In this document: in pieces, positions 1 through 64,000 of the stretch
Position numbering within the stretch: position 1 is the stretch's first letter
Layout of the letters: each line of letters opens with the position of its first letter
Source: a virus
IMG/VR virus record: IMGVR_UViG_3300020125_000155
Span: 1 to 64,000 of that record
Strand: one strand, 5' to 3'
Length of the DNA stretch: 64,000 nt
The notes under the pieces: generated by a model
The model's database searches: none
What the model saw: the letters and a program-made list of their open reading frames with translations, nothing else
What the model was told of the DNA's origin: nothing
Translations under genes and position numbers: made by a program

Positions 1-178
1 AACCGTAGACATCAAACGGATAGAACCGGCTGCATAGCTTCTCAAACGAAGTGCCATCCCCAACGCCTAGCTCCAGCAACGGCCCATCCCCCACGGCATC
101 AAGTATCTTTTCGACCCCCGTGCAGTTGGTGAAGTGTTCCATCTCAAAAAACTTGGTGAGCTTTAAGTTCTTGTCCAT
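1..178 (-). CDS. Class I SAM-dependent methyltransferase, N-terminal fragment (continues past window edge)
   Basis: A minus-strand ATG at 178 opens a frame that stays open to position 1: MDKNLKLTKFFEMEHFTNCTGVEKILDAVGDGPLLELGVGDGTSFEKLCSRFYPFDVYG. LELGVGDG is a SAM-binding motif I. It is absent from the ORF track because there is no stop inside the window. Confidence 0.5.
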   Translation of the reverse strand, partial: MDKNLKLTKFFEMEHFTNCTGVEKILDAVGDGPLLELGVGDGTSFEKLCSRFYPFDVYG

Positions 179-294
179 GACCTTAAGAAGTTGGGCCCGG
201 GTCTCGGCTGAAACGGGGGCTGTGGCGGACCCGGGCCCGTGCCTGCGTCTCGGACGGGGAAGCCTTTGAGGCAGGCAATGTGTAGCTAGCAGGA

Positions 295-723
295 CTACAC
301 GCCGCCGTCAAGGGTCTGCTGTGGGAAATAACGTCCCGTCCAGCTAGCGTAATCGTTGGCGATTTTAAGAACGTGCTGTTCGTTGGTTTCGAGACCGATC
401 TTCTGGGCCAGCATGATATCGCCGGTAAAATTAGCTCCATAAGGGACAAAGCATAACCGCCGTACCGTCTTTGCGCCGAAAAATTGTTCGACGTTGAATG
501 GGGCCACGGCTTTATTTATCCGGTACGTCATGCCGGTGTGATTGCCGACAACGTGGAAATAGCTATAGCGGAGATAGTCTTTGCGCTGTTGCGGTGTGAG
601 CCACGACAGAAACAGCGTCATGGCCTTTTCGGAGGGGTCAACCCACGGCTCAGCCATGATCCGCCATGTGTAGAAAGCCGACCACAGCGCCAGCCAGCCT
701 AGCAACCACAACTCTTCACTCAT
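295..723 (-). CDS. Hypothetical protein, hydrophobic Trp-rich N-terminus
   Basis: 142-aa ORF with an ATGA start/stop overlap to the upstream gene (720-723). N-terminal LWLLGWLALWSAFYTW looks membrane-associated. No family recognised. Confidence 0.55.
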   Translation of the reverse strand: MSEELWLLGWLALWSAFYTWRIMAEPWVDPSEKAMTLFLSWLTPQQRKDYLRYSYFHVVGNHTGMTYRINKAVAPFNVEQFFGAKTVRRLCFVPYGANFTGDIMLAQKIGLETNEQHVLKIANDYASWTGRYFPQQTLDGGV

Positions 724-932
724 CCGCCTTTTAGGTGAGGCACGAAGAGAACTTCATCTGCCGGTTGCTGGAGACGGCGGGACACGGTGTAATCCCGTTG
801 CCCCTCGTTCCGAATCGCAGCCGTGTGGCCGGAATTCAAAAGCTCCGTAAACTTCTCCATCGCCTCTTTGGTCTGGGTCTTGTCGAACTCGATAGTGGAG
901 TGGCCGGTGTGATCCATGACATGAAATTTCAT
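720..932 (-). CDS. Hypothetical protein (70 aa)
   Basis: ORF translationally coupled (ATGA) to 295..723. No family recognised. Confidence 0.5.
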   Translation of the reverse strand: MKFHVMDHTGHSTIEFDKTQTKEAMEKFTELLNSGHTAAIRNEGQRDYTVSRRLQQPADEVLFVPHLKGG

Positions 933-990
933 CGGGACCTCCTGTAGCCAAATCCTAACACAAAAAAATAACCCCCAAAAGGCTCAGCGC

Positions 991-1200
991 CTAGATTGCA
1001 GCATTCTTCTCCGCTCGCTCAATAATACCCAAACGCTCCTCCGGTATCCGCCCCTGCCTAGCTAACCGCATGAGCTTCCTTAACCCCGAAAATACCCCCA
1101 AGACCACCGCGCCACGTATTCTCCGCTTCGGCGGATTGCGCTTCGCATAAACCCGCCCCCGCTTGCTGTCCCGCAAAAACTCCCACCGCTCACGATCCAT
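991..1200 (-). CDS. Hypothetical basic protein (69 aa, start uncertain)
   Basis: Internal ATG (MDRERWEF...) of the 94-aa track ORF. The longer form would overlap the upstream gene extensively. Arg/Lys-rich. Confidence 0.35.
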   Translation of the reverse strand: MDRERWEFLRDSKRGRVYAKRNPPKRRIRGAVVLGVFSGLRKLMRLARQGRIPEERLGIIERAEKNAAI

Positions 1201-1450
1201 CCCGCATCTCCTTCCGTCGCCGATACCAAGTCCGCCGCGACATACCCTCACTCTTCCAAGGCTTCGTCGCCTCAAAAGTTTCGCTTTTCCGTCCTACCCT
1301 CGGCCTCCCTACAGAGCGTCTATCCTGTAGCCTCCTAAACGCCGCTACATACCGCTCCGCTAATTCGCATAACCACAACACCTCCGGATTGCGCGCAACC
1401 CCGCTCGCTTTCAGCCTCCCTACCCTCTGAATAACCTCAATATCATCCAT
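1190..1450 (-). CDS. Small putative DNA-binding protein (86 aa)
   Basis: ATG at 1450 with AGGA about 8 nt upstream. The C-terminal GMSRRTWYRRRKE resembles the HTH tail of small phage regulators. The TTG 1492 start in the track lies inside the TGGCAC repeat array. Confidence 0.5.
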   Translation of the reverse strand: MDDIEVIQRVGRLKASGVARNPEVLWLCELAERYVAAFRRLQDRRSVGRPRVGRKSETFEATKPWKSEGMSRRTWYRRRKEMRDGS

Positions 1451-1490
1451 GGCACTATCCTGTAGTGCCATTGGCACCATACATGGCACC
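1449..1490. promoter_or_regulatory. Operator-like array of four TGGCAC/GTGCCA half-sites
   Basis: ATGGCACTA-N5-TAGTGCCAT perfect 9-bp inverted repeat (1449-1471), followed by the direct repeats TGGCACC (1472-1478) and TGGCACC (1484-1490). It overlaps the start codon of the 1190..1450 gene. Confidence 0.45.
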
Positions 1491-1700
1491 AATAGTCAAG
1501 AACCTTATACGGGGGAAGAGAGTGGGGTGCCCTCGATCATAACCCCGGCTAGTCCAGGCACCCTTGGGGAAATGCCCGGACCCGGGCCCGTCTCCCCTCC
1601 CAGACGGTAGCAGCACCCAACAAAACCAATAGCTTAGCACCTATCCCACGCTAACGGGACCTTAACGCGGTCGAGGTTGCGACCTCCGGAGCCCGGGTCT

Positions 1701-2114
1701 ATGCTATCGACCATGAAACGCCTATTGGAAACAAACGAGAATCCGCCTGGAAGCGGGTTTATAGGCCATAACCCTCAATCAAATCATGATGCTGCATACC
1801 CGTCTATTCCGGTAATATCGCCTATTCGTGAAGCTTGTCGGGTTTTGGGTATAGTGCGGGTTAATGGGGTTTCGCTGGTTACAGTGAAGCAATGGCGGAA
1901 CGGGATTAGGAACGCGCCGAGATGGTTTGTTCGACTCCTTATGGATGAGCTAGAAGCGCGCGAAAAACGTCTCCGCGACCTCCGGGAGACCTTGGCGCAG
2001 TATCGTGGCGGACCCGGGATAGGCCACGGGCTCCGGGAGTATTGGCGCGATAGGAAAAGCCGCGAAATAGCGGAACAAGTGCAACGTGAACGCGATAGGT
2101 CCCGTTCACTCTGA
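1701..2114 (+). CDS. Hypothetical protein (about 137 aa), possible HTH
   Basis: ORF 1677..2114, with the first ATG at 1701. The central IREACRVLGIVRVNGVSLVTVKQWRNG is HTH-like and the C-terminus is a charged helix. Start uncertain. Confidence 0.45.
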   Translation: MLSTMKRLLETNENPPGSGFIGHNPQSNHDAAYPSIPVISPIREACRVLGIVRVNGVSLVTVKQWRNGIRNAPRWFVRLLMDELEAREKRLRDLRETLAQYRGGPGIGHGLREYWRDRKSREIAEQVQRERDRSRSL

Positions 2115-2283
2115 TAAATCCCTGATATTATTACCGAATAATTGCGCGATTTGATTCCGTGGCGGACTCCAAGCCTAGCAAAAAACTAAGCATTATCAAA
2201 ACATTAAATTCCCCATTGTAGTAATGCGCGCTACGTTTATTGTCGCCACGGGGGACTCTCCCCCGAACATAGGAGCAAAAACC

Positions 2284-3882
2284 ATGGCGACTAAATCCCA
2301 GATACTAGCGGCGGACGTGGCGTCACTGCTACGGGCCCGCAATCCAGTAATCGTTATTGAAACCCGCGAAGAGGCGAGAGTCGAACGCTATCTGATCGAA
2401 GCGGCAGCGGCAGCTAACTACGTCCCCCGAACATGGGACTGCGGACAAGGAGTCTGCGACATGTCGGGCAAGGTCCTCCCGATTGCGTCTCCCGATATCG
2501 GGGACTTGTTGCAGACGATAGCAAGTCGCGCCGAGTCCGGAAGCGAGCGGGGACTCTGGATTCTCCGCGACCTTATGCCGTGGCTAACATCGGGCCCGCT
2601 TACTGTTAGGCAAGTGTGTAATTTTGCCCGTTCCCGCCCGACAATGCCACAAGCTTCCGCTCAGGCAATTGTCGCATTGGTCGCGTCTGGGAATGTTCCC
2701 GCTGAGCTATCAGGACACGCCACAGTGATAAACTGGGCGTTGCCCGACCGCGAAGAGATAGCCTCTTCACTTAAGGAATCAGTCCGAGTCCTAGTTAACC
2801 CGGAGCGGATTAAGGACGGGTACTTTGCGACCTTGGATGAGGCGTTAGCTAATGCCGCGCCTAATGGAGTCTTTGACGCGGCGGTAGACGCTGCAATCGG
2901 GCTCCCCGAGTCCGAGGCTATGTCATGCTTTGGCCGGTCAATGGTTACATCTCGTAAGATCGACCCGGCCATTATCGCGTCTGAAAAACGTCGAGTCGTC
3001 TCCCGGGAAAAGGTATTAGAGCTATGTGACCCGCTACCCGGAGGGTTTAGCGCAATCGGCGGACTCGAAAATGCGAAAGCTTTTATCAGGCAACGCAAGC
3101 TTGCCTATAAAGCATCCGCCCGCGCCTATGGTCTCCCCGCCCCGAAAGGAATCTTCCTAACGGGAGTCCCGGGCAACGCAAAAAGTATGCTTGCAAAAGC
3201 TTGCGCGACCGAATTGGAATCCCCGCTTATTCGTTTGGACCCGGGCGCACTCAAATCAAAATTTGTCGGCGATTCCGAACGACTCATGCGGCAAGGAATC
3301 CAGACTATCGAAGCAATGGGCAAATGCGTTGTTTGGATTGATGAGATAGAAAAGGCACTCCAGGGCGCGACCTCCGGGAGTGCAGACGGTGGAGTCTCGG
3401 CGGACCAATTAGGGGCCCTCCTAAATTGGATGCAAGAGCGCAAAGGCGAGGCGTTTATCGTCGCTACGTCTAATGACGCAGAATCATTGCCTCCGGAGCT
3501 ATTACGGAAAGGCCGATTCGATGAGGTTTTTTTCGTCGATAATCCGAATCGTGCGGAACGCGCCCAGATACTTGCCGCGACTCTTGTTACCTACAAACGC
3601 AACGCGGCGGGAATCGACTGTGACGCGGTAGCAGACGCAACCCGGGAATTCAGCGGGGCGGAGATTGCCGCGCTAGTCCCCGATGCAATGTTTATCGCGT
3701 TTGCAGACGGGGAACGCGAAATTACGACGGCGGACCTTGTTGCGGTCTCCCAGTCCATTGTTCCCCTAGCGAAGCAAGCTGAGAAAAAAATCGCGGCTTT
3801 GCGCGCATGGGCAAAGGGACGGGCGAGACCAGCGGGGACTATCGAAGAGGAAAAGCCGCAATTGCGCGCGGTCGATCTATAG
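2284..3882 (+). CDS. AAA+ ATPase with unassigned ~290-aa N-terminal domain
   Basis: 532 aa from ATG 2284 (TAGGAG upstream). Walker A is GVPGNAKS, with Ala where Gly normally precedes Lys. Walker B is VVWIDEIE, sensor-1 is ATSN, and LLRKGRFDEVFFVDNP matches the classical AAA second region of homology. Confidence 0.8.
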   Translation: MATKSQILAADVASLLRARNPVIVIETREEARVERYLIEAAAAANYVPRTWDCGQGVCDMSGKVLPIASPDIGDLLQTIASRAESGSERGLWILRDLMPWLTSGPLTVRQVCNFARSRPTMPQASAQAIVALVASGNVPAELSGHATVINWALPDREEIASSLKESVRVLVNPERIKDGYFATLDEALANAAPNGVFDAAVDAAIGLPESEAMSCFGRSMVTSRKIDPAIIASEKRRVVSREKVLELCDPLPGGFSAIGGLENAKAFIRQRKLAYKASARAYGLPAPKGIFLTGVPGNAKSMLAKACATELESPLIRLDPGALKSKFVGDSERLMRQGIQTIEAMGKCVVWIDEIEKALQGATSGSADGGVSADQLGALLNWMQERKGEAFIVATSNDAESLPPELLRKGRFDEVFFVDNPNRAERAQILAATLVTYKRNAAGIDCDAVADATREFSGAEIAALVPDAMFIAFADGEREITTADLVAVSQSIVPLAKQAEKKIAALRAWAKGRARPAGTIEEEKPQLRAVDL

Positions 3883-3892
3883 GGCGAAACAT

Positions 3893-3933
3893 GGGCCCGC
3901 GATATGCGGGCCCGTCCGGACGTTAGGCGTCCG
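3893..3933 (+). terminator. Tandem GC-rich hairpins downstream of the AAA+ gene
   Basis: GGGCCCGC-gatat-GCGGGCCC (3893-3913), then CGGACG-ttagg-CGTCCG (3917-3933). There is no U-tract, so intrinsic-terminator function is uncertain. Confidence 0.35.
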
Positions 3934-3968
3934 CTGATGAGCCCAGACTGGCAAATAGGAACAAGGCA

Positions 3969-4754
3969 ATGAGTCTCAAGATTAGCACTCTTAAACCCGG
4001 ATTATTGGTTAGCCTTAAGACCTCAATTCGGGGAAATACCCAATACCAGCGAGTCGATATTGAACCCGATCACCAGACGGAGACGGGCGAAAGGCGCGCG
4101 GTATGGGAGACCCGCCGCACGATATCGGACCCGGAGGAACATGAGTCCGCGATAAAGGTTCGGGGCAAATGCCGTTCCCTGATATCCGGACTCTGCGCGA
4201 ATTCCGCGTTCGGGTTACTTTGCCCGGAAGCTAAGGCGGCGGACCTGGAGTCGGTTATTGCCGAGTCTCGTAAGCTTGCGGAGTCGTTCAATCAGTCCGC
4301 TAAGCTTTCCCGAATCGATGTTTACGTTATCGCGGGGCGAGTCGCTTCCGATGATGTCGAGGCGGTCCGCGCAATCAATTCGGAGATGCGGGACCTCGTC
4401 GGGGACATGGAGTCGGGAATCAAGTCCCTAGACGTGGAGTCGATCCGGGAGGCGGCGAATAAGGCGCGTTCCGTCTCCCAGATGTTAACGCCAGAGTCCG
4501 CCGAGACCGTACAAAAGGCTATCGAGGCGGCAAGGTCCATAGCTCGCAAAATCGTAAAGGCAGGGGAGGCGGCAGCGACCGAGGTCGATAGGCAAACTCT
4601 TGCGACTCTCGCCGCCGCGCGTACCGCGTTTATCGACCTAGACCCGCAGGGCGACATTGCGGAACCCGTAGGGGAGGGGAGGGCGCTAGACCTTGCTCCC
4701 GTCGCCCCGATATCGGAGCCCGCACCAGCGTCTATTAGCGTCGAATTGGACTAG
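3969..4754 (+). CDS. Hypothetical protein (261 aa), partner of AAA+ ATPase
   Basis: Clean ORF with AGGAACAAGG upstream. It is helical and acidic with a Pro/Ala-rich tail. No family recognised. Confidence 0.65.
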   Translation: MSLKISTLKPGLLVSLKTSIRGNTQYQRVDIEPDHQTETGERRAVWETRRTISDPEEHESAIKVRGKCRSLISGLCANSAFGLLCPEAKAADLESVIAESRKLAESFNQSAKLSRIDVYVIAGRVASDDVEAVRAINSEMRDLVGDMESGIKSLDVESIREAANKARSVSQMLTPESAETVQKAIEAARSIARKIVKAGEAAATEVDRQTLATLAAARTAFIDLDPQGDIAEPVGEGRALDLAPVAPISEPAPASISVELD

Positions 4755-4812
4755 CCTCTTATTGGCGGGGAGTCGGACCTCCCCGCCGTTTGTCAATTTA
4801 GGAGCAAGTGAC

Positions 4813-5151
4813 ATGCCATGCGATTCAAAACCTTTCCGAATTGGACAGACTCTAGACCAGCGCAAAAAACAAGTCCGCGACTCCATCGCGGCTTTAGACG
4901 CGAAGCTTAAAAAGCGCCTAGTCCGCCCCGTTGTCGGAGCCAATGGCGCGATAGCGTTTGCGGGCTGGAATGAGGAGCGGAACGGGATAACCGATAATTG
5001 CGCCTATCGTCGCATAATGGCGACGGGGAGTGCACTAGCTCGCGCTGAGATAGCCCGCGCTGAGATGTTAGCGGGGCGTAAAGTGAATCCCCAAACGGTC
5101 GCCCTTGGGGTTCACAGTCACGATGGGGGCGACACTTGGAGTCAACACTAG
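4813..5151 (+). CDS. Hypothetical protein (112 aa)
   Basis: In-frame ATG at 4813 preceded by GGAG (4801-4804). The track ORF starts at 4693, inside the previous gene. Confidence 0.55.
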   Translation: MPCDSKPFRIGQTLDQRKKQVRDSIAALDAKLKKRLVRPVVGANGAIAFAGWNEERNGITDNCAYRRIMATGSALARAEIARAEMLAGRKVNPQTVALGVHSHDGGDTWSQH

Positions 5152-5167
5152 CAAAACGGGGAATCCT

Positions 5168-5392
5168 ATGACGACTCAGAACTGGAACTGCGACGGGGCG
5201 GGGCCCCACAATAGCGGGGAGGTCCGACTCTATTCATGGGGCGGCGGACCCATGGGCGGGAATTCGATTCTTTGCTCCTATTGCTGGGAACGGGAGAATC
5301 TTTACCGGAGGCGGCGGGGGCGGGAATACGGGGCCCCGGAGCGGTTCCCGGAATTGGATTGGAGCAAGGCCACAATCTACGAAACCGCTTAG
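5168..5392 (+). CDS. Hypothetical small Cys-containing protein (74 aa)
   Basis: ATG 5168 (MTTQNWNCDG...) within track ORF 5105..5392. NCDG and CSYC motifs suggest metal binding. Confidence 0.45.
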   Translation: MTTQNWNCDGAGPHNSGEVRLYSWGGGPMGGNSILCSYCWERENLYRRRRGREYGAPERFPELDWSKATIYETA

Positions 5393-5428
5393 GCGTCCGC
5401 TTCCGTTTGCTCCCGGAGGCGAACGCTA

Positions 5429-5459
5429 GGGGCGGGGCGGATGACAGTCGCCCCGCCCC
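5429..5459 (+). terminator. 11-bp GC-rich stem-loop after the 5168..5392 gene
   Basis: GGGGCGGGGCG-gatgacagt-CGCCCCGCCCC. No U-tract. Confidence 0.3.
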
Positions 5460-5498
5460 GACTCTATCTGGGCTCCCGGGCCCCGCTCCCGGAAATTG

Positions 5499-5639
5499 CT
5501 AACTATCGCTTACTACCGCCCGCCCTAACTATCGCTAACTATCAAACGAGAATCCTAAACGAGATTCCTAACGTAAACGCTAAAACTAAACGATAAACCT
5601 AACCCGAAACGAAAAAGCTAACTACAAACGATAAACCTA
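5499..5639. repeat. Iteron-like array of short direct repeats (CTAACTATCGCT x2, AAACGATAAACCTA x2, six AAACG cores)
   Basis: CTAACTATCGCT at 5499-5510 and 5525-5536, plus CTAACTATC at 5535-5543. AAACGATAAACCTA at 5588-5601 and 5626-5639. AAACG cores recur every 13-19 bp. The stretch is non-coding and A-rich. Confidence 0.6.
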
Positions 5640-5667
5640 TTGACATTGCCTTAAGTGTAGCTATTCT
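5640..5667 (+). promoter_or_regulatory. Candidate sigma70-type promoter
   Basis: TTGACA (5640-5645), 16-nt spacer, TATTCT (5662-5667), immediately after the repeat array. Confidence 0.4.
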
Positions 5668-5815
5668 GACTACTACGCAAACCCGCGATGCAAAAGAATG
5701 GGCGCAACGCCAGTGGCAACGCGGCAAGCTTGCACCCGCGCCACAGAAGCCATGCGACCACGGGCTATTCAGTGACGAGTCCGCACAACTAGACTGCGAT
5801 GACGACCTAAATCGA

Positions 5816-6031
5816 ATGATCGAGCGGAGCCGTGCTGCAAAGACCCACTTACGAATTGGGATGTCTACGATTTGGGATCACAATTCCCCGCAACAGCGCG
5901 CCGAATACCTCCAGCAACTATCCAACGTGCCTGAGATTCGGGCAGGCTTGATCCGCCTAAACGAGGCTCGTCAAAAAAGTCGAGCAACTCAGCCACCATC
6001 CCTTCCACCAAATCAGAACGGCGGATCGTAA
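5816..6031 (+). CDS. Hypothetical protein (71 aa from first ATG; frame open from 5603)
   Basis: The same frame is open upstream to 5603 and reads protein-like (KEWAQRQWQRGKLAPAPQKPCDHGLFSDESAQLDCDDD), but it has no canonical start. Possibly an unusual start or a degraded gene. Confidence 0.35.
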   Translation: MIERSRAAKTHLRIGMSTIWDHNSPQQRAEYLQQLSNVPEIRAGLIRLNEARQKSRATQPPSLPPNQNGGS

Positions 6032-6266
6032 GCATTTCGCCGGGCGCGCCAGCCCCTTGGGGGGCCGCTCTATCTACCTTTTGCGTCTGCTTTGTCAAGG
6101 TTATAATCCCCTAAATTAATAGGCGGATGCTATCGCTCCAGCGGGCCCCCGGACGCAGGGGGCCCTAGCTCGAGGTGTAGCTTTCGCGCACAGACTGAAT
6201 AAATTCGTCAGACACGCCGGCTTCCTCATTCCGAACCGCGTTGTATAACCCATAATATCTAACCGC

Positions 6267-6629
6267 TCAGTCACAATCCAATCCATTTCCGCTAAACTCA
6301 AACACTTCCTCACGCGATTTGAAAGCCGTCAGGATCGGCGCCCCGCTCTTTGCCTCTTCACGCTTTTTTCTAGCTCGCCATCGCTTCCGCATTATCCCCA
6401 GATATTCGACCAGCAAGGTATCCGGTTGCTTCGGTTCTACTACCGATTGAGGTTTCGGCCATTTACCAAATATCTCCTTGAATTTGTGTGCCACCCACCC
6501 GTTTTTGTATCCCTTGTTTTTCGCCAGCCACAATAACCCCGCATACGTTTCCCTAAAATCTCTCTCCCTCAGTCTTGTGGCGACAAGTTCTGTTCTCGAA
6601 ATTCTCTTGCCTAATAAGCTTTTAACCAT
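6267..6629 (-). CDS. Hypothetical protein with WLAKNKGYKNGWVAHKFKEIFGKWP motif
   Basis: 120 aa from ATG 6629 (AGAGGG upstream); the track ORF extends to 6785. The GYKxGWxxHKFKExFG motif resembles C-terminal tails I recall from phage helicase-associated proteins. Confidence 0.45.
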   Translation of the reverse strand: MVKSLLGKRISRTELVATRLRERDFRETYAGLLWLAKNKGYKNGWVAHKFKEIFGKWPKPQSVVEPKQPDTLLVEYLGIMRKRWRARKKREEAKSGAPILTAFKSREEVFEFSGNGLDCD

Positions 6630-7051
6630 CTTACTTAACCCTCTATGCCGAATGGAGAAGCCATAGCTAAGGGCATAGGAAGGGTACACCCGGCTAAGAG
6701 CAGGGTCCTCCCCTATGCCTTCAGCGATCATGCCGAACGGAGCCAGCCGTCGCAGGGGCAGTCGACCCTTATGCACTGTCAGCACGGTTCGACTAGGCGT
6801 CTACATTTGGACCGCAAGATATGGACAGTCGGTAAGCCAGCACTTCCCCTCACGCCTTAAATGGACCGGGTATGCGCTTCGTCTGGACCCTTGGTAGCGC
6901 AAGTGACACTGCACGCCCCAACGCTTAGCGCCGACATGCAGTCGCTTCGGAGGAACCTTGACGGTTGGGCGGGATTTGACGTTTTTACGGAGTGTGTTAG
7001 AGGCTATTCCGTAAACCGGCTGGATAATCCCGCCAAGAATCTATCCAGTCC

Positions 7052-7090
7052 GCCCCGGCAGGCTCATTCCTGACCGGGGCAATCTTTTTC
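7052..7090 (+). terminator. Rho-independent terminator-like hairpin with T-run
   Basis: GCCCCGG (7052-7058), 15-nt loop, CCGGGGC (7074-7080), then aatcTTTTTc. It lies in a region of about 870 bp without convincing genes. Confidence 0.45.
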
Positions 7091-7405
7091 TAGCACTAGC
7101 TTATCCGCTACGCAAACGGCGCTAGATGTGGCGTGTAGCACGTTTTCCTACACGCTAGAGGAATCTATCGTTCTTGTTATGTCTAACTTGTCGTGCAGTG
7201 CAGCAATGCCGGTTCCATCGGTACTTCTTGCGTTGACTTATAAATCAACATGCGAGTTATCCCCTATCCATCGCACCTAATAGTTATCTCGCACTGCAAT
7301 AACCGTTGTGCCGCAGCGGTTTCTTTGATTCCGAATCACTAATTCACCAGAATCACAGAATCGAGTTTGCTAGTATTGGTTATCGGTTGGGATGAGCCAA
7401 TCGGT

Positions 7406-7480
7406 CGCCGGTCACACGGCGGATGTTTGAAAACCGAATCAGAACGAGAAAGCCCCGCGCCGGTCACGCGGCGCGGGGCT
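7406..7480 (+). promoter_or_regulatory. Two copies of the 16-mer CGCCGGTCAC(A/G)CGGCG, the second embedded in an 11-bp GC hairpin, upstream of gene 7504
   Basis: Copies at 7406-7421 and 7458-7473, 52 bp apart. The second forms the apex of AGCCCCGCGCC/GGCGCGGGGCT (7451-7480), which ends 10 nt before the GAGGAG RBS. Confidence 0.4.
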
Positions 7481-7503
7481 CACACAAGCGAGGAGCAATG
7501 ACT

Positions 7504-7950
7504 ATGCGCTACATCTACAATGACGGCGGCAGGGCCGCAAGTGACTACCAAGGCAAGGCGGGAGACTGTTGCGCCCGCGCCTTCGCCATAGCGACCGGCA
7601 GACCCTACCAAGAGGTCTACGACCTCATAAACGGACTGGCGAAGGGCGAGCGAACCGGCAAGAGAAAGCGCGGCAAGTCGAACGCCCGGACGGGGGTGTT
7701 TAAGGGAACCTCCCATAAACTAGCGTATGAGCTAGACAACCGAGTGCGCTGGGTTCCCTGCATGACTATCGGTTCCGGGTGCAAGGTCCACCTAAAGGAC
7801 GGCGAGCTACCCATGGGCCGGTTAGTGGTGAACCTCAGTAAGCACTTCGCCGCCGTGATCGACGGGGTGCTGCACGACACCTACGACTGCTCCCGGGAAG
7901 GAACCCGATGCGTGTACGGGTACTGGGACTTTACCAATCTTCGGGTATGA
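7504..7950 (+). CDS. Hypothetical protein with conserved-looking Cys/His motifs (possible papain-fold enzyme)
   Basis: 148 aa from ATG 7504 (GAGGAG 8 nt upstream). It begins MRYIYNDGGR and contains GKAGDCCARAFAIATG and HFAAVIDGVLHDTYD, followed by a strong terminator. Confidence 0.6.
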   Translation: MRYIYNDGGRAASDYQGKAGDCCARAFAIATGRPYQEVYDLINGLAKGERTGKRKRGKSNARTGVFKGTSHKLAYELDNRVRWVPCMTIGSGCKVHLKDGELPMGRLVVNLSKHFAAVIDGVLHDTYDCSREGTRCVYGYWDFTNLRV

Positions 7951-7952
7951 GA

Positions 7953-8615
7953 CTAAGCCGCCCCTTCGGGGGCGGCTTTTTCTTTGAGCCCGCCGTACTT
8001 AGCGCCTGTCCGGATACCCTCCTCCAAGACGCTCTCAATGGCGACTAGCTGGTAGCTAGGGCAAGGACTCCCAACGGCAGTGATTCGCCAGCCCTGAATT
8101 TCTAGTTCCTTGTTAGCTTGGTTTCTCATTGTGGGGATGCTGAGCCTCCGCCCCTCTGGCGGCGCGCTGTCGTAAAGCGCCTCATAAATCTCCCGAATGT
8201 TTGCCGGGGTTCTGCGCTCGAAAAGGAACCGGACTAATTGCTGCCGCCTCCAGCCGTGAACGTGGGGACACGGTTCCTTGAACGGCTTTAGGACGATCCG
8301 AGACCCCTCTACGGGGCCGAATTCCACTACCAGCTTCCGTAAATAATCGGGGCTATCGTCTGTGACCAGCTTAAGCCTTACGCAATAATCCAAGATGACT
8401 TTTACGCAATTATCTAAATCAGTTCGGGTATTATCCGAAACCATTATATGAGCTTCAAACGGCCCGATAATGGCGTTCTGCCGGTTCTGCCTAGACGCCA
8501 TGATAAGAGCGTCGGCCAACTCTATCCATTTCTTACGCTTTTTGTGTGCGGACCAGTCAATCCGCCTAACCATGTTGACGGAAAAAGGTATAGGTAAATC
8601 AAGGGTGACGGTCAT
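7953..8615 (-). CDS. rusA: RusA-like Holliday junction resolvase with ~100-aa C-terminal extension
   Basis: N-terminal LDLPIPFSVN ... DLDNCVKVILDYCV ... VTDDS matches RusA catalytic acidic motifs. At 220 aa it is far longer than the ~120 aa of RusA. Confidence 0.65.
   Translation of the reverse strand: MTVTLDLPIPFSVNMVRRIDWSAHKKRKKWIELADALIMASRQNRQNAIIGPFEAHIMVSDNTRTDLDNCVKVILDYCVRLKLVTDDSPDYLRKLVVEFGPVEGSRIVLKPFKEPCPHVHGWRRQQLVRFLFERRTPANIREIYEALYDSAPPEGRRLSIPTMRNQANKELEIQGWRITAVGSPCPSYQLVAIESVLEEGIRTGAKYGGLKEKAAPEGAA
7955..7985 (+). terminator. Rho-independent terminator
   Basis: AAGCCGCCCC-ttcg-GGGGCGGCTT followed by TTTTCTTT. It overlaps the last codons of the convergent RusA-like gene. 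Confidence 0.75.
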
Positions 8616-9088
8616 CGCGGGCGATTATACGCAATCTTGCAATGATGGTAGCAGTAGGACTCCACCCCCACTACCGGCGCGGAACAGTAGGCAAACCCTG
8701 CTTCCATCGGGTCGCCCAGCGGCCAGTGGCAGTCCAATCGGTTTAGGTCGCATAGGTCATAGGACGGGCCGGAAACCGTATTAAACGACCGCTGAGCGGC
8801 GTTCGACGGTGTGGGCATGGGAACAGGCTTGGCGAACGGCATCCCGTCAGAGCGCACGGCAGGCTTAAGCATCGTGGCTTTCGCCCGCTGCTGGTTCCTC
8901 TTCTGTTTCTCTTGAGCAACCCTAAGCACTTTCGTTCTCCGCTGCCCCACCACTCCCATACGATAAAGCTTACCTAGTATTTGACTCCTGGTGAATAAAC
9001 CACCGAAATAATTGACGATTTCCCCACCTTTTTTACCCGATAGCCATAAATTCCTAGCGACTTCGGCGTGTTCGTCTCGCATTATCAT
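8612..9088 (-). CDS. gcrA: GcrA-family cell-cycle regulator homologue
   Basis: The N-terminal HTH-like segment is ARNLWLSGKKGGEIVNYFGG-FTRSQILGKLYRMG. The C-terminal CHWPLGDP...FAYC...SYCYHHCKIAY matches the GcrA signature C-WP-GDP ... FC ... YC-H ... AY. Confidence 0.7.
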   Translation of the reverse strand: MIMRDEHAEVARNLWLSGKKGGEIVNYFGGLFTRSQILGKLYRMGVVGQRRTKVLRVAQEKQKRNQQRAKATMLKPAVRSDGMPFAKPVPMPTPSNAAQRSFNTVSGPSYDLCDLNRLDCHWPLGDPMEAGFAYCSAPVVGVESYCYHHCKIAYNRPR

Positions 9089-9137
9089 TGGCTTCCCCTA
9101 TTGACTGTGAGTCGTCTGTCCGTTACTTGTACGCCTC

Positions 9138-9386
9138 ATGCCCGCCGTTGGCAAGTTCGGTCTTACTGAATCCCAATCAAAGGCCCTAGCGTTTATCGAA
9201 CGCTATCACCTTGAGCATGGCTATTCACCATCAATGGCGGATATCGCCAAGGGGATAGGCGGCACAAGTCGGGGCGCGATTCATCGGCTTCTTGTGGCTT
9301 TAGAGGAGCGCGGGCGAATCAGACGACTCCACAACAGGGCGCGGGCGATAGAGGTAATTTATGGCTCTGACTCAGGCACAACTTAA
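9138..9386 (+). CDS. LexA-type winged-helix DNA-binding domain protein (no S24 peptidase domain)
   Basis: LTESQSKALAFIERYHLEHGYSPSMADIAKGIGGTSRGAIHRLLVALEERGRIRR...RAIEV parallels the LexA N-terminal domain. It is only 82 aa, is divergent from the gcrA-like gene, and has no SD before the ATG. Confidence 0.6.
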   Translation: MPAVGKFGLTESQSKALAFIERYHLEHGYSPSMADIAKGIGGTSRGAIHRLLVALEERGRIRRLHNRARAIEVIYGSDSGTT

Positions 9387-10146
9387 GGCCCGGGAAGGCA
9401 AATTGACGGGTTCGCAAATGAATATCGTCATGTCCGGTAATGAAACGAAAATCCTAAACCTCTGGCGCGAGCTTGTGGGTGATCCTCGTTATACCCCGGA
9501 CGATCTTTCTAAGGTGTGGCCGGTCAGGCTGGGGGAGGCCACCGAGGCGCTTAATTTGGAATGGTATGCCTTAAAGCACGGACCCGTAACCCGCATGGGC
9601 GAGGTCGTAACCGATGGCTGGAAGGCTGTAACCCTGGACGGCTGGGATGAGAAGCAGGGTATTCCGGTAGAGTGCAAGTGTGTGAACGGGCGCGCGGCAA
9701 TGCCGGATATTATTGCCCGTTATGCCCCACAAACCCACTGGCAGATGATCGTTACCAAGGCCCAGCAATGCGCCCTTTCGGTAATAATCGGCGGGGCGGA
9801 ACCCATCGTGGAACTTATCCCATACGATAAAGGATATGCGGAAAAGCTAATCGAGCAGGGCAGGGCGTTCCTTGATTCGGTCGAATCACTCACCCCGCCT
9901 GTAGACATGCCGTCTCCCGCCGCCCCTCCGCCACTGCCGGTCAAAGAATACGATATGGCGAGCAGCAATGCGTGGGGGAACTACGCAACAATTTGGCTCC
10001 GGGCATGGAGTGAGGCGGAGCAATTCGATCTAGCGTGTAGGGAGCTAAAACTATTGGTCCCCCCAGACGCCAAGACCGCCTTCGGGCATGGCATTACCGC
10101 GTCACGCAACCGCGCTGGCGCTATTTCAATTAAGGAGACCAAGTGA
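9361..10146 (+). CDS. YqaJ/lambda-Exo-like recombination exonuclease
   Basis: LTGSQMNIVM, EATEALNLEWY, and the PD-(D/E)xK-like DGWD...IPVECK. AGAGG RBS. Confidence 0.7.
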   Translation: MALTQAQLKAREGKLTGSQMNIVMSGNETKILNLWRELVGDPRYTPDDLSKVWPVRLGEATEALNLEWYALKHGPVTRMGEVVTDGWKAVTLDGWDEKQGIPVECKCVNGRAAMPDIIARYAPQTHWQMIVTKAQQCALSVIIGGAEPIVELIPYDKGYAEKLIEQGRAFLDSVESLTPPVDMPSPAAPPPLPVKEYDMASSNAWGNYATIWLRAWSEAEQFDLACRELKLLVPPDAKTAFGHGITASRNRAGAISIKETK

Positions 10147-10598
10147 AAACAACTCCTGTAATGGCGCGGGTTCTAGCTGCGGTAGAGGATGGTCCTATGG
10201 GTCCGTTTCTTTCGCGATGTTGGGTTTGGCGTCGGCATATATCACCAAACGGATACGGGATAATCGGCGTGAAGATTGGCGACGGTTGGCAAAACAAACA
10301 AGCTCACCGTGTTAGCTACGAGAGTTTTATTGGCCCAATCCCAAGCGGGTTAGACTTAGACCATCTTTGTCGGGATCGCCGCTGCGTTAACCCGAACCAT
10401 CTTGACCCCGTAACCCGCTCCGAAAATCTGAAACGCAGTCCGTTGATGAACCGGCAGGGGCACAAAACACACTGCCCCCGGGGCCATCCGTATTCTGGCG
10501 TTAACAGTCGCGGTGGGCGTTTCTGTCATAAATGCGCCGCCGCAACAGCACTCAAATCATACCACAGGAGAAAGCATGACCGTCCCCGTCAAGCATAA
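10143..10598 (+). CDS. HNH homing endonuclease (free-standing)
   Basis: GYG...QAHRVSYESFIGPIPSGLDLDHLCRDRRCVNPNHLDPVTRSEN, plus a C-terminal Cys/His cluster. GTG start with an AAGGAG RBS. It is inserted between the exonuclease and annealase genes. Confidence 0.8.
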   Translation: MKTTPVMARVLAAVEDGPMGPFLSRCWVWRRHISPNGYGIIGVKIGDGWQNKQAHRVSYESFIGPIPSGLDLDHLCRDRRCVNPNHLDPVTRSENLKRSPLMNRQGHKTHCPRGHPYSGVNSRGGRFCHKCAAATALKSYHRRKHDRPRQA

Positions 10599-11598
10599 CG
10601 CAGCACCAGCACCCACGGCGATTGAGGATGTAATCACAAAGGGCGACTTGTCGAAGCTTACCGCCGAGCAGCGCACCGAGTATTACGTTAAACTTTGCAA
10701 TTCTCTCAGCCTCAATCCATTAACACAGCCGTTCGATTGGCTTGTCCTAAACGGTCGTCTCCAGCTTTACGCGAACCGCCGATGTGCAGACCAGTTGCGA
10801 AAGATTAACGGTATTAACATTAACATTGTTTCACAAGAACAAGCGGACGGCTTACTCACAATCCATGTTAAAGCCAAAGACAAAGACGGGCGTGAGGATG
10901 AGGATTTAGGTGTTGTTTCCCTCCCCGAAACCCTAAAGGGCGAGGGGCGCGCAAACGCAATCTTGAAAGCCGTCACGAAAGCAAAGCGCCGGGTCACGCT
11001 CTCGATTGGCGGGCTAGGCTTCCTAGACGAAACTGAAATAGAAGATATACCGGCGCGGGCGAAGCAAGAGGCCATTACACCCGCTATCGCGCCGCCTACG
11101 CCCGCCGCCGCCGCATTGATCGAGGCGACAAAGGCGCAAGAGCCGCCGCCGCCCTCCACCGATGGCGGGGAGCCCCGGGAGGTCGTGCTAGGCGATTCGC
11201 CCGACTGGATATGGTTCGGCCAAACGATGATTGCTTTAGCCCCGGGCCCGCTATGGCAACAGTGGAGTGAGGCCAATCTTAACAACTTTAAGCGCATGGA
11301 GAACGAGGCACCCAAGGTTTACACGCGGATGATGGCGGCGGTTAAGAAGGCTCTAGGCGCGAAGCCTGAGAAAGCGCCAGCGAAGAAAGCCGCCAAGGCG
11401 CAAAAGGCGCAGCCCGAGTTGAAGGATGACCCGGAGCAATATCTTAAATGGCTGGAGGAACGCTGCAAGGCGGAACAGAACAACAGCACGACCGACTACT
11501 TTGAGTTCGCCAAGAGTCAAGGCGCGATTATTGCCGCAGGCTTTCCACCAGATCAGGCGGCGGCAAACGACATCATTAAGAAGCACGCTCCGCAATGA
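10576..11598 (+). CDS. Single-strand annealing protein (Red-beta/RecT superfamily-like)
   Basis: 340 aa from ATG 10576 (AGGAGA RBS). LSLNPLTQPF...GRLQLYA and AILKAVTKAKRRVTLSI resemble SSAP core motifs. It sits in context with the YqaJ exonuclease and has a low-complexity Pro/Ala/Lys C-terminus. Confidence 0.55.
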   Translation: MTVPVKHNAAPAPTAIEDVITKGDLSKLTAEQRTEYYVKLCNSLSLNPLTQPFDWLVLNGRLQLYANRRCADQLRKINGININIVSQEQADGLLTIHVKAKDKDGREDEDLGVVSLPETLKGEGRANAILKAVTKAKRRVTLSIGGLGFLDETEIEDIPARAKQEAITPAIAPPTPAAAALIEATKAQEPPPPSTDGGEPREVVLGDSPDWIWFGQTMIALAPGPLWQQWSEANLNNFKRMENEAPKVYTRMMAAVKKALGAKPEKAPAKKAAKAQKAQPELKDDPEQYLKWLEERCKAEQNNSTTDYFEFAKSQGAIIAAGFPPDQAAANDIIKKHAPQ

Positions 11599-12026
11599 TC
11601 GAAATAGCCGTTCTCAAACGCAAATCCAAATACGCGGGCGAGACCGGCTTATTCGCCGTCGATCAGGTGGCGGACGATGAGATTAAGCGGATGCCAAACG
11701 ATGAGGCTCCGTTGTGGGCGGAGATAACCACTCCGCAGAATATCAAGTTACTACGTTTGCTTTGGGCCGTGGCGCAAAAGCTCGCAGACGGCGGATTATA
11801 CCAAGACAAAGACGAGGCGATGATTGACCTCAAGATTCGCGCCCGTCATGCTCAGTTCGCGGTGGAAAAGGGACGCACGGTAATTGTACCGCGCACACTC
11901 AGCCGCATGGGTCGCGCCGCTCTTAGCAGACTTGCCGATAGGTTCATTTTCATTGTGTGCCAAGACCTCCTCCCGGGCATGGAGGAAAGTGCGTTTCGGG
12001 CGGAGCTAGAGGAAATGTTAGGATGA
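11595..12026 (+). CDS. Hypothetical protein (143 aa)
   Basis: ATGA-coupled to both neighbours. No family recognised. Confidence 0.6.
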   Translation: MIEIAVLKRKSKYAGETGLFAVDQVADDEIKRMPNDEAPLWAEITTPQNIKLLRLLWAVAQKLADGGLYQDKDEAMIDLKIRARHAQFAVEKGRTVIVPRTLSRMGRAALSRLADRFIFIVCQDLLPGMEESAFRAELEEMLG

Positions 12027-12430
12027 ACTCCTGCGCCTATCCACACTGCGGTTGTCCCGTTTCTTTTCCGAAAGGCTATAAACCTAGCGATGCCACGGAA
12101 TGTCCGATGACATGCCATTTAGACTTTATCCGCTCGCTACCCTGCCTCAAATGCGGGAAGGCCCCGAGTGAAGCGGCGCATGTGCGCTACTCGGATGCTA
12201 GAGCGGCGAAGGTCAATCCTGGTTTCGGTGCGAAACCCGAAGATCGCTGGTCCGTTCCGCTATGCGCCTCTTGTCACCGTGGCCTCAAAGGACAGCACAG
12301 CAGGGGGGAATATAAATTTTGGACTGAAACGGGCATTGATCCAATTTTTATAGCCCTTGCATTATGGGGGGTTACAGGGAGTTACGAAGATGGCTGTCAA
12401 ATCGTCAGACACGCCTATTTCCACTCGTAA
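12023..12430 (+). CDS. Cys/His zinc-finger nuclease-like protein (DUF968-like)
   Basis: 135 aa from ATG 12023. LPCLKCGK...AAHV...GFGAKPEDRWSVPLCASCHRGLKGQH resembles the phage DUF968/Ref-type HNH-like motif. Confidence 0.5.
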   Translation: MNSCAYPHCGCPVSFPKGYKPSDATECPMTCHLDFIRSLPCLKCGKAPSEAAHVRYSDARAAKVNPGFGAKPEDRWSVPLCASCHRGLKGQHSRGEYKFWTETGIDPIFIALALWGVTGSYEDGCQIVRHAYFHS

Positions 12431-12992
12431 ATGTGCGCGTTGTGGGCGGCTGTTTTCAAAAGACAGACGATATTCACAAGCACAATGGGACGAGCAGAGT
12501 TATTGCAGCCACCATTGTGCTAGATACGCGCGCTGCGAAAAACCGATATTGCCGCTATTCTTTAACCAAATCCGGGTCGACCCAATTACAAAGTGTTGGA
12601 TTTGGACCGGCCCCACAGATGAGAAGGGTTACGGGCTAGTCACAGTAAACCAAAAAACGAATCGGACTCATCGCGCGCTATTCTCCATCACTGTGTCAGA
12701 CATACCAAAGGGGATGAAAGTTTTGCATCGCTGCGACGTTCCTGCGTGCTGCAACCCCTATCATCTATTTTTAGGCACGGTGAAGGACAATGCCGACGAT
12801 ATGATGATGAAGGGACGAGGAGCGGAGTTAAAGGGAACTGAGGTTTGGAACGCGCGATTAACTGAAGCAGAGGTTTTAGCCATTCGTGCCGACTCTAGAA
12901 CGCAAGAAGAAATAGCCGCTACTTACCAAATTGCCCAAACTACGGTTTCGGCCATTAAGCGGCGCGCTAACTGGGGTCACTTGCCGGATTGA
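12390..12992 (+). CDS. HNH homing endonuclease with C-terminal HTH
   Basis: CWIWTGPTDEKGYG...HRALF...GMKVLHRCDVPACCNPYHLFLGTVKDN, with a C-terminal QEEIAATYQIAQTTVSAIKRR helix-turn-helix. Confidence 0.75.
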   Translation: MAVKSSDTPISTRKCARCGRLFSKDRRYSQAQWDEQSYCSHHCARYARCEKPILPLFFNQIRVDPITKCWIWTGPTDEKGYGLVTVNQKTNRTHRALFSITVSDIPKGMKVLHRCDVPACCNPYHLFLGTVKDNADDMMMKGRGAELKGTEVWNARLTEAEVLAIRADSRTQEEIAATYQIAQTTVSAIKRRANWGHLPD

Positions 12993-13003
12993 CAGCCCCT
13001 TAA

Positions 13004-13028
13004 CACTGTAGTATGAGGCTCTACAGTG
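13004..13028. other. 8-bp stem hairpin upstream of integrase gene
   Basis: CACTGTAG-tatgaggct-CTACAGTG. It is similar in shape to GCGTGTAG-cacgttttc-CTACACGC at 7131-7155. Confidence 0.25.
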
Positions 13029-13038
13029 GGAATAACCA

Positions 13039-13992
13039 ATGAACCTCTCCGCCCTCATCGAGTCGTACCGGACTGATAAGGTCTCGCCCTATCAGAAGGT
13101 CCGGTATCGGTCCCAGAAGCACTATGATTCGTTGCTTCGGGTAATCGAGCAAAGCGACCACAGGGAGGTAGGGGTGCTAAAGAACCGCGACCTCCTGGAG
13201 CTTCATGCCGACTGGTCCGCTAGGGGTATCTCCATGGCCCATAGCCTTATGACCATGCTCCGGACGCTGGCGAGCTATGGTTCCTCAGTCTTGGAGGATG
13301 ACGACTGTGCGAGGCTTTCTGCCCGTTTACGGGGCATGAAATTTGAGAACGGCAAGCCCCGGGTCTCCCGTATTACCAGAGAGCAAGTAATTGCCGTGCG
13401 CCGTCAGGCCCGTCTTATGGGACTGGGCTCTGTAGCCTTAGCCCAAGCCTTCCAATTCGATCTTATGCTTAGGCAAGGGGACGTAATCGGCCAATGGGAA
13501 CCGGAGCGGTTAGGGGCCGAATCGGACGTGCGCTGGCGCGGGGAGGTCTGGGTAAGGGGTCTCCGGTTTGAGGAGATATCGGCACAAATCTTGCGTCACG
13601 TCACCAGTAAGAGGGGCAAGGCAATCGAAGCCGATTTGAGCCTTGCGGGGATGGTACTGGAGGAACTTGATTATGTGTGGCCCATATACAAGCGCCCGGA
13701 ACGCGGTCCTATCGTTATATGCGAAAGAACGGGGTTCCCTTGGCAATCTCACTCGTTCCGTTCTGAGTGGCGTAAGGTCGCCCGCGCTGCGGGTATTCCT
13801 GATAGCGTGTATAGTATGGATTCTCGCGCTGGTGCTATTAGCGAAGCTACTGACTTGGGGATTCCAACGGAGCTAGTCCGCCACGCGGCTACGCACTCCA
13901 ACGCGACCACGACCGAACGCTACAGCCGGGGCGCGGCGGATAAGGTGCGTGAGGTCCAGAGGATCAGAGCGAACGCGGCTATTGGGGGTTAG
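13039..13992 (+). CDS. int: Tyrosine recombinase / phage integrase
   Basis: 317 aa. The C-terminal catalytic region has HSFRSEW (H-x-x-R) and HATHSNATTTERYSRG (His ... Tyr nucleophile). Confidence 0.85.
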   Translation: MNLSALIESYRTDKVSPYQKVRYRSQKHYDSLLRVIEQSDHREVGVLKNRDLLELHADWSARGISMAHSLMTMLRTLASYGSSVLEDDDCARLSARLRGMKFENGKPRVSRITREQVIAVRRQARLMGLGSVALAQAFQFDLMLRQGDVIGQWEPERLGAESDVRWRGEVWVRGLRFEEISAQILRHVTSKRGKAIEADLSLAGMVLEELDYVWPIYKRPERGPIVICERTGFPWQSHSFRSEWRKVARAAGIPDSVYSMDSRAGAISEATDLGIPTELVRHAATHSNATTTERYSRGAADKVREVQRIRANAAIGG

Positions 13993-13994
13993 CT

Positions 13995-14102
13995 ATGGCT
14001 TGTAACTGTCAGTTTCTTGCTGGTGCGATTACTGGCTTTCTAATCTGCGCTCTCAGCGTTTGCTTGTTTAAGATTGGGCGCTGGTTTGTGGCGGATCACT
14101 AA
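13995..14102 (+). CDS. Single-TM micro-protein (35 aa)
   Basis: MACNCQFLAGAITGFLICALSVCLFKIGRWFVADH, with GGGGG 6 nt upstream. Below the ORF-track size cutoff. Confidence 0.3.
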   Translation: MACNCQFLAGAITGFLICALSVCLFKIGRWFVADH

Positions 14103-14109
14103 GGAGAGG

Positions 14110-14265
14110 TTAATGACGTTCCCGACGCTTCAGTTCTCGTTCTACAGCCACACGAACGAAATCCGTCCGATCCTCGCCTTCGGTCAGAACAGCCTCAATC
14201 CGCTCAAAGGTTCCTTTGGGGAACCGCGCCTGCATATCCTCGGCCCATTGTTTCTTGCGTCCCAT
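14110..14265 (-). CDS. Ribbon-helix-helix (CopG/Arc-type) repressor candidate, 51 aa
   Basis: Hand translation gives MGRKKQWAEDMQARFPKGTFERIEAVLTEGEDRTDFVRVAVERELKRRERH. This has an RHH beta-strand plus two helices. It is divergent from the early operon and adjacent to palindromic operators. Not in the ORF track (under 60 aa). Confidence 0.6.
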   Translation of the reverse strand: MGRKKQWAEDMQARFPKGTFERIEAVLTEGEDRTDFVRVAVERELKRRERH

Positions 14266-14270
14266 TTATT

Positions 14271-14307
14271 TCTCATATGAGGTATTGACGCAATAAGTCA
14301 TATGAGA
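14271..14307. promoter_or_regulatory. Two palindromic operators (TCTCATATGA / TCATATGAGA) bracketing a TTGACG -35 box
   Basis: The self-complementary core TCATATGA occurs at 14272-14279 and 14298-14305, 26 bp centre to centre. TTGACG is at 14285-14290 and GATAAT at 14306-14311 (15-nt spacer). Confidence 0.55.
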
Positions 14308-14345
14308 TAATGGAACAAAGGTCAAGGCAAGAACGGAGAGGCGCA

Positions 14346-14696
14346 ATGAGCATTCCAGAAGCCCTAATGGCAGCACGGCCCTACGTTGAATGCTGCACCG
14401 AGCCGCACGGCAATGACGGCGCATCCAAAGCTCTAAAAGAAATGGACAAAGCGGCGAGCGACCATAGAAAGATTGTGAATGCCCTGCAGGCCCTGCGGGA
14501 GCTAGTCGAAGTCTGCGAGTACGTCAAACCGTTCGCAGGAGCGGTTGCGGTAAAAGCATCCGTAAAGGACATTCGGCAAGCGGGCCGCTTTGTGAAAGCT
14601 GTGGAACGGGCGAAAGCGACAATCACCCGTAAAGAATGTACCGATGATCTTTGTCCGCATTGCGGGGCCGCCTGGAAAGACCATTACTGTCCATAA
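14346..14696 (+). CDS. First early-operon protein (116 aa), C-terminal Cys cluster
   Basis: ATG 14346 preceded by GGAGAGG; the track start at 14310 abuts the -10 box. The protein ends CTDDLCPHCGAAWKDHYCP. Confidence 0.55.
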   Translation: MSIPEALMAARPYVECCTEPHGNDGASKALKEMDKAASDHRKIVNALQALRELVEVCEYVKPFAGAVAVKASVKDIRQAGRFVKAVERAKATITRKECTDDLCPHCGAAWKDHYCP

Positions 14697-14753
14697 CGAA
14701 CAAACTGGCGCGCACGCCTATGTCGTCAATGACTTAGCATAGGGATTAACGCA

Positions 14754-14843
14754 ATGGAGGGCCTGCTCGTACTCATTCTAATCGGTGTGGTGGTGGCCGT
14801 GTTTTTCTCGTTTCTGGCTCTTATGGGCAGTCGGATTAAATAA
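14754..14843 (+). CDS. Single-TM micro-protein (29 aa)
   Basis: MEGLLVLILIGVVVAVFFSFLALMGSRIK, with AGGGA 8 nt upstream. Confidence 0.3.
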   Translation: MEGLLVLILIGVVVAVFFSFLALMGSRIK

Positions 14844-14860
14844 GGAAGGTGGTTCATCTG

Positions 14861-15043
14861 ATGAAACTCAAAGCGAGCATGGTTCCGCATTCCAGTGTGG
14901 TTGGATCATCCATCAAGATTCAGGATGAAACCGGACAGATCGTCGCCATGCTTGCGATTTTGGTTCCCAATCCGGCGCTCGACTACAAATCAATCGCAAA
15001 AGCCGTTGGCGAGGCTGTCTGCGCGTCACTAAGGGGAGAGTAA
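14861..15043 (+). CDS. Hypothetical protein (60 aa)
   Basis: ATG 14861 after AAGGAAGGTGG. MKLKASMVPHSSVVGSSIKIQDETGQIVAML... Confidence 0.5.
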   Translation: MKLKASMVPHSSVVGSSIKIQDETGQIVAMLAILVPNPALDYKSIAKAVGEAVCASLRGE

Positions 15044-15134
15044 TGCGGACCGTGACCTATACCAATCTTCTAGGGGAAACCGTCACGGCCCCTGTGCGCG
15101 GCAAGCAATTATTGGGGAGTTAGGCGAGGAACCG

Positions 15135-15221
15135 ATGACCGCAGAAGGTTGGGCTTTAGTTACGTTGGTTGTTCTCGTCCTCGCCGCTTACTGCGTGTGG
15201 GGATGGATAGCAACTCGATGA
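15135..15221 (+). CDS. Single-TM micro-protein (28 aa)
   Basis: MTAEGWALVTLVVLVLAAYCVWGWIATR, with GAGGAA upstream. Confidence 0.3.
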   Translation: MTAEGWALVTLVVLVLAAYCVWGWIATR

Positions 15222-15234
15222 TGGTGAGTGACCT

Positions 15235-15327
15235 ATGAGCCTTGAACAAACACTCGGCTGGATCATGGTTTGCCTGTTGGCTCTTGCTCCGATTTTGGGC
15301 TGGTTGCTGGCAGAGTATTGGCGATAA
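15235..15327 (+). CDS. Single-TM micro-protein (30 aa)
   Basis: MSLEQTLGWIMVCLLALAPILGWLLAEYWR, with GGTGAG upstream. Confidence 0.3.
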   Translation: MSLEQTLGWIMVCLLALAPILGWLLAEYWR

Positions 15328-15341
15328 TGGGGGAGTTAGTC

Positions 15342-15482
15342 ATGGCCGCAACGAGGAAAAATGTCGATAAGCTCATCAAGAGCCTAGAGACTGTTATTGC
15401 TAATGGTCACACTCTGATCCCGGTTAAAGCTGACGATCTGAGAATGTTGATTGAAGCTGCACGTCGCGCGACATTGCCTTAA
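15342..15482 (+). CDS. Hypothetical protein (46 aa)
   Basis: ATG 15342 after GGGGGAG. MAATRKNVDKLIKSLETVIANGHTLIPVKADDLRMLIEAARRATLP. Confidence 0.45.
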   Translation: MAATRKNVDKLIKSLETVIANGHTLIPVKADDLRMLIEAARRATLP

Positions 15483-15706
15483 TCAGTGGAAAACGAACAT
15501 GCTCAGGACATGGCGACGATTTATCGACTGGCTTAGACAGCCGGTAGAGAGCAGCATCGTAGCAGCACTATCATGACTGAACGCATCTGCAAACGCTCAC
15601 ACCGGCGCTCTTGGTTTCGCATTGGGCGCAAGATAAAGGGCAAATGGCGCTATTGGTGCTGGTGCGATATTTGCCGCAGAGAATGGCGACAGTGACATCA
15701 CATTAA

Positions 15707-15901
15707 ATGAGCCTCTTTATATCATACTGCGTTCTAGCAATAGGCTTGATGCTCAGTGCTGCTTGCTTTCGTATGGTTTACGAAGTCTGGCGCGGCCCAA
15801 AGCGACGTAGTGATACACGGCTACGGCTACGGCGACGGCGAGAGGTTAATCGAGACACCGTGCGCCTCGGCGGCTTTCAGGGGCAGGAGAAGTCAACGTG
15901 A
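15707..15901 (+). CDS. Small membrane-anchored Arg-rich protein (64 aa)
   Basis: N-terminal TM segment (LFISYCVLAIGLMLSAACF) and a stop overlapping the GTG start of the next gene. It contains a 21-nt copy of the GGCTAC/GGCGAC repeat, read in another frame. Confidence 0.45.
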   Translation: MSLFISYCVLAIGLMLSAACFRMVYEVWRGPKRRSDTRLRLRRRREVNRDTVRLGGFQGQEKST

Positions 15902-16203
15902 TAAATCATCCAAATCGGGGCAAGAAAAACAGCGAGCGAGCCGTTGTGGTGACGACTAGCCATCGGGGCGTGTTCTTTGGGTATGCCCACGACGTTGACG
16001 GCGAAATCATCAGGCTCCGGGCGGCCCGGAACTGCGTCTATTGGGCCTCGACCATTAAGGGCTTCATGGGGCTTGCCGCTACTGGCCCGAACAAAGATTG
16101 CAAAGTCGGCCCCGCCGCCGACATTTCGCTCCGTGATATTACGAGCGTCATGGAATGCACTCCCCAGGCAGTCCAGGCATGGGAGAGCGCGCCGTGGAAG
16201 TAA
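15898..16203 (+). CDS. Hypothetical phage protein (101 aa)
   Basis: GTG start with AGGAGA 7 nt upstream. VVVTTSHRGVFFGYAHD...ARNCVYWASTIKGFMGLAATGP looks like a conserved globular phage protein. Confidence 0.6.
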   Translation: MINHPNRGKKNSERAVVVTTSHRGVFFGYAHDVDGEIIRLRAARNCVYWASTIKGFMGLAATGPNKDCKVGPAADISLRDITSVMECTPQAVQAWESAPWK

Positions 16204-16748
16204 CTGCGCCAAATGTTATTCGGGGCACAGCCCCGAATCCCGCTCTCTTTGAAAAATACGGCTACGGCTACGGCTACGGCGACGGCGACGGCGACGGCTC
16301 CGGCTACGGCTACGGCGACGGCGACGGCTACGGCTACGGCGACGGCTACGGCTCCGGCTACGGCTACGGCTACGGCGACGGCTACGGCTACGGCTCTAAA
16401 GAGTATTGGCTGGCCACAATCGACGGCTTCGCGTCGAAGTGGCCAGAACATTTCCGCGGGAGGCTGGCAGAGTTACGCCAGCTTGGCGCGACGATTGCTT
16501 TCTGGCGATCCGGCAATGACGGGCAACCGTCGAATGGGGGCAAAAAGATCGAGGCCGCCGCGCCGGGTGTTATTCATACCGCGCCCGGTCCGCTCAATCT
16601 CTGCAACGCCGGGACACTGCACGCCACTTTGCTACCGCCGAAATGGGAAGGCTCGCGATGGTGGATCGTGGCGCTGACCGGACAGGTGATCGGCGACGAG
16701 GAAAAATATGGCGCGCTCAGCCGGGAAATTCTCGGCGAGTGTATCTGA
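16179..16748 (+). CDS. (Y/D/S-G)n repeat protein with conserved-looking C-terminal domain
   Basis: A 47-residue strict dipeptide repeat (YGYGYGYGDGDGDGSGYGYGDG...) is followed by a ~115-aa domain (PLNLCNAGTLHATLLPPKWEGSRWWIVALTG). The start is ambiguous: ATG 16179, or GTG 16194 with a GGGAGAG RBS. Confidence 0.6.
   Translation: MGERAVEVTAPNVIRGTAPNPALFEKYGYGYGYGDGDGDGSGYGYGDGDGYGYGDGYGSGYGYGYGDGYGYGSKEYWLATIDGFASKWPEHFRGRLAELRQLGATIAFWRSGNDGQPSNGGKKIEAAAPGVIHTAPGPLNLCNAGTLHATLLPPKWEGSRWWIVALTGQVIGDEEKYGALSREILGECI
16257..16397 (+). repeat. In-frame hexanucleotide tandem repeat (GGC-TAC/GAC/TCC), about 23 units
   Basis: Read directly from the sequence. Several other reading frames across it, on both strands, also lack stops, which creates spurious ORFs (AVAVAV on the minus strand, TATATA on the plus strand). 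Confidence 0.9.
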
Positions 16749-16770
16749 CGCATTCTGGGGAGATTAGTCG

Positions 16771-16818
16771 ATGACCGTAAGTAAGCTGACCGTAAGTAAG
16801 CTGCTTAGCTTGTGCTGA
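16771..16818 (+). CDS. 15-codon leader-like micro-ORF built on a 15-bp tandem duplication
   Basis: MTVSKLTVSKLLSLC. GGGGAG lies 8 nt upstream, the perfect direct repeat GACCGTAAGTAAGCT x2 spans 16773-16802, and the stop abuts the TTG start of the next gene. Confidence 0.3.
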   Translation: MTVSKLTVSKLLSLC

Positions 16819-17010
16819 TTGTGCACGAAGCATGGTCGGCAGGCGCGAACGCGACCAAAAAGATTAACAGTCGCGCAAGTCGCACAAATTCGCGCGCTCA
16901 AGGGAAAGGTTACGCAAGCAGAATTGGCCCGACGCTACGGCATGAAAGTCGGCTGCATTGAATACTGGCATCGCCACGATAGGCCGCCAGAGCGACTCAT
17001 TTCTACCTGA
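16819..17010 (+). CDS. Small HTH protein (63 aa)
   Basis: TTG start. LTVAQVAQIRALKGKVTQAELARRYGMKVGCIEYW is helix-turn-helix-like. Confidence 0.45.
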   Translation: MCTKHGRQARTRPKRLTVAQVAQIRALKGKVTQAELARRYGMKVGCIEYWHRHDRPPERLIST

Positions 17011-17333
17011 TGACCGAGGGGAACATGAGATTTGAACCCATGACGGTTGACTTGACTGCGGAGCTTGAAAAGAAAAAGCAGTTACAAGCCGAGATCGCCA
17101 GATTGCAGAATGAACTGGACCTGCTAAAGCGCGACCACGCTTCCCTGCTCGTCATGTTCAATGAGCGGTCGGATAGTATTGGCGCTCTGCAATCGGAGAG
17201 CGCCCGCCAGCGCGCGGCGCTTGAGCGGCTTCGTAAATTGTTCGCTCACATCGAGGGCATAAACGACGAGCGCGATGCTGTGCCAATCTTGTTGGAAGCA
17301 CGCCGCATTATTAAGCAGTCAATCGAGAAATAA
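17010..17333 (+). CDS. Coiled-coil protein (107 aa)
   Basis: Heptad-like LEKKKQLQAEIARLQNELDLLKRD. The start may instead be ATG 17025. Confidence 0.55.
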   Translation: MTEGNMRFEPMTVDLTAELEKKKQLQAEIARLQNELDLLKRDHASLLVMFNERSDSIGALQSESARQRAALERLRKLFAHIEGINDERDAVPILLEARRIIKQSIEK

Positions 17334-17342
17334 CTTGGTTGC

Positions 17343-17519
17343 ATGAAAGCCATCCTCATCGCCATCGCCCTCTGCTACACGCAGCGCCAAGCGCCAAAAA
17401 CGCATTACACCTACTGCGTCTGCTTCTATGGCGGCTATCACACTTGCACGGTCAACGTGTCGTGCGAGGCGAGCGGTGGGCGCTGCGAAATACCGTGTAA
17501 GCGTGAGGAGCAAAGATGA
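17343..17519 (+). CDS. Cys-rich small protein with signal-like N-terminus (58 aa)
   Basis: MKAILIAIALCYTQ... with 7 Cys. ATGA-coupled to the next gene. No obvious SD. Confidence 0.35.
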   Translation: MKAILIAIALCYTQRQAPKTHYTYCVCFYGGYHTCTVNVSCEASGGRCEIPCKREEQR

Positions 17520-17773
17520 CAACCAGCACAGACTTCAAGAGCGGGTACGATGCCGCCAGCAGAGCGAAGCAGCGAATCATTGATGCGCTTGAACAACAGA
17601 ACACGGGATTGCGCGCGGCGCTTGAGGAATGCAGCAAGCTAGTTAATTCGGGCCACCACTACCACGCCATTTTTGACGCGGTTAACGTGGTTACTACTAA
17701 CGCGCTCGCTAATCCTGCGGCGGCTCCCACCACAACGGCGGCTTCGGTGTCTCATCCGGCCAGCAAGAGATAA
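17516..17773 (+). CDS. Hypothetical protein (85 aa)
   Basis: GAGGAG RBS. Last gene of the plus-strand early block. Confidence 0.55.
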   Translation: MTTSTDFKSGYDAASRAKQRIIDALEQQNTGLRAALEECSKLVNSGHHYHAIFDAVNVVTTNALANPAAAPTTTAASVSHPASKR

Positions 17774-17776
17774 TCA

Positions 17777-17803
17777 GCGCAGCGGCTATGACGACCGCCG
17801 CGC
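17777..17803. terminator. Imperfect hairpin between convergent early and late operons
   Basis: GCGCAGCGG-N9-CCGCCGCGC (one mismatch). No U-tract. Confidence 0.25.
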
Positions 17804-17820
17804 CGATTCGCAGCCAGAGT

Positions 17821-18324
17821 TTAAGCCCCTGCATATCTGACGCGGTGATGATGGCTATGAGCGATGCGGACATGATGGCGGCGTTCCCTTACCGCAACTT
17901 TTGAACCGTGCGGATTGACCACAGTATAGCCCGCTAATGATATGTGATGCACTCTAGTTTGGTGCCCTCCGCTATTGGCGTCATAGGCGTTAACCATTCC
18001 GCCGCCGAGTACGTCCAGAATCACGAATACATGATGGCTCCGTACTGCCGCCATTCCCGGCGCAGCCGCAGCACGCGGGAACCGGAACCAATTGGACGCT
18101 AGGTAAAGATCTCGTACCGGATGCCCGAATATCTTGGCACTAGCCCCGCAGCCGCAGAACGACGTGCGCGGGCAACCGGCAGGATGGGCGACGATGCTGC
18201 CGCTATCGTAACCGTGCCCCCGGTGATGTGAGTAATGATGTGAGTGGTGTCTGTGGTGAGACTTGGCTTCGGCATAACCCAGACTAAGGACAAGCATAAT
18301 CGACGCGAGAATAAGCTTTCGCAC
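17821..18324 (-). CDS. Secreted NlpC/P60- or CHAP-like cysteine peptidase with His-rich termini
   Basis: Signal peptide MRKLILASIMLVLSLGYAEA. Mature N-terminus KSHHRHHSHHYSHHRGHG. Cys motif SFCGCGAS, His motif SHHVFVILD, and the tail RRHHVRIAHSHHHRV. Confidence 0.5.
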   Translation of the reverse strand: MRKLILASIMLVLSLGYAEAKSHHRHHSHHYSHHRGHGYDSGSIVAHPAGCPRTSFCGCGASAKIFGHPVRDLYLASNWFRFPRAAAAPGMAAVRSHHVFVILDVLGGGMVNAYDANSGGHQTRVHHISLAGYTVVNPHGSKVAVRERRHHVRIAHSHHHRVRYAGA

Positions 18325-18392
18325 GATACCCTCCAGCCATTGTTGGGAAGAATCAGATTGTCGCGTAGAACACTACAGAGGTCAAGGTGGGG

Positions 18393-18824
18393 CTAACGCC
18401 TAAAATACATATCGAAGATCACCGCGAGTAGCCCTGCTGCGCCAAACAGATAGCCGACCATTTCCTTCATGCCAACGCCGCGTGCCAGTTGTGAAATTGT
18501 GGTTTCTCTCAAGCCCTTTAACTCAGTTTTTAGTCCCTCAATTTGAAGATCAACAACGCGACCGACAGCAAAAGTCTTGGCTTGGTCGAGACTCATGGTG
18601 CGGATTTCATTCAGGCTTTTAAGGTGCGAATCAACCTCAGTCTTAGCCACCACCGTTGCTTCTTTGGCGGCAGCAAGCGCGGCAACAACAGCATCATCTT
18701 GTCCTCTCGCCCGTTGCTCATAACGCTTGTCGCGCTCGTCCATAAGCTTTTCAAAGGCGGCTAAATTGGCTTCAAGCGCGCGGACCTCTGCAATCAGGTC
18801 GGCATGGGAGCATTTCTCAACCAT
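18393..18824 (-). CDS. Coiled-coil protein with C-terminal TM anchor (143 aa)
   Basis: Long helical region followed by GYLFGAAGLLAVIFDMYF at the C-terminus. Confidence 0.6.
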   Translation of the reverse strand: MVEKCSHADLIAEVRALEANLAAFEKLMDERDKRYEQRARGQDDAVVAALAAAKEATVVAKTEVDSHLKSLNEIRTMSLDQAKTFAVGRVVDLQIEGLKTELKGLRETTISQLARGVGMKEMVGYLFGAAGLLAVIFDMYFRR

Positions 18825-18825
18825 C

Positions 18826-19029
18826 TCACCGCTGAGCCTGTCCCATTATCATCGCCATAAATCCGCAGACACCCATTGTCGCGCCGGAAATAGCCTGCCA
18901 CTTGTCGGGCCAGATATTCCACGCAACCCCAGTACCGGATAAACCCATACCAGCCCACGTCGCAGGCTCACACAATCGGTCGCTGAGCATTGCAAAGAAA
19001 CTGCGGCGCTTGGGGCGCTTTCTTTTCAT
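18826..19029 (-). CDS. Small membrane protein (67 aa), holin-like
   Basis: Basic N-terminus and two hydrophobic stretches (ATWAGMGLSGTGVAWNIW, ISGATMGVCGFMAMIM). Confidence 0.45.
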   Translation of the reverse strand: MKRKRPKRRSFFAMLSDRLCEPATWAGMGLSGTGVAWNIWPDKWQAISGATMGVCGFMAMIMGQAQR

Positions 19030-19295
19030 CGCGCTTTAATCCTCACGTCGTATTCTCCGTTTGGTAATTCTCTCGCTCTCACGACATAAAAGAAAAATGG
19101 CCTACCGTTATAAACAACGCCCTTCGGCAACGGCTTCGTCTTATCCGGCCAAAGCTCGCTCGCAAGGTAGCCGATTGGAGGATAAATCGAAGAGGCGCGG
19201 GCATGAGCCATCAAGGTCAAAAGCGATATGGCAATCGCAAGTAAGCTAAATACGACAGAAATTGTATTGAGCACGCTCTTTGTTTTTTCCGTCAT
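19026..19295 (-). CDS. N-terminally anchored membrane protein (89 aa)
   Basis: ATG 19295, ATGA-coupled to the upstream gene. TM segment VLNTISVVFSLLAIAISLLTLMA. Confidence 0.5.
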   Translation of the reverse strand: MTEKTKSVLNTISVVFSLLAIAISLLTLMAHARASSIYPPIGYLASELWPDKTKPLPKGVVYNGRPFFFYVVRARELPNGEYDVRIKAR

Positions 19296-20044
19296 AGCGT
19301 CCTCATGGCCTGTTGCAACGTGGCGTAGTCGAACCCGTCGGGCGATTTCTGGTTTACGATAGCTTCTTGCGAAAGATAGGTCCGCGCCTCGTCGCAGAAG
19401 GTGGAGAAAAACCGCAACGTCATTGGCTGTGTCTTGCCCCACGTCACGACGTAGAGCATGTCGCGCTTGGCAATCATCGGGACGTAATGCCCGCCCTCGA
19501 TTGGCGAGCCCTCAACAACGTCCCACGGCTGACCGGCCTCGAATTGATCCATTGCCGATGCCGGAAGCTGCAAGCCGATGCCGACAATATCGAACAGATA
19601 AAGCGCCTGCCATAAATGCGAGACATTGCCGGGTGTCAGTCCAAGCGATGCCGCGACCTTGTGACGGTTGCCCTTGGCGTCGAGCAGTCCCGTGGTGCGC
19701 CGGTAGTTCGCGGCGTCTTGGACGTTTGTGCCTTGGTCTGTCGCGGGATTGGACGGGTCGTAGCCGGTGACGGCGGAATAGTCGCTCAATACGCTGGCGT
19801 CAGTGAACGGAATAGCGTTACCGACTTCCATATTGAGCAGCATCGTTTCGTGGGCACCACCAGCGAATACGCAATCCCCCGCAGTTTTATTCCCAAGCAT
19901 CCCCCATGCGTCATGGCCGATTACGTCCTCATGCCCGAACGCGGCAGGTGGCGGCGGCAGTGCAGTAGGATCAACCAAAGCCTCAAGCGAAAACTTCTTG
20001 GGGTAAGGCGTCGCGTCGGTCTTTCCCAATTTGTAATCAGCCAT
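19292..20044 (-). CDS. Papain-fold (C1-like) cysteine peptidase candidate
   Basis: WGMLGNKTAGDCVFAGGAHE (Cys), EGGHYVPMIA (His) and YVVTWG (papain NSWG-like) occur in the papain order. Confidence 0.55.
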   Translation of the reverse strand: MADYKLGKTDATPYPKKFSLEALVDPTALPPPPAAFGHEDVIGHDAWGMLGNKTAGDCVFAGGAHETMLLNMEVGNAIPFTDASVLSDYSAVTGYDPSNPATDQGTNVQDAANYRRTTGLLDAKGNRHKVAASLGLTPGNVSHLWQALYLFDIVGIGLQLPASAMDQFEAGQPWDVVEGSPIEGGHYVPMIAKRDMLYVVTWGKTQPMTLRFFSTFCDEARTYLSQEAIVNQKSPDGFDYATLQQAMRTL

Positions 20045-20216
20045 GTGGCACTGCCTCTCCGTTCGGTTCGACCGTCACGCGATCGATATTGCCGTCCTGC
20101 CGAACTCGCTTCATCACCACCGGGCCGCCAAATGCCAGCTTGTCCGGGGCCGGTTCGATCTGCCAGCCCTCGGACAATAGCTGCTTGACGGTACTCGCCT
20201 GCTCAAACGATGCCAT
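20037..20216 (-). CDS. Hypothetical protein (59 aa)
   Basis: ATG 20216 shares one nt with the upstream stop (TAATG). MASFEQASTVKQLLSEGWQIEP... Confidence 0.45.
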   Translation of the reverse strand: MASFEQASTVKQLLSEGWQIEPAPDKLAFGGPVVMKRVRQDGNIDRVTVEPNGEAVPHG

Positions 20217-20548
20217 TACTGCGTTTTGACGAAGTGAATGACCACGTTGTTGATCACCGTTGTCTGCCACGGTGACGCGCCGAACCTATGCGACGCAACT
20301 GGCGGGACTTGATTGATAAAGTTGCAGGTCGCCGTTGCGATTGACAGTGCAGTGGCACCAATCGGGAAGGTCGAAATCAACTGCGCTATGGCTCCGGTCG
20401 AATTGTCCACAATAGCGTGGCACACCACTTGAATGTCGGTAATAACCGCGTTCACGTCGGCAGTCGCCGTTGCGATCTGCGTTGCCGTACAAGCCGTCAG
20501 TGAACCACCGAACAGCATTGCCAGCAAAAACATCCTGATTCTGTGCAT
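20216..20548 (-). CDS. Lipoprotein (110 aa)
   Basis: MHRIRMFLLAMLFGGSLTAC has a lipobox-like LTAC. Confidence 0.55.
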   Translation of the reverse strand: MHRIRMFLLAMLFGGSLTACTATQIATATADVNAVITDIQVVCHAIVDNSTGAIAQLISTFPIGATALSIATATCNFINQVPPVASHRFGASPWQTTVINNVVIHFVKTQ

Positions 20549-20561
20549 TGGGGTATTCCTT

Positions 20562-20777
20562 CTAGCTTTCCTCAGTAAAGATTGCGTTGCCGTTTTCAAT
20601 GGTCAGCTTCACGTTTCCCGCCAGCGGGAATCTAATCGGCAAGGGGAATGTTACGGGCCGATTACTGGGGTGGTCGGTCATTGTAAAACCGTACTGCTTG
20701 AAAACGGCGTATAAATCGTCCTCCGACAGAGACGCTATGGCTTCGGGATCACCAAGGATTGTCGCCTTGATGTTCAC
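20562..20777 (-). CDS. Hypothetical protein (71 aa)
   Basis: ORF in an operon of coupled small genes. Confidence 0.5.
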   Translation of the reverse strand: MNIKATILGDPEAIASLSEDDLYAVFKQYGFTMTDHPSNRPVTFPLPIRFPLAGNVKLTIENGNAIFTEES

Positions 20778-21013
20778 GACGGGGGCGCGGTCAGGCGTTT
20801 TAGGCCGGTCGAGACATTGGACGGGGCATCGTAAAGGCCAAACACGACGTTGCCGGTTGCCAAAAGAAATAGCTCGTCCGCCGCTACCGTTTTAACGGTA
20901 TCAATAGTCTCGGGCGGGAGATTACCCCACTGGACCGCACCCGCACCAATTCCTGTCAAAACCAGTGCGATGAAATTGCACCACTTTCCGATTCTCGGGT
21001 CGATTCCACTCAT
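20774..21013 (-). CDS. Small membrane protein (79 aa), holin candidate
   Basis: Hydrophobic WCNFIALVLTGIGAGAV and LFLLATGNVVFGLY. ATGA coupling on both sides. Confidence 0.5.
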   Translation of the reverse strand: MSGIDPRIGKWCNFIALVLTGIGAGAVQWGNLPPETIDTVKTVAADELFLLATGNVVFGLYDAPSNVSTGLKRLTAPPS

Positions 21014-21219
21014 GGCGCTCTCCCAGCTTTACTTGTTTGTGCTCTGACAACTGCTTTTGCTATCTCATCGGATAGCACGTTTACCCTCTGGTCGGTGATG
21101 TATTGGTCAACCAGAGCTTCCTCCCAGCCGGGGAGTTCAAAGCTGTTCACCATTTCCACAATACCGGATTTGGCGGCGCGGAAGGCGGCGACGAATTGAG
21201 CTTGTGTTGGGTTAGCCAT
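21010..21219 (-). CDS. Hypothetical protein (69 aa)
   Basis: Coupled ORF. No family recognised. Confidence 0.5.
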   Translation of the reverse strand: MANPTQAQFVAAFRAAKSGIVEMVNSFELPGWEEALVDQYITDQRVNVLSDEIAKAVVRAQTSKAGRAP

Positions 21220-21890
21220 TAGTATGCCGATTGTCCGTGGTAGCGGACTATAACACGCGGTCGCCCAAATACGCTAATTCCGGCTAATTTGCGTCCCGAA
21301 CTGGTAACTACTGTCACAGCCCGCACAATGTCGTTTACCGCGTCCGGGTCATGGTCGCTGCACGTATGGCAGTCAGGACGCTCGATAAAGGTCAGATTGG
21401 CGGGGTTAAACCCGGGGCCAGGAACCAGCCTGCCGCAGCCTAGCCCCCCAGTATCGGCGCAATTCGGGTTATAGGTCTCCTGGGCCCGCAAGACATTGCC
21501 GGGGATGGGAATACCCCCGCACCATTCCGACACCTGTATGACCGCTATTAGGTCAATGCGATGCCTTGTACCGGCAGCAACGTCCGGGGCATGGTTTGCC
21601 CCGCAGGAGAACCCAATAACGACCTCTTTAACCGTGGCAGGATCGGCACTTATCGCATTCGCTACGGATTGCGTGTCCGTATATTGGTAAATAACGACAC
21701 GGGTAACGCTGGGGATTCTAGCCACTCTTGCCGCGATGTTATCCATTCCCCCATTGTCAAAAGCCTCCCCGCCAAGCGGCAGAAGGGCATAAACATGGGT
21801 TCCGCTCGTAGAGCTAGGGTCCGGTACAGGGATTACCGGGGCTGTGGCGCAGCCAGCAAGCACCAGCGCGGCAAAAATCGTCGCTCTCAT
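21219..21890 (-). CDS. Lipoprotein with G-x-S-x-G nucleophile-elbow motif (putative esterase/lipase-fold)
   Basis: MRATIFAALVLAGCATAP (lipobox LAGC). VVIGFSCGAN contains GFSCG. It lies directly downstream of the endolysin gene. Confidence 0.5.
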   Translation of the reverse strand: MRATIFAALVLAGCATAPVIPVPDPSSTSGTHVYALLPLGGEAFDNGGMDNIAARVARIPSVTRVVIYQYTDTQSVANAISADPATVKEVVIGFSCGANHAPDVAAGTRHRIDLIAVIQVSEWCGGIPIPGNVLRAQETYNPNCADTGGLGCGRLVPGPGFNPANLTFIERPDCHTCSDHDPDAVNDIVRAVTVVTSSGRKLAGISVFGRPRVIVRYHGQSAY

Positions 21891-22537
21891 CGTCCAACCC
21901 CCATAACTTGAAGGTCTTGAGGATCGTAAGCCTTCCCGTAGGCAAGGGGAATACGATCATATTTCGCCGTATAGCCCTCTAGTGGTGCCTTGGCGGGTGG
22001 GAAAGCTAAGCCCAAGCTATAGGCCCGCAAATCTACAATCCGCGCTGACCAGCCGCCGCGATAGACCGGCCAAGTCCCCAAGCCCTGCAAAAATCTAAGC
22101 CGCGCGTCACAGAGACCGTTGATAAACGCCCGTGGCTCACAGCCGTTGATTGCGGTCAGCGTCTTATTGCCGAGTATTCCATCAATATCGCTACCCGTAA
22201 AACCAACTACCCTTTGTGCGTACTTGACCGAGCGAGACGGGCCAGAGTTCACCCCAAAGTCAAACACCACACAATCCGCGCCCACGTTGAGAGCGTTAAA
22301 GGCGCAAGCCGTAGCGTATTTGGTAGCATAAATATCGTCGGCTTCCGACAACGGCATTGCCCGGACCAGTGGTGCCCATCGCACCATGGAATCCATAGCC
22401 TCATGGCGATGCTCCGCTAGGTCGTAACAAGTAATTCCGTATTTGGTCGGTCCACCGGGGTCGTTACGGTCCCAGCCATAGCCCCCTTCGTAGCGCCCCA
22501 CCATTCTTTCAACGAAAGCTTTATAATCAATTATCAT
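21887..22537 (-). CDS. Endolysin, GH108 N-terminal domain plus PG_binding_3-like C-terminus
   Basis: 216 aa from ATG 22537 (ATGA-coupled). RYEGGYGWDRNDPGGPTKYGIT is the GH108 signature. The C-terminal RLRFLQGLGTWPVYRGGWSARI is peptidoglycan-binding-like. Confidence 0.8.
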   Translation of the reverse strand: MIIDYKAFVERMVGRYEGGYGWDRNDPGGPTKYGITCYDLAEHRHEAMDSMVRWAPLVRAMPLSEADDIYATKYATACAFNALNVGADCVVFDFGVNSGPSRSVKYAQRVVGFTGSDIDGILGNKTLTAINGCEPRAFINGLCDARLRFLQGLGTWPVYRGGWSARIVDLRAYSLGLAFPPAKAPLEGYTAKYDRIPLAYGKAYDPQDLQVMGVGR

Positions 22538-23889
22538 GTAGTTAGCGTTTGCAGTTGTGTGGCTGTTGCGGCGATGGTCCACGCGCCGAATTGTTGATAG
22601 TTTCCGTAAACATTTGAGCCACTACTTGTGCTACCAATCTCAAGACTCGTTGGCGCAGACGCAAACAAATTATTGCTGTCAGTTGCGGCAGGATTCCCAT
22701 TCGCAGAAATTCCTCGGCTTCCGGTCGTGCCTCCCGCTGCAATAACATTCTTCGCTGACCATGAGGTTATTCCAGTTGTAAGGGTATGACCGGCACCATC
22801 CGCAGTTGCCGCAAGGCTTGATGAGCTTTGAAATATCTTCGACCCGGCATTATTATCACCAACAAGCCTGCTCGACACAAATTGCTGATTGATGGTATTG
22901 CTGAAAAACGTGGCGGTAGTTGCCGTCCACGGAACAGTTAAAATATCCGCCACTCGCTGCACCGTTCCCGATGTAGTCGGGATGTAGGAGGAGGCGAAAG
23001 CGAGGGCCTCAAGCTGCGCGCCCCATAGGTAAATCCCATTGCCTGTCACGCCGAGATAACTTTGCGTATTGTTGGCTGTTGCAATCCCAACTGTGAAGAA
23101 TTCTTGTGAAGCGCCTGTACCTCCAGTGCGCGTTACCGTGCAGCGATACCACCCATTCCCAACATTATTAATAGTTGCGGTACTGCCAGCGGCATTAGTT
23201 CCGACAACACCGTTAGACAGATCAAAAAACGTATCATGGAACACATTGTTCGTGACCGCACTGATTACCAGCCATGTACGTTCCGCAGCTTTAGCGTAAA
23301 CTGACCATGTCCAAGGCACTGCCGTAAGAGTAAAGCTCTGCGATGTTTGATGTAATCCGTTGCTATTATCCTCCGCGAGCTTATCTGCCGTAGTCGTGCC
23401 ATCTGGAGCCGCTATGGCATTCGCAGAAACCGTTACACCTGTTAGAAAAGCGGTCCATACGGCATCATCAAGCTCTTGCGAATGTAGGCACACATTCATG
23501 CTTGCCCCTTCGAGCAAAATCCCTTTCGGCGTTAGCGCGACCGGATCATAGTTGAAACGCAGCACGTTATTGCCAGCACTTGCCAACAACCCAGATGAGT
23601 TGGTGTAGGTCGCTGGTGAGGCGCGAGTGAAAGTACCGCTGATAACGGCAAGCCAAGATGCAAAAGACCCGTAAACAGTCCCGTTGTACCAATAATTATT
23701 GGTTGTTCCCTCAGTCGTAAAATCGGCATATAGAACGGGCTTCGTCGTGCCAACCAAAGGAAGCCATGGAGGCCCACCTGGAACACGTCCGGGTCCCGGG
23801 AATATAATGTTCTGTGCAATTACTCTGCGACAAGACGCGGCTAAGACGGCGGCGGAGGCTGCGCCGCGCAAAAACAATCGTCGCGTCAT
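22534..23889 (-). CDS. Fibre-like lectin-fold protein carrying a twin-arginine (Tat) signal
   Basis: The N-terminus MTRRLFLRGAASAAVLAASC matches the Tat motif (S/T)RRxFLK plus an h-region. The body contains GIYLWGAQLEALAFASSYIPTTSG, typical of phage fibre or LamG-like domains. Confidence 0.55.
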   Translation of the reverse strand: MTRRLFLRGAASAAVLAASCRRVIAQNIIFPGPGRVPGGPPWLPLVGTTKPVLYADFTTEGTTNNYWYNGTVYGSFASWLAVISGTFTRASPATYTNSSGLLASAGNNVLRFNYDPVALTPKGILLEGASMNVCLHSQELDDAVWTAFLTGVTVSANAIAAPDGTTTADKLAEDNSNGLHQTSQSFTLTAVPWTWSVYAKAAERTWLVISAVTNNVFHDTFFDLSNGVVGTNAAGSTATINNVGNGWYRCTVTRTGGTGASQEFFTVGIATANNTQSYLGVTGNGIYLWGAQLEALAFASSYIPTTSGTVQRVADILTVPWTATTATFFSNTINQQFVSSRLVGDNNAGSKIFQSSSSLAATADGAGHTLTTGITSWSAKNVIAAGGTTGSRGISANGNPAATDSNNLFASAPTSLEIGSTSSGSNVYGNYQQFGAWTIAATATQLQTLTT

Positions 23890-24509
23890 CTAATTACACG
23901 CCAGTTAATAGTCACCGCGCCGGGAGTTATTGACGAATCGGTGTTATTGCACACCTTAAAATTCACGGTATCCGCAGTTGGATAGACCATAATAATCAGC
24001 ATTCCCGTTGTCAGCGGTATATAGCCCGTCACCGCCGTAGGATCGGCACTGAATGACGCAAAAATTACATCCGTAGTTAGCACTCCAGTTGCCGAAGCGG
24101 TCTGCGCCGCCGTGCAAGTGGCCGATGAAATCGAACCTGTCGCCAGAGTTTTCGCGCCAAAAGCGATAGTCTGTGACATAACGGCAGTGCCGTTGAGGGT
24201 TATATTTATCCCGCCAGTAGCTCCACCAACATTAGTGAACGCGATGTTGCCGCCAGTGTTTGTGACAGAAAAACACAGGCTGTTGTAAGGTCCGGTAGGA
24301 GGTCCGCTGTTCTGGCAAATCCCCGCCCCTTGAGCGACCACACCGATACTTGTGAGAAATGGTATAGCCGCATTGCCGCAGTCTTGGGCAACGCCGTTTG
24401 TCGTCCAACACACAGCATGGCCGGGCGTTACAAAACCGGATTGTTTTACCGACTGTGCGGCGCAAGGAGTCGCCAGCAATAACGCGAGAAAGAGCGTTAT
24501 GAGCTTCAT
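23886..24509 (-). CDS. Fibre-tip-like protein with Sec signal peptide
   Basis: MKLITLFLALLLATPCAAQS, then SGFVTPGHAVCWTTNGVAQDCG, a motif shared with the next gene. Confidence 0.55.
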   Translation of the reverse strand: MKLITLFLALLLATPCAAQSVKQSGFVTPGHAVCWTTNGVAQDCGNAAIPFLTSIGVVAQGAGICQNSGPPTGPYNSLCFSVTNTGGNIAFTNVGGATGGINITLNGTAVMSQTIAFGAKTLATGSISSATCTAAQTASATGVLTTDVIFASFSADPTAVTGYIPLTTGMLIIMVYPTADTVNFKVCNNTDSSITPGAVTINWRVIR

Positions 24510-25000
24510 GGCAATGGCTGGTAAAAAATACTTACGTTTGCGGTAGCGGGAACCCCCTGCGGGGTTTGCACACGGAAATAAAGCACAGGATCGGACAGGG
24601 CTATCGTGTTCTGGTTATTGACGGTCAACGATTGAGCGTTATTGCTCGTATCCGCCAGAGACGTTGTAATTGTTACTGCCGTTCCGCTAGTGACAACCGC
24701 AACCCCACCCGCCGCCTGTGCCGTAAAAACGCCGCATGTAGCCGACGAAAGCGAAGCACTGGCTCCGCTAATGTTTATGCCGTGAATCCGGTATCGAGTG
24801 TACCCAGCAGGCAAGTTGATCGGAATGGCGGTGTCGGTATTGCCCGCATTGAAATTGACGGCGATTACCCCACTGACCAGCATCCCGTAGAGATTGGTCA
24901 GAGCTACGCCAGCATCCTGCGCTATGCCATCGGTTGTCCAAGACGCCAGATGACCAGGAGTTACACTGCCTGATTGAAGAATGGGCGAGCCAGTGGGCAT
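24506..25000 (-). CDS. Fibre-tip-like protein, signal-less paralogue
   Basis: The N-terminus QSGSVTPGHLASWTTDGIAQDAG is paralogous to 23886..24509. The remainder is Gly/Thr/Ser-rich. Confidence 0.6.
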   Translation of the reverse strand: MPTGSPILQSGSVTPGHLASWTTDGIAQDAGVALTNLYGMLVSGVIAVNFNAGNTDTAIPINLPAGYTRYRIHGINISGASASLSSATCGVFTAQAAGGVAVVTSGTAVTITTSLADTSNNAQSLTVNNQNTIALSDPVLYFRVQTPQGVPATANVSIFYQPLP

Positions 25001-25031
25001 GAAGAGAACCTTACCACACCCCGGAAAACCG

Positions 25032-25478
25032 TCAATTTACGGTGAAGCTATAAGCATTTGAGAAATAATCCGTGGTAATGACAGAAACTTGCCAAGCGCC
25101 GCGCTGAGAGAGTTCCCCTATCCCGAAGAGGTAAACGACATACTGCCCTGCCGGGAAATTGGGTAAGTAACGCTGCCCAACGTCAGGCTGGCCGATAAAG
25201 CCGAACCGGGGGTCGCCAATCTGCAACGTGCCGTCCGGTCGAACAAAGGTAAACAACAGGGGCGCTTGGTAAGTCGGCAATCCCGTCCCTACGTAAAACA
25301 CCAAGGCGCAAGATTCGCCTAGATTGGGGGACGGGCCGAAGAAATAGCCCTGTACCGCGTCAATGACAAAGACCTTCCCAGAGAGTAGACGGGGAAACGG
25401 TACAGGCGCGGGGGCTGGCCCCAAGTCAATCTGGAAGGCATTGTTTTGGAAGGCGCTAGGCTGGAAAGCCGTTGCCAT
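25032..25478 (-). CDS. Hypothetical structural protein (148 aa)
   Basis: The N-terminus AFQPSAFQNNAFQ is a repeat motif seen in fibre-associated phage proteins. Confidence 0.55.
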   Translation of the reverse strand: MATAFQPSAFQNNAFQIDLGPAPAPVPFPRLLSGKVFVIDAVQGYFFGPSPNLGESCALVFYVGTGLPTYQAPLLFTFVRPDGTLQIGDPRFGFIGQPDVGQRYLPNFPAGQYVVYLFGIGELSQRGAWQVSVITTDYFSNAYSFTVN

Positions 25479-25479
25479 G

Positions 25480-26085
25480 TCACGATTTGGCGCGGCGAGT
25501 TAGGGTGAAAATTATATCCCATACCGCATTGACGTGATCGCGCACCGCCTCTTGTAGATATTGTTCGTTACGCACACGCAATTCCGGCGCGATAAGGTAG
25601 CCCCAGCCGAAGTCGAAATCGCACTTAATCGGGTAATGATCTAGCTTCTGGGCATCACGCCAACCCTTGTTGAAATACAACATTGAGTTATCACAGATCG
25701 GAGGCCATGCGTGAAATGGGTCCTGTACCGCACGCATTGACGACCAGTAGGGCACAACAATAGTCATTTTTGCGCCCGCCTTGAGAATTCGCCAACACTC
25801 GTCCATGAACGGGAGCCGTTCAGGGCCGGTCAGATGCTCAAGAAAATGGGCGGTGTAAGCCTCGTCTACCGACTCGTCGTCAAGCGGCCAAGGGTACTTT
25901 TGCAAATCATAAACGTAATCGGCCCCGACATCGGGACTAATATCAATGCCAATCCAGTTGTCGCCCCATTGCTCTTTTGGTTCCGGGCGGCGTTGACCGC
26001 AGCCCAGATCAAGCCGTAACGGGTCGCCGGGTTTCTTTGGTGCGAAATTTACCGCTGTGACTTCTTTGAGTTTCGTCTTTGCCAT
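25480..26085 (-). CDS. Class I SAM-dependent methyltransferase
   Basis: 201 aa from ATG 26085 (GGTGGGAG RBS). LDLGCG motif I, HFLEHL, ILKAGAKMTIVVP. The start lies 77 nt inside the upstream SDR gene. Confidence 0.65.
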   Translation of the reverse strand: MAKTKLKEVTAVNFAPKKPGDPLRLDLGCGQRRPEPKEQWGDNWIGIDISPDVGADYVYDLQKYPWPLDDESVDEAYTAHFLEHLTGPERLPFMDECWRILKAGAKMTIVVPYWSSMRAVQDPFHAWPPICDNSMLYFNKGWRDAQKLDHYPIKCDFDFGWGYLIAPELRVRNEQYLQEAVRDHVNAVWDIIFTLTRRAKS

Positions 26086-26890
26086 TAACCCGCTCCCACC
26101 TTCTGTTTTCGTACTCAATGCAATCGCGCAGCGCATCCCGCACTGGTCGTAGACGGAAACCCGCTTGTTCTGCCTTGGACGTATTAAGCGTGCAGAACGA
26201 GCGTTCCGCCTTAACTGTTTTCAAGAAAGCATCTTCGCTTGCAAACCACTGTTTTTTCAAGCCAAGAAGAGAAATAATTTCTTTCGTCGTCACCGAACCA
26301 GGATTGGTAAAATTGTAAACTCCCGGCGCTGGCCTTTGGCTCACAGGAAGCTCACACAGCCAAGCGATAGCATCGGCGGCGTCGTCCAGACACGTCAGGG
26401 AATTCTCAGAGTCAATAAGAATTGGATAGCTACCCAGTTTGGTGAGTAGATTGCGCGGGTCAGGTCTATACGAAAACGGCATCCTAATTCGCAGCACATA
26501 AGATCGCGGACCAATCCTGCGCTCCGCTATTCCCTTGCAGACGGAATAGAACGAACCGAAGAAATTTTGCCCGTTTCCTTCACTCCACGGGCCACCCTCG
26601 TACAAACATCCGCTACCAATGTGGATAACCGGGCGCGTCCCGGCGCGGACATTGCATTCCATCGGCCAAAGGATATTGCCCTCAATACATTCCGCACGAT
26701 GAATTTCGCAAGCATCTACGTTAGGACGCCCGACATACCCAGCCGCATTGATAACAAAATCTCTTATGGAGTGCGGTTCGTGCTCCCAGCTTTCGCCGTG
26801 ATGAGCCCAGTTGAAGCGTAACCCCCGCGCCGTTAGCGCCTCCGAGATGGCAGTACCGACATAACCATGACCAATAAGTGTAATCACCAA
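26009..26890 (-). CDS. SDR-family sugar-nucleotide reductase/epimerase (RmlD-like)
   Basis: Rossmann motif IGHGYVG at the N-terminus and the catalytic Y-x-x-x-K (YSVCK). 293 aa. Confidence 0.65.
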   Translation of the reverse strand: MVITLIGHGYVGTAISEALTARGLRFNWAHHGESWEHEPHSIRDFVINAAGYVGRPNVDACEIHRAECIEGNILWPMECNVRAGTRPVIHIGSGCLYEGGPWSEGNGQNFFGSFYSVCKGIAERRIGPRSYVLRIRMPFSYRPDPRNLLTKLGSYPILIDSENSLTCLDDAADAIAWLCELPVSQRPAPGVYNFTNPGSVTTKEIISLLGLKKQWFASEDAFLKTVKAERSFCTLNTSKAEQAGFRLRPVRDALRDCIEYENRRWERVNGKDETQRSHSGKFRTKETRRPVTA

Positions 26891-26903
26891 ATCACGTCCT
26901 GTA

Positions 26904-27176
26904 TTAACCAGCGATACCGATAGGCGTCACGCCAGCCTGCGCTTGCTGTTGCGCCACTGTCGTTTCGATCTGCTTAACATTGAAAATCGTCCAGGACACC
27001 AAATCCGCCACCCATTGCAATAATGTCTGTGCTGGCGTGGGCGTGGGCGGCAATAGTGCCGCGTCGAGGATATTCCAGGCATTGAGCAACCGCTGTACGT
27101 CAGCATCCGGGAACGTGTAGGCTTTTGAGCCGTTGACAACGCCAGAACCAGACAGAGTGAAGGTCAATGTCGCCAT
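26904..27176 (-). CDS. Hypothetical protein (90 aa)
   Basis: ATG 27176 with a GAGGAGG RBS. It sits between the GT and SDR genes. Confidence 0.5.
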   Translation of the reverse strand: MATLTFTLSGSGVVNGSKAYTFPDADVQRLLNAWNILDAALLPPTPTPAQTLLQWVADLVSWTIFNVKQIETTVAQQQAQAGVTPIGIAG

Positions 27177-27187
27177 AACAGCCTCCT

Positions 27188-27910
27188 CTACCACATAGTA
27201 TCGTCTATTTCTGAGTAGTGCCCAACTTTTATCGAGCAATCTATCGCACAGCGATAGCCGCATTTACGAGCATCCGACCAGAAATAAAGGTCTTGCGTTG
27301 TCATCCCCTCTGTCCGTGAGGATGTTGTTTTGAACCATGGACGACGCAATTTCGGGTCCTTAAACATCGCCAGCCGGAATACGGTGAAGCCCATTCCAGT
27401 GCCGTTGCATTCAACTAACCCGCCATTAACATCGGGTTTTTGCGGGCGGAAATTGAAGGGGGCTGAATGAGGGTCGCCCCAAATTTGGGCTACCCCACCG
27501 TGGCCTTTGGTGAAATACAACCCACCAATAGCTGCATACTCGGGGTGCTTCTCCATTTTCGCAAGCAAGTTAAGAACACCATCGGGCGGCGGAGCATTGT
27601 CAGATTCAATGAAAAGAACATACTTCCAGTTTGACAGGTCGGGGTGGATTAAGATGCTTTCGATAGTTCGCGTATAGGCTTCACCAATTTCCATGCCCGC
27701 AGTGAACAAACGACAAGTTCGATTGTTGGGCGGAGACATGAGACCCAGCCACGAAGAAACCACACGGATAGGAACCGGCTTGATGGTGGGGATAACAATA
27801 ACTGTGGATAAATCCTTATAGGCTACACCTTGGTCAAGACGTTCTACGGCCTTGTCCAAGTTAGCATTGTGCTTGCCGCCATCGTATGCCGAAATAATCT
27901 GTGGGATCAT
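27188..27910 (-). CDS. GT-A fold glycosyltransferase (GT2-like)
   Basis: STVIVIPT, the FIESDN acidic motif and QDLYFWSDARKCGY...VGH. The start is ATGA-coupled to the stop of the 995-aa fibre gene. Confidence 0.55.
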   Translation of the reverse strand: MIPQIISAYDGGKHNANLDKAVERLDQGVAYKDLSTVIVIPTIKPVPIRVVSSWLGLMSPPNNRTCRLFTAGMEIGEAYTRTIESILIHPDLSNWKYVLFIESDNAPPPDGVLNLLAKMEKHPEYAAIGGLYFTKGHGGVAQIWGDPHSAPFNFRPQKPDVNGGLVECNGTGMGFTVFRLAMFKDPKLRRPWFKTTSSRTEGMTTQDLYFWSDARKCGYRCAIDCSIKVGHYSEIDDTMW

Positions 27911-30894
27911 AGCGTGTTGACGTTGTTCACATTAAAATACGGTATTCCGTAAGTTTGGTTTCCTACGGCGGTATTTATGGTCACTGGGTTCACTTGCGTT
28001 AAACCGATTGTACCGGGGAACGCCCCAGTCGTAGTACCATAAGTACCTTCAAATTGCAGCGGCGCAAGCCAAGCGCGGCTAAAGACGCTATCAACCAAAA
28101 ATCCTATGCCGCCAGCACTCCCCGAGATACCGGCATCCAATTGTGCCATAACCGCACTCATCGAAAGTATATTGGAGCCAGTCGATGACGTTGACGCGAT
28201 TAGCCCAAGCCAATACTCACCCGGCGTCATTAACGTAGCCATCGGCACAGTTGCCAACTTCATGCCGCGAGCCATCGTGGCAAGACCGCTCCCGGCAGAG
28301 GAGGTCGAGGCCCCGCCCCAACTCACTTTATAGCTTGCATTACTGCTTCCGGAAAAGAAGCCCGCCTGCGACGTGCTGAAAATTGTCGAGATATTGCTGG
28401 TATTCACCGTATCGCGGGTGAATAGTGCAACTGATAGGGTGTGCGATACCGCGTAACTTGCTGACGCGCCGGTTCCTGCGCTAACGCTGGATAAAAGATT
28501 TAACCGGCTTACAGTCATCGGCCATGGCACATTAAATGGAATTAGCCACAGGCTGTTTTGTCCAAGCGACAAATTGAAAGAGCCTGCAAACTCCCGTGGC
28601 TCCCACGCCGACATGGCCGCTGGTGCGGATAAGACAATCGAACTGTTGGAATAACCAGCACTGAGAATACCGACCGCATCAATCGAATGAGTGCGAGCAT
28701 CCAATGTCGTGCTTGATGATTGGCCTGTGGTGTTCCCGACCGCATAAAAACCTTCAGTTTGATTGGATTGATTGAAGGCTGAAACTGTAACAGTCGCGGA
28801 TTGCCCGTTTACCGATCCTGACAATGTAATGTTATTGCCACCGGCAAGAACCAGTTGGGCGTTAACCGTTCCTGACGTGCCCGACGTATTGCCTATACTC
28901 GATATGCCGCCGCTGAAATTACCGCCGCCAACCGAGGGGACGGAAATAATAACAGAGCCGCCAGACATACCGACCGACGCCACACCCGCCCCATCAAAGC
29001 TTAACGAGCGTGCGTCAACTGTGGTCGAAGAACTTGCCGTTGTCGTATTGCCGACCGCATACAGCCCCATCGTTTGCGCGCTTTGCGAGGCCGAAATGTC
29101 CATCGAGCCAGCGGAAAACCCGACCGTCACAATGCCGTCGCCACGGAAGCTGAGTGTCCGCGCGTCTACCGTAGTTGACGAACTCTCTGTAGTATTGCCG
29201 AGGCCGTATAAGCCAAGCGTCTGATTACTCTGCGCCGCGACAGATGCCGATATGATTAAGTGACTATTTGAGGACCACCCGACCGATACAATGCCGTCAC
29301 CGTCTATCGAGAGAGAACGTGCGTCATGCGTAGACGATGAACTGGTGCCGGTTGTATTACCCGAACCATAAATTCCTAGTGTCTGGTTGGTTTGTGCTGC
29401 GTCCGTTGCGGAAATAACGACCGAACCCGCCGAATAGCCAACGGACACAATTCCCGCGCCGTCGAACGAAATAGTACGCGCGTCTACCGTAGTTGACGTT
29501 GATTGCCCCGTGGTGTTCCCAACCGCATAAAGCCCCGCGCTCTGGTTCGTTTGAGCGGCTACCGATGCCGAGATAATCAAATGGCTGTTGCTAGACCAGC
29601 CCACCGATACGATCCCGTCGCCATCAATGGTCAGCGACCGCGCATCGTGCGTGGAGGACGACGATGTTCCTGTTGTGTTTACCGACCCGTAAATACCCAA
29701 CGTCTGATTTGTCTGGGCGGCGTCTGTCGCAGAAATAACAACTGACCCAGCCGAATATCCGACTGAGACAATCCCGGCACCATCAAACGAGAGTGTGCGC
29801 GCGTCGAGTGTAGTAGATGAACTTTGTGCGGTGGTATTCCCGACCGCATAAAAACCTTCAGTTTGATTGGTCTGAGCCACCGTAGTAGCGGAAATCAGGA
29901 GCGAGCCGCCTGACATGCCGACGCTGACAATGCCCTGACCCACATGCGTAAACGAGCGTGCGTCAACGGTAGAGGACGAGGATTGCCCGACTGTCTGACT
30001 CGAAGCGTAAACCCCGATGCTCTGATTGGTTTGCGCGATTGTATTGGGGGCTGAGATGAGTAAGTGGCTGTTGTTCGTACTCCACCCTACGGAGACAGCA
30101 CCAAGACCTTCTATGGTCAGAGAACGGGCGTCATAGGTAAGAGACGAACTGTTGCCAGTCGTGTTTTGTGAAGCGTATACGCCGTCCGTCTGATTGGTTT
30201 GTACGCCGGATAACACCAAAGTCCCGGCTGAGAACCCCGCCGATATAAGGCCCGCAGCACTGATGGTGACATTGTTCAAAGTGGTGCTGGAGCTTTGGGC
30301 GGTAGTATTGCCGCTGGCACCCCAAGTCTGTGCCGCCGCCGCCGCCGATGGCACTGAGATAACCACAGAGCCACCGGACATACCCACCGAGGCGATTCCG
30401 GCCCCATCGAAACTCAGCGAACGTGCATCAAGCGTGGTGGACGAAGATTGCCCCGTGGTGTTCCCAACCGCGTAGAAACCTTCGGTCTGTACCGACTGGC
30501 TGGCCGAAACTATGAGATGGGAATTGTTCGACCAGCCTACGCTTACGATGCCGTCGCCATCCAGCGTTAAGGACCGCGCATCGTAGGTAGCGAATGAGGA
30601 CTGCCCGGTAGTATTGACGGAACCGTAAACACCTAGTGTCTGGTTGGTTTGCCCGCCACCCGCTGCTCCGGAAAATATAATTGATTGGTTTAGCGTATCA
30701 GCGGATAGCGTAATGTTGTTGCCGCCCGCCAGCACGATCCCGGTTCCAGAAATCGTGGAGCCGCCCCCGGCAAAATTGCCGCCAAGCGTTATTGTCTGAT
30801 TATGGACTGAGTTCCAGTCGGATGGTCTAACAATAGAGGTCGCCGGGTCATCGGCAACCGTCTGATTGTAAACATGCTTGATTTGTCCGACCAC
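27907..30894 (-). CDS. Large repeat-containing tail fibre/spike (995 aa)
   Basis: N-terminal VRPSDWNSVHNQT is fibre-like. About twelve ~53-aa repeats follow (QTNQTLG-YGS-NTTG-SSS-T-DARSL--DGDGIVSVGWS-NSHLIISAS, alternating with ...FDGAGI-SVG-S-GSVVIS), then a distinct ~230-aa C-terminal domain. Confidence 0.75.
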   Translation of the reverse strand: MVGQIKHVYNQTVADDPATSIVRPSDWNSVHNQTITLGGNFAGGGSTISGTGIVLAGGNNITLSADTLNQSIIFSGAAGGGQTNQTLGVYGSVNTTGQSSFATYDARSLTLDGDGIVSVGWSNNSHLIVSASQSVQTEGFYAVGNTTGQSSSTTLDARSLSFDGAGIASVGMSGGSVVISVPSAAAAAQTWGASGNTTAQSSSTTLNNVTISAAGLISAGFSAGTLVLSGVQTNQTDGVYASQNTTGNSSSLTYDARSLTIEGLGAVSVGWSTNNSHLLISAPNTIAQTNQSIGVYASSQTVGQSSSSTVDARSFTHVGQGIVSVGMSGGSLLISATTVAQTNQTEGFYAVGNTTAQSSSTTLDARTLSFDGAGIVSVGYSAGSVVISATDAAQTNQTLGIYGSVNTTGTSSSSTHDARSLTIDGDGIVSVGWSSNSHLIISASVAAQTNQSAGLYAVGNTTGQSTSTTVDARTISFDGAGIVSVGYSAGSVVISATDAAQTNQTLGIYGSGNTTGTSSSSTHDARSLSIDGDGIVSVGWSSNSHLIISASVAAQSNQTLGLYGLGNTTESSSTTVDARTLSFRGDGIVTVGFSAGSMDISASQSAQTMGLYAVGNTTTASSSTTVDARSLSFDGAGVASVGMSGGSVIISVPSVGGGNFSGGISSIGNTSGTSGTVNAQLVLAGGNNITLSGSVNGQSATVTVSAFNQSNQTEGFYAVGNTTGQSSSTTLDARTHSIDAVGILSAGYSNSSIVLSAPAAMSAWEPREFAGSFNLSLGQNSLWLIPFNVPWPMTVSRLNLLSSVSAGTGASASYAVSHTLSVALFTRDTVNTSNISTIFSTSQAGFFSGSSNASYKVSWGGASTSSAGSGLATMARGMKLATVPMATLMTPGEYWLGLIASTSSTGSNILSMSAVMAQLDAGISGSAGGIGFLVDSVFSRAWLAPLQFEGTYGTTTGAFPGTIGLTQVNPVTINTAVGNQTYGIPYFNVNNVNTL

Positions 30895-30922
30895 GCCGTT
30901 CCCCTAGCGGCGAGGCGGCAAT

Positions 30923-31201
30923 CTACAGCCTTCGCGCTATGAATGAAGCCGCTAGCGCAAAGATACCGTACATTCCCAATCCAACCAACTGCAACACCGA
31001 TGGGTTAGGCAAGACCTCAAGCCACAGGGCAAAAGCGGACGCCGTAGCGAGCAATACGAACAGCTTGGATAGGGCTACCACGAACCGCTGACTTAGAGCC
31101 TGAAGGCCCAAAGTAAGCGCCTGTAGCCCCGCCTGTTCGGCTACGGAGGTCTTTTCAGACCCGGGTTCGTCGTCCGGTACGATGCTGAATTTCGCTGCCA
31201 T
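30923..31201 (-). CDS. Membrane protein (92 aa)
   Basis: ATG 31201. Two hydrophobic helices (LFVLLATASAFALWLEV, VGLGMYGIFALAASFIA). Confidence 0.45.
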   Translation of the reverse strand: MAAKFSIVPDDEPGSEKTSVAEQAGLQALTLGLQALSQRFVVALSKLFVLLATASAFALWLEVLPNPSVLQLVGLGMYGIFALAASFIARRL

Positions 31202-31412
31202 TTGTCTCCGCCTTGCGTAATTCGTCCTGCAATACAGCCATAGTGGTTTCGTCGTCAGATTCGTCCGGTTTTCCCTTTCTAGCAAGGGAATAGAACGCCA
31301 AAAGGACCTTCAGCGCCTCTACCTTTTCGCCTAGTTTTACGTCCTCTCTGGAGGCTTGTTCGGCGGTTTTAGCCGCCAATTGCTCGATTTTGAGCAGAAT
31401 CTTCTTGCTCAT
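31155..31412 (-). CDS. Hypothetical helical protein (85 aa)
   Basis: ATGA-coupled to the 1000-aa gene upstream. Confidence 0.5.
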   Translation of the reverse strand: MSKKILLKIEQLAAKTAEQASREDVKLGEKVEALKVLLAFYSLARKGKPDESDDETTMAVLQDELRKAETNGSEIQHRTGRRTRV

Positions 31413-34411
31413 TGCATCGTCCCAGAGCCGGGATCTTGAAATGCACCGATAGCCCCGCCGACATTCATCCCGGTATTGAACCGAGATTGCAACACATCAC
31501 GCGCCATTGCCCGCTCCGCACCGCCCTTTCGTAGCTCGCCGGAAAGCCAGTTTATGAAATTTGGATGTGAAACACCGTCCATAACAGTTCTGAAAAACTT
31601 ACCCAACACAAACCGCCCTACAGAGGACACACCGGGAACCTTGCTAATAAGCTTCATTGGCTCACTCATACCCAAAGGAATCCGCGTCATAGGATGCATA
31701 ACCATAGACATGCCAGCCAAGGACCCACCAATATCCCCCTTAGACGCGCTGAAGAGGAATTCAGCATTTTTTACCAATTCCAGCATTGTGTCCCGGGTTA
31801 CACCGGGGAACATAATCGCTTGGACCTCCTCTGAAATGCCCCTTCGACCCTCACGCTCGCCAGCGCCACCAATCTCCTCCCGCAAGTGCCCAACTTTGCC
31901 CAGCGGCCTCTGGAATAACCGCTGTACGTAAACCTCCCGTAATGCGTTCATTTCCGGCGATTTAAGGCCAAACCTATTAGCCGCCGCTACAATCAAATCC
32001 TGATCCGCCAGAATGCGGTTAGCCGCCCGTATAGGCAGTGCCGTCATGCTTTTCTCGTAGAGAAAGTGCATGGGCTCTTGCCGCCGAGACTCCCGCATCG
32101 CTTTCATTTGAGCGTTGAAATCTTTGTCTACCCGCTTTACGCCCTCAGAGAGAGCTTTCAGCGGGTCCGCATCGGCCATCTGCTTGACCTGTGCCGCCAT
32201 CATCTCGGATCGGTCGATAAGAGATTGCAGGGTTTCGTCGCCGCCAACCTTCAGCGTAAGATTGCCCTCCAATTGCTGCACGTTACGGGCGGCTTTATTC
32301 AAACGGTCAGCAAACTCTTTGGAATATCCCTTCTCCAACGTACCGTCCTGATACATAGACTCGACGCTACGAGCGAAGCCCTTTGCTTCAACCTCACCAA
32401 GCAGATTGAGATTCTTGCTAATTACTTTTTGCGTATGCGCCGCTTGGACATATTTCCACAGCGTAGGACCCACGATATCCCGGGCGCGGCTTAGAGCTTC
32501 TGAGCGGTTAGCGTCAAACAATACATCGGCCAGAACATGAGGGTCTGGGGGGACGCCCTCCCTCAAACCCTTCATTATCGTAGTAACCATGCTGTCGTTA
32601 AGATACGGGACATTCTCCCGGTAGAAATTATCCGCAGTGTCCAGCAGTCGTGACGCCTCCCCCAAGCGCGGGTCGAGAGAAACATCATGGAGCATTTCGT
32701 TCACTCTACCAGCAAATTTCTTAACCGAACCTTCCCGCATACTCGGCGTGAGGTCCGCGTAATCTATCCCGCTTCGCAGCCATGACCTTAGCTGCCGTAA
32801 TTCCTTGAACGTGAGGTCCGTAGGCGGGACCGCTTCCGAAACAACCTTGCCACCCTCTCCTTCTACAGCTTCCTTACCGGCAAGCTTCTCCAACAAGGCA
32901 ACCTCCGGGTATTTGCCACGGAGTTGTTGCGGCATCTCAGCAAGAAAATCGGACGCTTCTCCGCCTAGCGTTTCGCCAGCCCCGGTAATAGGCGTGGCCC
33001 CGCCCGCTACATCGCTAACGTCATATAAACCGCTCGCCCGCTGCCTAGTCGCTACATTCCAAGAGCGAAATTTACGCCCCACCATGCGCCACAACGTCCC
33101 CGCCCTACCACCTTGCTCAGCCTGCATCGCCGCCGATTCAACATCATTTTTGATGTCGTTAATTCCGGCTTGCACAAAATCTTTTGCCGTTTGCGCCGTT
33201 TGCGCCTGCGCTTGCACTAAACGCTCTCGATTCGCTTTCTGTTGATCCGCAAAAGCCTGCTCGCCACCGGCTTCCCGAACGGGCGCACGAACATCCTCCA
33301 GCGCGGCCTTACGTGCGGCTTCCAGGGCGGCATCATCGCGGGCTAATTTTTCCTGAAATACATTGAGGGCTAATTCACCGGCACGTTTTGAGGAAACGCT
33401 TTTGGTCGCCGCCGTCAGACTCTCATCTAACTTCACCCCAATTTCAGGATGCTCAAGCAACTCTTTGGCGTCTGCTTCATAAACATCCCGGGCGCGTTCT
33501 CCGAATACATTGCGGCCTTGAAATATCTGGTCAAACTCCTCAAGCTTTGTGAGCATCGGAGCTTCTGGAGCCAAAATTGACGGCGGCACAACGCCGGGGC
33601 CGTGTTTTTCAGTTAGATTGCGGGCCCGCTCAATAGTTTCTTGAGTCGTGCCCAAAAAATATCTAGCCCGCTCCGGGGTTATACCAAATGATTCAAGAAT
33701 CTCATGCAAGCCTTCGGAAACATTCTTGGCCTTGTCTTTCAACCCCCGAGTCTTGCCAACAATTTTCGACGCCCCGCTAAGAGCCTTTGACGCCACCTTC
33801 CCTACGCCTTCACCAACAGCCGTATACGCGCCTTCCCAAAGTGTGCTGGAGACGTTTTCAGACAAGTTTTGATGGATACCGAAAAGAGCCAAGACGGCAT
33901 TATTGAAGGAACGCCCTCCCATCGCTCCCAGAACACCGCCGCCAGCAATACCCGCTGGGCCTAATCCCGTCCCCACTACTCCACCAGCGGTCATGCCACC
34001 CAAAGGCGCGGCTTCCGACGCTGTGTAACCGGCTAACTCACTGAGACCTCTCTGGGCCCCGGGACGGCGGAGCTTACCGTCATCGTCAATGTAAAGACCG
34101 GCAACGTCCTCCTTGACCTTGCCGGGATAAAACTTCTCCAAGGCTTGCTTTTTGGCGTCCGGAGTAACGGCCATGTCGTGCAGCATTTCCGCCGTAAATC
34201 CTATGCCCTCATAGGTAGGCTTAATACGCACCTTTTTGTCCGGACCCATGTATTCCGCGCCCTCCGGAACCGATGCAAAATCGGTGTCGTCCGCTATCTC
34301 ATAGGGCTTAACGCGGGTTTTTTTGTCTGGGCCAATATACTTGCTGCCGGGGCCTAACTTGGCAAAATCCTCATCCCCGCTGATAGTCGGAATGTTGGCT
34401 TCCGGCGTCAT
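31409..34411 (-). CDS. Very large internal virion / ejection protein candidate (~1000 aa)
   Basis: Size and position match T7-gp16-like internal proteins. It has a Gly-rich hydrophobic segment (GGMTAGGVVGTGLGPAGIAGGGVLGAMGG) and long helical regions. The start (ATG 34411) is uncertain. Confidence 0.55.
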   Translation of the reverse strand: MTPEANIPTISGDEDFAKLGPGSKYIGPDKKTRVKPYEIADDTDFASVPEGAEYMGPDKKVRIKPTYEGIGFTAEMLHDMAVTPDAKKQALEKFYPGKVKEDVAGLYIDDDGKLRRPGAQRGLSELAGYTASEAAPLGGMTAGGVVGTGLGPAGIAGGGVLGAMGGRSFNNAVLALFGIHQNLSENVSSTLWEGAYTAVGEGVGKVASKALSGASKIVGKTRGLKDKAKNVSEGLHEILESFGITPERARYFLGTTQETIERARNLTEKHGPGVVPPSILAPEAPMLTKLEEFDQIFQGRNVFGERARDVYEADAKELLEHPEIGVKLDESLTAATKSVSSKRAGELALNVFQEKLARDDAALEAARKAALEDVRAPVREAGGEQAFADQQKANRERLVQAQAQTAQTAKDFVQAGINDIKNDVESAAMQAEQGGRAGTLWRMVGRKFRSWNVATRQRASGLYDVSDVAGGATPITGAGETLGGEASDFLAEMPQQLRGKYPEVALLEKLAGKEAVEGEGGKVVSEAVPPTDLTFKELRQLRSWLRSGIDYADLTPSMREGSVKKFAGRVNEMLHDVSLDPRLGEASRLLDTADNFYRENVPYLNDSMVTTIMKGLREGVPPDPHVLADVLFDANRSEALSRARDIVGPTLWKYVQAAHTQKVISKNLNLLGEVEAKGFARSVESMYQDGTLEKGYSKEFADRLNKAARNVQQLEGNLTLKVGGDETLQSLIDRSEMMAAQVKQMADADPLKALSEGVKRVDKDFNAQMKAMRESRRQEPMHFLYEKSMTALPIRAANRILADQDLIVAAANRFGLKSPEMNALREVYVQRLFQRPLGKVGHLREEIGGAGEREGRRGISEEVQAIMFPGVTRDTMLELVKNAEFLFSASKGDIGGSLAGMSMVMHPMTRIPLGMSEPMKLISKVPGVSSVGRFVLGKFFRTVMDGVSHPNFINWLSGELRKGGAERAMARDVLQSRFNTGMNVGGAIGAFQDPGSGTMQ

Positions 34412-34436
34412 CGTCTCGCCGGTCAATTCCTTAAAT

Positions 34437-36296
34437 TCACTTCCCGATGACTCGGCCACGACTCCACTCCGGTTGACTATCACCCTTTGGCGTGTCCGTT
34501 TTCTCTTCGGGCGCTTCAAACGGTTTACCTTCTATAATGCCGTTGATATTCTCCCGCATTCTCACAAATTGCTCGCGTAAATCATTCCAGTTACGCAAGG
34601 CGTTTGGTCTCGTATCCCCCGCGTTAAGACCTCTCACAACCTTACTTACCTTTTCATGCTCGCCAGCCAGCGGGCGGGATGTAGATTCCGTTATGAGGCG
34701 CGGGGCAATTGTCTGTAGCTCGTTAATTAGGCTTTCTGCCTCGCGTCTATCCGTAGCATTTGAACCCAGAAGGTTTGACAAGCTTTCCGCTGATCTAGTC
34801 GCGTAACCAGCAGCGCCGACCGCACCAACATTCTTCTTGATAAGTTTGATTAACTTATCAATCGTCTCAATTCCCGTTTTGTAACGGTCAGAGGCAATGC
34901 GGAGGTCCGCCGACTTATTGGCTGTTAATTGTGTGGCCTTGGCTTTGCTAATTTCCTCCATTGCCTTGTCGTGGCGCTCTTTTTCCTGTTCCGCAGTTAT
35001 ATCCTTTGCCAATCGACCAGCGGCAATGTCATCCATGTTCTTTTTATGAAGCGCATCCTCTTCCGCCTTTGCCTCCGCAATCGTTAGCCTCTTGCTCGCC
35101 AGTCCTTCCATAGTCTCATCGTGACGAGCCCTATTTTTAGCGGCAAACTCGGCAATATCAGCGCGCTTTGCAGCAATCGGGTTGTGGGCAGTAACTACAT
35201 CCCGCGCGTTCTGGTCATGCGCTTCATTTCTTTCCTTCTCAGTGGCGTCCCCGTGCGCGGCATCCCAAGCGTCATTACGCTTATCAATCTCTCCCTGAAT
35301 GGCACCAGAAGCGGTACGTCCATAACGGCCAGCGTACTTTGCTTCCGATATTTTCTTCTGCGCGTCAGTCAGGGCCGTAAGCGGGTCCTTACCGTCCTTA
35401 ATACCCTTGTTGAACGCATCCTGAAGCGCCTTGGTCTCCAGCATGGCGGGAACAACCTTGGCGTATTCCTGCATTGCCCTGTTGCGGCCCTCAATCACAT
35501 CCCAAGATTCTTTATCCATACCCGCGTGTAACAGGCCAAGCATCCGGGCATCGTTATACTTTACGGCATGAGCCTCCAGCTTTGTCCGCCAAGATCCGTC
35601 TCGTTTGTCATAAAGCTTGGCGATGTCCTCAAACTCAGTGTGTTCCAGATTGTGCCGCTTGACCGCTAGATCGCTATTGACTTTCCATTCGTCAAAAGCG
35701 CGGTTGTAGGCATCCATATCCCCTACGTTGATGGCGTTCATCGCCGCCGCCCCGCCAACCAAGGCCGCGTTCATTGGCATTGCGGAGAACGAAGAAGCGA
35801 GCATGGCAAAGACAAACCCGGGGGAGCCTAGCTGCTCCCATAAATCAGTTTTGGGCGGAGCCATGGTTCGCGGATTCCACGGTTTCAGGTCCGCCGTGCT
35901 GGCGCTTTCCTGCGCGAACTTCCTCTCCATCATCCTCTGGAATTTATCGTCGTCCGCCGCCCGTCTCTTATCCAAATAATCCTCGTATCCAATCTTCTCC
36001 TGAAGAAGCCCGGTTTGGAAGTTACGATTCTCCTCAATCCTTTCCGGTGTTGGATAGCCCTGCATGAAATCCGATATGGACGGCGTAGCGACATCCGAAA
36101 CCAAACTGGAATCGGTTGAATCGGGAATGGCGTACCGCGACGTGTCGGTTATGGTCGAAACCAGACTTGGACCGGGAGCGGTATCGGGCGCATCCGGGAC
36201 ATCAGGCGTCGTGTCCGCAGAAGCAACAACCGGATCGGGCGGATCGGGCGTTACATTACCGCCCCGCCGAGGAGGGTCAGTGGCGGGCTCAAGCAT
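34437..36296 (-). CDS. Internal virion protein candidate (619 aa)
   Basis: Pro/Asp/Thr-rich N-terminus, a hydrophobic segment (GFVFAMLASSFSAMPMNAALVGGAAAM) and a helical C-terminal half. Confidence 0.55.
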   Translation of the reverse strand: MLEPATDPPRRGGNVTPDPPDPVVASADTTPDVPDAPDTAPGPSLVSTITDTSRYAIPDSTDSSLVSDVATPSISDFMQGYPTPERIEENRNFQTGLLQEKIGYEDYLDKRRAADDDKFQRMMERKFAQESASTADLKPWNPRTMAPPKTDLWEQLGSPGFVFAMLASSFSAMPMNAALVGGAAAMNAINVGDMDAYNRAFDEWKVNSDLAVKRHNLEHTEFEDIAKLYDKRDGSWRTKLEAHAVKYNDARMLGLLHAGMDKESWDVIEGRNRAMQEYAKVVPAMLETKALQDAFNKGIKDGKDPLTALTDAQKKISEAKYAGRYGRTASGAIQGEIDKRNDAWDAAHGDATEKERNEAHDQNARDVVTAHNPIAAKRADIAEFAAKNRARHDETMEGLASKRLTIAEAKAEEDALHKKNMDDIAAGRLAKDITAEQEKERHDKAMEEISKAKATQLTANKSADLRIASDRYKTGIETIDKLIKLIKKNVGAVGAAGYATRSAESLSNLLGSNATDRREAESLINELQTIAPRLITESTSRPLAGEHEKVSKVVRGLNAGDTRPNALRNWNDLREQFVRMRENINGIIEGKPFEAPEEKTDTPKGDSQPEWSRGRVIGK

Positions 36297-37555
36297 TAGG
36301 TCGTAACCGCGCCGGTCGTGGAATTGACGTTGATGTTAAAGCCGCCGCCCTGACCGGGTATCCTAGAACCGCCGTTCATCGCCGCCGCAAAGGCACCAAT
36401 GGATTGCGAGGTCATCTGTGCAAGCTTCATATCGAGGTTTTGCACCATGATAGGCAGTTGCGCGGCAATGTCAGTGGCGGAAACCCCCGTAGAAAGAAGC
36501 TGATTCGCCGTCTGTACCATCTGAGCGCCGGATTCATTCAATTGCTGCTCAAGGCTAGTTTTCAGCATCTCGCCTTGTCGGTCGATAGCCGCAAGGTCCT
36601 GGGCCAGCGCGGTATTGTAAAGCGGGTCAGTGGATTGCCCCATATTCGACGCCGCCTGAATCCGCCGCGCCTTGGCCGCATTGATGCTCTGGGTAACTTG
36701 ATCTTGGAATCCTTGGGGTAGCGTTCCGGTCTTGAGGTAATCCATCAAATCTGAGCCGCTGGTAAGAATCGGCTGCGCGGCCTTTTTCGCAGTTGCCGCA
36801 ATCTGGTCAAGTTTCTGCGTCCGTTGCTGCTCTTGCGCGTTTAGCGCATCTATCTGTTGCTTTTGCTGGTAGCCTTGATAACCAGCCAGCCCCAAACCAG
36901 CCAAACCAGCGTAAGGCGCGGCGCTCTTAATTGCACCACCAATAGAACTGAGAATTCCCGGCGATTCCGGCGCTACAGCCCCGGGTGGGGGCACGCCACC
37001 CGTAACCCCGGCATAGGGAACAGGCTGTGTTCCAAACGCGCCAAAGGCGGGATCGGTAGGAGCGGCACCCCCTGTCACCCCGGGATATGGGATAGGAGAC
37101 GTGGCCGCGCCGGGCGTACCGGGCACTGGGGCACCACCGGCTGCGGCTACAGCGGGGTCTACAGTCCCACCACCACCCATATCAAACGCAGTGCCAGCCC
37201 CGCCAAAGGGCGATGTCCCCTCCGTAAGACTGGCGGTAGCAGGCAATACATCCGAGCCTATAGCCGTGCCCGCGTCAGTCACCCCCGGGCCTATGGTAGC
37301 CAAATCGAACCCGCCTGCCGCAGCATCCGCAGCCGCTACCCCACCCCCAGCTTCGCCAAAGCCCGCAAATAAGCCCGGTAAGACCTCCGGAGCGGCAACG
37401 GCGGCTAACGCAGCCGGTACGGCAATTTCTAACCCCTGCGCCCAGCCCGGTTGATTCTGGAAGCTAGAGCCAAAGTCCTTAAAGATATTGGAGGGGGCAA
37501 GATCGTTGCCCAAATTGCTGAAGTCCCCGGAAAACACGTCAGTGAGGAAACTCAT
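36296..37555 (-). CDS. Gly/Ala/Pro-rich internal virion protein candidate (419 aa)
   Basis: Low-complexity N-terminal two thirds and a helical Gln-rich C-terminus. Shares one nt with the next start (TAATG). Confidence 0.55.
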   Translation of the reverse strand: MSFLTDVFSGDFSNLGNDLAPSNIFKDFGSSFQNQPGWAQGLEIAVPAALAAVAAPEVLPGLFAGFGEAGGGVAAADAAAGGFDLATIGPGVTDAGTAIGSDVLPATASLTEGTSPFGGAGTAFDMGGGGTVDPAVAAAGGAPVPGTPGAATSPIPYPGVTGGAAPTDPAFGAFGTQPVPYAGVTGGVPPPGAVAPESPGILSSIGGAIKSAAPYAGLAGLGLAGYQGYQQKQQIDALNAQEQQRTQKLDQIAATAKKAAQPILTSGSDLMDYLKTGTLPQGFQDQVTQSINAAKARRIQAASNMGQSTDPLYNTALAQDLAAIDRQGEMLKTSLEQQLNESGAQMVQTANQLLSTGVSATDIAAQLPIMVQNLDMKLAQMTSQSIGAFAAAMNGGSRIPGQGGGFNINVNSTTGAVTT

Positions 37556-37558
37556 GGG

Positions 37559-37900
37559 CTATCCTATCCCTAATATCGCGCCAATTCGGACATGCTCATC
37601 CCCGTTAAGTCTAAGCCATTGTTGGAATTGGCCCGGGTCCTCCCAGTCTAACTCTAAAAGGTTATAGCCGCTAGTTCCGAGTGCGGCATTGGCCTGATCG
37701 TGGGCGATTTGGTGATTGTATAACCACATCCCCAAGTCGTTTGGGTCTACCTGATTAAGAAGAAAAGTCTGCAACCCGGTCACATTTTTAAGGGTCGTTA
37801 TGGCTGGTATCCAATCGTAGTGTATCGCCCCGTGATTAAAGGCCCACGCATCCCACCCTTCCTGGTCCTTTGGGGCGGTATAAAGAAAAGGTAAACTCAA
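37559..37900 (-). CDS. Hypothetical structural protein (113 aa)
   Basis: Trp/His-rich. ATGA-coupled to the HNH gene upstream. Confidence 0.55.
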   Translation of the reverse strand: MSLPFLYTAPKDQEGWDAWAFNHGAIHYDWIPAITTLKNVTGLQTFLLNQVDPNDLGMWLYNHQIAHDQANAALGTSGYNLLELDWEDPGQFQQWLRLNGDEHVRIGAILGIG

Positions 37901-38361
37901 GACCCAATCTCCTTTTGAGAGTGGGGAACCATTCCTTTACGCAGCCTAAACCTACGCTGCCACTCCCTTTGGCAACTTCTACAATCGCGCCCGCCACCAA
38001 CCTTTATGTAGGTGTTTTCTAATGTGTATTCATGGCCTTGAGGACAATGTGTTTTAGATTTTTGCCAGTCGCTTAACTGCTTAGGAGATTTGCCGCGCAG
38101 CACATTTATCCGCCGCGATACCGGCTCTAGGTGGTCTGGATTTATGCAGCAGCGATTACGGCAGAGATGATCTATTTCAAGCCCAGATGGGATTTCCCCT
38201 CTCGATAGCTCATAAGAAATGCGATGTGCTTTGCGAGCCTTGCCATCAAAATGAATTCTACCATAACCGCCTCCGTCAAGCGCCCCAACCCATACCAAAC
38301 ATCCCGAATTTGGCTCAGGCACAGAATAAAATTCAAGCCTTTCGGCTATCGCTCTAATCAT
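37897..38361 (-). CDS. HNH homing endonuclease (free-standing, inside tail module)
   Basis: CLVWVGALDGGGYG...AHRISYELSRGEIPSGLEIDHLCRNRCCINPDHLEPVSRRIN. Paralogous to the genes at 10143 and 12390. Confidence 0.8.
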   Translation of the reverse strand: MIRAIAERLEFYSVPEPNSGCLVWVGALDGGGYGRIHFDGKARKAHRISYELSRGEIPSGLEIDHLCRNRCCINPDHLEPVSRRINVLRGKSPKQLSDWQKSKTHCPQGHEYTLENTYIKVGGGRDCRSCQREWQRRFRLRKGMVPHSQKEIGS

Positions 38362-39230
38362 GCTGCAAATCCGAAGTCTGATACTCGGAAGCTAATCGTA
38401 GTCAGCGTCAAGGTCGCATTATTAAGATTGTTCTGCATACTCACAATGACCGAGCCCGCAGCCGCTACATAACCTCTCAATGAAACAGAGCCAAAAGCCA
38501 AGGTTCCTACCTCGCCCACAAAAATCATATCGTTTATCGCAGCGCCGGTTAGAGCTACCGTCGTTTGAGTAAAGGCGAACGGAGTAAGGGTTACTTGACT
38601 GATAGAGGCTAACGTAGAATTCAGCCGTATTAGAGCGTTCAGCCCAGCAAAAGAAATCGACGCGGCGCTTATAATGCCAGAGACAGAAGCATTAGCGCCC
38701 AAGAGAGACGCCACGGAAAGACTGGATAGGGTGGCTATACCCCCAGCGACGTTGACAGTTCCGATACTCGCCACTCCGCTTATGGAGGCATTGCGGGCAA
38801 TCAGAGCCGCTACCGAAATAGACTGGGTAATAAATTGCGACGAACCAGTTTGGAGATGGAACCCGCCGCCGCCGCCGTTAAGCGCCAAATCATAGCGCAG
38901 TGTAAACGCGCAAAGCTGCACGATTTCGCCGCCCGTCAACGCCACAGGCCCAGTTGGGGTGTCGTTATAGATCGGTAAAACACCGGAAATGCCCACAACG
39001 GTTGCCGTGGCTCCGGTCGAATTGGTCGCCGCCGCAATTCCAGTAAATTGCATATTCTGTTGGAAAGCAGTGAGTGGGGCGGCGGGATTGGCTGGAGTCA
39101 AAGTCAGGGCATTAGTCCCGGCCACCGTGCAAGCCACCGGGGCCAGATAGGTAAGGCTTAGAAGGTTCGCATCCAGTTCATTCGGAGTAGCGGGCCCAGC
39201 CCCTAAACCTGTGAAATTTGTCCAAACCAT
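38358..39230 (-). CDS. Tail fibre-like protein (290 aa)
   Basis: Ala/Thr/Gly/Ser-rich beta-type composition in the tail module. Confidence 0.5.
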   Translation of the reverse strand: MVWTNFTGLGAGPATPNELDANLLSLTYLAPVACTVAGTNALTLTPANPAAPLTAFQQNMQFTGIAAATNSTGATATVVGISGVLPIYNDTPTGPVALTGGEIVQLCAFTLRYDLALNGGGGGFHLQTGSSQFITQSISVAALIARNASISGVASIGTVNVAGGIATLSSLSVASLLGANASVSGIISAASISFAGLNALIRLNSTLASISQVTLTPFAFTQTTVALTGAAINDMIFVGEVGTLAFGSVSLRGYVAAAGSVIVSMQNNLNNATLTLTTISFRVSDFGFAA

Positions 39231-39233
39231 CTC

Positions 39234-39875
39234 TTAAGCCCTGTATAACGCTTTCAACGATTCGCTTATCTTTATTCTTGTTTCGACGGACAGGGGTTTG
39301 CCAACCCTTGCGGCGTGAAGCCTATCCATCAACCCTTTTGGTCTTGGTACACCCCTTCTTGCCGCCCGTAGCTTTGCCTTAAACTCTTCCGTCCTTGGCC
39401 TTGAAGCGGATGCTATGGACAGCTTTTTCCGATGTTCTGCGGTAAACACCTTCCCTTTATTTGCAAGCCCAATCCTACGTTTCGTTTCCTCCGAACACAC
39501 CTTACCAATCTGCCAAGCAGACATTTTCTGGCGAACTTCATCGGAAAGAGTAAAACCGTAAATCCGTTCTCCCCCACTGGTCAAATTATAGCCATGGGGG
39601 GAAAGGCAATTATACTGGACTATCAACCCCCTCTCCCGCGCTGCGGCATTTTCAAAACCAATAATATCTTCAACCATTTCAACCGTAAATGCGGACTTTC
39701 CGTACAGGGCAATCGCAGCGGATATCGCGCTCCGCTTTCTGGACTTTGCAGAAAATTGAACATGCTGTGACCACCTAAACCTTACCGAGCGGCTAGTCAT
39801 ACCAATGTAAATCTTGCCATTTACAAGATTGGTAATTTTATAAATGTGAAACAATCTATGCACGGTACTGAACAA
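39234..39875 (-). CDS. GIY-YIG homing endonuclease with NUMOD3-like repeats
   Basis: IYKITNLVNGKIYIGMT...R...H, YG and E motifs, then five S/T-x-E-x-R-x-K-hS repeats. Visibly lower GC than its flanks. The start overlaps the end of the 783-aa gene by 20 nt. Confidence 0.8.
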   Translation of the reverse strand: MFSTVHRLFHIYKITNLVNGKIYIGMTSRSVRFRWSQHVQFSAKSRKRSAISAAIALYGKSAFTVEMVEDIIGFENAAARERGLIVQYNCLSPHGYNLTSGGERIYGFTLSDEVRQKMSAWQIGKVCSEETKRRIGLANKGKVFTAEHRKKLSIASASRPRTEEFKAKLRAARRGVPRPKGLMDRLHAARVGKPLSVETRIKISESLKALYRA

Positions 39876-42207
39876 TCTCCGTTTGCAGCATTTCCGATAT
39901 TAGCACCATGTCATCGCACATTGTCGTAATAGTCATCCCAGTCAAAACCCCTACTTGTCCGACCGCAGTAGGCGGCAAGACCGAAATAGCATCGGGCCAC
40001 ACCTGCGCCCACGAATACGGCCCACCACCCTGTTGCTGCCATACATACGGCACTCCAGCGGCGGTCGCCCAGCTAAAGGCAGGGGGCGTTCCACTAATCG
40101 GATTCCCGGTCACTTGATGTACGGGAATCCCGAACTCGTTATCTATGGTGATCGAGTAGCTAAGACTTTTGGCCCCGATAAATTGCGCAAGAGCAAATAT
40201 GTTGCAGGAACTTTTTGTATGGTCGTACCCTGTCGGAGCGTCCCACAATCTTGTCTGCATGGTCTTTTTGAACGCATTGGACGGTTGCTCAAATAACCGA
40301 TAGATGCCGGTCCCGTCCGTTCCCCAGGACTGGAATACCGAACCTATTTCTTGCGCCGCAATAAACGTAAGCGCCACATCTTGTTCCGACGCCCACCAAA
40401 ACTTTTCGTTAAACATGAAAAGCTTGTTTCGCTGTGTTTTTAAGATCGGGTCAATGATCGGAACCAAAACCATCCATACCAGCTTGCCAAAAATCAAATC
40501 TTTAGCGGCGGAAAGCTGCGCCCCGTTAAAACTGCCCGGGGCTGAATTGTATATGCCGTCTAACATTTCGGATTTCTTCTGGAACGTGCCTCCCGAAGAG
40601 ACATAAACGCCATTTTGATTGGCTATAAGAATATCCTGCCCAATAGTCGTGACAGACGCCGGATATGGCGTTCCAGTCTCGGGGTCGGAATTGTTGTTCG
40701 TAAACGTAGTCGTGGTGACGTTATTAGCGGTAGTCACTTGAACGCCGGAAATATAGTTCATCGAGGAATCCCCGATGAGGAAAAGAAAACCGTTGGTTTG
40801 AACCGCTGCCGTGTACCCGACTTTCAGAAAGCTATCGTTTGATTTTTCTGTGCCGCCACCATCTGACGTGGCAAAATCAGTTACGGAGCCGGGGGCACTC
40901 CAACTAAAAACTGCACCATTAAATATCCAAACATGCCCAGCATAGGTAGCTATTGCCGTGCCAGATAGGCCAAATGGAGCAACGGAAATTGTCCCCGCTG
41001 CCGTCGAAGAACTGTCGTTAACAACCAAAGTTGGCGGGGTATTTGACCCATAAATACCCCCAGAGCTAATCGTGACCTCCGCAATCACGCCACCCGACAA
41101 GACGGGCAACAATACTGCCTGAGATTGAGGGGAACCGCCCGCCGATACGGCAATAGAGCAATTCGGCCCGTATCCGGCACCACCGTTATTGATCGTAACG
41201 CTAGTGACAACAAAACAACCGGCATCGGTAATAGTCAGGGGTGGATTAGGGTCGCCGCCTGCAAAAAGACCGCCATTATTTACGGTGACGCTAGTAATGA
41301 CTCCGTTCGTAATAACTGGGGTAAGCGTTGGCGCTGTAAGAACTCCTCCTCCTGTAGCGGTTACTGTAGTTACAGGACTATAGCCGCTACCGCCGTTATT
41401 TACGGTGACACTTTGAATCGTAAACTTGCCCCCGACTGCTACGGTATTTGCGGTTAAGACCGCGCTAGTGCCGGGCCCGCTTGCAGACAAAACCGCCGTT
41501 AAATTACCGCCGCTGCCCGCTTGGTTCCCCCCGGTAAATGTCAATGTTGGCGTATCAGTGCCAAGATAACCACTGCCGGGATTTGTAATTACCACGCTAA
41601 CAACATGCCCCGCGCTGTCTATGGTCGCGGCGAAAGTAGCGCCGCTTCCCAGCCCTCCCGTCGCCTGGACAAGCGGCGCGGTAACATAACCGCTGCCCGT
41701 ATTCGTCAGCAGGACTCTCGGCGCAAGTGTACCGGCAGTGTAGACAACCGAGCCGTCCCAAATCCAATAACCGTTTGGTTGATTAGCAACGATAAGAAGA
41801 TACTGACTGCCATACTGAGCAACGCCGAGATTGCTAATAGACGGATTGAGAATTGACCCAGTTGGAAGAATTTGAGTAACAGCGCCGTCCGTTGTGCCCA
41901 CCTGCACAACGGAACCGTCCGACAAAAACACAACGGCATACGGCGTTGGCCCGATATTATAAAAATAAAAGCAGACAACCGCTAACCCGCCCGGCGCGGT
42001 GTAAACAGCGGGGCCTATGCCGTGCAGCGTGCGAAGATTTCTCGGCGCAAGAGGCATGAACCCGTCGCACCAATACATTTGCTGATCGGGAACGCCAGCG
42101 CGGGTAGTGGCAGTGTTTATGCCTTGGAATTGCTCGCAAACTAACGGGGCAGGGCCACGCCTTGCCGAGCCACTGTCGCCCTGATCCCGCTGTTGCTCAG
42201 ACGGCAC
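39856..42207 (-). CDS. Large tail (nozzle / tubular-B-sized) protein with five G-x-G-Y modules (783 aa)
   Basis: Size and position are comparable to T7 gp12. Internal modules are TGSGYVTAPLV, NPGSGYLGTDTPTL, NGGSGYSPVTTV, NGGAGYGPNCSI and SGGIYGSNTPPTL. Confidence 0.5.
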   Translation of the reverse strand: MPSEQQRDQGDSGSARRGPAPLVCEQFQGINTATTRAGVPDQQMYWCDGFMPLAPRNLRTLHGIGPAVYTAPGGLAVVCFYFYNIGPTPYAVVFLSDGSVVQVGTTDGAVTQILPTGSILNPSISNLGVAQYGSQYLLIVANQPNGYWIWDGSVVYTAGTLAPRVLLTNTGSGYVTAPLVQATGGLGSGATFAATIDSAGHVVSVVITNPGSGYLGTDTPTLTFTGGNQAGSGGNLTAVLSASGPGTSAVLTANTVAVGGKFTIQSVTVNNGGSGYSPVTTVTATGGGVLTAPTLTPVITNGVITSVTVNNGGLFAGGDPNPPLTITDAGCFVVTSVTINNGGAGYGPNCSIAVSAGGSPQSQAVLLPVLSGGVIAEVTISSGGIYGSNTPPTLVVNDSSSTAAGTISVAPFGLSGTAIATYAGHVWIFNGAVFSWSAPGSVTDFATSDGGGTEKSNDSFLKVGYTAAVQTNGFLFLIGDSSMNYISGVQVTTANNVTTTTFTNNNSDPETGTPYPASVTTIGQDILIANQNGVYVSSGGTFQKKSEMLDGIYNSAPGSFNGAQLSAAKDLIFGKLVWMVLVPIIDPILKTQRNKLFMFNEKFWWASEQDVALTFIAAQEIGSVFQSWGTDGTGIYRLFEQPSNAFKKTMQTRLWDAPTGYDHTKSSCNIFALAQFIGAKSLSYSITIDNEFGIPVHQVTGNPISGTPPAFSWATAAGVPYVWQQQGGGPYSWAQVWPDAISVLPPTAVGQVGVLTGMTITTMCDDMVLISEMLQTEIVQYRA

Positions 42208-42208
42208 A

Positions 42209-42655
42209 TTACACCTTCACATGCCTAGTCTCTGTTAGATGAATTTTGCCGAGTTTGGCCCTAATCATCTCCACAGGAACATCGGTATCCTTGGCGATAA
42301 CAAGCTCATCAATACCCAAAGAAGCCGTCCAGCGATGAAATTCATCGTAAAAGTTCGCCGCCGCCTCCACTTGATTAGGATTCTGCCGGTCCTCACACCA
42401 GACAAAGCGTTCATGCACAACGCGCTTGGCGTCGAGTGTGCCAACTTGGACGACCTCCGCTAGAGCTACCCCGTGCGGCTGAGAAAGAAAAAGACAATCG
42501 TTCCGGTCGCACATCGCCCGCAGCCAGTTCGCCCAGCCTCTCTCATCCTTATTCGGGTATTTTGCTACCAGACGCTTGAGAATCCAGCCGCACTTATCCG
42601 TAAGATCGGATTGGCTGAAGCGTTGAATTGGTTGACCAACAATAGGTGCAAGCAT
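42209..42655 (-). CDS. Hypothetical protein (148 aa)
   Basis: Clean ORF in the tail module. No family recognised. Confidence 0.55.
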   Translation of the reverse strand: MLAPIVGQPIQRFSQSDLTDKCGWILKRLVAKYPNKDERGWANWLRAMCDRNDCLFLSQPHGVALAEVVQVGTLDAKRVVHERFVWCEDRQNPNQVEAAANFYDEFHRWTASLGIDELVIAKDTDVPVEMIRAKLGKIHLTETRHVKV

Positions 42656-43582
42656 TTAGTACCTCCCATACGGATTCACGACCCGCCCAATCCTCGCATA
42701 TTGCGATTTACGCAGGCACATATTGTCGAACAAATCGAGATAAAACTTACCGGCGTTAAAGTTCTGGATTCCCAGATAGGCGAGATGGGCCGCAAAATAC
42801 GGGACAACATCATCCCATGGCGGCTGAATAATCTCTACGCTCTGGTCATCGGTCAAATCTTGCGGAATGCACTGGCAATCCCACTCCATTTGATAGGTCT
42901 GGGACGGAAGCGGGTACATATAAAACGACCCTGACGCGCCCTGACCGAATTGCGAGCCGAATGTGGGGACGTACTGATACTGAAACGGGTACTGGCGAAT
43001 CATCGCCTGATAGGTCGAGAACGAGTAAACCGGCACTGAGTATCGGTAGTTGGAATAAATTATGGACACCCCGCGCACGGCATAAACCGATTCCACCCCC
43101 GGGAACTCGGACAAGTCCACATCGGCAAAGTTATAGACCTCCTGCCCGCGATTTAGCGTATTGACGAATTTAACGGTGGGCGTAACGGTCGCACCTACCC
43201 CCGTTGGATCGGTGATCGTCATAACGGGGATAAAATAACCAGCACCGCCGTATATATTGTTGATCCCGGTAATAACGCCGTTGAATACCTGCGCCGTCGC
43301 TTGGGCTTGCGCTCCGTTGGGAAGCGGGGGCGCGCCAGAAGGAAAATCCGGAGGCGTAATTACGCAAACCGGGGAGGTATAACCGCTCCCGCCACTGGTT
43401 ACAGTCCATTGGGTAATCTGCCCGCTAACCGTCGTTAACACGCGAACGCACTGGGTACGTTCGGCAATCTCACGGCGAGCGCGATTGATGTATTCGATTA
43501 AATCTTCGGGATTGAATAGCTCTTGCTTCTCATCCCGAAGGAATCTCTGCGTTTGCTGGAGATAGTCGAACAGCGTACTCAT
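42656..43582 (-). CDS. Structural protein with two G-x-G-Y modules (308 aa)
   Basis: SGGSGYTSPVCVI and GGAGYFIPVMTI. ATGA-coupled to the upstream gene. Confidence 0.55.
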   Translation of the reverse strand: MSTLFDYLQQTQRFLRDEKQELFNPEDLIEYINRARREIAERTQCVRVLTTVSGQITQWTVTSGGSGYTSPVCVITPPDFPSGAPPLPNGAQAQATAQVFNGVITGINNIYGGAGYFIPVMTITDPTGVGATVTPTVKFVNTLNRGQEVYNFADVDLSEFPGVESVYAVRGVSIIYSNYRYSVPVYSFSTYQAMIRQYPFQYQYVPTFGSQFGQGASGSFYMYPLPSQTYQMEWDCQCIPQDLTDDQSVEIIQPPWDDVVPYFAAHLAYLGIQNFNAGKFYLDLFDNMCLRKSQYARIGRVVNPYGRY

Positions 43583-44238
43583 TGCCCGCCTCTCGGGCTA
43601 ACCCCGACTTGATTCGGAAGCGTGATATTCGGCTGTTGCGCGTATTGATACTTCAGAACATCAGGATTCGCCGCGCGCCGCGCCCGCTCTACATACATTT
43701 GATAATAGGCTAGGTACTTCTCGGCATCCTGCATTCTTGCGGCGGTTTGGGAGGACAGAAGCGCGTACCACGCTGCACCGAACGGAACAGCGTCAGTCCA
43801 AATATACGGTATGGCTTCCGCATCGCTATCCTGCGTCAACGCTATTGGATAGCAGACGCATTCCAAGCTCAGCGTGTAGATAATGTCGGGGGGCGGATCG
43901 AGCCACAGACTCCCGCCTACGACCGTGCCAGCGCCAGCATTGGTCATCGCCCCCGTACTTGCCGTGCCCTGCCTCTCTTGCGCCCAAAGCTGGGGCGGTC
44001 CCGACACTGGGACAGGATTGTTTAAGCCGTAAAGCTCAAACCATTCCCACGGTCGCGGGCTCAATCTCTTAAACCCGCTACCCACCGCGTATTGCAGGCG
44101 GCGAACGTGAATCACCCCCTGAACGCTGGTATCGCTAATCGTTATAGCGGAGAAATTATACTCACGTTGCCCAACAACGGTTAAAAGAGTGCCTGTGCGA
44201 CGGATGCACTGCCCGTCGCCAGCCAATTGCCCGCGCAT
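43579..44238 (-). CDS. Structural protein (219 aa), adaptor / tubular-A-sized
   Basis: Position between the head and tail genes. No motif-level support. Confidence 0.5.
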   Translation of the reverse strand: MRGQLAGDGQCIRRTGTLLTVVGQREYNFSAITISDTSVQGVIHVRRLQYAVGSGFKRLSPRPWEWFELYGLNNPVPVSGPPQLWAQERQGTASTGAMTNAGAGTVVGGSLWLDPPPDIIYTLSLECVCYPIALTQDSDAEAIPYIWTDAVPFGAAWYALLSSQTAARMQDAEKYLAYYQMYVERARRAANPDVLKYQYAQQPNITLPNQVGVSPRGGQ

Positions 44239-44366
44239 GGTGTTGATGTACGAGGTCAGGTCTGCCGTCGCATACAGCGGCGTGGGCGCGGCAGGGTTTT
44301 GGAGTAAGCGGGCTGTTTGGGTTTGATAATATGCTAAAATGACACGACCCTCCCGGGATAGGTGCC

Positions 44367-44885
44367 ATGAAGTATAGAAACGATCTTGCCCCTGAATATA
44401 TTAGACAACTTTTTGACTACGACAACAAAACTGGAAATCTGATATGGCGCAACGGTGTTAGCAAAAACCGTAAATCCAGAGGCGGCAATAGCAGGGCGGG
44501 GCGAATAGCCGGGGAGGTCCCCTCCAGCAATGGCTACCGCTACGTTAAAATTGGACAATATCGCTACCTCATCCACAGAATAATCTTTGTGCATCAAACT
44601 GGGCGATGGCCCAAGGACCAAATCGACCACGAAACCGGCAACCCGCTCGAAAACAGTAAAATACGCGCGGCAAACCAATCTCAAAATCGCTTCAACCAAA
44701 AGAAACAGAAAAACAATAACTCTGGTTTTAAGGGCGTTTCTTGGGACCGCAATAAATGGCGAGCGCAGATTTCCGCGTATGGCGAACGAAAGGTTCTGGG
44801 TCGATACGGCACGCCAGAAGAGGCTTACGCCGCTTACTGTGAAGCGGCTTCCGAACTTCACGGAGAATTTGCTAATTTTGGATAG
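44367..44885 (+). CDS. HNH-AP2 homing endonuclease, opposite strand to the structural operon
   Basis: GYRYVKIG...LIHRIIFVHQTGRWPKDQIDHETGNPLEN (HNH), then SGFKGVSWDRNKWRAQISAYGERKVLGRYGTPEEAYAAY (AP2 domain). The 184-aa minus-strand ORF over it is an antisense artefact. Confidence 0.8.
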   Translation: MKYRNDLAPEYIRQLFDYDNKTGNLIWRNGVSKNRKSRGGNSRAGRIAGEVPSSNGYRYVKIGQYRYLIHRIIFVHQTGRWPKDQIDHETGNPLENSKIRAANQSQNRFNQKKQKNNNSGFKGVSWDRNKWRAQISAYGERKVLGRYGTPEEAYAAYCEAASELHGEFANFG

Positions 44886-44913
44886 CAAGGCACGGGCCTC
44901 CGTACCCTGTTTA

Positions 44914-45162
44914 TCACACGCGGAGCAAAACTAGATTGCCCGGGGTAGATCGTTCAGCGTCAATTTTATATTGCTTCAAGCCGCCATCGGGGCCCTGACA
45001 GATTATCACGTCCCCGCTAGACATGGCTCCAGCAAGACCGCCCTTAGTAGACAGAGATATATTTCCTACGCTGGTGTCCGGTACGAGTATGGGCTTATAG
45101 CCGATAACGGGATTGTGCGCCCCGACGCCCGTAAGACTCTGGGAGTAGGTCGGTTTAGCCAT
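44914..45162 (-). CDS. Hypothetical structural protein (82 aa)
   Basis: ORF between the capsid-side genes and the HEG. Confidence 0.5.
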   Translation of the reverse strand: MAKPTYSQSLTGVGAHNPVIGYKPILVPDTSVGNISLSTKGGLAGAMSSGDVIICQGPDGGLKQYKIDAERSTPGNLVLLRV

Positions 45163-45172
45163 TACTCAGCCT

Positions 45173-46345
45173 TTACCGAAGCGGCTGGATTTGAATCCAA
45201 TCCGGTGTGCTGCCCATAGTCAGGGCGATGGTGGAGCCCACAATCGAACCCGCTTGGCCTTGGCCCGCCATCGGGCCTGCAAGCTGGATTGCCGTGGGGA
45301 TGCCCATGAACAAGCCGCCATCAATGATAGTGCCGACTTGCGCCGCAGCCGTGCCCGCATTGGTAATCGCATACTGGGCCTGCAACGGACGGGGAATCCA
45401 CGCGGTATGATTGAACTCCGGTGAATTGACGATTGTACCAACCGAGGGAGCGCCGCCGACTGACGTAATAAGACCGGCAACCGTGCCCAAGCCCGTGCCT
45501 GTACCGGACAGAGATACCGCCGTGACGCACTGGCACATGATCGGAACAATAGTGGCGTTTGACCCCGCGCCAGCCACCGTAAGGGTGATATTGGCCGGAT
45601 TGCTGATCGGGGCACCCGAGTTCGTGCAGAGAGCGCCCGTGATCGAGCCGGAACCCGTCGTCAGTACCGTGATGGTCGCCGCCGTGATGCCGGTTGCAAG
45701 GTTCGGGTCGAACGGCGATGGGACTACCACCACCTTCGGAGCGGAGGGATAGCCAGCACCAGGATTGGTCAACGTGAACGCCGATACCGTGCCGGAAGCA
45801 ATAACCGCATAGCCAGCGGCTTGAATGCCGCCAACACCGTTAGAGTTGTTCGCAGCCGGGGGCGGCGGGGGAATAAATACCAGAGGGGCTACGCCATAAC
45901 CGGCACCAGCGGAGGTAATGCTGGCGCTGCCTAGCTGACCGCCGACAATCGGGGCCCACGTCGAACCGCCGCCGCCCGTGACAGAGATGGTCGTGGAACT
46001 CTGTACCCAGCCGCCGCCGTATTGCGTAACAACCGCCCCGACCGGGCAACCCGTCATATTGGCGATTCTGACGTTGAAGCCGTCCGAGGAGACAACTGCC
46101 GTGCCCCTCTCGTAAGCGCCGCCCTGACCGACAACCCAAGTCCCCGTCACCGGGTCTAGGTGCTGGATAATGGCGTAGAAACCAGTCGTTACCAGCCAAT
46201 CGCCGCGCGGTACGAGGATGGATTCGCCCGGAGCCAAAGCTTGCCGATTGGAAGAGGCGTCGTAGGGGGAATTGGCGAGTTCCGATGGATAAAGGTTCTG
46301 CGGGAATTGCAGACCTTGCCCGGGGCCGGAAAGAAAACCAGTCAT
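45173..46345 (-). CDS. Capsid-associated (decoration/fibre) or tail protein with G-x-G-Y modules (390 aa)
   Basis: Immediately downstream of the capsid gene. SAGAGYGVAPLVFI and NPGAGYPSAPKVVVV. Gly/Thr/Ser-rich. Confidence 0.5.
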   Translation of the reverse strand: MTGFLSGPGQGLQFPQNLYPSELANSPYDASSNRQALAPGESILVPRGDWLVTTGFYAIIQHLDPVTGTWVVGQGGAYERGTAVVSSDGFNVRIANMTGCPVGAVVTQYGGGWVQSSTTISVTGGGGSTWAPIVGGQLGSASITSAGAGYGVAPLVFIPPPPPAANNSNGVGGIQAAGYAVIASGTVSAFTLTNPGAGYPSAPKVVVVPSPFDPNLATGITAATITVLTTGSGSITGALCTNSGAPISNPANITLTVAGAGSNATIVPIMCQCVTAVSLSGTGTGLGTVAGLITSVGGAPSVGTIVNSPEFNHTAWIPRPLQAQYAITNAGTAAAQVGTIIDGGLFMGIPTAIQLAGPMAGQGQAGSIVGSTIALTMGSTPDWIQIQPLR

Positions 46346-46370
46346 CTATCTCTCCTTCAGAACTGCGCGT

Positions 46371-47420
46371 TCAGAACTGCGCGCCGCCGATATTGAACCC
46401 AAGGGCGTTGGAGGCCGGTTTGCCCGTTATCACGTCATAACCGACGACCGTAACCCCCTGTTGCCCGATTTGACCGAGAGGAACGAGCGAATAGAAGCCC
46501 GAGAAGTCGAACGCAGCATCCTCCGATAAATACATGGCCGTGTATTTGCAGTTGACCGCAAATACCGAACCCTTTGGACAGAAGTGGTCATTGAAGATTG
46601 GAATACCGTTGACCACAAGATTCGGGAACGAGGAGCGAACTTGCGTGTCCATGTTGTAGGGGTTCCCCACAACCGGATTAAGCTGTTCAATGGCGACGAA
46701 AGAGTTGTTCAACGTCGCATAGTCCCCGGGGGACATGACGACAAAGGTAGGAGCTTCGCCACCCGCCGCGTCAGTCACTTGGGCGGTGAAGGTTGCCATC
46801 GTGGATCGAGTAAACCCGACCGTATTCACGGTGGCCGTTGAATACACGCCCTTACTCAAGTCGATATATTGACCCTTGAACGGCGCGTTGCCTTGGGCAT
46901 TTCGATTGATTCCGCCGTAACTTGGGACGTTTGTGCCGTCATCAAAGGCGTTAGCGAAGCTATCCGGTTGGAGGGGATTCGCGGTGTTATTGGTGTAGAG
47001 CAGAGCCGCCATGTTCTGCCGGGTGCCGGCGAACACGTCATTCATGCGGGCCTTGAGGAGCGAGATTTCCCGTTCCGTAGCCTGGATAATGGTCTCACCG
47101 AACGGCAGGGGGACCGGAACTACCCAGTAGGCGAGATTGAATTGGAGGTTCTGTATCCCGGGTGTCACGACGGGAGAATTGAAGCCGCCGCCGTAGCCCG
47201 TCCATTGCCCCTGCACCATGCTCTGCCCTTGGGCCGGGATGGTGACTTGGTTCAAGCCGCCAGCCGCACGTTGGGCATTGCCAATCATGTAATAGAGCGA
47301 CGGTGAGCCAAAGTAGATTTGGACGAATAGGCGGGGAACGAACGCGCGGCGATTTACTGCGGCGAGTTCGTTGTAAAGGCTACCGGCTGGGGGCGCTACG
47401 CCAATTCCGGGTAATGGCAT
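46371..47420 (-). CDS. Major capsid protein candidate (349 aa)
   Basis: Follows the scaffold-like gene, and its size is typical of HK97-fold capsid proteins. Assignment is by position only. Confidence 0.6.
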   Translation of the reverse strand: MPLPGIGVAPPAGSLYNELAAVNRRAFVPRLFVQIYFGSPSLYYMIGNAQRAAGGLNQVTIPAQGQSMVQGQWTGYGGGFNSPVVTPGIQNLQFNLAYWVVPVPLPFGETIIQATEREISLLKARMNDVFAGTRQNMAALLYTNNTANPLQPDSFANAFDDGTNVPSYGGINRNAQGNAPFKGQYIDLSKGVYSTATVNTVGFTRSTMATFTAQVTDAAGGEAPTFVVMSPGDYATLNNSFVAIEQLNPVVGNPYNMDTQVRSSFPNLVVNGIPIFNDHFCPKGSVFAVNCKYTAMYLSEDAAFDFSGFYSLVPLGQIGQQGVTVVGYDVITGKPASNALGFNIGGAQF

Positions 47421-47467
47421 CGTATTCTCCTTTAGGCCGCAGCCGTGGTCTACAGTTTAAGCAAATT

Positions 47468-48076
47468 TTAGCGCCGCCCGCCTGCGACTTGCTGGCGGAA
47501 TTCATTAAGCGCGTCGCGCGCCATACGATCAGCAACTACGTTGTCTTGACCCTTGGAATCGATGAGCTTTTTGATGCTGTCGTTCGCCTTGTCGTCAGGC
47601 TGCGGGTCAATAAAGTTCCAAGCCCCCGTGCCCCCGGGCATCGCAGGCGGAGGAGTCGGGTGTTCCTTCTCCCAGTAAGCCGCCGCAATCTTGTGGTCAG
47701 TGATCCCGTTCGGGGCCATTAGCTCTTCTTCGATCTTTTTGACGCCCTCTTCGGTAAAGCCGTTTTGCAGCATCCAAGCGCGACCGGCTTCCCATTTGGC
47801 GTTCAACGCCCCCTTCGTCCTTTCCTCTTGCTCTTTCACCCTCTCATCCTCGATCCCTTTTTTGAATTCAGCGAGGTCTTTACGAAGCCCCTCAATCGGC
47901 TCCGTAATCGCCTTCTGCTGGTCTAGGTGCGGGGTAGACACACTCGGGTCCAGTTCCTTCTCCATCGCCTCTAGGGCGGCAGCATTCTTCGGATTGCTGG
48001 CAATGCGACGAAGCCTCTCACGGAGCTTCACGCTACCGTTATAGGCATCTTCATCAACTTCGATCATTCTACCCAT
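47468..48076 (-). CDS. Scaffolding protein candidate (202 aa)
   Basis: Highly charged, helical, Glu/Lys-rich, and directly upstream of the capsid gene. Confidence 0.55.
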   Translation of the reverse strand: MGRMIEVDEDAYNGSVKLRERLRRIASNPKNAAALEAMEKELDPSVSTPHLDQQKAITEPIEGLRKDLAEFKKGIEDERVKEQEERTKGALNAKWEAGRAWMLQNGFTEEGVKKIEEELMAPNGITDHKIAAAYWEKEHPTPPPAMPGGTGAWNFIDPQPDDKANDSIKKLIDSKGQDNVVADRMARDALNEFRQQVAGGRR

Positions 48077-48104
48077 AGTCTACCCCACTGTTCTTACTGG
48101 TCTT

Positions 48105-48293
48105 TTACTTGCTACCCGGGCCGGTACTCGCGTTCGGGACATGCGAAAGCGGCAATTTGTCCGAAACCTGTGTTTTCGGCATGTGACTCGGGCGACCGCC
48201 GATATCCGCTCGACCCAAATCAACCCGAACGATCTGTTCGTCACTCTCGGGAATTGATTTAGCCGAGTTCTGGAAGATGTTGAGATTGCTCAT
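48105..48293 (-). CDS. Hypothetical protein (62 aa)
   Basis: ATGA-coupled to the 56-aa ORF upstream. Confidence 0.45.
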   Translation of the reverse strand: MSNLNIFQNSAKSIPESDEQIVRVDLGRADIGGRPSHMPKTQVSDKLPLSHVPNASTGPGSK

Positions 48294-48460
48294 TTATTTT
48301 CTCCTGCATTCGGTACGCTAACAACCCCATGAGGCCACTGAAGAGGTCGGTCAATGTTCCCCACCTTTTGACGCCGGTTGATATCTTCCGGCACGGCAGT
48401 AACGGGAACTTGCCCGATGAAGTTGATATTGTTGTGTTTTTTGTCCTCAAAGATGCTCAT
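48290..48460 (-). CDS. Hypothetical protein (56 aa), missed by ORF track
   Basis: Hand translation gives MSIFEDKKHNNINFIGQVPVTAVPEDINRRQKVGNIDRPLQWPHGVVSVPNAGENK. It is ATGA-coupled at both ends (48457-48460 and 48290-48293). The track ORF 48259..48450 is in a different frame. Confidence 0.45.
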   Translation of the reverse strand: MSIFEDKKHNNINFIGQVPVTAVPEDINRRQKVGNIDRPLQWPHGVVSVPNAGENK

Positions 48461-48897
48461 GCGGCCATCCCCTGACCACCGGGGGCAGCACCAGCGGCAG
48501 CGCCGCCAACAGGACCACCACCACCACCCTGAGACTGCGCCCTCATAGCCTGCATGGCCTTGTTTTGCTGGGCTTGCTGCATCATGGCGTTTTGCATGGC
48601 GTTTTTCTCTCCAGCCGGTGAGGACGACCCTGCCGGGGAGATTTTGATAAGCTTGCCTAAAGCGTCGTGGATTTTCGCGCCTAGCTCAGAGGCGGCTCCG
48701 ACTGACGACATGGCTTGCTCAAGAAACTTGATTGCGGCGGCGACTTGCTGAAGCGCCTGCGCTTGCGAGCCCCGATTGGAGGTCGGCTGTGTTGCCGATG
48801 ACTGCCCCATCGGGGGTTGCTTCATTTGAGAAGCCTGCCCCGGCTGGGGCTTACCAGCAGAGGCAGGAGTCGGGGGTGTCATAGGCGAAACAGGCAT
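48457..48897 (-). CDS. Low-complexity Gln/Ala/Gly/Pro-rich protein (146 aa from ATG 48897)
   Basis: MPVSPMTPPTPASAGKPQPGQ..., with a helical middle and a GGGGGPVGGAAAGAAPGG tail. The track start at 49053 is less likely. Confidence 0.45.
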   Translation of the reverse strand: MPVSPMTPPTPASAGKPQPGQASQMKQPPMGQSSATQPTSNRGSQAQALQQVAAAIKFLEQAMSSVGAASELGAKIHDALGKLIKISPAGSSSPAGEKNAMQNAMMQQAQQNKAMQAMRAQSQGGGGGPVGGAAAGAAPGGQGMAA

Positions 48898-49159
48898 TGC
48901 GACCTTAAACTTACGGCGAGCCACGCCATTGCGCGTGGACCCGCCGTTACTGGTTACTTGCGACGGTGTTTGCGACCGCGCCGGAAACGAAGCGTGTTCA
49001 TCTTTCACTCCTTCTTGCGGGCGAGTGAGCCTACCCGCGATGAAAAACGGCACTTAAGCCGTGACGTGAGCAGTATCGTCTACCGCGTTGACAAACACCA
49101 CGAAGCAAAAGTAAGTATTACGCGACATTAGGTGATGATTTTCGACGGTTAGCACCAGA

Positions 49160-49360
49160 ATGCCGGAAAATGGGTCTGACGGCTATTTGCTCACGCTCAA
49201 AGAGGCGGCGAGAATCTTAAAGATTCACCCCAACACACTCAGCCGCTTTCTGAAACGAAACAAAAAGAACCCCCCGCCAATTTGTCGCCCAACATCATCC
49301 CGGATACGTTTCCCTAAAGACGATTTTCTAATCTGGGCCCGCAGCAACGGAGTTAAATAA
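49160..49360 (+). CDS. Excisionase-family (HTH_17/AlpA-like) DNA-binding protein
   Basis: YLLTLKEAARILKIHPNTLSRFLK...IRFPKDDFLIWA matches the excisionase-type HTH pattern. It is on the opposite strand, inside the morphogenesis operon. Confidence 0.55.
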   Translation: MPENGSDGYLLTLKEAARILKIHPNTLSRFLKRNKKNPPPICRPTSSRIRFPKDDFLIWARSNGVK

Positions 49361-49734
49361 TGTTCTCTATGACAATCGTGTTTGGTTCCGCGCCTGTTCC
49401 CTGGACGTTGCTGTTTAAGACTAAGGAAGCCTTTGACGCGGCCATGCAGACCTACCGAAACTCCAAGGCAACGAGTTTCGAGGGCGTCAACTTCACCACC
49501 ACCGATGACTTCGGACAGACGATTGACGTGAAACGGGACGCAATCCACGGCGTCATGTTTGAGGACATGGAGCAATCGAAAGTCGCCCATATCGAACGCG
49601 GTCTACACCAGACCAGGACTCAGATTGCGGCAGAGCGCGCTGGGCAGGCAGACCCGGGAATCTCAGCTTACGTTAGGACAAGACAGCAAGGCCCTGCGGT
49701 TATTTCGCCGTTCAACGGCGCTTTCCGCCAGTAA
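49360..49734 (+). CDS. Hypothetical protein (124 aa)
   Basis: Coupled (TAATG) to the HTH gene. Its 3' end overlaps the convergent portal 3' end by 23 nt. Confidence 0.5.
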   Translation: MFSMTIVFGSAPVPWTLLFKTKEAFDAAMQTYRNSKATSFEGVNFTTTDDFGQTIDVKRDAIHGVMFEDMEQSKVAHIERGLHQTRTQIAAERAGQADPGISAYVRTRQQGPAVISPFNGAFRQ

Positions 49735-51475
49735 ATTGCTTCTCCAGAAGCTTGTGCCCCATCTCGGGGTTTGTCTCCATAAGCTTCTGCAACATCTCTT
49801 GCTGGCGCTTTTTCTTTTCTCTCGCGGCGATCTTGGCAATTTCTTTGTTCGGCAACGGCGTGTTGTCGATCACATATTCCTCATCCACGATACCCTTGCC
49901 CTGCGCCGCAAACACTAGCTGCGTGTTTTCATCGGAGAAGATCGGAGACGACGAATGCGAGTCTACGGTTATTCTCCAATCGGGCGGTAAATCAGTCAGA
50001 AGAAAACTTGTCTCGTCTATCTCTTGGATATTATCGCCTTTCGTCCAATAGAATTTCTCGTCCTTCAATTCGCGGATCGAAGCCGTGAGGTCAGCGCACT
50101 CCGCGCAGTTACGTTCCACGATCAATGCGCGGTCCCGCAGCGTAGGAGACGCGGTTTTCATCAAGGTATTGGCGTGCGAGCCCGCGCGTACCCCCTGCTC
50201 GCCCATCCCCTGCATGATCGGGGGGAAGCCCCTTAAGAGGTTAATCTGTTCGTCAATCCACTTAAGAAGCGGCAAGGCTTCCGGAGGAATGTGTGGCGTC
50301 ATGTCCTTAACGTCCGCGCCTTGCCCTAGATTCCCGTAACCGGCAGCGCGAAACTGGGCATAGGACTCATCGGTAATTCCGTTCTCCCCGATGAAAAACA
50401 GAAGCTTATCAACTTGCATCCCGTACATGCGCCTTAGATCGTCGCACCACATGGATAGAAGCGCCTGCGGTTCAATAAGGTCTACAAGTTCAGAACGGCC
50501 CCAGAACCACCCTTCAGTCTCGTTCGGCTGTATCTTCCGGTAGGGTTGCAAATCGGACCCGTCCGCCAATAGATTCTTCTGTTTGAATATGATTTTCCCG
50601 TCCGAATAGGGCGTGACCAGAATATCGGGTTCGATCAATTGGATTGTCGTATAAATCCCCTTCGGTCCCTTGACCCAGAGTTCGTGCATACGGACCTGTT
50701 CCGCAGCGATTACAGGACCCATCAGGGAATAATTCGGATCGTTATTTAGCTGCACGATGCCCCCGGGCATGGGGCTGACCATACTTTGCACACCAGTATT
50801 GATTTGCGAGGTCGATAAGACTTGATGGAAAAACGAGCTAGGCTCCCCGGTCGCCTGACCCTTGCGAGCGTGGGTCATAATCCGCTCGTAAAGCTTCTCC
50901 GCGTTGGGGAGCTTCCAAATTCTCTGCCAAACTTCCGGCCCCGTGAGATTCGACGTTTCACATAGGATTTCCTGCTCGCTGATTTTTAGCTTGTCCTCCC
51001 GGTAAACGCCGAAATTCCACGGCATTACCAAAGAATCGTGATAACTCGGATGTTCTTCGGCGGTATCCTCCGCCTCCATCTGCGGCCATTGCTTCAGAAT
51101 AGCCGCGCCGTATTTTAGCGACTCGTAAACCCCTCTCCCAAATGTGATATCGGTTGAATTCCGCTCCCAAATTCGGGTCACGCCCTTAGCCGCCTCCGCC
51201 CCTCTTTCGTAAATATCCTTTGGGTATGGACGCTCAAAATCCATGGAGAACTTGAGTTCGACGGGAGAAAACAAATGAGCGGCGGTCTCATCCAAAGCCT
51301 TGTGCATCTTGTTAATGAGGGCCTTGCTACCATCGTACCTTCCGGTTTCCGTAATAGCGTTCATGGTCCGGTAATAAGCCGCGCGCATACCGCCAGAGGC
51401 GCGACAAATTTCAATCCAGTCGTTTGCTTGCTGGAGTAGCTTCTTAGGGTCCGTACTGATCCCGCCCGGTATCAT
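49712..51475 (-). CDS. Portal protein candidate (587 aa)
   Basis: Size and position between the terminase-side genes and the scaffold. ATGA-coupled to the upstream gene. Confidence 0.6.
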   Translation of the reverse strand: MIPGGISTDPKKLLQQANDWIEICRASGGMRAAYYRTMNAITETGRYDGSKALINKMHKALDETAAHLFSPVELKFSMDFERPYPKDIYERGAEAAKGVTRIWERNSTDITFGRGVYESLKYGAAILKQWPQMEAEDTAEEHPSYHDSLVMPWNFGVYREDKLKISEQEILCETSNLTGPEVWQRIWKLPNAEKLYERIMTHARKGQATGEPSSFFHQVLSTSQINTGVQSMVSPMPGGIVQLNNDPNYSLMGPVIAAEQVRMHELWVKGPKGIYTTIQLIEPDILVTPYSDGKIIFKQKNLLADGSDLQPYRKIQPNETEGWFWGRSELVDLIEPQALLSMWCDDLRRMYGMQVDKLLFFIGENGITDESYAQFRAAGYGNLGQGADVKDMTPHIPPEALPLLKWIDEQINLLRGFPPIMQGMGEQGVRAGSHANTLMKTASPTLRDRALIVERNCAECADLTASIRELKDEKFYWTKGDNIQEIDETSFLLTDLPPDWRITVDSHSSSPIFSDENTQLVFAAQGKGIVDEEYVIDNTPLPNKEIAKIAAREKKKRQQEMLQKLMETNPEMGHKLLEKQFTGGKRR

Positions 51476-51963
51476 CCGCGACCGTTAAGCCTTTGGAGGG
51501 CTCCCAATGCGCTTGCGCCCGCGTGGGGGTACACCCCCTGCGTCGTCTTTCCGTTAATCGTTACCGCCCCAGAGGCGATGGTGGGGCCGTACTCAGCCCC
51601 GCCGCCAACAAAACTACCCTTCAGGTTAGTCTGTATGGGTTTGGCATAAGTCTCCCCCACCTGCACATTGTCACGGAGGTCCGTGATCTTCAAATGGGAC
51701 ATCTCGGACACGGGGACACCAGCCATCGCCGCCGCCTGTTCGGCACGGGCGATAGACGAAGATTCCATCTCACGAAACACCTTGTCGGGCGTGTTGGTGG
51801 TAGCAGATCGTAACGATGGCATACGAATGACATCCCCCGGGTCATCCTCAAAGTCCTCCCCGCAGATGGGACAAGATTCCGGGTATGCCGTGGGGGAATA
51901 GAACTTCTCGCCGCACTCATGGCAGCGAATTCTTACGCGCGTCTTAGTACCGCCGCCCTGCAT
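51472..51963 (-). CDS. Zinc-ribbon protein (163 aa)
   Basis: The N-terminus is CHECGEKF...CPICGE (CxxC-N14-CxxC). It sits between TerL and the portal. Confidence 0.55.
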   Translation of the reverse strand: MQGGGTKTRVRIRCHECGEKFYSPTAYPESCPICGEDFEDDPGDVIRMPSLRSATTNTPDKVFREMESSSIARAEQAAAMAGVPVSEMSHLKITDLRDNVQVGETYAKPIQTNLKGSFVGGGAEYGPTIASGAVTINGKTTQGVYPHAGASALGALQRLNGRG

Positions 51964-53860
51964 ATCTCCAGCTATTCCTTAAAAGTTGCGCCTGAGAGGT
52001 TAATCTACCTACTTTTTTCGTCTTAAAAAAGTCCTCCAGGTGGTTCTGATTGAAAAGGGCTACCTGATCCACAATGCTAAGGCGTCGTCTTGATTCTTCC
52101 GCCTCTCTGGTCCGCTTCTGGGCGATAAGCCCGTTCATCACCTTAGTTTCCCAATAATGAACGGCCAAGGCCAGCGCAAACACCCTATCATCCTTCATTT
52201 TCCCGGGGGCTTTGATCGAATCGCCCTCCCGAGCAATGGTTTTCATCTCATCGACAGCCGAAAGACTACGTACATGCAGCTTGTCATTAGCCACAAAGTC
52301 ACGAAGTCTCTCCATGACGGTAACTTTTCGACCGATATTCGTAACCCAGTGCCAATTATAACCAGCACCCATAGAGTCAGGACGAGTGTAAATGTAAGTC
52401 CGTACATTGCGGAAGATATCCGCGATTCCCTTGTCCTGGACGATTGCTTGGTGTCGGGCTGCATCAATCTTCATCCTTAAGTTTTTGAGTTCGTTAAAGA
52501 CCGCTGTTCCGGGTCCGTTAAGCTCAAGGATGTATCGTATCTCGGCTCTATTTTGACCGTACCAGCCAAGTAATGTCGCAATGACCCATGCCAACTGATA
52601 CGTAGTAACCAGCGGCCAAGCATACTCCGCGACTTGATCCACCCCATCAGCGTAACAGCGTAGTACCTGTATAGAAGATCGGTCATTGTCCTCATTCTCC
52701 CCGAATGCAGGGTCCACCCCCATCACATACATGCCGTCCGGGTCCGGTTCCTCCCAGACTTTGAGTTCGGTCATCCTCATATTTTCGGCCTGATACACCC
52801 GCATGTCGGTGAATTCAGCACCGACCCAGAACATATAACCCTTGAACTTATTGGAGACGTGCGCGCGGGTTAGCTCAGTAAGCTTCTCTTGCGGGAAGAA
52901 TACGGAACCCGTCTGCTGGAAGGCTTCTCCCTCAGTCCAAGGTTGTTCTTGGATACGAATCGGAGAACCCTCATAGTCCGGTCCTCCCTCATCGCTCGCG
53001 TCAGCCGTTGGGTCCATCTTGCGACGAATCCAAGCAAGCTGTTCAACGGAGACATCGAAGCCGTAGAGTTCCTTAACGGTTTGTATCTTTTCAATTTCTT
53101 TTGTTGTTGGTGGCGCTTTACCGTACATACCAAAGTCGAGGGCATCGCGTTCTATCCTCTGTGAGTCTTTCGACCACCACCCTAAGAAGATACACTTTCT
53201 ATGCAGCGGGTCCTTACGCGCCTCCTGCCACATTTCCCACCAGCGATTATAGCCACGCGCAGTAGACTCCCTAATATAGAGTCGATCCGGGTTCGTGTCC
53301 GAGAGCGACTGTTCAAACGCCTCAAGCCCTTCATCGTTATCGTAGGAACACAATTCAGATAGAGTGGCGAGAGCGAGGCCAACGCTTCGGCCAAGCGTAC
53401 CTGAACTTTTGGATTTTCTAACTCCCGCAGACATGAAGAGGACGCCCGAGTTGTTGTAGAGCGTGAGGCCCGCCCGGTTGTTCGTCTTGATCTTGGGGAA
53501 TTTGAGCGTTTTCGGTAGCTCATTTATCATTACCTCCAATTCAGCCCGCGATTCCTGCTTGTTCTGGTCGGTATCAAAGACAATCGCGCCCTTCAGACCA
53601 GCAAACATGCCCTCAAAGAAGATAATCAGGGCCCGAACAAGGGTGCTGATACCCAACTGGCGGCTTTTGAGAATGTAAACGTCGTGGACATCCGCCTCTA
53701 AGGCGTCGAAAATCTGGGTAATAGCGTAGCGTTGCCCCCAATAGAGGCTTTCGCCTAGACAAACCCGCCCGTAGTCCTTGGAATTGATAAAACAGCGGTC
53801 GAGGAAGGCGTAAAACGCCCTCTCCATCGCCTGCCGTTTAGACTTTGACCATCCAGCCAT
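51944..53860 (-). CDS. terL: Terminase large subunit
   Basis: 638 aa. Deviant Walker A KSRQLGIS (lambda gpA type, Lys at the motif start). RNase-H-like nuclease acidic motifs MGVDPAFG and KDDRVFALALAVHY. Confidence 0.8.
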   Translation of the reverse strand: MAGWSKSKRQAMERAFYAFLDRCFINSKDYGRVCLGESLYWGQRYAITQIFDALEADVHDVYILKSRQLGISTLVRALIIFFEGMFAGLKGAIVFDTDQNKQESRAELEVMINELPKTLKFPKIKTNNRAGLTLYNNSGVLFMSAGVRKSKSSGTLGRSVGLALATLSELCSYDNDEGLEAFEQSLSDTNPDRLYIRESTARGYNRWWEMWQEARKDPLHRKCIFLGWWSKDSQRIERDALDFGMYGKAPPTTKEIEKIQTVKELYGFDVSVEQLAWIRRKMDPTADASDEGGPDYEGSPIRIQEQPWTEGEAFQQTGSVFFPQEKLTELTRAHVSNKFKGYMFWVGAEFTDMRVYQAENMRMTELKVWEEPDPDGMYVMGVDPAFGENEDNDRSSIQVLRCYADGVDQVAEYAWPLVTTYQLAWVIATLLGWYGQNRAEIRYILELNGPGTAVFNELKNLRMKIDAARHQAIVQDKGIADIFRNVRTYIYTRPDSMGAGYNWHWVTNIGRKVTVMERLRDFVANDKLHVRSLSAVDEMKTIAREGDSIKAPGKMKDDRVFALALAVHYWETKVMNGLIAQKRTREAEESRRRLSIVDQVALFNQNHLEDFFKTKKVGRLTSQAQLLRNSWRYAGRRY

Positions 53861-53948
53861 AGACTGCGACCGCTAGACCACCCACCAACAGCATCAGCAA
53901 CAACCAGCCGAACCACTGACCGCTATAATCCGGCTGGCGTTTCGACAT
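53838..53948 (-). CDS. Single-TM micro-protein (36 aa) overlapping terL start
   Basis: Hand translation gives MSKRQPDYSGQWFGWLLLMLLVGGLAVAVYGWMVKV. It overlaps terL by 23 nt. Confidence 0.25.
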   Translation of the reverse strand: MSKRQPDYSGQWFGWLLLMLLVGGLAVAVYGWMVKV

Positions 53949-54050
53949 CAACAGCCCTTACAGATCGACGGCGGCGCGGGCATAATCAGGTTGCAGTGGT
54001 CGATACCCTTTAGCTACCTCACCCAATCACTCTATAGCAGTTTTTCAGCA

Positions 54051-54299
54051 CTAGCGCCGCCCAAAACCAGCCGTATTTCGCTCTTGCTCCTGAAGCTTAT
54101 CGAGCATTGCCTTAACCTCAACTTGGAGCATAGCCCAGAAATGAACGGCTGTGCTGGACGGATCGGAATTGCGAATAGTCAAGCTAGACACCGCCTCTCC
54201 GCCGATTACCGGGGGGACAATCACATAAGCCCCGCCAAAATCATCCGGATTGCGCTCTATCTTCTCCGCCATCGCGGTAAACGGCTCACTTGGCTTCAT
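54051..54299 (-). CDS. Hypothetical protein (82 aa)
   Basis: ORF upstream of terL. Small-terminase candidate by position only. Confidence 0.4.
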   Translation of the reverse strand: MKPSEPFTAMAEKIERNPDDFGGAYVIVPPVIGGEAVSSLTIRNSDPSSTAVHFWAMLQVEVKAMLDKLQEQERNTAGFGRR

Positions 54300-54468
54300 T
54301 CTGAATCTCCGAAGCCAAGCGTAGAGCTACTGCACCGTAGGCCTCCATGGCTTGCGTGAAACCGCGCTGCTCCGCGTCAATGCAGAGAATACGGAAATTC
54401 TCGTACTTGCCCTTCTTGTAGAGAATACCAAACGCCTTCTTCAGTACGCCGTCCGGGTCAAGATTCAT
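54286..54468 (-). CDS. Hypothetical protein (60 aa)
   Basis: Coupled ORF. Confidence 0.4.
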   Translation of the reverse strand: MNLDPDGVLKKAFGILYKKGKYENFRILCIDAEQRGFTQAMEAYGAVALRLASEIQNEAK

Positions 54469-54680
54469 CGCAAATACCTATGGCTGTATTGGCCTTTTAT
54501 CTCTGAGTTTATCGCCTGACCTACACTCGGAGCATTGGCAACCTTCTGCGCCGTATCCTCCGGTACGCCCGTGTACACACTCACCCGACCTGAATTCCAC
54601 GTAATTTGGAGTTCTTCCGTACCCTCATCATACGCAACCTTTTGAACCATGCTTGAATACACATTTTGCTCCCAAGCCAT
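54465..54680 (-). CDS. KTSC-domain protein (71 aa)
   Basis: SSMVQKVAYDEGTEELQITWNSGRVSVYTGVPEDTAQKVANAPSVGQAINSEIKGQY follows the KTSC pattern. Confidence 0.5.
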   Translation of the reverse strand: MAWEQNVYSSMVQKVAYDEGTEELQITWNSGRVSVYTGVPEDTAQKVANAPSVGQAINSEIKGQYSHRYLR

Positions 54681-55192
54681 TACAAAGACTCATTACAATT
54701 GCATCTCGCAAACTCACCGAACAATCTTCTGGCCTCCATATCATAAGCAGCCGACGCATGTTCTTTTTCTTTATAACAACCAATATGGACTGCTTTCCCA
54801 TCAACATGAATACGAGCAACCCATTTCCTGATATCAGAATGCCACACAACACCCTTTACCCCAGACGTGTTATCCTTCCGCAGCGAAGCGTTCTGTAATT
54901 GCTGTGATCTAAACGCCTCACGGAGATTGCACAAACGATTATCCGACCTCTCCCCGTTAATATGGTCAATCTCCGCAACAGGCCACTTACCGTGATTATA
55001 AAACCACGCGAGACGATGGGCATAATACTTCCGGTCCAACACTCTTATCGTTCTATATCCATGGGGTTCTAGGGTGCCCAAAAACCAATCTTTCTTATAC
55101 CCATTACCCGGCGTAATCCATTTGAATCGCCCCGTCTGCGGATCATAGCGCAACAACAATAGCAACTCTTCGTGAGATATTAGCTTACCCAC
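54680..55192 (-). CDS. HNH-AP2 homing endonuclease
   Basis: GYRTIRVLDRKYYAHRLAWFYNHGKWPVAEIDHINGERSDNRLCNLREA, then SGVKGVVWHSDIRKWVARIHVDGKAVHIGCYKEKEHASAAY. Lower GC than its flanks. Confidence 0.8.
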   Translation of the reverse strand: MGKLISHEELLLLLRYDPQTGRFKWITPGNGYKKDWFLGTLEPHGYRTIRVLDRKYYAHRLAWFYNHGKWPVAEIDHINGERSDNRLCNLREAFRSQQLQNASLRKDNTSGVKGVVWHSDIRKWVARIHVDGKAVHIGCYKEKEHASAAYDMEARRLFGEFARCNCNESL

Positions 55193-55206
55193 TGGCGGGT
55201 GGTGTC

Positions 55207-55422
55207 TCAGTTTGATTGTGGCCGGAAACCGAACGCGCTCAAAATAATGATCGAAATAGTATGAAGACCGATGGCGATCATAGTCGCCATCGCAACTTCG
55301 CTAATTACGCTAGTTCTGATGATTTCACGGGATAGCCGCTCGTAGGTGGCGACCCCGATGAAAAAGAATAGGCCCGGAGTTAGCAGCAGGATAATTGCGA
55401 CGGTGGTCCACGCGATGGACAT
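55207..55422 (-). CDS. Membrane protein (71 aa)
   Basis: Two to three hydrophobic helices. Confidence 0.5.
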   Translation of the reverse strand: MSIAWTTVAIILLLTPGLFFFIGVATYERLSREIIRTSVISEVAMATMIAIGLHTISIIILSAFGFRPQSN

Positions 55423-55443
55423 CGGGCCACCGTAGTCAAGGAG

Positions 55444-55617
55444 CTATGCCGCCTCAGGCTCTCGCACGGGCGCGCGATGGGCCTCGATATATTCGACCAC
55501 ATTTTTGAGGTCGGCACCCTCTGTCCCTTTAGCGGAGGCAGAGATGGCCTCTTTGACCAGGTCGAGGTCACCGTCAGCGATCAACACGAGCTGGTCTATA
55601 AGCTCAGAGTTTTTCAT
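55444..55617 (-). CDS. Hypothetical acidic protein (57 aa)
   Basis: ATG 55617 within track ORF 55444..55629. Confidence 0.4.
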   Translation of the reverse strand: MKNSELIDQLVLIADGDLDLVKEAISASAKGTEGADLKNVVEYIEAHRAPVREPEAA

Positions 55618-55846
55618 TGTGACGAGCACAGCGAACCTCCACGAACCCTTTATTTAACGCGCTTATTACTGATTTGTTCACACCAGAATGGCATCGGCGG
55701 AGTCCGACCGCAAGGGCACCTTTTCGCCTTGACCACAATGCCGCGCCATCATCAAAACAAAGTTAAGGTACGCGGCTTTCCTGCAACAGTCTGGCGATAC
55801 TGTCCAAAGTCATATATGCTTACCGGCAAGCAAAGCAAGGTGGAAT

Positions 55847-56047
55847 ATGAAGAACGGCCCCGACAGCGAGCGCATGTCAGTTCGTATTCTGGACAAGAAC
55901 GGCGACGAGATTGTTTCGTTTTTTAGCGACAAACCTACCGGAGACCGGGGCGGCTTCTCGGCCAGTCTTCGAGATGCCCTCGTAGCGTTCCGCAAGAAAT
56001 ACCCGAAGACTCGCTTCATTGATGTTGAATTTACGGGGCGCGCTTGA
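55847..56047 (+). CDS. Hypothetical protein (66 aa), moron-like plus-strand gene
   Basis: AAGGTGG RBS. Coupled to the next gene. Confidence 0.5.
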   Translation: MKNGPDSERMSVRILDKNGDEIVSFFSDKPTGDRGGFSASLRDALVAFRKKYPKTRFIDVEFTGRA

Positions 56048-56277
56048 TGCCCCGAGGCCCCAAAGGCGAACGCCGCCCCGCCGACACCAACGCCGCCGCC
56101 GTAATGATCGGCAAGATCGCTACTGGCGAGCTTGCCGACGTGACCACGGATGAGGGCAAGAACGCCGCTGCCGTCGCCTTGGGCCGCATGGGCGGGAAGG
56201 CGCGAGCCGAATCAATGTCGGCCCGAAAGAGAAAAGAGATTGCTAAGAAAGCTGCGGCAACACGCTGGAAACGCTAA
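56047..56277 (+). CDS. Small basic protein with GRMGGKARAESMSARKRKEIAKKAAATRWKR tail
   Basis: TGATG coupling. The C-terminal GGKARA...R-EIA-KAA--RW motif is common in small plasmid and phage DNA/RNA-binding proteins. Confidence 0.5.
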   Translation: MPRGPKGERRPADTNAAAVMIGKIATGELADVTTDEGKNAAAVALGRMGGKARAESMSARKRKEIAKKAAATRWKR

Positions 56278-56298
56278 TAAAAATAGGATTTGTATATT

Positions 56299-56682
56299 TT
56301 AAATTGATTTTACAAAACAATCCGCTAAACTGAGACACCACCCACTGGCGTAATCCTCTCTTTTCTGGAGCATTAGCTGGTGGATCATGGGCAACAAAAC
56401 AGCATCGTCATCCTCTACCGATTCGTCCGAAAACAAAAGCATTGGTATTTTCAATAGCGGTTGTTTCATCTGACTATACCACGGACTATCAGGCGGCACC
56501 CTCCAGACCAGAATTCGCCTGCGGTCTCTCTTATGCGGACCCAATTGCAGGAATTCCAACTCGCACTCTTCCTCATATCTCATCGCCCGCTGTTTCGTCT
56601 TAGTCAAAAGCTTAGACGGCTGGCGAATCCGCGATTGTCGATCTTTGTGCGTAGCGAAAAACTCCTCATCGGTCATGTTCAA
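56299..56682 (-). CDS. Hypothetical protein (127 aa)
   Basis: ORF downstream of the second sugar cluster. Confidence 0.5.
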   Translation of the reverse strand: MNMTDEEFFATHKDRQSRIRQPSKLLTKTKQRAMRYEEECELEFLQLGPHKRDRRRILVWRVPPDSPWYSQMKQPLLKIPMLLFSDESVEDDDAVLLPMIHQLMLQKREDYASGWCLSLADCFVKSI

Positions 56683-56956
56683 TTACCGGCGCGTCTAGCT
56701 TACGTTGTTCTTTTGGCTTCTGGATAATATCTCGGGCCTTGTTCCGAATAACCCGAACCCATTTATCCAACGCATCGAGTGGGTAATCCCCGGTCGCCTT
56801 ATGCGATGCAACCGCCGCCTCCGCCAGCACTTCGGCCATTGCCTCTGCGTATTTAATGATTGCGTGTTGCGTCTGGACCGTACCGACTAAGTGACGCGCA
56901 TAACCGTCTAATTCGTCATCGGTCATTAGTAGTGGGTTTTTATTCAAGATATTCAT
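56666..56956 (-). CDS. Hypothetical protein (96 aa)
   Basis: ATG 56956, ATGA-coupled to the FkbM gene. Confidence 0.5.
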   Translation of the reverse strand: MNILNKNPLLMTDDELDGYARHLVGTVQTQHAIIKYAEAMAEVLAEAAVASHKATGDYPLDALDKWVRVIRNKARDIIQKPKEQRKLDAPVIEHDR

Positions 56957-57744
56957 ACCGCAACCTCCTTCCACACCTCCCCCACCGCGTATATGCTTGA
57001 AAACAGGATATTTGTGTTCATCATGGACGGGATAATCCTTGTCTGGGACGGAACCCGCGTCGGCAATGCACCGCTCTTATGCAGTAAAAACGTCTCGTAA
57101 TGGTGTTCCGCCATAAATTCTCGTAAGCGTTCCTGACTCGCCCCCAACAATGCCATGGCTTGCTCGTTCAATTCGGCCACAATGTACTGGCACTGGAGCT
57201 TATCCGCCGCGCCCAATAACGCCGCTTCCTCCGCGCCCTCAATATCTAGCTTAATAAAGTCTGCCTGCGGGTAATCAGCTAACGTAACGGAATCGTATTC
57301 CTTACACGCGCCGCCATTATTGCCAAGAGTATTGGTCCCCGGGTCCATCGCAAAATAAAATTTCACCTTTTCATGTGCCCGCCACAGCGGTTTGCGAACA
57401 ATCTCCACATTCTTAAGCTTATTCAGACTAATGTTTTGCTCAAGCTTCCAAAGATTGTTGTCGCCGGGTTCAATCGCCAACACTTTTCCTTTGTCGCCCA
57501 CCATTTTCGCCATGAGGACGCTGAAGAAACCGACATTCGCCCCGCCGTCGATCACAAACATCCCGGGCTTAATTACCCGTTGCATGACGTGAAGCAACTC
57601 GGGCTCACAGCAACCGTATAGCTGGAATTGTTCTACCATCCCCTTGTCGCAAGGGTTATCCGGATGATAGATCATCCTAAACTTGTACGTTACGCCATTA
57701 AGCGTGAACGATACGTCGTTTATTGACGACTTTGCTTGGAACAT
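56953..57744 (-). CDS. FkbM-family SAM-dependent methyltransferase
   Basis: VIDGGANVGFFSV, LAIEPGDNN and DFIKLDIEGAEEAALLG are FkbM signatures. Confidence 0.75.
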   Translation of the reverse strand: MFQAKSSINDVSFTLNGVTYKFRMIYHPDNPCDKGMVEQFQLYGCCEPELLHVMQRVIKPGMFVIDGGANVGFFSVLMAKMVGDKGKVLAIEPGDNNLWKLEQNISLNKLKNVEIVRKPLWRAHEKVKFYFAMDPGTNTLGNNGGACKEYDSVTLADYPQADFIKLDIEGAEEAALLGAADKLQCQYIVAELNEQAMALLGASQERLREFMAEHHYETFLLHKSGALPTRVPSQTRIIPSMMNTNILFSSIYAVGEVWKEVAV

Positions 57745-59119
57745 TCTTTTTCAGCCTGTTTTCTAGCGCAGCACAAATCCGGTCGAACACTGGACGCCAC
57801 TGAAGGTCCTCACCCTGCTTAAATACGCGATGCTTGGGAGCCCACAGAACATCCGTACCGTCATGCCCCACCCGGTAGTCCGGGCCCATAAAGCTATAAG
57901 GCATCCAGAACTCTTTGCCCGCCATTGAGCAAATATGCCCCAAGGCACTTTCACAGCCGATGACCAAATCTAGATTCTGAAGTAGCGACACCGTATCGCA
58001 CACGTCGCGGATATACGGAGACAAGCCTTTAATCACCGCCGTAGCGCCTATGGAGTTGGCTTCCTCGGCCCCTTCCCCAACCTGTAACGAATAAAGTTGC
58101 ACCCCCGGGACCCGCGCTAACTCCAAAAACTGCTGCACGGGGATCGAACGGTGTTCGTCAATGTCGTTTAGCTTGGAACCCCTCCACGCAATGCCGACGT
58201 TTAGCTTCTGGTCGGGGACCATCCACGTTGTCGGCATGTGAAACAGCGGCGGCTTGATCTGAGGAGTATTGCGTATCTCCTCATCCTCCAGCCCAAGCGC
58301 GAATGGCAGGCTAACAAATGTTGTCCACACATCGGCTTGGGGAAAGTTAGACCCGAACGGCAACAGATTGATATTCTTTATACCGATGAAGGCGTGCATA
58401 AACAGCCGCATCAACTCCGGTTGAACGTAGGCATGAATGTATTTCGCTTTTTTCGCCGCCTTTCCGACGAACCGAGCAAACGTAAGGGTGTCACCGAGCC
58501 CCTGATCTGCGACAAGAAATACAACCTTGCCCTCCTCGCCCTCCCACTTAGGATACGGGTATTGGAGGAACTGGTGGAGCCGCCACTTGAACCTGATTTC
58601 AAAGTGCTTGAATCCTTCCTTTAGCTTGCGGGCGAATAACAGGGAGAAAGCGTAAGCCGCCTCGTTAACCACGTCATCCGGTTCAAATTCGTATGCCTTT
58701 TTCGCGCATTGCAGGGCCTTTGCAGTTTCGTTTCTAAGGCCATGGACCTGAGACAGATTTAGCCACGCTTGATGGCAGTTCGGGTCAAGGTCTAACGCTT
58801 TCATTAGCGCATTGTAAGCTTCATCCATCCTTCCCGTCGTGAACAGACGCCACCCGAGATTGGAATATATCTTTATCAATTCATCGCGGTCTGTTTCGTG
58901 CTGCAACGCCTTTCTGTAGGCGGCAATGGCGGAGTGAAAATAGTTAAGGTCCGAACAATTATTGCCGTATTGGAACCAGCCGTGCGCCCACGTTGGGTCT
59001 ACGTCGCACGCAGAGGCAAATAACTGGAAAGCAGTCGTGGGGTTAGACGGCTTAGACTTGTCGTTTATAGTTTCGACTGCTTTATTGAAGAACTTGATTG
59101 CTGTTGCCCTATCGCCCAT
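57698..59119 (-). CDS. TPR-repeat / GT-B glycosyltransferase fusion (GT9- or GT41-like; FlmG/OGT-type architecture)
   Basis: The N-terminal ~170 aa contain TPR-like repeats (AIAAYRKALQHE, EAYNALMKALDLDPNCHQAW, KALQCAKKAYEFEP). The C-terminal half contains VADQGLGDTLTFARF and GCESALGHICSMAG, typical of TPR-linked heptosyltransferase-like GT-B domains. Confidence 0.6.
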   Translation of the reverse strand: MGDRATAIKFFNKAVETINDKSKPSNPTTAFQLFASACDVDPTWAHGWFQYGNNCSDLNYFHSAIAAYRKALQHETDRDELIKIYSNLGWRLFTTGRMDEAYNALMKALDLDPNCHQAWLNLSQVHGLRNETAKALQCAKKAYEFEPDDVVNEAAYAFSLLFARKLKEGFKHFEIRFKWRLHQFLQYPYPKWEGEEGKVVFLVADQGLGDTLTFARFVGKAAKKAKYIHAYVQPELMRLFMHAFIGIKNINLLPFGSNFPQADVWTTFVSLPFALGLEDEEIRNTPQIKPPLFHMPTTWMVPDQKLNVGIAWRGSKLNDIDEHRSIPVQQFLELARVPGVQLYSLQVGEGAEEANSIGATAVIKGLSPYIRDVCDTVSLLQNLDLVIGCESALGHICSMAGKEFWMPYSFMGPDYRVGHDGTDVLWAPKHRVFKQGEDLQWRPVFDRICAALENRLKKNVPSKVVNKRRIVHA

Positions 59120-60057
59120 GAAACTATCCTGAGTCCTTCTTCCAGAGTAACCAGTGGTTTGTAGTATTTGGAAAGCTCAGCCGTATCCGCTACCCGCGCA
59201 AACACGCCTTCCGGTTTGTATGGGTCATTTTTTATTACCGCGTCATGGCCCAGCATCTTGCACGTAATTTCGGCCAATTCCCGAAACGAGACCGCGCGAC
59301 CAGTTCCGAGATTGAGAGGCTTGCCGGATAACTCCTCTACATCCATCGTCTTTTCGACGGCATGAACCACGTCGTCTATCCAGATAAAATCCCTTAATTG
59401 CCCGCCAGAGCCCCAAACCACAACCGGATTTTCTTTGCTAACAATCCGCCTGACGATTGCGGGAACGGGGTAGGTTAAATCCTGATCCTCCCCGTACCCG
59501 CCGAACGGACGGTAAATACGAACATCGAGTCCGTAATGTTCGTGGGCGTACTTTGCTAGAAGCTCTCCGCTGAGTTTGGCCCAACCGTAGGTCATGTCGG
59601 GAAACTCAAAATCATCCGTCTCGTTAAATTCCAGGGCAATCTCGGGCAACGGGACGTTGTTATCCCTTTGCTGGAGACTGAGCGGATACACAGCGGAGGA
59701 CGAAAAATAAATTACCTTGGGCATTGTCTTAGATCGCACCACCCAATTGAACATCTCCGCATCAATCGAGAGGTCCGTGGCAACCGCCAATGGATCACTT
59801 TCGATATTCACCCTGCCCCCGACAACCGCCGCTAGATGCACCACAAGGTCAAACCGTGCAGACGAGTAGGCATGAAAGAAATCGCGCACGTCCATGTAGT
59901 GCAGATCGAATTTCTTTTCCGGCTGGTGCGGCCAATCATCCAGCGGCTTCCCGGAATAGAGGTTATCCACTACGACAACATCATGCCCAAGGTTAATCAG
60001 GCGATTGACAAACCGCCGTCCGACAAACCCGCAGCCTCCGGTAACTAGCGCTCTCAT
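59065..60057 (-). CDS. NAD-dependent sugar-nucleotide epimerase/dehydratase (extended SDR)
   Basis: 330 aa from ATG 60057 (ATGA-coupled). VTGGCGFVG Rossmann motif and the YGWAK catalytic Y-x-x-x-K. Confidence 0.75.
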   Translation of the reverse strand: MRALVTGGCGFVGRRFVNRLINLGHDVVVVDNLYSGKPLDDWPHQPEKKFDLHYMDVRDFFHAYSSARFDLVVHLAAVVGGRVNIESDPLAVATDLSIDAEMFNWVVRSKTMPKVIYFSSSAVYPLSLQQRDNNVPLPEIALEFNETDDFEFPDMTYGWAKLSGELLAKYAHEHYGLDVRIYRPFGGYGEDQDLTYPVPAIVRRIVSKENPVVVWGSGGQLRDFIWIDDVVHAVEKTMDVEELSGKPLNLGTGRAVSFRELAEITCKMLGHDAVIKNDPYKPEGVFARVADTAELSKYYKPLVTLEEGLRIVSWAIGQQQSSSSIKQSKL

Positions 60058-60245
60058 ACCGCCCCCTCCGCGCACATCAAATGGCACTTAGCCGGATCAA
60101 TGGCGGGAAAAAATACCACGCCGCCATACCTCGTAATACTGTAATGCCTCGGCACGCCCGTTTCCTTCGGATTGTTATTCCGCAATTGCCACATTTCCTC
60201 TTCGGTTATCAGGGTTATGGCCCTGTAGCTCTCAGGAAAAGACAT
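60054..60245 (-). CDS. Hypothetical protein (63 aa)
   Basis: Coupled ORF within the sugar cluster. Confidence 0.45.
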   Translation of the reverse strand: MSFPESYRAITLITEEEMWQLRNNNPKETGVPRHYSITRYGGVVFFPAIDPAKCHLMCAEGAV

Positions 60246-60672
60246 CCCAATTTCCCAAATCAGAAGGAAGGTCGGCGGCTAGGCAGTCAACCTTGAGGTC
60301 CTTTCGTTCTCCGAACGCTACCGCAAGATTGTTCTTTGCGGTGTTGCGAATTCCATTGACGCTGTGAGTCGCGCGAAGCAAATCCCCCTCATACGCCTTA
60401 TCCCCGTGGTAACTACCTTTCCGCACAACCGATTCATTTTCCCATATCCATCGGTTTGCCAACATGACCATCATAATCATCCGCAGATCGTAGGCGCGGA
60501 ACCGAAAGTCCTTCTCGCCGTGAAGCCGGTTTAGCTCCGAATTTATGTCTTGCTCAATCAGTCCGATTTCGGACAGATACGATTCGCGGTTTTCCCCAAT
60601 AAAGATTGACTTCAGCAATACGATGCTGAGTCGGTCAATCAATTCGGCAAGCGTGGGGAGATACTGTCTCAT
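60232..60672 (-). CDS. DUF4254-like protein (146 aa)
   Basis: LAELIDRLSIVLLK ... NRWIWENE ... HSVNGIRNTAKN resembles DUF4254, a family seen in sugar-modification clusters. Confidence 0.4.
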   Translation of the reverse strand: MRQYLPTLAELIDRLSIVLLKSIFIGENRESYLSEIGLIEQDINSELNRLHGEKDFRFRAYDLRMIMMVMLANRWIWENESVVRKGSYHGDKAYEGDLLRATHSVNGIRNTAKNNLAVAFGERKDLKVDCLAADLPSDLGNWDVFS

Positions 60673-61952
60673 AGCGGAGGCAAGCTGTGGAAATCGAATT
60701 TGACGTGCGGCAGATACGGTTGCGGGTCGCGTGATCTTATACCGTAGAAACTTAACCCGGGTTGTAGCGCGGTAACTTTAACTGTTCGATAGGAGCAAGC
60801 GCCGGGAACGGATATAGCGAGCGTACCCGAATGACTCTCGGGCGGAATGCCGGGCGTACAGCCATACCCCGAAACCTCATCCTCCACCTTAACCTGAGAA
60901 CCCGCCTCTCCCCCGGAGACCAAAATATCGACCGGGCCCATGACGGGAATCTCAATGATGGGGGGATTATCCCACCTAACCTGCGTGCTGCACGCTTCGT
61001 CGGCCAGCCCAAAACCGGCCTTCCAGGCAAAACATCCGTAGCCAAGCGACCACTTGAATCTCCAGTCGCCAGAATAAACCGCGCCGAGACTCGGTAGCTG
61101 GTGCGGGAAGATCGTCCAGGTGTCGCCGTAAAATAATCTCAGCCCCGGGGTGACGGGGAATTCCACCGCACCCTTACGTATCTGTTCCAAATTCCCGGCA
61201 TATTTCCTGAAGGCTTTTTCGTTCTGCAATTCCTTCACGGGCTTTTTTGCCATCATCAAGCCCATTGACGCGATATCTTCTAGCTGAGTTGCTTTGGCGG
61301 GCGTAAGCGCAAGGCTACAAAAGCCGTGCTGGGCGAGCATCCTGTCCCATTGCCAATCGGCTACCAGCATGTGTTCCGAGCCCCGGAAGGCCCAATAAGC
61401 TCCGATATCCACACCCGAAAGCATGGAAAAGGTCTTACGGTTCTCCACCGTCATCCCAGTGCGGTAATGCTGAAGGATCAACTCAGCGGCTTCGCGGGTC
61501 ATAATAATCATCCCCGCGCCGAGATTGTGCATTACCGCATAACCGTCGTGCTGGATGAGGATTCTGTCAACGTAGGTGCGCGCAGACACCGCGCCAACCT
61601 TAAGTCCCGCTCTCTCCCCCTTCTGGAAAAGCGCGATGGTTTTATCGAACCAGTCATCGTGGAGAAGGACATCGTTTTCAACAAGTCCGATATAATCGTA
61701 TGCAACACCTTCCTCTCTTCCGTACTCAAGTAGGGTAGTAAGAGCGCAGACAATGTAGCGACACGACCCACCTGTGAGGACCACCGCCGTTTTAACCTTG
61801 TCGCATTTACTAGCGTGGTACGCTTTACCACCTTCCGTTTGCGAGCCATCGAACCAGAATACGTCATATTTTTTGGGCTCCAATAATGGTTTCAGAGTTT
61901 TTTTCGTCAGGTGCACTCTGTCCTTACTAGAAAAAGCAATGGCTACTCTCAT
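60669..61952 (-). CDS. GT-A-like glycosyltransferase with unassigned C-terminal domain (427 aa)
   Basis: RVAIAFSSKDR, the GLVENDVLL acidic motif and MIIMTREAA. The C-terminal ~180 aa are unassigned. Confidence 0.4.
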   Translation of the reverse strand: MRVAIAFSSKDRVHLTKKTLKPLLEPKKYDVFWFDGSQTEGGKAYHASKCDKVKTAVVLTGGSCRYIVCALTTLLEYGREEGVAYDYIGLVENDVLLHDDWFDKTIALFQKGERAGLKVGAVSARTYVDRILIQHDGYAVMHNLGAGMIIMTREAAELILQHYRTGMTVENRKTFSMLSGVDIGAYWAFRGSEHMLVADWQWDRMLAQHGFCSLALTPAKATQLEDIASMGLMMAKKPVKELQNEKAFRKYAGNLEQIRKGAVEFPVTPGLRLFYGDTWTIFPHQLPSLGAVYSGDWRFKWSLGYGCFAWKAGFGLADEACSTQVRWDNPPIIEIPVMGPVDILVSGGEAGSQVKVEDEVSGYGCTPGIPPESHSGTLAISVPGACSYRTVKVTALQPGLSFYGIRSRDPQPYLPHVKFDFHSLPPL

Positions 61953-62434
61953 ATTGACCCCGCAAACGATCCATACACTTCATTTGCTTTCGCAAGATAA
62001 GCCGCAGCCGCTTTCTCTGGCGTCGAAAAATGTCCGAGATAAATTCTTTGGCCGTCTCTAGAGATTCTAGCCACCCACCTGTCCCCAGATTTAGACACAC
62101 CACGAAATTTTACCGCACCACGCGGCGGCGAATTTATTTGATTCTCACTTCGGTCTGATTCTCTCAGATTGCTAAACACGTTGTCCGACTTAACCCTATT
62201 GATATGGTCGATATCGTTCGCAGGCCACTTACCAGTAACAAACCTCCAAATTATCCGATGTGCCACCAAAACCGTGTTGGATATGCCAACATAAACATAG
62301 CCGTCTGGTTTTATGGTGCCCGCAACCCGACCCGCGCTCCGACCATTTCGCCAACGCAACACGCCTTCTAGCGGGTCATAGCTAAAACGTCGGCGTAAAT
62401 ACTCTTGCGAAAGCCAATCAAAATCTCGCTTCAC
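61949..62434 (-). CDS. HNH-AP2 homing endonuclease (inside sugar cluster)
   Basis: GYVYVGISNTVLVAHRIIWRFVTGKWPANDIDHINRVKSDNVFSNLRES, then FRGVSKSGDRWVARISRDGQRIYLGHFSTPEKAAAAY. Confidence 0.8.
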   Translation of the reverse strand: MKRDFDWLSQEYLRRRFSYDPLEGVLRWRNGRSAGRVAGTIKPDGYVYVGISNTVLVAHRIIWRFVTGKWPANDIDHINRVKSDNVFSNLRESDRSENQINSPPRGAVKFRGVSKSGDRWVARISRDGQRIYLGHFSTPEKAAAAYLAKANEVYGSFAGSI

Positions 62435-63489
62435 GCCGCCCTCGCCTGCATGACCAACTCGACATCATCCATGAACGCCTGCGCCAACTCGTTAGCCTTT
62501 CGTGGGAACCATGTGACGTGAGACAGCGTGTCGTAGATCGAGCGAACCGGATGAACGTCTTTCGGTAAAGCGGGAATGTGATCGAGTACCGTTGCAAGGT
62601 GAACGATATGCTCCATGCCGAACATCTCAGCTTGGAGGTCCTTCACCAAGTCGTGCTGGTTTCGCTGTTGCCACACAAAGGGCTTGCCGAAATGGGTGAC
62701 GTAACCCTTTTCGCGCATGATCCTCTGGCAGATCAAAGACGCAAAGATATCGTCGTATCGACCGAACTGCGGACAGCAGAGGAGGGCGGGGGCAAGCTCC
62801 CGCAGAACTGCCGTATTTTGGGTATTGCAGACTGTCCAAGTGTTGTTATCGACAACGAATCCGGATTGGAACAACTCTGACACGTTATGCACAAAAGGAT
62901 GACGGGAAATCCTATCCACAGCCGATGTGTCAGGATCACCCAGAATAGTTCCTTGGGCCAAACCGATTTTCGCGTTGGTCGTAACCCCAATCGTTCCATC
63001 CGAAAGCTTCTCCTGCGGGAACCCACGTTGAACAACCGGATTTCCCCCGTCCTCTGGGTACTGCCACTGCCCCGCATCAAACCATGACCCTTTCGGGTCG
63101 CCAACAATGAGTCCGTCAAACGGAGCGCCGAACAGCATGGCAAAGTCGGCAAAGTAGGACGGCGAGAGAGGGAAATTATCGTCATCCACGCTGATTATAA
63201 CGTCAGCGCCCCAGCGTAGAGCTTCCAGAAGGGCTATGTTGCGGCGGGTGATTGTGTTCCAGCCGAGTAATTCAGAGCATTTATATTTGCTCTGGTCGCT
63301 AGGCTCCAGCCACGTACAGCCGTCAATCTTGGCGCAAAACTGATAGGCTTCGTGCGGGGTTTTCATATCCCCCGCCACAAAAAATCTCACGCCGAAGCCG
63401 TCGTCGTTAGGCGAGTGCGCCCGGTAAAGACTAAGAACCTTCGGAATGTTTATGGTGGTCGTCACCAGTCCTATTTTCATGCCTTGCAC
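62431..63489 (-). CDS. STELLO/DUF288- or GT75-like GT-A glycosyltransferase (352 aa)
   Basis: IGLVTTTINIP, FVAGDMKTP, RRNIALLEALRWGADVIISVDDDNFP. Confidence 0.5.
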   Translation of the reverse strand: MQGMKIGLVTTTINIPKVLSLYRAHSPNDDGFGVRFFVAGDMKTPHEAYQFCAKIDGCTWLEPSDQSKYKCSELLGWNTITRRNIALLEALRWGADVIISVDDDNFPLSPSYFADFAMLFGAPFDGLIVGDPKGSWFDAGQWQYPEDGGNPVVQRGFPQEKLSDGTIGVTTNAKIGLAQGTILGDPDTSAVDRISRHPFVHNVSELFQSGFVVDNNTWTVCNTQNTAVLRELAPALLCCPQFGRYDDIFASLICQRIMREKGYVTHFGKPFVWQQRNQHDLVKDLQAEMFGMEHIVHLATVLDHIPALPKDVHPVRSIYDTLSHVTWFPRKANELAQAFMDDVELVMQARAA

Positions 63490-63616
63490 CCACTAGCCAA
63501 TTATTCAGAATTTGACGCACCAACTGAGGAGTCGTGAGGTCGCGCTTGTGCGCCTCCTTTTGTATCGCGTGCCACTTTTTGGGTTCGACACGAATCATTA
63601 CCGGAAGAGTTTTCAT
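63431..63616 (-). CDS. Ribbon-helix-helix (CopG-like) protein (61 aa)
   Basis: MKTLPVMIRVEPKKWHAIQKEAHKRDLTTPQLVRQILNNWL. The tail overlaps the start of the downstream GT gene by 59 nt. Confidence 0.5.
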   Translation of the reverse strand: MKTLPVMIRVEPKKWHAIQKEAHKRDLTTPQLVRQILNNWLVGARHENRTGDDHHKHSEGS

Positions 63617-63846
63617 GCTTTACCCACCGGACGGAGTACGAGCATCGTACTTTCGTCATTGCTATACCGACTGTCAGAGGCCCCAAAACGGGCATAATCC
63701 CCGAGACAAATAAAAAACTGCCCGCGCTTAATTTCAAGCTTCCATTCATGCTTATGCAGCAATTCAAGCATCTGCTTTTCCTCATCACCTTCCGGAGTAA
63801 GGGTAATCTGGCGAAGCCCGTCCGTAATAACCAAAGAAATTTTCAT
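63613..63846 (-). CDS. Hypothetical protein (77 aa)
   Basis: ATGA-coupled on both sides. Confidence 0.5.
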   Translation of the reverse strand: MKISLVITDGLRQITLTPEGDEEKQMLELLHKHEWKLEIKRGQFFICLGDYARFGASDSRYSNDESTMLVLRPVGKA

Positions 63847-64000
63847 ACCAGCCTTACCGCTATTGCCTCTTGATGCTGTCTGCCGACAAATTCAATGTCA
63901 AAATAGGTTTCATCCAGCCATTCCCTCACCGCCCGCTGTTCGTGAAGGACATTGCACTCCGCGCCGTCAATCTCGTCAAACAACAGAACCGTACCCTTGC
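63843..64000 (-). CDS. C-terminal fragment of a protein (possibly TylF/class I O-methyltransferase-like); start lies beyond window
   Basis: The frame is open from the window edge: KGTVLLFDEIDGAECNVLHEQRAVREWLDETYFDIEFVGRQHQEAIAVRLV. The hydrophobic-DE/DD-C-A-EW pattern resembles the end of small sugar O-methyltransferases. Confidence 0.35.
   Translation of the reverse strand, partial: KGTVLLFDEIDGAECNVLHEQRAVREWLDETYFDIEFVGRQHQEAIAVRLV

Follow-up and report, generated by a model that had tools for sequence, protein, structure and literature searches.

Giant viruses offer one of the closest enzymatic parallels to the locus described here, since in them a GT-A glycosyltransferase, a methyltransferase and an NRS/ER-type synthase together place (methylated) rhamnose on a surface structure. 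For example, the chlorovirus PBCV-1 protein A064R combines rhamnosyltransferase domains with a methyltransferase domain, and Mimivirus, whose fibril is glycosylated, encodes the UDP-L-rhamnose synthase L780. The archaeal virus STIV encodes A197 (2c0n), a small, soluble, stand-alone GT-A enzyme proposed to glycosylate a structural protein of its own virus. Long, beta-rich repeat adhesins of bacteria follow a similar logic: AIDA-I and TibA are heptosylated by Aah and TibC, and HMW1 is N-glucosylated by HMW1C, in each case by a soluble, dedicated transferase encoded beside the adhesin, which acts at many of the repeats while the protein is still in the cytoplasm, ahead of export or assembly. Genes that modify the surface glycans of the host lie beside tailspike genes in phages, as in the gtrABC genes of P22 and oac of Sf6. 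Among tailed phages, experiments have demonstrated that phage-encoded glycosyltransferases modify both the capsid and the tail tube in mycobacteriophages Che8, Corndog and Myrna (Freeman et al. 2023, summarized in PMC12363180 and PMC10877033); in these accounts the enzymes are soluble, relatives also encode a methyltransferase, and virion proteins of the same phage are the cytoplasmic targets.

We analyzed a 64,000-nt stretch of DNA (the window) from an uncultured phage (IMGVR_UViG_3300020125_000155:1-64000), in which a sequence-only reading had proposed a fibre gene coupled to a cassette for virion-fibre glycosylation. ORF calling returned five minus-strand ORFs with the coordinates and strand given in that reading:

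27907..30894, minus strand, fibre gene, 995 aa
30700..30894, minus strand, conserved N-terminal domain of the fibre, residues 1-65, motif VRPSDWNS.H
28621..30663, minus strand, repeat region of the fibre, residues ~78-758
27910..28620, minus strand, C-terminal non-repeat domain of the fibre, residues ~759-995
27188..27910, minus strand, GT-A glycosyltransferase (GT), 240 aa, soluble
26904..27263, minus strand, small ORF; 90-aa version at 26904..27176 with ATG at 27176
26009..26890, minus strand, SDR, 293 aa
25480..26136, minus strand, methyltransferase (MT), longest ORF; the JGI call is 201 aa, 25480..26085

The order of transcription is fibre, GT, 90-aa ORF, SDR and MT. The plus strand reads TCAT at 27907-27910, giving ATGA on the coding strand, so the stop of the fibre gene overlaps the start of the GT gene as had been suggested. 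Promoter-like and terminator-like sites between 21000 and 37000 were not above shuffle expectation, which fits a single, compact operon. The cassette is a three-gene part of a late structural operon, comprising fibre, GT and SAM methyltransferase, and it is extended here by a predicted NDP-L-rhamnose synthase and the 90-aa ORF. In agreement with the proposed absence of membrane partners, no 19-residue stretch of the GT, the SDR or the MT scores higher than 1.6 on the Kyte-Doolittle scale, and every ORF in the window stays at three hydrophobic segments or fewer, so nothing resembling a Wzx/Wzy/Gtr partner is seen within it. The description of the phage as podovirus-like is based on a match of p308 to the SU10 adaptor. 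Genes for further fibre-like proteins lie downstream of the MT, and one of these, p451, has an RcGTA head-spike-fibre domain, a weak hint of an alphaproteobacterial host.

The fibre, GT and MT genes recur as a group in hundreds of phage contigs from the environment. In IMG/VR, 80/80 loci have the MT directly downstream of the GT (median gap 49 nt), although the comparison used the best-scoring loci, which are partly related to each other, so that such counts overstate their independence. In GTDB assemblies the same arrangement is present in 13 of 15 loci, the other two contigs ending less than ~840 nt from the GT, and the MT is the core partner of the GT. A fibre-family protein, as defined by single-linkage clustering, occurs in 76/81 loci. 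In the reverse direction, both enzymes are present in 38/38 loci where the fibre N-terminal domain is followed by 6 kb or more of sequence. The commonest flanking gene family reaches 33/81 loci at most; only for the fibre family does co-occurrence with the enzymes approach 100%. The GT/MT pair always lies in the structural module beside the fibre and on the same strand, in contigs of 42 to 187 kb with differing terminase and portal types; it is the cassette that is conserved, not the phage as a whole. The linkage between fibre and enzymes is therefore much stronger than could be known from the sequence alone, with near-obligate synteny in diverse phage backgrounds. It differs in this respect from the mycobacteriophage systems, since here the enzymes are locked to a single substrate-candidate gene over very diverse uncultured phages. 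Synteny of this kind demonstrates functional linkage rather than the identity of the acceptor.

These observations lead us to suggest that the phages probably sugar-coat their own fibre, a reading to which we assign a probability of roughly one half. Synteny in both directions, with the cassette kept across differing phages, is one argument for it, and others are the soluble nature of the enzymes, the lack of any multi-pass membrane protein in the window, the late operon and the ATGA coupling. The mycobacteriophages provide a precedent, although the targets in the published summaries are capsid and tail-tube subunits whereas the candidate here is the fibre, and glycosylation is in our case deduced from the genes. 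That precedent also lends some weight to the idea, which we consider doubtful, that the acceptor is a different protein travelling with the fibre gene: a virion protein (capsid, adaptor, p148, p164, p207 or p451) or a host protein required for fibre assembly. The podovirus MW202524 has three more GT genes right after its major capsid protein gene, and the fibre-like proteins encoded past the MT, including p451 with its GTA domain, also count in its favour. However, p148, p164, p207, p1036 and p619 had matches in 0 of the 80 loci and p451 in 1, and near-complete co-occurrence with the enzymes is confined to the fibre family.

The main rival, which we regard as unlikely but the best placed of the alternatives, is that the soluble GT and MT act at the cytoplasmic face of the membrane and decorate an LPS, capsule or EPS intermediate of the host with a methylated deoxyhexose, as a branch or a cap. 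The altered receptor of the neighbouring fibre would then cause superinfection exclusion, or prevent progeny from being trapped on debris. Glycosyltransferase and O-acetylase genes adjoining tailspike genes are known in serotype-converting phages, soluble GT-A and methyl-capping enzymes do work on lipid-linked glycans, and rhamnose and O-methyl-rhamnose are frequent in bacterial surface polysaccharides. Lysogeny also remains conceivable, given a weak integrase-like ORF at 13039-13992 (PF00589, E 2.2e-4, below the cut-off). The glycan-modifying genes of P22/SfV (gtrABC) and Sf6 (oac) adjoin the gene of a receptor-binding protein, as here, but these loci need the membrane proteins GtrA, GtrB and GtrC, lie next to an attachment site, with expression from the prophage. 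The genes in the window are instead in the middle of a late structural operon and coupled to the fibre, neither beside attP/int nor independently promoted, and no flippase, GtrB-type transmembrane glycosyltransferase or GtrC-like protein is encoded in the window. Furthermore, the GT is 55-64% identical across phages, whereas fibre bodies fall to 30-40% and have differing C-termini. This greater conservation of the GT fits a conserved acceptor and not a host-specific glycan, since the distal parts of the fibres, and presumably receptors and hosts, vary widely and acceptor-specific serotype-converting GTs are highly divergent. The strictest linkage is with the conserved N-terminal domain of the fibre and not with its variable distal end.

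The predicted GT structure has a GT-A fold (AF2 pLDDT 85.8), in line with the original assignment, and its best PDB match by Foldseek is STIV A197 (E 2.6e-10, TM 0.73 on target, 18% identity), which itself lacks a methyltransferase partner or fibre linkage and whose substrate is likewise putative. The neighbours that follow are mostly protein glycosyltransferases (human LH3 GT domain, ColGalT1, GalNAc-T2), with SpsA also present; this counts in favour of the fibre reading. Mimivirus R699 and a PBCV-1 protein are among the structural neighbours, and a GT-FkbM methyltransferase fusion is found among the viral ones. The family comprises 4665 homologous database clusters. A tblastn search of 50,697 phage records found no member in cultured phages, returning three metagenomic podoviruses only, and detected no sequence relationship to the mycobacteriophage GTs. 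Nearly all of the best 150 representatives are stand-alone proteins of ~240 aa, and no GT-fibre fusion was found. Across two family alignments, with 23 and 27 members at 52-73% identity to the window GT, the invariant residues are E102, D104, N105, D110, GTGMGF at 170-175, Q206-D207-L208 and G230-H231.

Assembly-chaperone genes typically come after fibre genes, and this position raises the idea that the GT-A protein, perhaps with the MT, is catalytically inactive and serves as a chaperone or adaptor binding the fibre N-terminus. In the metal-binding motif, E-(H/S)-D takes the place of a canonical D-x-D, and the Pfam GT2 match is below the cut-off (19 vs 23.3 bits). We nevertheless consider this the least probable of the alternatives, because E102, D104, N105, D110, Q206-D207 and H231 are invariant in both alignments, the MT retains its DLGCG SAM-binding motif, and the cassette has repeatedly acquired a dedicated nucleotide-sugar synthase and additional sugar O-methyltransferases, insertions that would have no purpose unless the enzymes carry out sugar chemistry.

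The MT passes the Pfam Methyltransf_11 threshold (30 bits vs a cut-off of 21.2; AF2 pLDDT 90), bearing out its placement in class I, and the motifs GHGYVG, YSVCK and LDLGCG named in the sequence-only reading are all found. Fold searches gave generic methyltransferase matches with no clue to the substrate, the neighbours being small-molecule methyltransferases. This is one reason to consider that the product of GT, MT and SDR might be a metabolite or a DNA base carrying sugar and methyl groups, with no relation to the virion surface; DNA protection is often proposed for phage GTs, and glycosylated hypermodified bases are reported to be widespread (PMC13326640). Such a role is improbable, as the GT/MT pair is unaccompanied by a base-hydroxymethylase, kinase or other DNA-hypermodification gene, is always beside the fibre in the structural module on the same strand, and the closest structural neighbours of the GT are not DNA glucosyltransferases.

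The SDR matches bifunctional NDP-4-keto-6-deoxyglucose 3,5-epimerase/4-reductases (4qqr, E 2.7e-25) and is a direct homologue of Mimivirus L780 (7jid, E 1.6e-18), with conservation of the residues aligned to C115, Y144, K148 and K183 of 4qqr. Although its Pfam score is below the curated cut-off, we predict a bifunctional NDP-L-rhamnose synthase of the plant/Mimivirus (NRS/ER) type. It had been called RmlD-like: the SDR assignment holds and can be made more specific, and the gene is accessory and not core, being present in 2/80 related loci (L066 and L078, in the equivalent position between GT and MT) and in none of the 50,697 deposited phage records. Other phages have TylE/MycE-like deoxysugar O-methyltransferases inserted at the same position in the cassette (8ia9, E 3.4e-21; 3ssm, E 1.9e-17), and together these insertions point to an O-methylated 6-deoxyhexose, as the suggestion of a methylated deoxysugar had anticipated. 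The chemistry indicated by the rhamnose synthase, the deoxysugar O-methyltransferases and the GT-FkbM fusion gives further support to fibre glycosylation. The giant viruses differ in having eukaryotic hosts, large multi-gene clusters and complex glycans, whereas here a minimal two-enzyme core resides in a bacterial tailed phage. The 90-aa ORF has an AGGAGG ribosome-binding site 5 nt before its ATG at 27176, gave no Pfam, PHROG or NCBIfam match, and has no counterpart in related cassettes (no tblastn match in 160 related loci).

The fibre is rich in Ser and Thr (29% together) and Gly (13%), and had no match in Pfam or among PDB sequences. None of its 846 homologues at E<=1e-5 has an annotation other than 'trimeric autotransporter adhesin'. 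Where about twelve ~53-aa repeats had been described, 11 are clear and one, at residues ~180-227, is degenerate. The units are anchored on D-A-R-[ST] with a spacing of 50-56 aa and a mean pairwise identity of 57%; their consensus is AQTNQTxGxYAxGNTTGQSSSTTxDARSLSFDGxGIVSVGxSxGSxxISA, with S(-6), T(-2), D-A-R, G10, G15 and S17 invariant. A GGNNITLS module breaks up the repeat region at residues ~640-700, and the repeat unit is also present in a related fibre of 1725 aa (L004). The N-terminal domain is the part most conserved between phages (55-69% identity, many IMG/VR loci), with R23, P24, S25, D26, N28, S29 and H31 invariant in one alignment, and the rest of the fibre diverges. The C-terminal domain, presumed to be the distal or receptor-binding part, is homologous to the C-terminus of a 598-aa protein of MW202524 (31.7% over residues 656-992), which is encoded upstream of the cassette-type GT in that phage.

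The estimate of roughly three dozen N-x-S/T tripeptides was accurate, as the fibre has 38 (NTT 11, NQT 10, NQS 4), to which the parts outside the repeats contribute 4 (residues 1-77) and 5 (residues 759-995); so was the mention of SSSST-type runs, with twelve runs of at least four Ser/Thr residues (SSSTT and similar). Composition-preserving shuffling (2000 shuffles) gave 17.2 +/- 3.4 sequons, with a maximum of 32, but the copies are not independent, because a unit consensus with two sequons was duplicated. Most related fibres lack such an excess: the z-score of their sequon count is mostly between -1.5 and 2 and is at least 3 in only 6/79. As an argument for glycosylation the richness in N-x-S/T is thus weak, and the sequon count is no evidence for Asn-linked modification. 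The motif GNT.G is found in 56/72 fibres, and about three in four have the VRPSDWNS.H N-terminus; no acceptor motif is universal. This weighs against fibre glycosylation, as do the absence of a cultured-phage GT member and of a GT-fibre fusion, the uninformative MT fold, and the GT and SDR Pfam scores below their cut-offs.

If the fibre is the acceptor, a host 4,6-dehydratase would supply NDP-4-keto-6-deoxyglucose, which the phage SDR would convert to NDP-L-rhamnose in a single step. The soluble GT, translated straight after the fibre, would then put the 6-deoxyhexose on the newly synthesized fibre in the cytoplasm, much as the adhesin transferases do, although those are GT-B-like or GT41 enzymes that use other sugars and have no methyltransferase. 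The likeliest acceptors would be Ser/Thr hydroxyls in G-N-T-x-G, in the S-S-S-x-T-x-D-A-R unit, or in the conserved N-terminal domain. The MT may O-methylate the attached sugar as a cap, yielding a fibre that bears O-methyl-rhamnose-type monosaccharides or short glycans. Plausible gains are that the long, beta-rich fibre would be stabilized or solubilized, or shielded from proteases and host recognition. If this is true, the cassette would represent a widespread new form of virus-encoded virion glycosylation, with the fibre as its target.

The window is a phage genome or prophage, in which a long late operon on the minus strand runs from the terminase through the endolysin and includes the following genes.

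Late operon of the window
51944-53860, minus strand: large terminase
49712-51475, minus strand: 587-aa ORF, a portal by position only, without a family match
46371-47420, minus strand: major capsid protein
42656-43582, minus strand: SU10-type adaptor
Between adaptor and fibre, minus strand: large proteins of 783, 419, 619 and 1036 aa, without family matches
27907-30894, minus strand: 995-aa fibre, after the large proteins
27188-27910, minus strand: glycosyltransferase (GT), flanked by the fibre gene and by further tail genes
26904-27176, minus strand: 90-aa ORF, after the GT
26009-26890, minus strand: SDR, after the 90-aa ORF
25480-26085, minus strand: methyltransferase (MT), after the SDR
After the MT, minus strand: three genes for small proteins of 148, 164 and 207 aa
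After the small proteins, minus strand: 451-aa protein with a GTA head-spike-fibre domain
21887-22582, minus strand: GH108 endolysin, the last listed gene of the operon

The end of the fibre gene and the beginning of the GT gene have the sequence ATGA in common, and at the later junctions the genes overlap or lie a few bases apart, with ribosome-binding sites. Promoter-like and terminator-like sites showed no excess over the shuffle expectation. The SDR frame (window 26009-26085) overruns the JGI-called start of the MT (ATG at 26085, preceded by GGGAG) by 77 nt, and the last ~25 SDR residues probably form a tail that is not conserved; a similar SDR/MT overlap occurs in L078, a related cassette locus.

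Other genes in the operon have features of their own. The 451-aa tail protein (22534-23889, minus strand) matches phrog_5939 and the NCBIfam GTA_spike_fiber domain (E 1.6e-45) and opens with a textbook twin-arginine signal, MTRRLFLRGAASAAVLAASCRRVIAQ, and the 207-aa protein that precedes it (23886-24509, minus strand) opens with a Sec-type signal, MKLITLFLALLLATPCAAQS; such export signals are unexpected in proteins of a virion tail module. The 164-aa (24506-25000, minus strand) and 207-aa proteins have no family match and share an N-proximal motif, SG.VTPGH.A.WTT.G.AQD.G, which suggests that they are paralogous small fibre or adaptor proteins. Two homing endonucleases, of the HNH (phrog_826, E 3.6e-48) and GIY-YIG (phrog_314, E 2.5e-35) types, are located within the structural operon (37897-38361 and 39234-39875, both minus strand), and a third, HNH, lies in the early region (12357-12992, plus strand).

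The protein encoded directly upstream of the GT has the tail-module position and the long, repetitive, G/S/T-rich sequence of a fibre. Its gene is downstream of those for the capsid, the adaptor and the large internal proteins, and upstream of those for the 451-aa protein and the endolysin. It matches no characterised fibre family in Pfam, NCBIfam or PDB, and its one weak PHROG match is to a family of unknown function. There are 11 clear repeat units of 50-56 aa, anchored on D-A-R-[ST], together with one degenerate unit; the mean identity between units is 57%, and Tandem Repeats Finder did not detect them in the fibre DNA because they are too diverged. The sequence-only reading had described a repeat fibre coupled through ATGA to soluble enzymes without multi-pass partners, and this description is borne out, with 38 N-x-S/T sequons and twelve S/T runs in the fibre. 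The GT, SDR and MT have no hydrophobic segments.

The same reading took the abundance of sequons as a sign of glycosylation, and this argument does not survive comparison with related loci. The 38 sequons compare with 17.2 +/- 3.4 in shuffled sequences, and the excess is due to duplication of a unit that contains two of them. In 79 related loci, the sequon z-scores of the large ORFs that precede the GT were mostly between -1.5 and 2, and only six were 3 or higher. The excess is missing from most related fibres, and was rejected as evidence for Asn-linked glycosylation. The commonest motif shared by the related fibres is often GNTAG, which is not a sequon; in the form G-N-T-x-G it is present in 56 of 72 distinct fibres and in 11 of 1237 other proteins. 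Because the sequon argument fails and the shared motif is often GNTAG, O-linkage to Ser/Thr is favoured, with low confidence.

The AF2 model of the 240-aa GT (pLDDT 85.8, pTM 0.84), together with Foldseek, shows a single Rossmann-like GT-A domain. A Foldseek search of the PDB gave 84 matches at E<=1e-3, and the best 50 of these are all glycosyltransferases or GT-A-fold proteins (E 2.6e-10 for 2c0n to E 1.1e-4). The top match is STIV A197 (2c0n), a protein from an archaeal virus, followed by the GT domain of human LH3, ColGalT1, polypeptide GalNAc-transferases, SpsA and Mimivirus R699, so that many of the nearest neighbours glycosylate proteins. The score against Pfam Glycos_transf_2 is 19.0 bits, under the gathering threshold of 23.3, and the GT is a distinct, unannotated family. 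Residues E102, D104, N105, D110, GTGMGF, Q206-D207-L208 and G230-H231 are invariant in alignments of the family. The segment E102-x-D104-N105 aligns with T-D-D-N of SpsA, and the putative metal- and nucleotide-binding motif reads E-x-D rather than D-x-D. Conservation of catalytic residues and the genomic context fit poorly with modification of DNA or a small molecule, which we regard as very improbable, and with a non-catalytic GT acting as a chaperone, which is marginally more improbable still.

The GT family is large, with 4665 clusters (90% identity) at E<=1e-5; the best 120 listed are all 238-272 aa long, and most are 60-73% identical. An identical GT protein is encoded on a 64,358-nt JGI contig. 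At 50% identity, 126 representatives fall below E 1e-30 and 340 below 1e-10, and 372 IMG/VR contigs encode a relative. Among 50,697 deposited phage records (tblastn, E<=1e-5), the GT was found only in three Manatee Spring metagenomic podoviruses. Megablast with the 16-kb region gave no match, and no deposited sequence exceeds 36% identity to TerL. The family is without a cultured member and is widely distributed in the environment.

Gene order around the GT was compared among the best-scoring loci, which are partly related, so that the following counts do not represent independent events: the MT is directly downstream of the GT in all of the best 80 IMG/VR loci, 63 of these have a fibre homologue by tblastn (upstream of the GT in every case except L020), and clustering places a fibre-family protein in 76 of 81 loci. 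Starting from the N-terminal domain of the fibre (VRPSDWNS.H), which is found on 202 IMG/VR contigs, gives the same association. Among the best 80 such loci, GT and MT are present in all 38 that extend at least 6 kb downstream; in every remaining locus without a downstream GT, no more than 3 kb of contig follows the start of the fibre. The median GT-MT gap is 49 nt, and in many loci 0-40 nt separate the end of the fibre ORF from the GT. A subfamily of IMG/VR loci (for example L022-L025, L027, L030 and L034-L037) has instead a fixed gap of 164 nt from fibre stop to GT start, with no overlap. No GT-fibre or clear GT-MT fusions were seen among the 150 best GT representatives, almost all of which are ~240 aa.

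The cassette is found in varied phage backgrounds: the commonest flanking gene family occurs in only 33 of 81 loci, the neighbouring terminase and portal types vary, and contig sizes lie between 42 kb and 187 kb. GTDB assemblies contain 15 GT matches (L086-L100), with the MT downstream in 13 and contigs that stop within ~840 nt of the GT in the other two. All 15 come from metagenome-assembled genomes, and these are assigned to widely separated groups: Patescibacteria, Dehalococcoidales, Nitrososphaerota, Chlamydiae, Gammaproteobacteria and Coriobacteriia. One match is inside a 638-kb Paceibacterota contig. Either phage contigs have been binned wrongly or the range of hosts is exceptionally wide, and the scan yielded no host assignment. 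The metagenomic podovirus MW202524.1 (L001), complete at 42.6 kb, carries its cassette GT between two paralogous methyltransferases and has three further GT genes (3147-7307 and 10160-11978), annotated as beta4glucosyltransferase, gtA and yqgM-like, the first of which is one small hypothetical gene downstream of the major capsid protein gene. Its gene content suggests a more elaborate virion glycosylation.

As judged from these comparisons, no protein family other than the fibre accompanies the enzymes from locus to locus. We consider it unlikely that another protein is the acceptor, as none co-occurs with the enzymes. The GT is 55-64% identical across loci, and the fibre bodies and C-termini fall to 30-40% identity or are replaced, a pattern that favours a conserved acceptor over a host-specific polysaccharide. 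Candidate acceptor features are the fibre N-terminal domain, the G-N-T-x-G motif and the unit core S-S-S-x-T-x-D-A-R, and a candidate acceptor peptide for the GT is GNTTGQSSSTTLDARS.

Evidence on the sugar comes from the other enzymes. The PDB relatives of the SDR are a bifunctional 3,5-epimerase/4-reductase (4qqr, E 2.7e-25) and the Mimivirus UDP-L-rhamnose synthase L780 (7jid, E 1.6e-18). It has the motifs G-H-G-Y-V-G (GxGxxG, residues 7-12) and Y-S-V-C-K (YxxxK), and the residues aligned to C115, Y144, K148 and K183 of 4qqr are conserved, C115 and K183 being the Cys/Lys pair described for epimerisation. The SDR motifs on which the protein had been called RmlD-like are present, but it is not a plain RmlD. 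It is of the NRS/ER type (its score against Pfam RmlD_sub_bind, 17.9, is under the cut-off of 27), a predicted NDP-L-rhamnose synthase that would convert NDP-4-keto-6-deoxyglucose to NDP-L-rhamnose in one step. No 4,6-dehydratase was found among the scanned ORFs, which cover part of the window, and the host would therefore have to supply NDP-4-keto-6-deoxyglucose. A search for cultured relatives returned no deposited relatives of the SDR.

The MT is a class I SAM-dependent methyltransferase, with the SAM motif I L-D-L-G-C-G and 30 bits against Pfam Methyltransf_11 (cut-off 21.2). Its AF2 model (pLDDT 90) gave 796 fold matches at E<=1e-3, generic to class I and with no pointer to a substrate, and a further generic match is to MftM (E 0.0048). 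More can be drawn from loci in which the cassette has gained genes. Extra DNA lies between GT and MT in 15 of 126 loci and encodes an NRS/ER-type SDR (L066 and L078, the only two of the best 80 GT loci with an SDR), homing endonucleases (L039, L060, L111 and L129) or a second methyltransferase (L012, 10920-11498; L056, 10976-11539). This additional enzyme shows clear homology to two macrolide deoxysugar O-methyltransferases, TylE (8ia9, E 3.4e-21) and MycE (3ssm, E 1.9e-17). By homology, the recognisable enzyme genes that the cassette has recruited more than once are confined to those predicted to make or methylate a 6-deoxyhexose. Along with one GT-FkbM-methyltransferase fusion among the viral structural neighbours of the GT, these recruited genes support a methylated deoxyhexose as the probable product, and a sugar, rather than a protein, as the likely substrate of the MT.

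The main alternative is that GT and MT modify a surface glycan of the host, since conversion genes are known beside tailspike genes. Unlike Gtr/Oac serotype-converting loci, however, the cassette has no GtrA flippase, TM-anchored GtrB or multi-pass GtrC/acyltransferase; no ORF of the window resembles a multi-pass membrane protein, and none has more than three hydrophobic segments. Gtr/Oac loci are found at a prophage end beside int/attP, whereas this cassette is inside a late operon. The sole integrase-like ORF of the window (13039-13992, plus strand; weak PF00589 match, E 2.2e-4, below the Pfam cut-off) is ~11 kb from it, near a YqaJ exonuclease (9361-10146) and an AAA ATPase (2224-3882). The cassette lacks the defining features of Gtr-type serotype conversion. 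With soluble enzymes, no membrane partners, a late-operon position and a GT that is highly conserved across different fibres all against it, modification of host glycans is improbable, if less so than a different protein acceptor. Synteny and the clues to sugar chemistry partly support the earlier proposal of fibre glycosylation, shorn of its sequon argument, and we put the probability that the fibre is glycosylated with an O-methylated 6-deoxyhexose at about 0.5.

To our knowledge, the only phages in which phage-encoded enzymes have been demonstrated to glycosylate the particle are a few mycobacteriophages, where the capsid and the tail tube are the targets. The precedent is virion glycosylation in Che8, Corndog and Myrna (Freeman et al. 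2023, as cited in PMC12363180 and PMC10877033). As in Che8-type systems, a phage-encoded GT is in or near the structural genes; unlike them, the proposed target here is the fibre, and the GTs of Che8, Corndog and Myrna have no detectable sequence homology to the window GT (tblastn, 50,697 phage records, E<=1e-5). In giant-virus systems, GT-A enzymes occur together with methyltransferases and an L780-type rhamnose synthase. By analogy, the cassette would in function most resemble these two groups, and we class it with virus-encoded glycosylation of a virus's own surface proteins. Literature searches on fibre glycosylation or a GT-MT-fibre cassette gave nothing specific; besides the mycobacteriophage precedent, they turned up speculation about other viruses. 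Minimal size, strict gene linkage and a wide environmental distribution without a cultured member are what set this cassette apart.

Our broader proposal is more tentative than that of fibre glycosylation itself: a globally distributed, self-contained cassette of a fibre with a conserved N-domain, a GT-A enzyme and an MT, in tailed phages of many uncultured lineages, may decorate the receptor-binding fibre with an O-methylated 6-deoxyhexose, the glycan, and not the polypeptide alone, sharing in host encounter or in escape from proteases or defence. The cassette is small enough for direct testing, and would provide a compact two-enzyme tool for rhamnosylation and methylation of proteins in the cytoplasm. 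If the proposal is true, it would bear on the prediction of host range from fibre sequences, fibre stability, phage immunogenicity and phage engineering. Fibre glycosylation would then be common but overlooked in environmental phages rather than a mycobacteriophage curiosity, and a large, unannotated enzyme family would mark the widespread sugar-coating of host-recognition fibres by phages.

Follow-up and report, generated by a model that had tools for sequence, protein, structure and literature searches.

Fibre-type proteins usually belong to the fastest-evolving proteins of phages, and in known fibre shafts the repeats are as a rule degenerate, not 90-100% conserved. In polyubiquitin, abundant synonymous differences between the repeats have been read as a sign of strong purifying selection (Nei et al., 2000, discussed in PMC10457151), and phage-encoded glycosylation of virion proteins has been described for the capsid and tail tube of mycobacteriophages (Freeman et al., 2023, cited in PMC10877033). 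The viral gene analysed here resembles the polyubiquitin- and histone-type repeats, as presented in PMC10457151, in that its units are arranged head-to-tail, are near-identical in protein and differ extensively at synonymous sites, with selection acting at the protein level. Unlike polyubiquitin, the array is not processed into monomers, its units being segments of a single fibrous virion protein; in addition, no DNA-level signal at all is detectable between the units, and one array contains several distinct subtypes, each of them conserved. The gene also resembles engineered codon scrambling, in which identical protein repeats are encoded by non-repetitive DNA that is expected to resist recombinational deletion (PMC4403262). 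However, the engineered state is designed, whereas the state of the fibre gene would have been reached by saturation over time, and tests for active avoidance of DNA similarity were negative or marginal. With phage tail fibre or tailspike shafts and trimeric autotransporter adhesins, the protein shares a long Ser/Thr/Gly/Asn-rich array that is followed by a C-terminal beta-sandwich, as well as the location of its gene in a virion module, but it has no Pfam, PHROG or PDB sequence match to known fibre or adhesin repeats.

The gene is located in the window, the whole stretch of 64,000 nucleotides that was analysed (positions 1 to 64,000 of IMG/VR record IMGVR_UViG_3300020125_000155), and has the following layout:

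27907..30894, minus strand: fibre-like repeat protein gene, 995 aa (open reading frame and translation)
28606..30648, minus strand: repeat array of 12 units, U1-U12, of about 53 aa (unit coordinates and alignment)
27907..28602, minus strand: C-terminal non-repeat domain, a beta-sandwich, about aa 765-995 (AF2, Foldseek)

It starts with a GTG codon with AGGGGA upstream. In its product, 37 N-terminal aa and a Gly-rich linker module precede U1-U11; a second linker module separates these from U12, and the C-terminal beta-sandwich domain follows. A preliminary description of this DNA had mentioned about 12 repeat units, and the array combines adjoining units of the W, M, Y and F subtypes. The gene is flanked on the same strand by a gene for a 1036-aa protein and by tail-protein homologues, with a terminase and an SU10-type adaptor encoded upstream, and it belongs to the virion module of a podovirus-like genome.

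The preliminary description had reported that a double unit is duplicated within this gene with a period of 321 nt (107 aa), and had compared two 60-codon stretches of the duplication. The corresponding features are:

29500..29877, minus strand: upstream copy of the duplicated block (end of U5, U6, U7 and start of U8; aa 340-465; offset-107 self-match)
29179..29556, minus strand: downstream copy of the duplicated block (end of U7, U8, U9 and start of U10; aa 447-572; offset-107 self-match)
29542..29721, minus strand: second of the two stretches, aa 392-451 (re-translation and position mapping)
29221..29400, minus strand: first of the two stretches, aa 499-558 (re-translation)

As the reverse complement, both stretches translate to AAQTNQTLGIYGS[G/V]NTTGTSSSSTHDARSL[S/T]IDGDGIVSVGWSSNSHLIISASVAAQ[S/T]NQ. 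Scripted re-translation reproduced the reported identity of 57 of the 60 residues, and exactly 45 of these 57, as against the approximate 45 counted by hand, are encoded by different codons. The switches described for Ser (AGT/TCG and TCA/AGC) and Leu (CTA/TTG) were all found in the sequence, and 124 of the 180 nucleotides are identical. The period is likewise real, and the duplicated block exceeds the stretches compared earlier: it spans 126 aa, and its two copies (aa 340-465 and aa 447-572), which are 107 aa apart, are identical at 110/126 residues. Unit by unit, U7 and U9 are identical at 51/53 residues and share 11 codons vs 16.3 expected, and U6 and U8 are identical at 46/53 residues and share 15 codons vs 14.8 expected. 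An artefact, whether through faulty transcription, a chimeric assembly or a synthetic construct with scrambled codons, can be regarded as effectively refuted. The near-uniform codon usage looks artificial at first, and nothing else speaks for an artefact, but a script read and translated the sequence anew, the 12 further long window genes that were sampled have the same weak codon bias, and the pattern recurs in 57 natural genes of metagenomes sampled independently. The shared weak bias and the natural homologues with this pattern also led to the rejection of a synthetic or back-translated origin.

As a control, the two peptides of the block were randomly recoded with the codon usage of the gene itself. 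The 126-aa block has a nucleotide identity of 256/378 (67.7%) vs 258.5±7.0 after random back-translation, and total nucleotide identity is not below expectation (P=0.31-0.38). Tandem Repeats Finder detected no DNA repeat, and the blastn self-match of the gene reaches only 69.8% over 447 nt. The protein identity of the block is therefore far beyond chance, whereas its DNA identity is no more than the protein imposes. Over all unit pairs of the gene, the same-codon fraction is 0.308 vs 0.303 expected, and the weak codon bias seen across the window means that saturation by itself predicts about 30% shared codons. Thus, the synonymous sites are saturated, as had been claimed, but this is not peculiar to U7 and U9, as it applies to all unit pairs of the gene; U7/U9 stands out by very low amino acid divergence and not by raised synonymous divergence. 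The amino acid constraint appears to be extreme, with an estimated omega of roughly 0.02 or less. This value is an upper bound only, and the age of the duplication is not measurable, because dS is saturated for every relative found: among the homologues found, of which the best is 54% identical, there was none with unsaturated dS. Overlapping antisense ORFs on the plus strand (28772-29224 or 29503-29745) were also considered as the source of the constraint and rejected on logic, since they would constrain synonymous sites, which are free.

The units belong to a large family. Based on 909 units from 118 proteins, the family consensus is TNQTlGlYAvGNTTGQSSStTlDARSLSfnGaGivSVGySNGSivISAptaAQ, in which the polar columns Q3, T13, S18, S19, S47 and Q53 are 89-100% conserved. 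At least 876 homologues were found; they carry no Pfam family or informative source name apart from a few generic JGI labels, with a few members labelled 'trimeric autotransporter adhesin', and 74 related loci come from IMG/VR viral contigs. At the DNA level, the fibre gene matched none of 50,697 phage records, sequence comparison of the protein with Pfam, PHROG, NCBIfam and PDB gave nothing above threshold, with a weak match to a PHROG family of unknown function, and the repeat family was not found described in the literature.

Scrambled codons with a frozen protein are a family-wide and between-genome pattern. U4 of the window and a unit in locus L008 are identical at 54/56 residues and share 15 codons vs 17.4 expected; U5 matches units in L004 and L009 at 48/53 residues and U6 matches a unit in L007 at 47/53 residues, in each case with codons at saturation, so that U6 is as close to an outside unit (89%) as to its paralogue U8 (87%). 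Codons were surveyed family-wide in 402 units from 57 homologous genes with a GC3 of 0.12-0.93. Within these genes, 67 unit pairs reach an amino acid identity of at least 90%, with a same-codon fraction of about 0.43 vs 0.415-0.42 expected, and none of them has a codon identity with z>4 above saturation; L080 and L081, near-identical overlapping contigs taken as the same phage, served as positive control and gave z≈9.7. In every identity class, a fraction of 0.02-0.05 of the codons is implied to have stayed unchanged. Concerted evolution, whether through gene conversion or through unequal crossing-over, should leave excess DNA similarity between the units of a gene, but no pair at least 90% identical in protein showed such an excess (z>4) in the 57 genes. 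Between genomes, Ser codons of units at least 90% identical switch between TCN and AGY at equilibrium (171 switches observed vs 160 expected). Residual ancestry in the Ser codon families was considered and rejected, since the within-gene deficit of TCN/AGY switches is equal in all identity classes, which points to a position-specific preference and not to recency. The adjoining glycosyltransferase gene is synonymously saturated as well, but its product is 42-65% identical between the same genomes, whereas the best-matching units are 89-96% identical; these units are therefore far more conserved, with about 3-10 fold fewer amino acid differences.

We consider it likely that the pattern reflects very old repeats on which purifying selection has been unusually strong, and not a special recoding mechanism. 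In the window, the two-unit block U6-U7 would have been duplicated long ago into U8-U9, or an equivalent block would have been acquired long ago. Each synonymous site would have been hit several times since, erasing the DNA memory of the event, and purifying selection would have removed nearly all amino acid changes, leaving 2 of 54 in U7/U9 and 16/126 over the block. The same regime may act on the repeat module across the whole of this large and uncharacterised family of fibre-like virion proteins of phages, with the unit subtypes near-frozen in protein and codons, Ser codon families and GC3 redrawn in every genome. Ancient duplication under extreme purifying selection was one of the two explanations offered in the preliminary description, and it is supported and generalised by the near-identical units with random codons in other genomes and by the 57 homologues. 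The further conclusion that the exact repeat sequence matters is supported as well. Counterpoints to old duplication and purifying selection are, besides the saturation of all relatives found and the low confidence of the repeat model, that the same-codon count in the duplicated pair is somewhat below saturation, and that U7 and U9 are mutual nearest neighbours, an outcome that selection-driven co-evolution would also give.

The low same-codon count bears on the second explanation offered earlier, namely selection for nucleotide divergence, or a stability filter, by which homology-breaking synonymous changes are favoured or only diverged arrays survive recombinational collapse. Same-codon counts are low in the 60-codon stretches (12 vs 18.8±3.4 expected, P=0.028) and in the 126-aa block (28 vs 35.9±4.7 expected, P=0.056), and the longest exact runs are 8-10 nt; however, both P values are uncorrected and the pair was picked for looking extreme. 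Moreover, nucleotide identity, the longest exact run in the block (10 nt vs 12.4±2.9 expected, P=0.17) and the number of exact runs of at least 8 nt (6 vs 5.9 expected) are all as expected, and exact-match runs are thus not shortened. In favour of such selection, engineered repeats are stabilised by exactly such scrambling (PMC4403262), and no DNA-similar duplicate is present in any of the 57 genes despite the 67 pairs of high protein identity. The lack of young duplicates would, however, also be predicted by slow birth-and-death of units with an omega of about 0.01-0.02 and subtypes 30-50% apart. Within-gene pairs are, family-wide, slightly above saturation (0.43 vs 0.42), with no unit pair at z<-3. 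Between-genome pairs, which are not exposed to intragenic recombination and cannot feel selection against collapse, are equally scrambled, and this lends no support to selection for divergence. Such selection is neither needed nor supported, as codon identity is only marginally below saturation, and we regard it as unlikely. For genome scanning, it follows that scrambled codons between identical repeats do not on their own indicate a special mechanism, because saturation and weak codon bias already produce such scrambling.

The relationships between the units also bear on two further explanations. Import, in which U8-U9 (or U6-U7) recombined in from a distant phage with the same protein units and other codons, would have an available donor pool, as other phage genomes do encode near-identical units in unrelated codons, and the presence of the repeat gene and the glycosyltransferase cassette in otherwise unrelated genomic contexts suggests mobility. 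However, U7 and U9 are, at 96% identity, closer to each other than to any other of the 909 sampled units; the next-closest unit is U1 at 82%, and units of other phages reach 76% or less. GC3 does not separate U6-U7 (0.43, 0.63) from U8-U9 (0.58, 0.49), by which a recent import from a genome of other GC content was rejected. Import would, moreover, alter only the origin of the block and still require the same extreme purifying selection, and we see a small chance that it took place. The remaining explanation is homogenisation at the protein level by selection, without gene conversion, where stacked or equivalent units must match and a replacement in one of them would select for the identical replacement in its partner. 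Of the unit pairs that reach at least 50% identity, 67/1311 within genes and 144/39827 between genes also reach at least 90%, which makes such close pairs about 14 times commoner within genes, again without a DNA signal, and the conserved polar columns would fit such a requirement. Lineage-specific duplications older than synonymous saturation would give an equal within-gene enrichment, however, and the W, M, Y and F subtypes stand side by side in one array, which argues that neighbour identity is not required; we therefore think that homogenisation by selection is very improbable.

If purifying selection on old repeats accounts for the pattern, the question arises what the constraint is. The structure of the array is seen only in part in the AF2 full-length monomer (68-sequence alignment), which has a mean pLDDT of 52: the repeats have a pLDDT of 30-65, with one hairpin predicted per unit, and the C-terminal domain, with pLDDT 70-94 over much of the region and some low-confidence segments, is the sole usable part. 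Against the PDB, Foldseek found weak similarities (E>1e-3 throughout) to jelly-roll or TNF-like folds and to phage fibres or spikes, and against BFVD it gave extended fibre-like models with a TM of about 0.1. The neighbouring genes are as follows:

27188..27910, minus strand: GT-A fold glycosyltransferase, 240 aa (AF2 pLDDT 89, Foldseek)
26009..26890, minus strand: RmlD/epimerase-like protein, candidate cassette member (Pfam RmlD_sub_bind, E=0.0017, below cut-off)
25480..26136, minus strand: SAM-dependent methyltransferase, cassette member (Pfam Methyltransf_11, E=8.5e-7, above cut-off)

The ATG of the glycosyltransferase gene overlaps the TGA stop codon of the fibre gene (ATGA), and the glycosyltransferase gene is translationally coupled to the fibre gene. 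Its nearest structural match in the PDB is STIV A197 (PDB 2c0n; E=1.7e-10, TM 0.71), followed by LH3, ColGalT1 and ppGalNAcT, and it has weak matches to Pfam GT2, a PHROG glycosyltransferase and SpsA. A glycosyltransferase homologue is encoded downstream in 61/86 related loci and methyltransferase homologues are found in 53/86. The RmlD/epimerase-like protein has a 50% identical homologue in L007, and epimerase family genes are present at the equivalent position in L004 and L007. This arrangement is similar to the mycobacteriophage system, as cited in PMC10877033, in that a virus-encoded GT-A glycosyltransferase stands beside a Ser/Thr-rich structural gene. In contrast to that system as cited there, the putative acceptor is a repeat array and not a C-terminal tail, and the cassette also contains a methyltransferase and a possible sugar epimerase/reductase.

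Glycosylation of the Ser/Thr/Asn-rich units is plausible, and with a coupled GT-A gene it is likewise plausible that the conserved positions are linked to modified residues. The likeliest causes of the constraint would be tight packing within an obligate oligomeric beta-structure that has polar N/Q/S/T ladders, and/or a role of each unit as an acceptor for the putatively co-transcribed cassette of GT-A glycosyltransferase and methyltransferase. One might go further and speculate, as a tentative idea that we consider doubtful as a whole, that the 53-aa unit is an undescribed, exceptionally conserved virion-fibre module that is always paired with its own GT-A and methyltransferase cassette. The units would be frozen (omega <0.02 at a GC3 of 0.12-0.93) as glycosylation acceptors and as rungs of an oligomeric polar ladder, and the arrays would tolerate no DNA repetition and grow only by old duplication or by import of scrambled units.

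Between genomes, the best-matching units are 89-96% identical even where the base composition has been completely remodelled. This indicates that there is little sequence freedom, as would be expected if the unit had a structural or ligand-binding role or were a substrate for modification, and recommends the conserved unit for structure determination and glycoproteomics. In addition, the family is a natural set of protein repeats without DNA repeats, which is useful for testing the effect of repeat instability on phage genes and for the design of stable repetitive constructs.

With regard to the hosts, Saccharimonadales MAGs carry the gene. A unit-level alignment scan of genome contigs, which used a single pattern, retrieved 3 loci only, and for this reason it is no more than a hint that uncultivated bacteria may be hosts of the phages. 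In the related locus L005, the family gene is located between the portal and prohead protease genes, and from this position a role as head fibre is possible in some phages.

The repeat protein contains 12 units (U1 to U12) of about 53 aa each, and the GTG start codon of its gene is preceded, 5 nt upstream, by the Shine-Dalgarno-like sequence AGGGGA. A Gly-rich linker module (..GGNF.GG.S.I....G...LAGGNNITLS...) is present twice in the protein, and the copy between units 11 and 12 splits the array into an 11-unit and a 1-unit segment.

27907..30894, minus strand: repeat protein gene (ORF, 995 aa, GTG start)
30655-30783, minus strand: linker module copy 1 (aa 38-80, ahead of unit 1)
28768-28920, minus strand: linker module copy 2 (aa 659-709, between units 11 and 12)

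According to the preliminary description, two 60-codon stretches of this gene encode nearly the same peptide with mostly different codons. Read on the minus strand, 29221-29400 and 29542-29721 do encode the peptides described, with 57/60 identical residues, 45/57 of which are specified by a different codon. The Ser AGT/TCG, Ser TCA/AGC and Leu CTA/TTG switches are all present, and 124/180 nucleotides are identical. The offset of 107 aa (321 nt) was also correct, but the duplication is longer than had been described, as aa 340-465 (U6-U7 region) and aa 447-572 (U8-U9 region) are identical at 110/126 positions. Tandem Repeats Finder reported no DNA repeat in the duplicated segment, and a sensitive blastn self-comparison yielded only 69.8% identity over 447 nt.

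As a null model, 20,000 random back-translations of both peptides were generated with the codon usage of the gene itself. For the 126-aa block, 256/378 nucleotides are identical, compared with 258.5±7.0 in the simulations. The protein identity of the two copies is obviously beyond chance, whereas the DNA identity is not, and since the latter lies within the simulated range, the copies retain no trace of a common DNA ancestry. The number of shared codons is slightly low, both for the block (28 versus 35.9±4.7, P=0.056) and for the 60-codon stretches (12 versus 18.8±3.4, P=0.028), as would be expected if selection favoured nucleotide divergence between repeats, the second explanation put forward initially. 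However, exact matches in the block are not shortened (longest run 10 nt versus 12.4±2.9, P=0.17; six runs of at least 8 nt versus 5.9), and, as described below, the scrambling is not specific to intragenic pairs. Selection for nucleotide divergence thus fails two of three tests, is not needed and is not supported; evidence for active avoidance of identity in the block is marginal at best; it derives from a pair singled out for its extreme look, with P values left uncorrected.

The repeat gene has a weak codon bias, as do the 12 further long genes sampled in the window, with a codon homozygosity of about 0.26-0.32 for four-fold families and 0.17-0.22 for Ser and Leu. Saturation therefore leaves only about 30% shared codons, which is why the contrast between protein and DNA is so stark. 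The GC3 of these 13 ORFs ranges from 0.47 to 0.68, with close to uniform codon usage in each, and the 64-kb window yielded no tRNA genes. The proposed saturation of synonymous sites holds for all 66 unit pairs (0.308 shared codons at identical residues versus 0.303 expected). U7/U9 (51/53 aa identical) and U6/U8 (46/53) are distinctive for their low amino acid divergence, while their synonymous divergence is as saturated as that of the other pairs.

At least 876 homologues of the repeat protein are present in metagenomes; the best is 54% identical, and neither a Pfam family nor an informative source name is attached to any of them. When the top 120 proteins were searched with an HMM made from the units of the window, 118 contained such units, 909 in all, with the consensus TNQTlGlYAvGNTTGQSSStTlDARSLSfnGaGivSVGySNGSivISAptaAQ. 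For codon analysis, DNA was fetched for homologues, giving 402 units from 57 non-redundant genes with a GC3 of 0.12-0.93. Within genes, 67 unit pairs reach a protein identity of 90% or more, and their shared-codon fraction is 0.428-0.435, compared with 0.415-0.420 expected at saturation; 0/67 lie more than 4 SD above this expectation, and no pair at all lies more than 3 SD below it. The method does pick up real DNA identity, as two loci on near-identical, overlapping contigs, taken as one phage (L080/L081), share 100% of codons (z≈9.7). In the related locus L002 (IMGVR_UViG_3300005577_000804), three units, located at aa 725-777, 1104-1156 and 1201-1252, show 98-100% protein identity with codon sharing at saturation; units identical at 49/49 aligned residues share 27 codons versus 24.7 expected. 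The GC3 of this gene is 0.13, and the example is even more extreme than that in the window. The most telling result is that units in different genomes are scrambled in the same way as within-gene pairs:

U4 and a unit in related locus L008: 54/56 aa identical, 15 shared codons versus 17.4 expected, nt identity 0.71
U5 and a unit in related locus L004 (GC3 0.83): 48/53 aa identical, 16 shared codons versus 14.8 expected
U5 and a unit in related locus L009 (GC3 0.18): 48/53 aa identical, 11 shared codons versus 12.6 expected
U6 and a unit in related locus L007: 47/53 aa identical, 14 shared codons versus 14.4 expected

U6 is as close to the L007 unit as to its own paralogue U8, and for units of 90% identity or more, even TCN/AGY serine switches between genomes are at equilibrium (171 observed, 160 expected). 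The downstream glycosyltransferase (GT-A) gene of the same genomes is also synonymously saturated (61 shared codons versus 58.5 expected). Its protein, the calibration used here and itself well conserved, is 42-65% identical, and the best-matching units are thus far more conserved, with about 3-10 fold fewer amino acid differences.

The codon saturation within genes and between genomes supports the other explanation offered initially, in which an old duplication would have been followed by very strong purifying selection on the protein while synonymous sites became saturated. Family-wide, the implied fraction of unchanged codons in pairs at least 90% identical is 0.02-0.03, so that a few percent of codons at most escaped synonymous change, and for the 126-aa block the back-translation test suggests a fraction not above roughly 0.02-0.05. 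Each codon would thus have received about three or more synonymous hits, versus 0.13 amino acid differences per codon, which would place omega for the block at roughly 0.02 or lower, as an upper bound only. With an omega of about 0.01-0.02 and unit subtypes 30-50% apart in protein, the family would be tens of saturation times old, and recent duplications would be rare among such deeply diverged genes. By itself, the total absence of young duplicates calls for no filter against DNA repeats. A passive stability filter is possible, as is the acquisition from another phage of a block that was scrambled beforehand, and either would still require the same constraint on the protein. U7 and U9 are mutual nearest neighbours among the 909 units (96% identical, versus 82% to U1 and at most 76% elsewhere), which fits a lineage-specific but old duplication. 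The same pattern would arise if the two units had co-evolved under selection. Saturation under strong purifying selection is a conceptually ordinary mechanism; what is unusual for a phage fibre-like repeat is the degree of protein conservation, which holds across a GC3 of 0.12-0.93. The closest conceptual precedent is the debate on polyubiquitin, in which strong purifying selection was invoked for repeats that are identical in protein but differ at many synonymous sites (Nei et al., 2000, discussed in PMC10457151). Unlike in polyubiquitin, no DNA-level concerted evolution is detectable in the fibre units.

Why should the exact unit sequence matter? Columns T13, S18, S19, S40 and S47 are near-invariant, and two N-x-S/T motifs are frequent in the units but not universal (the column-12 Asn is Gln in 22% of units). 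This undescribed repeat family is tightly linked to a conserved glycosylation-type cassette, which in the window follows directly downstream of the repeat gene:

27188-27910, minus strand: GT-A glycosyltransferase, 240 aa, its ATG overlapping the repeat gene's stop as ATGA
within 25480-27910, minus strand: 119-aa ORF
26009-26890, minus strand: RmlD/epimerase-like ORF
25480-26136, minus strand: SAM methyltransferase

The confident model of the 240-aa protein (pLDDT 89) has a GT-A glycosyltransferase fold. The closest PDB structure is that of the viral enzyme STIV A197 (E=1.7e-10, TM 0.71), followed by those of the protein-glycosylating LH3, ColGalT1 and ppGalNAcT; in agreement with this, Pfam GT2, a PHROG glycosyltransferase family and SpsA are matched weakly at the sequence level. 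For the GT family, the protein collection contains 4665 homologues, all of them unnamed. A downstream same-strand GT homologue is present in 61/86 fetched loci and a SAM methyltransferase in 53/86, and an RmlD/epimerase-like gene accompanies the GT in the window, L004 and L007. In the related locus L005, the downstream 229-aa ORF is not a GT homologue (21% identity). As capsid and tail-tube proteins are known targets of phage-encoded glycosyltransferases (Freeman et al., 2023, as cited in PMC10877033), putative glycosylation of the units would be a reasonable cause of their frozen sequence. The units may also be constrained by tight packing, with polar ladders, in a putative oligomeric beta-structure.

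Sequence searches of Pfam, PHROG, PDB and NCBIfam matched no known fibre or adhesin domain in the repeat protein. The AF2 monomer model of the repeats is poor (pLDDT 30-65, one beta-hairpin per unit) and uninformative, which is consistent with an obligate oligomer. The C-terminal domain (about aa 770-995) is predicted largely with confidence as a beta-sandwich with only weak structural matches, of jelly-roll or TNF-like and phage fibre or spike type; we therefore infer the label 'fibre'. By its genomic context, which includes a terminase, an SU10-type adaptor and tail-protein homologues, the gene belongs to the virion module of a podovirus-like phage that is novel. The adaptor match suggests a podovirus-like tail architecture. 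For the majority of the remaining structural ORFs of the window, neither Pfam nor PHROG gave a match, which marks the phage as very novel. Directly upstream of the fibre region is an ORF whose product resembles an internal virion or tape-measure-like protein; it has a high content of Ala, Gly, Glu and Lys, including Gly-rich stretches, and translation probably does not begin at the listed TTG.

42656-43582, minus strand: SU10_adaptor protein, 308 aa (Pfam SU10_adaptor, E=4.8e-8)
31409-34519, minus strand: 1036-aa ORF, no family match

Among the related loci, 74 come from IMG/VR viral contigs. When 185,579 species genomes were scanned with a pattern for the repeat, just three MAG contigs contained it:

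L010 and L011: Saccharimonadales/Saccharibacteria MAGs
L012: Dehalococcoidales MAG

One homologous protein (P0013) is likewise labelled Saccharimonadales. These matches are only a hint to the host, or possibly a binning artefact. In L005, the homologue (6001-9036 of that locus) lies between the portal and S78 prohead protease genes, outside a tail module, and the repeat family may form head fibres in some phages.
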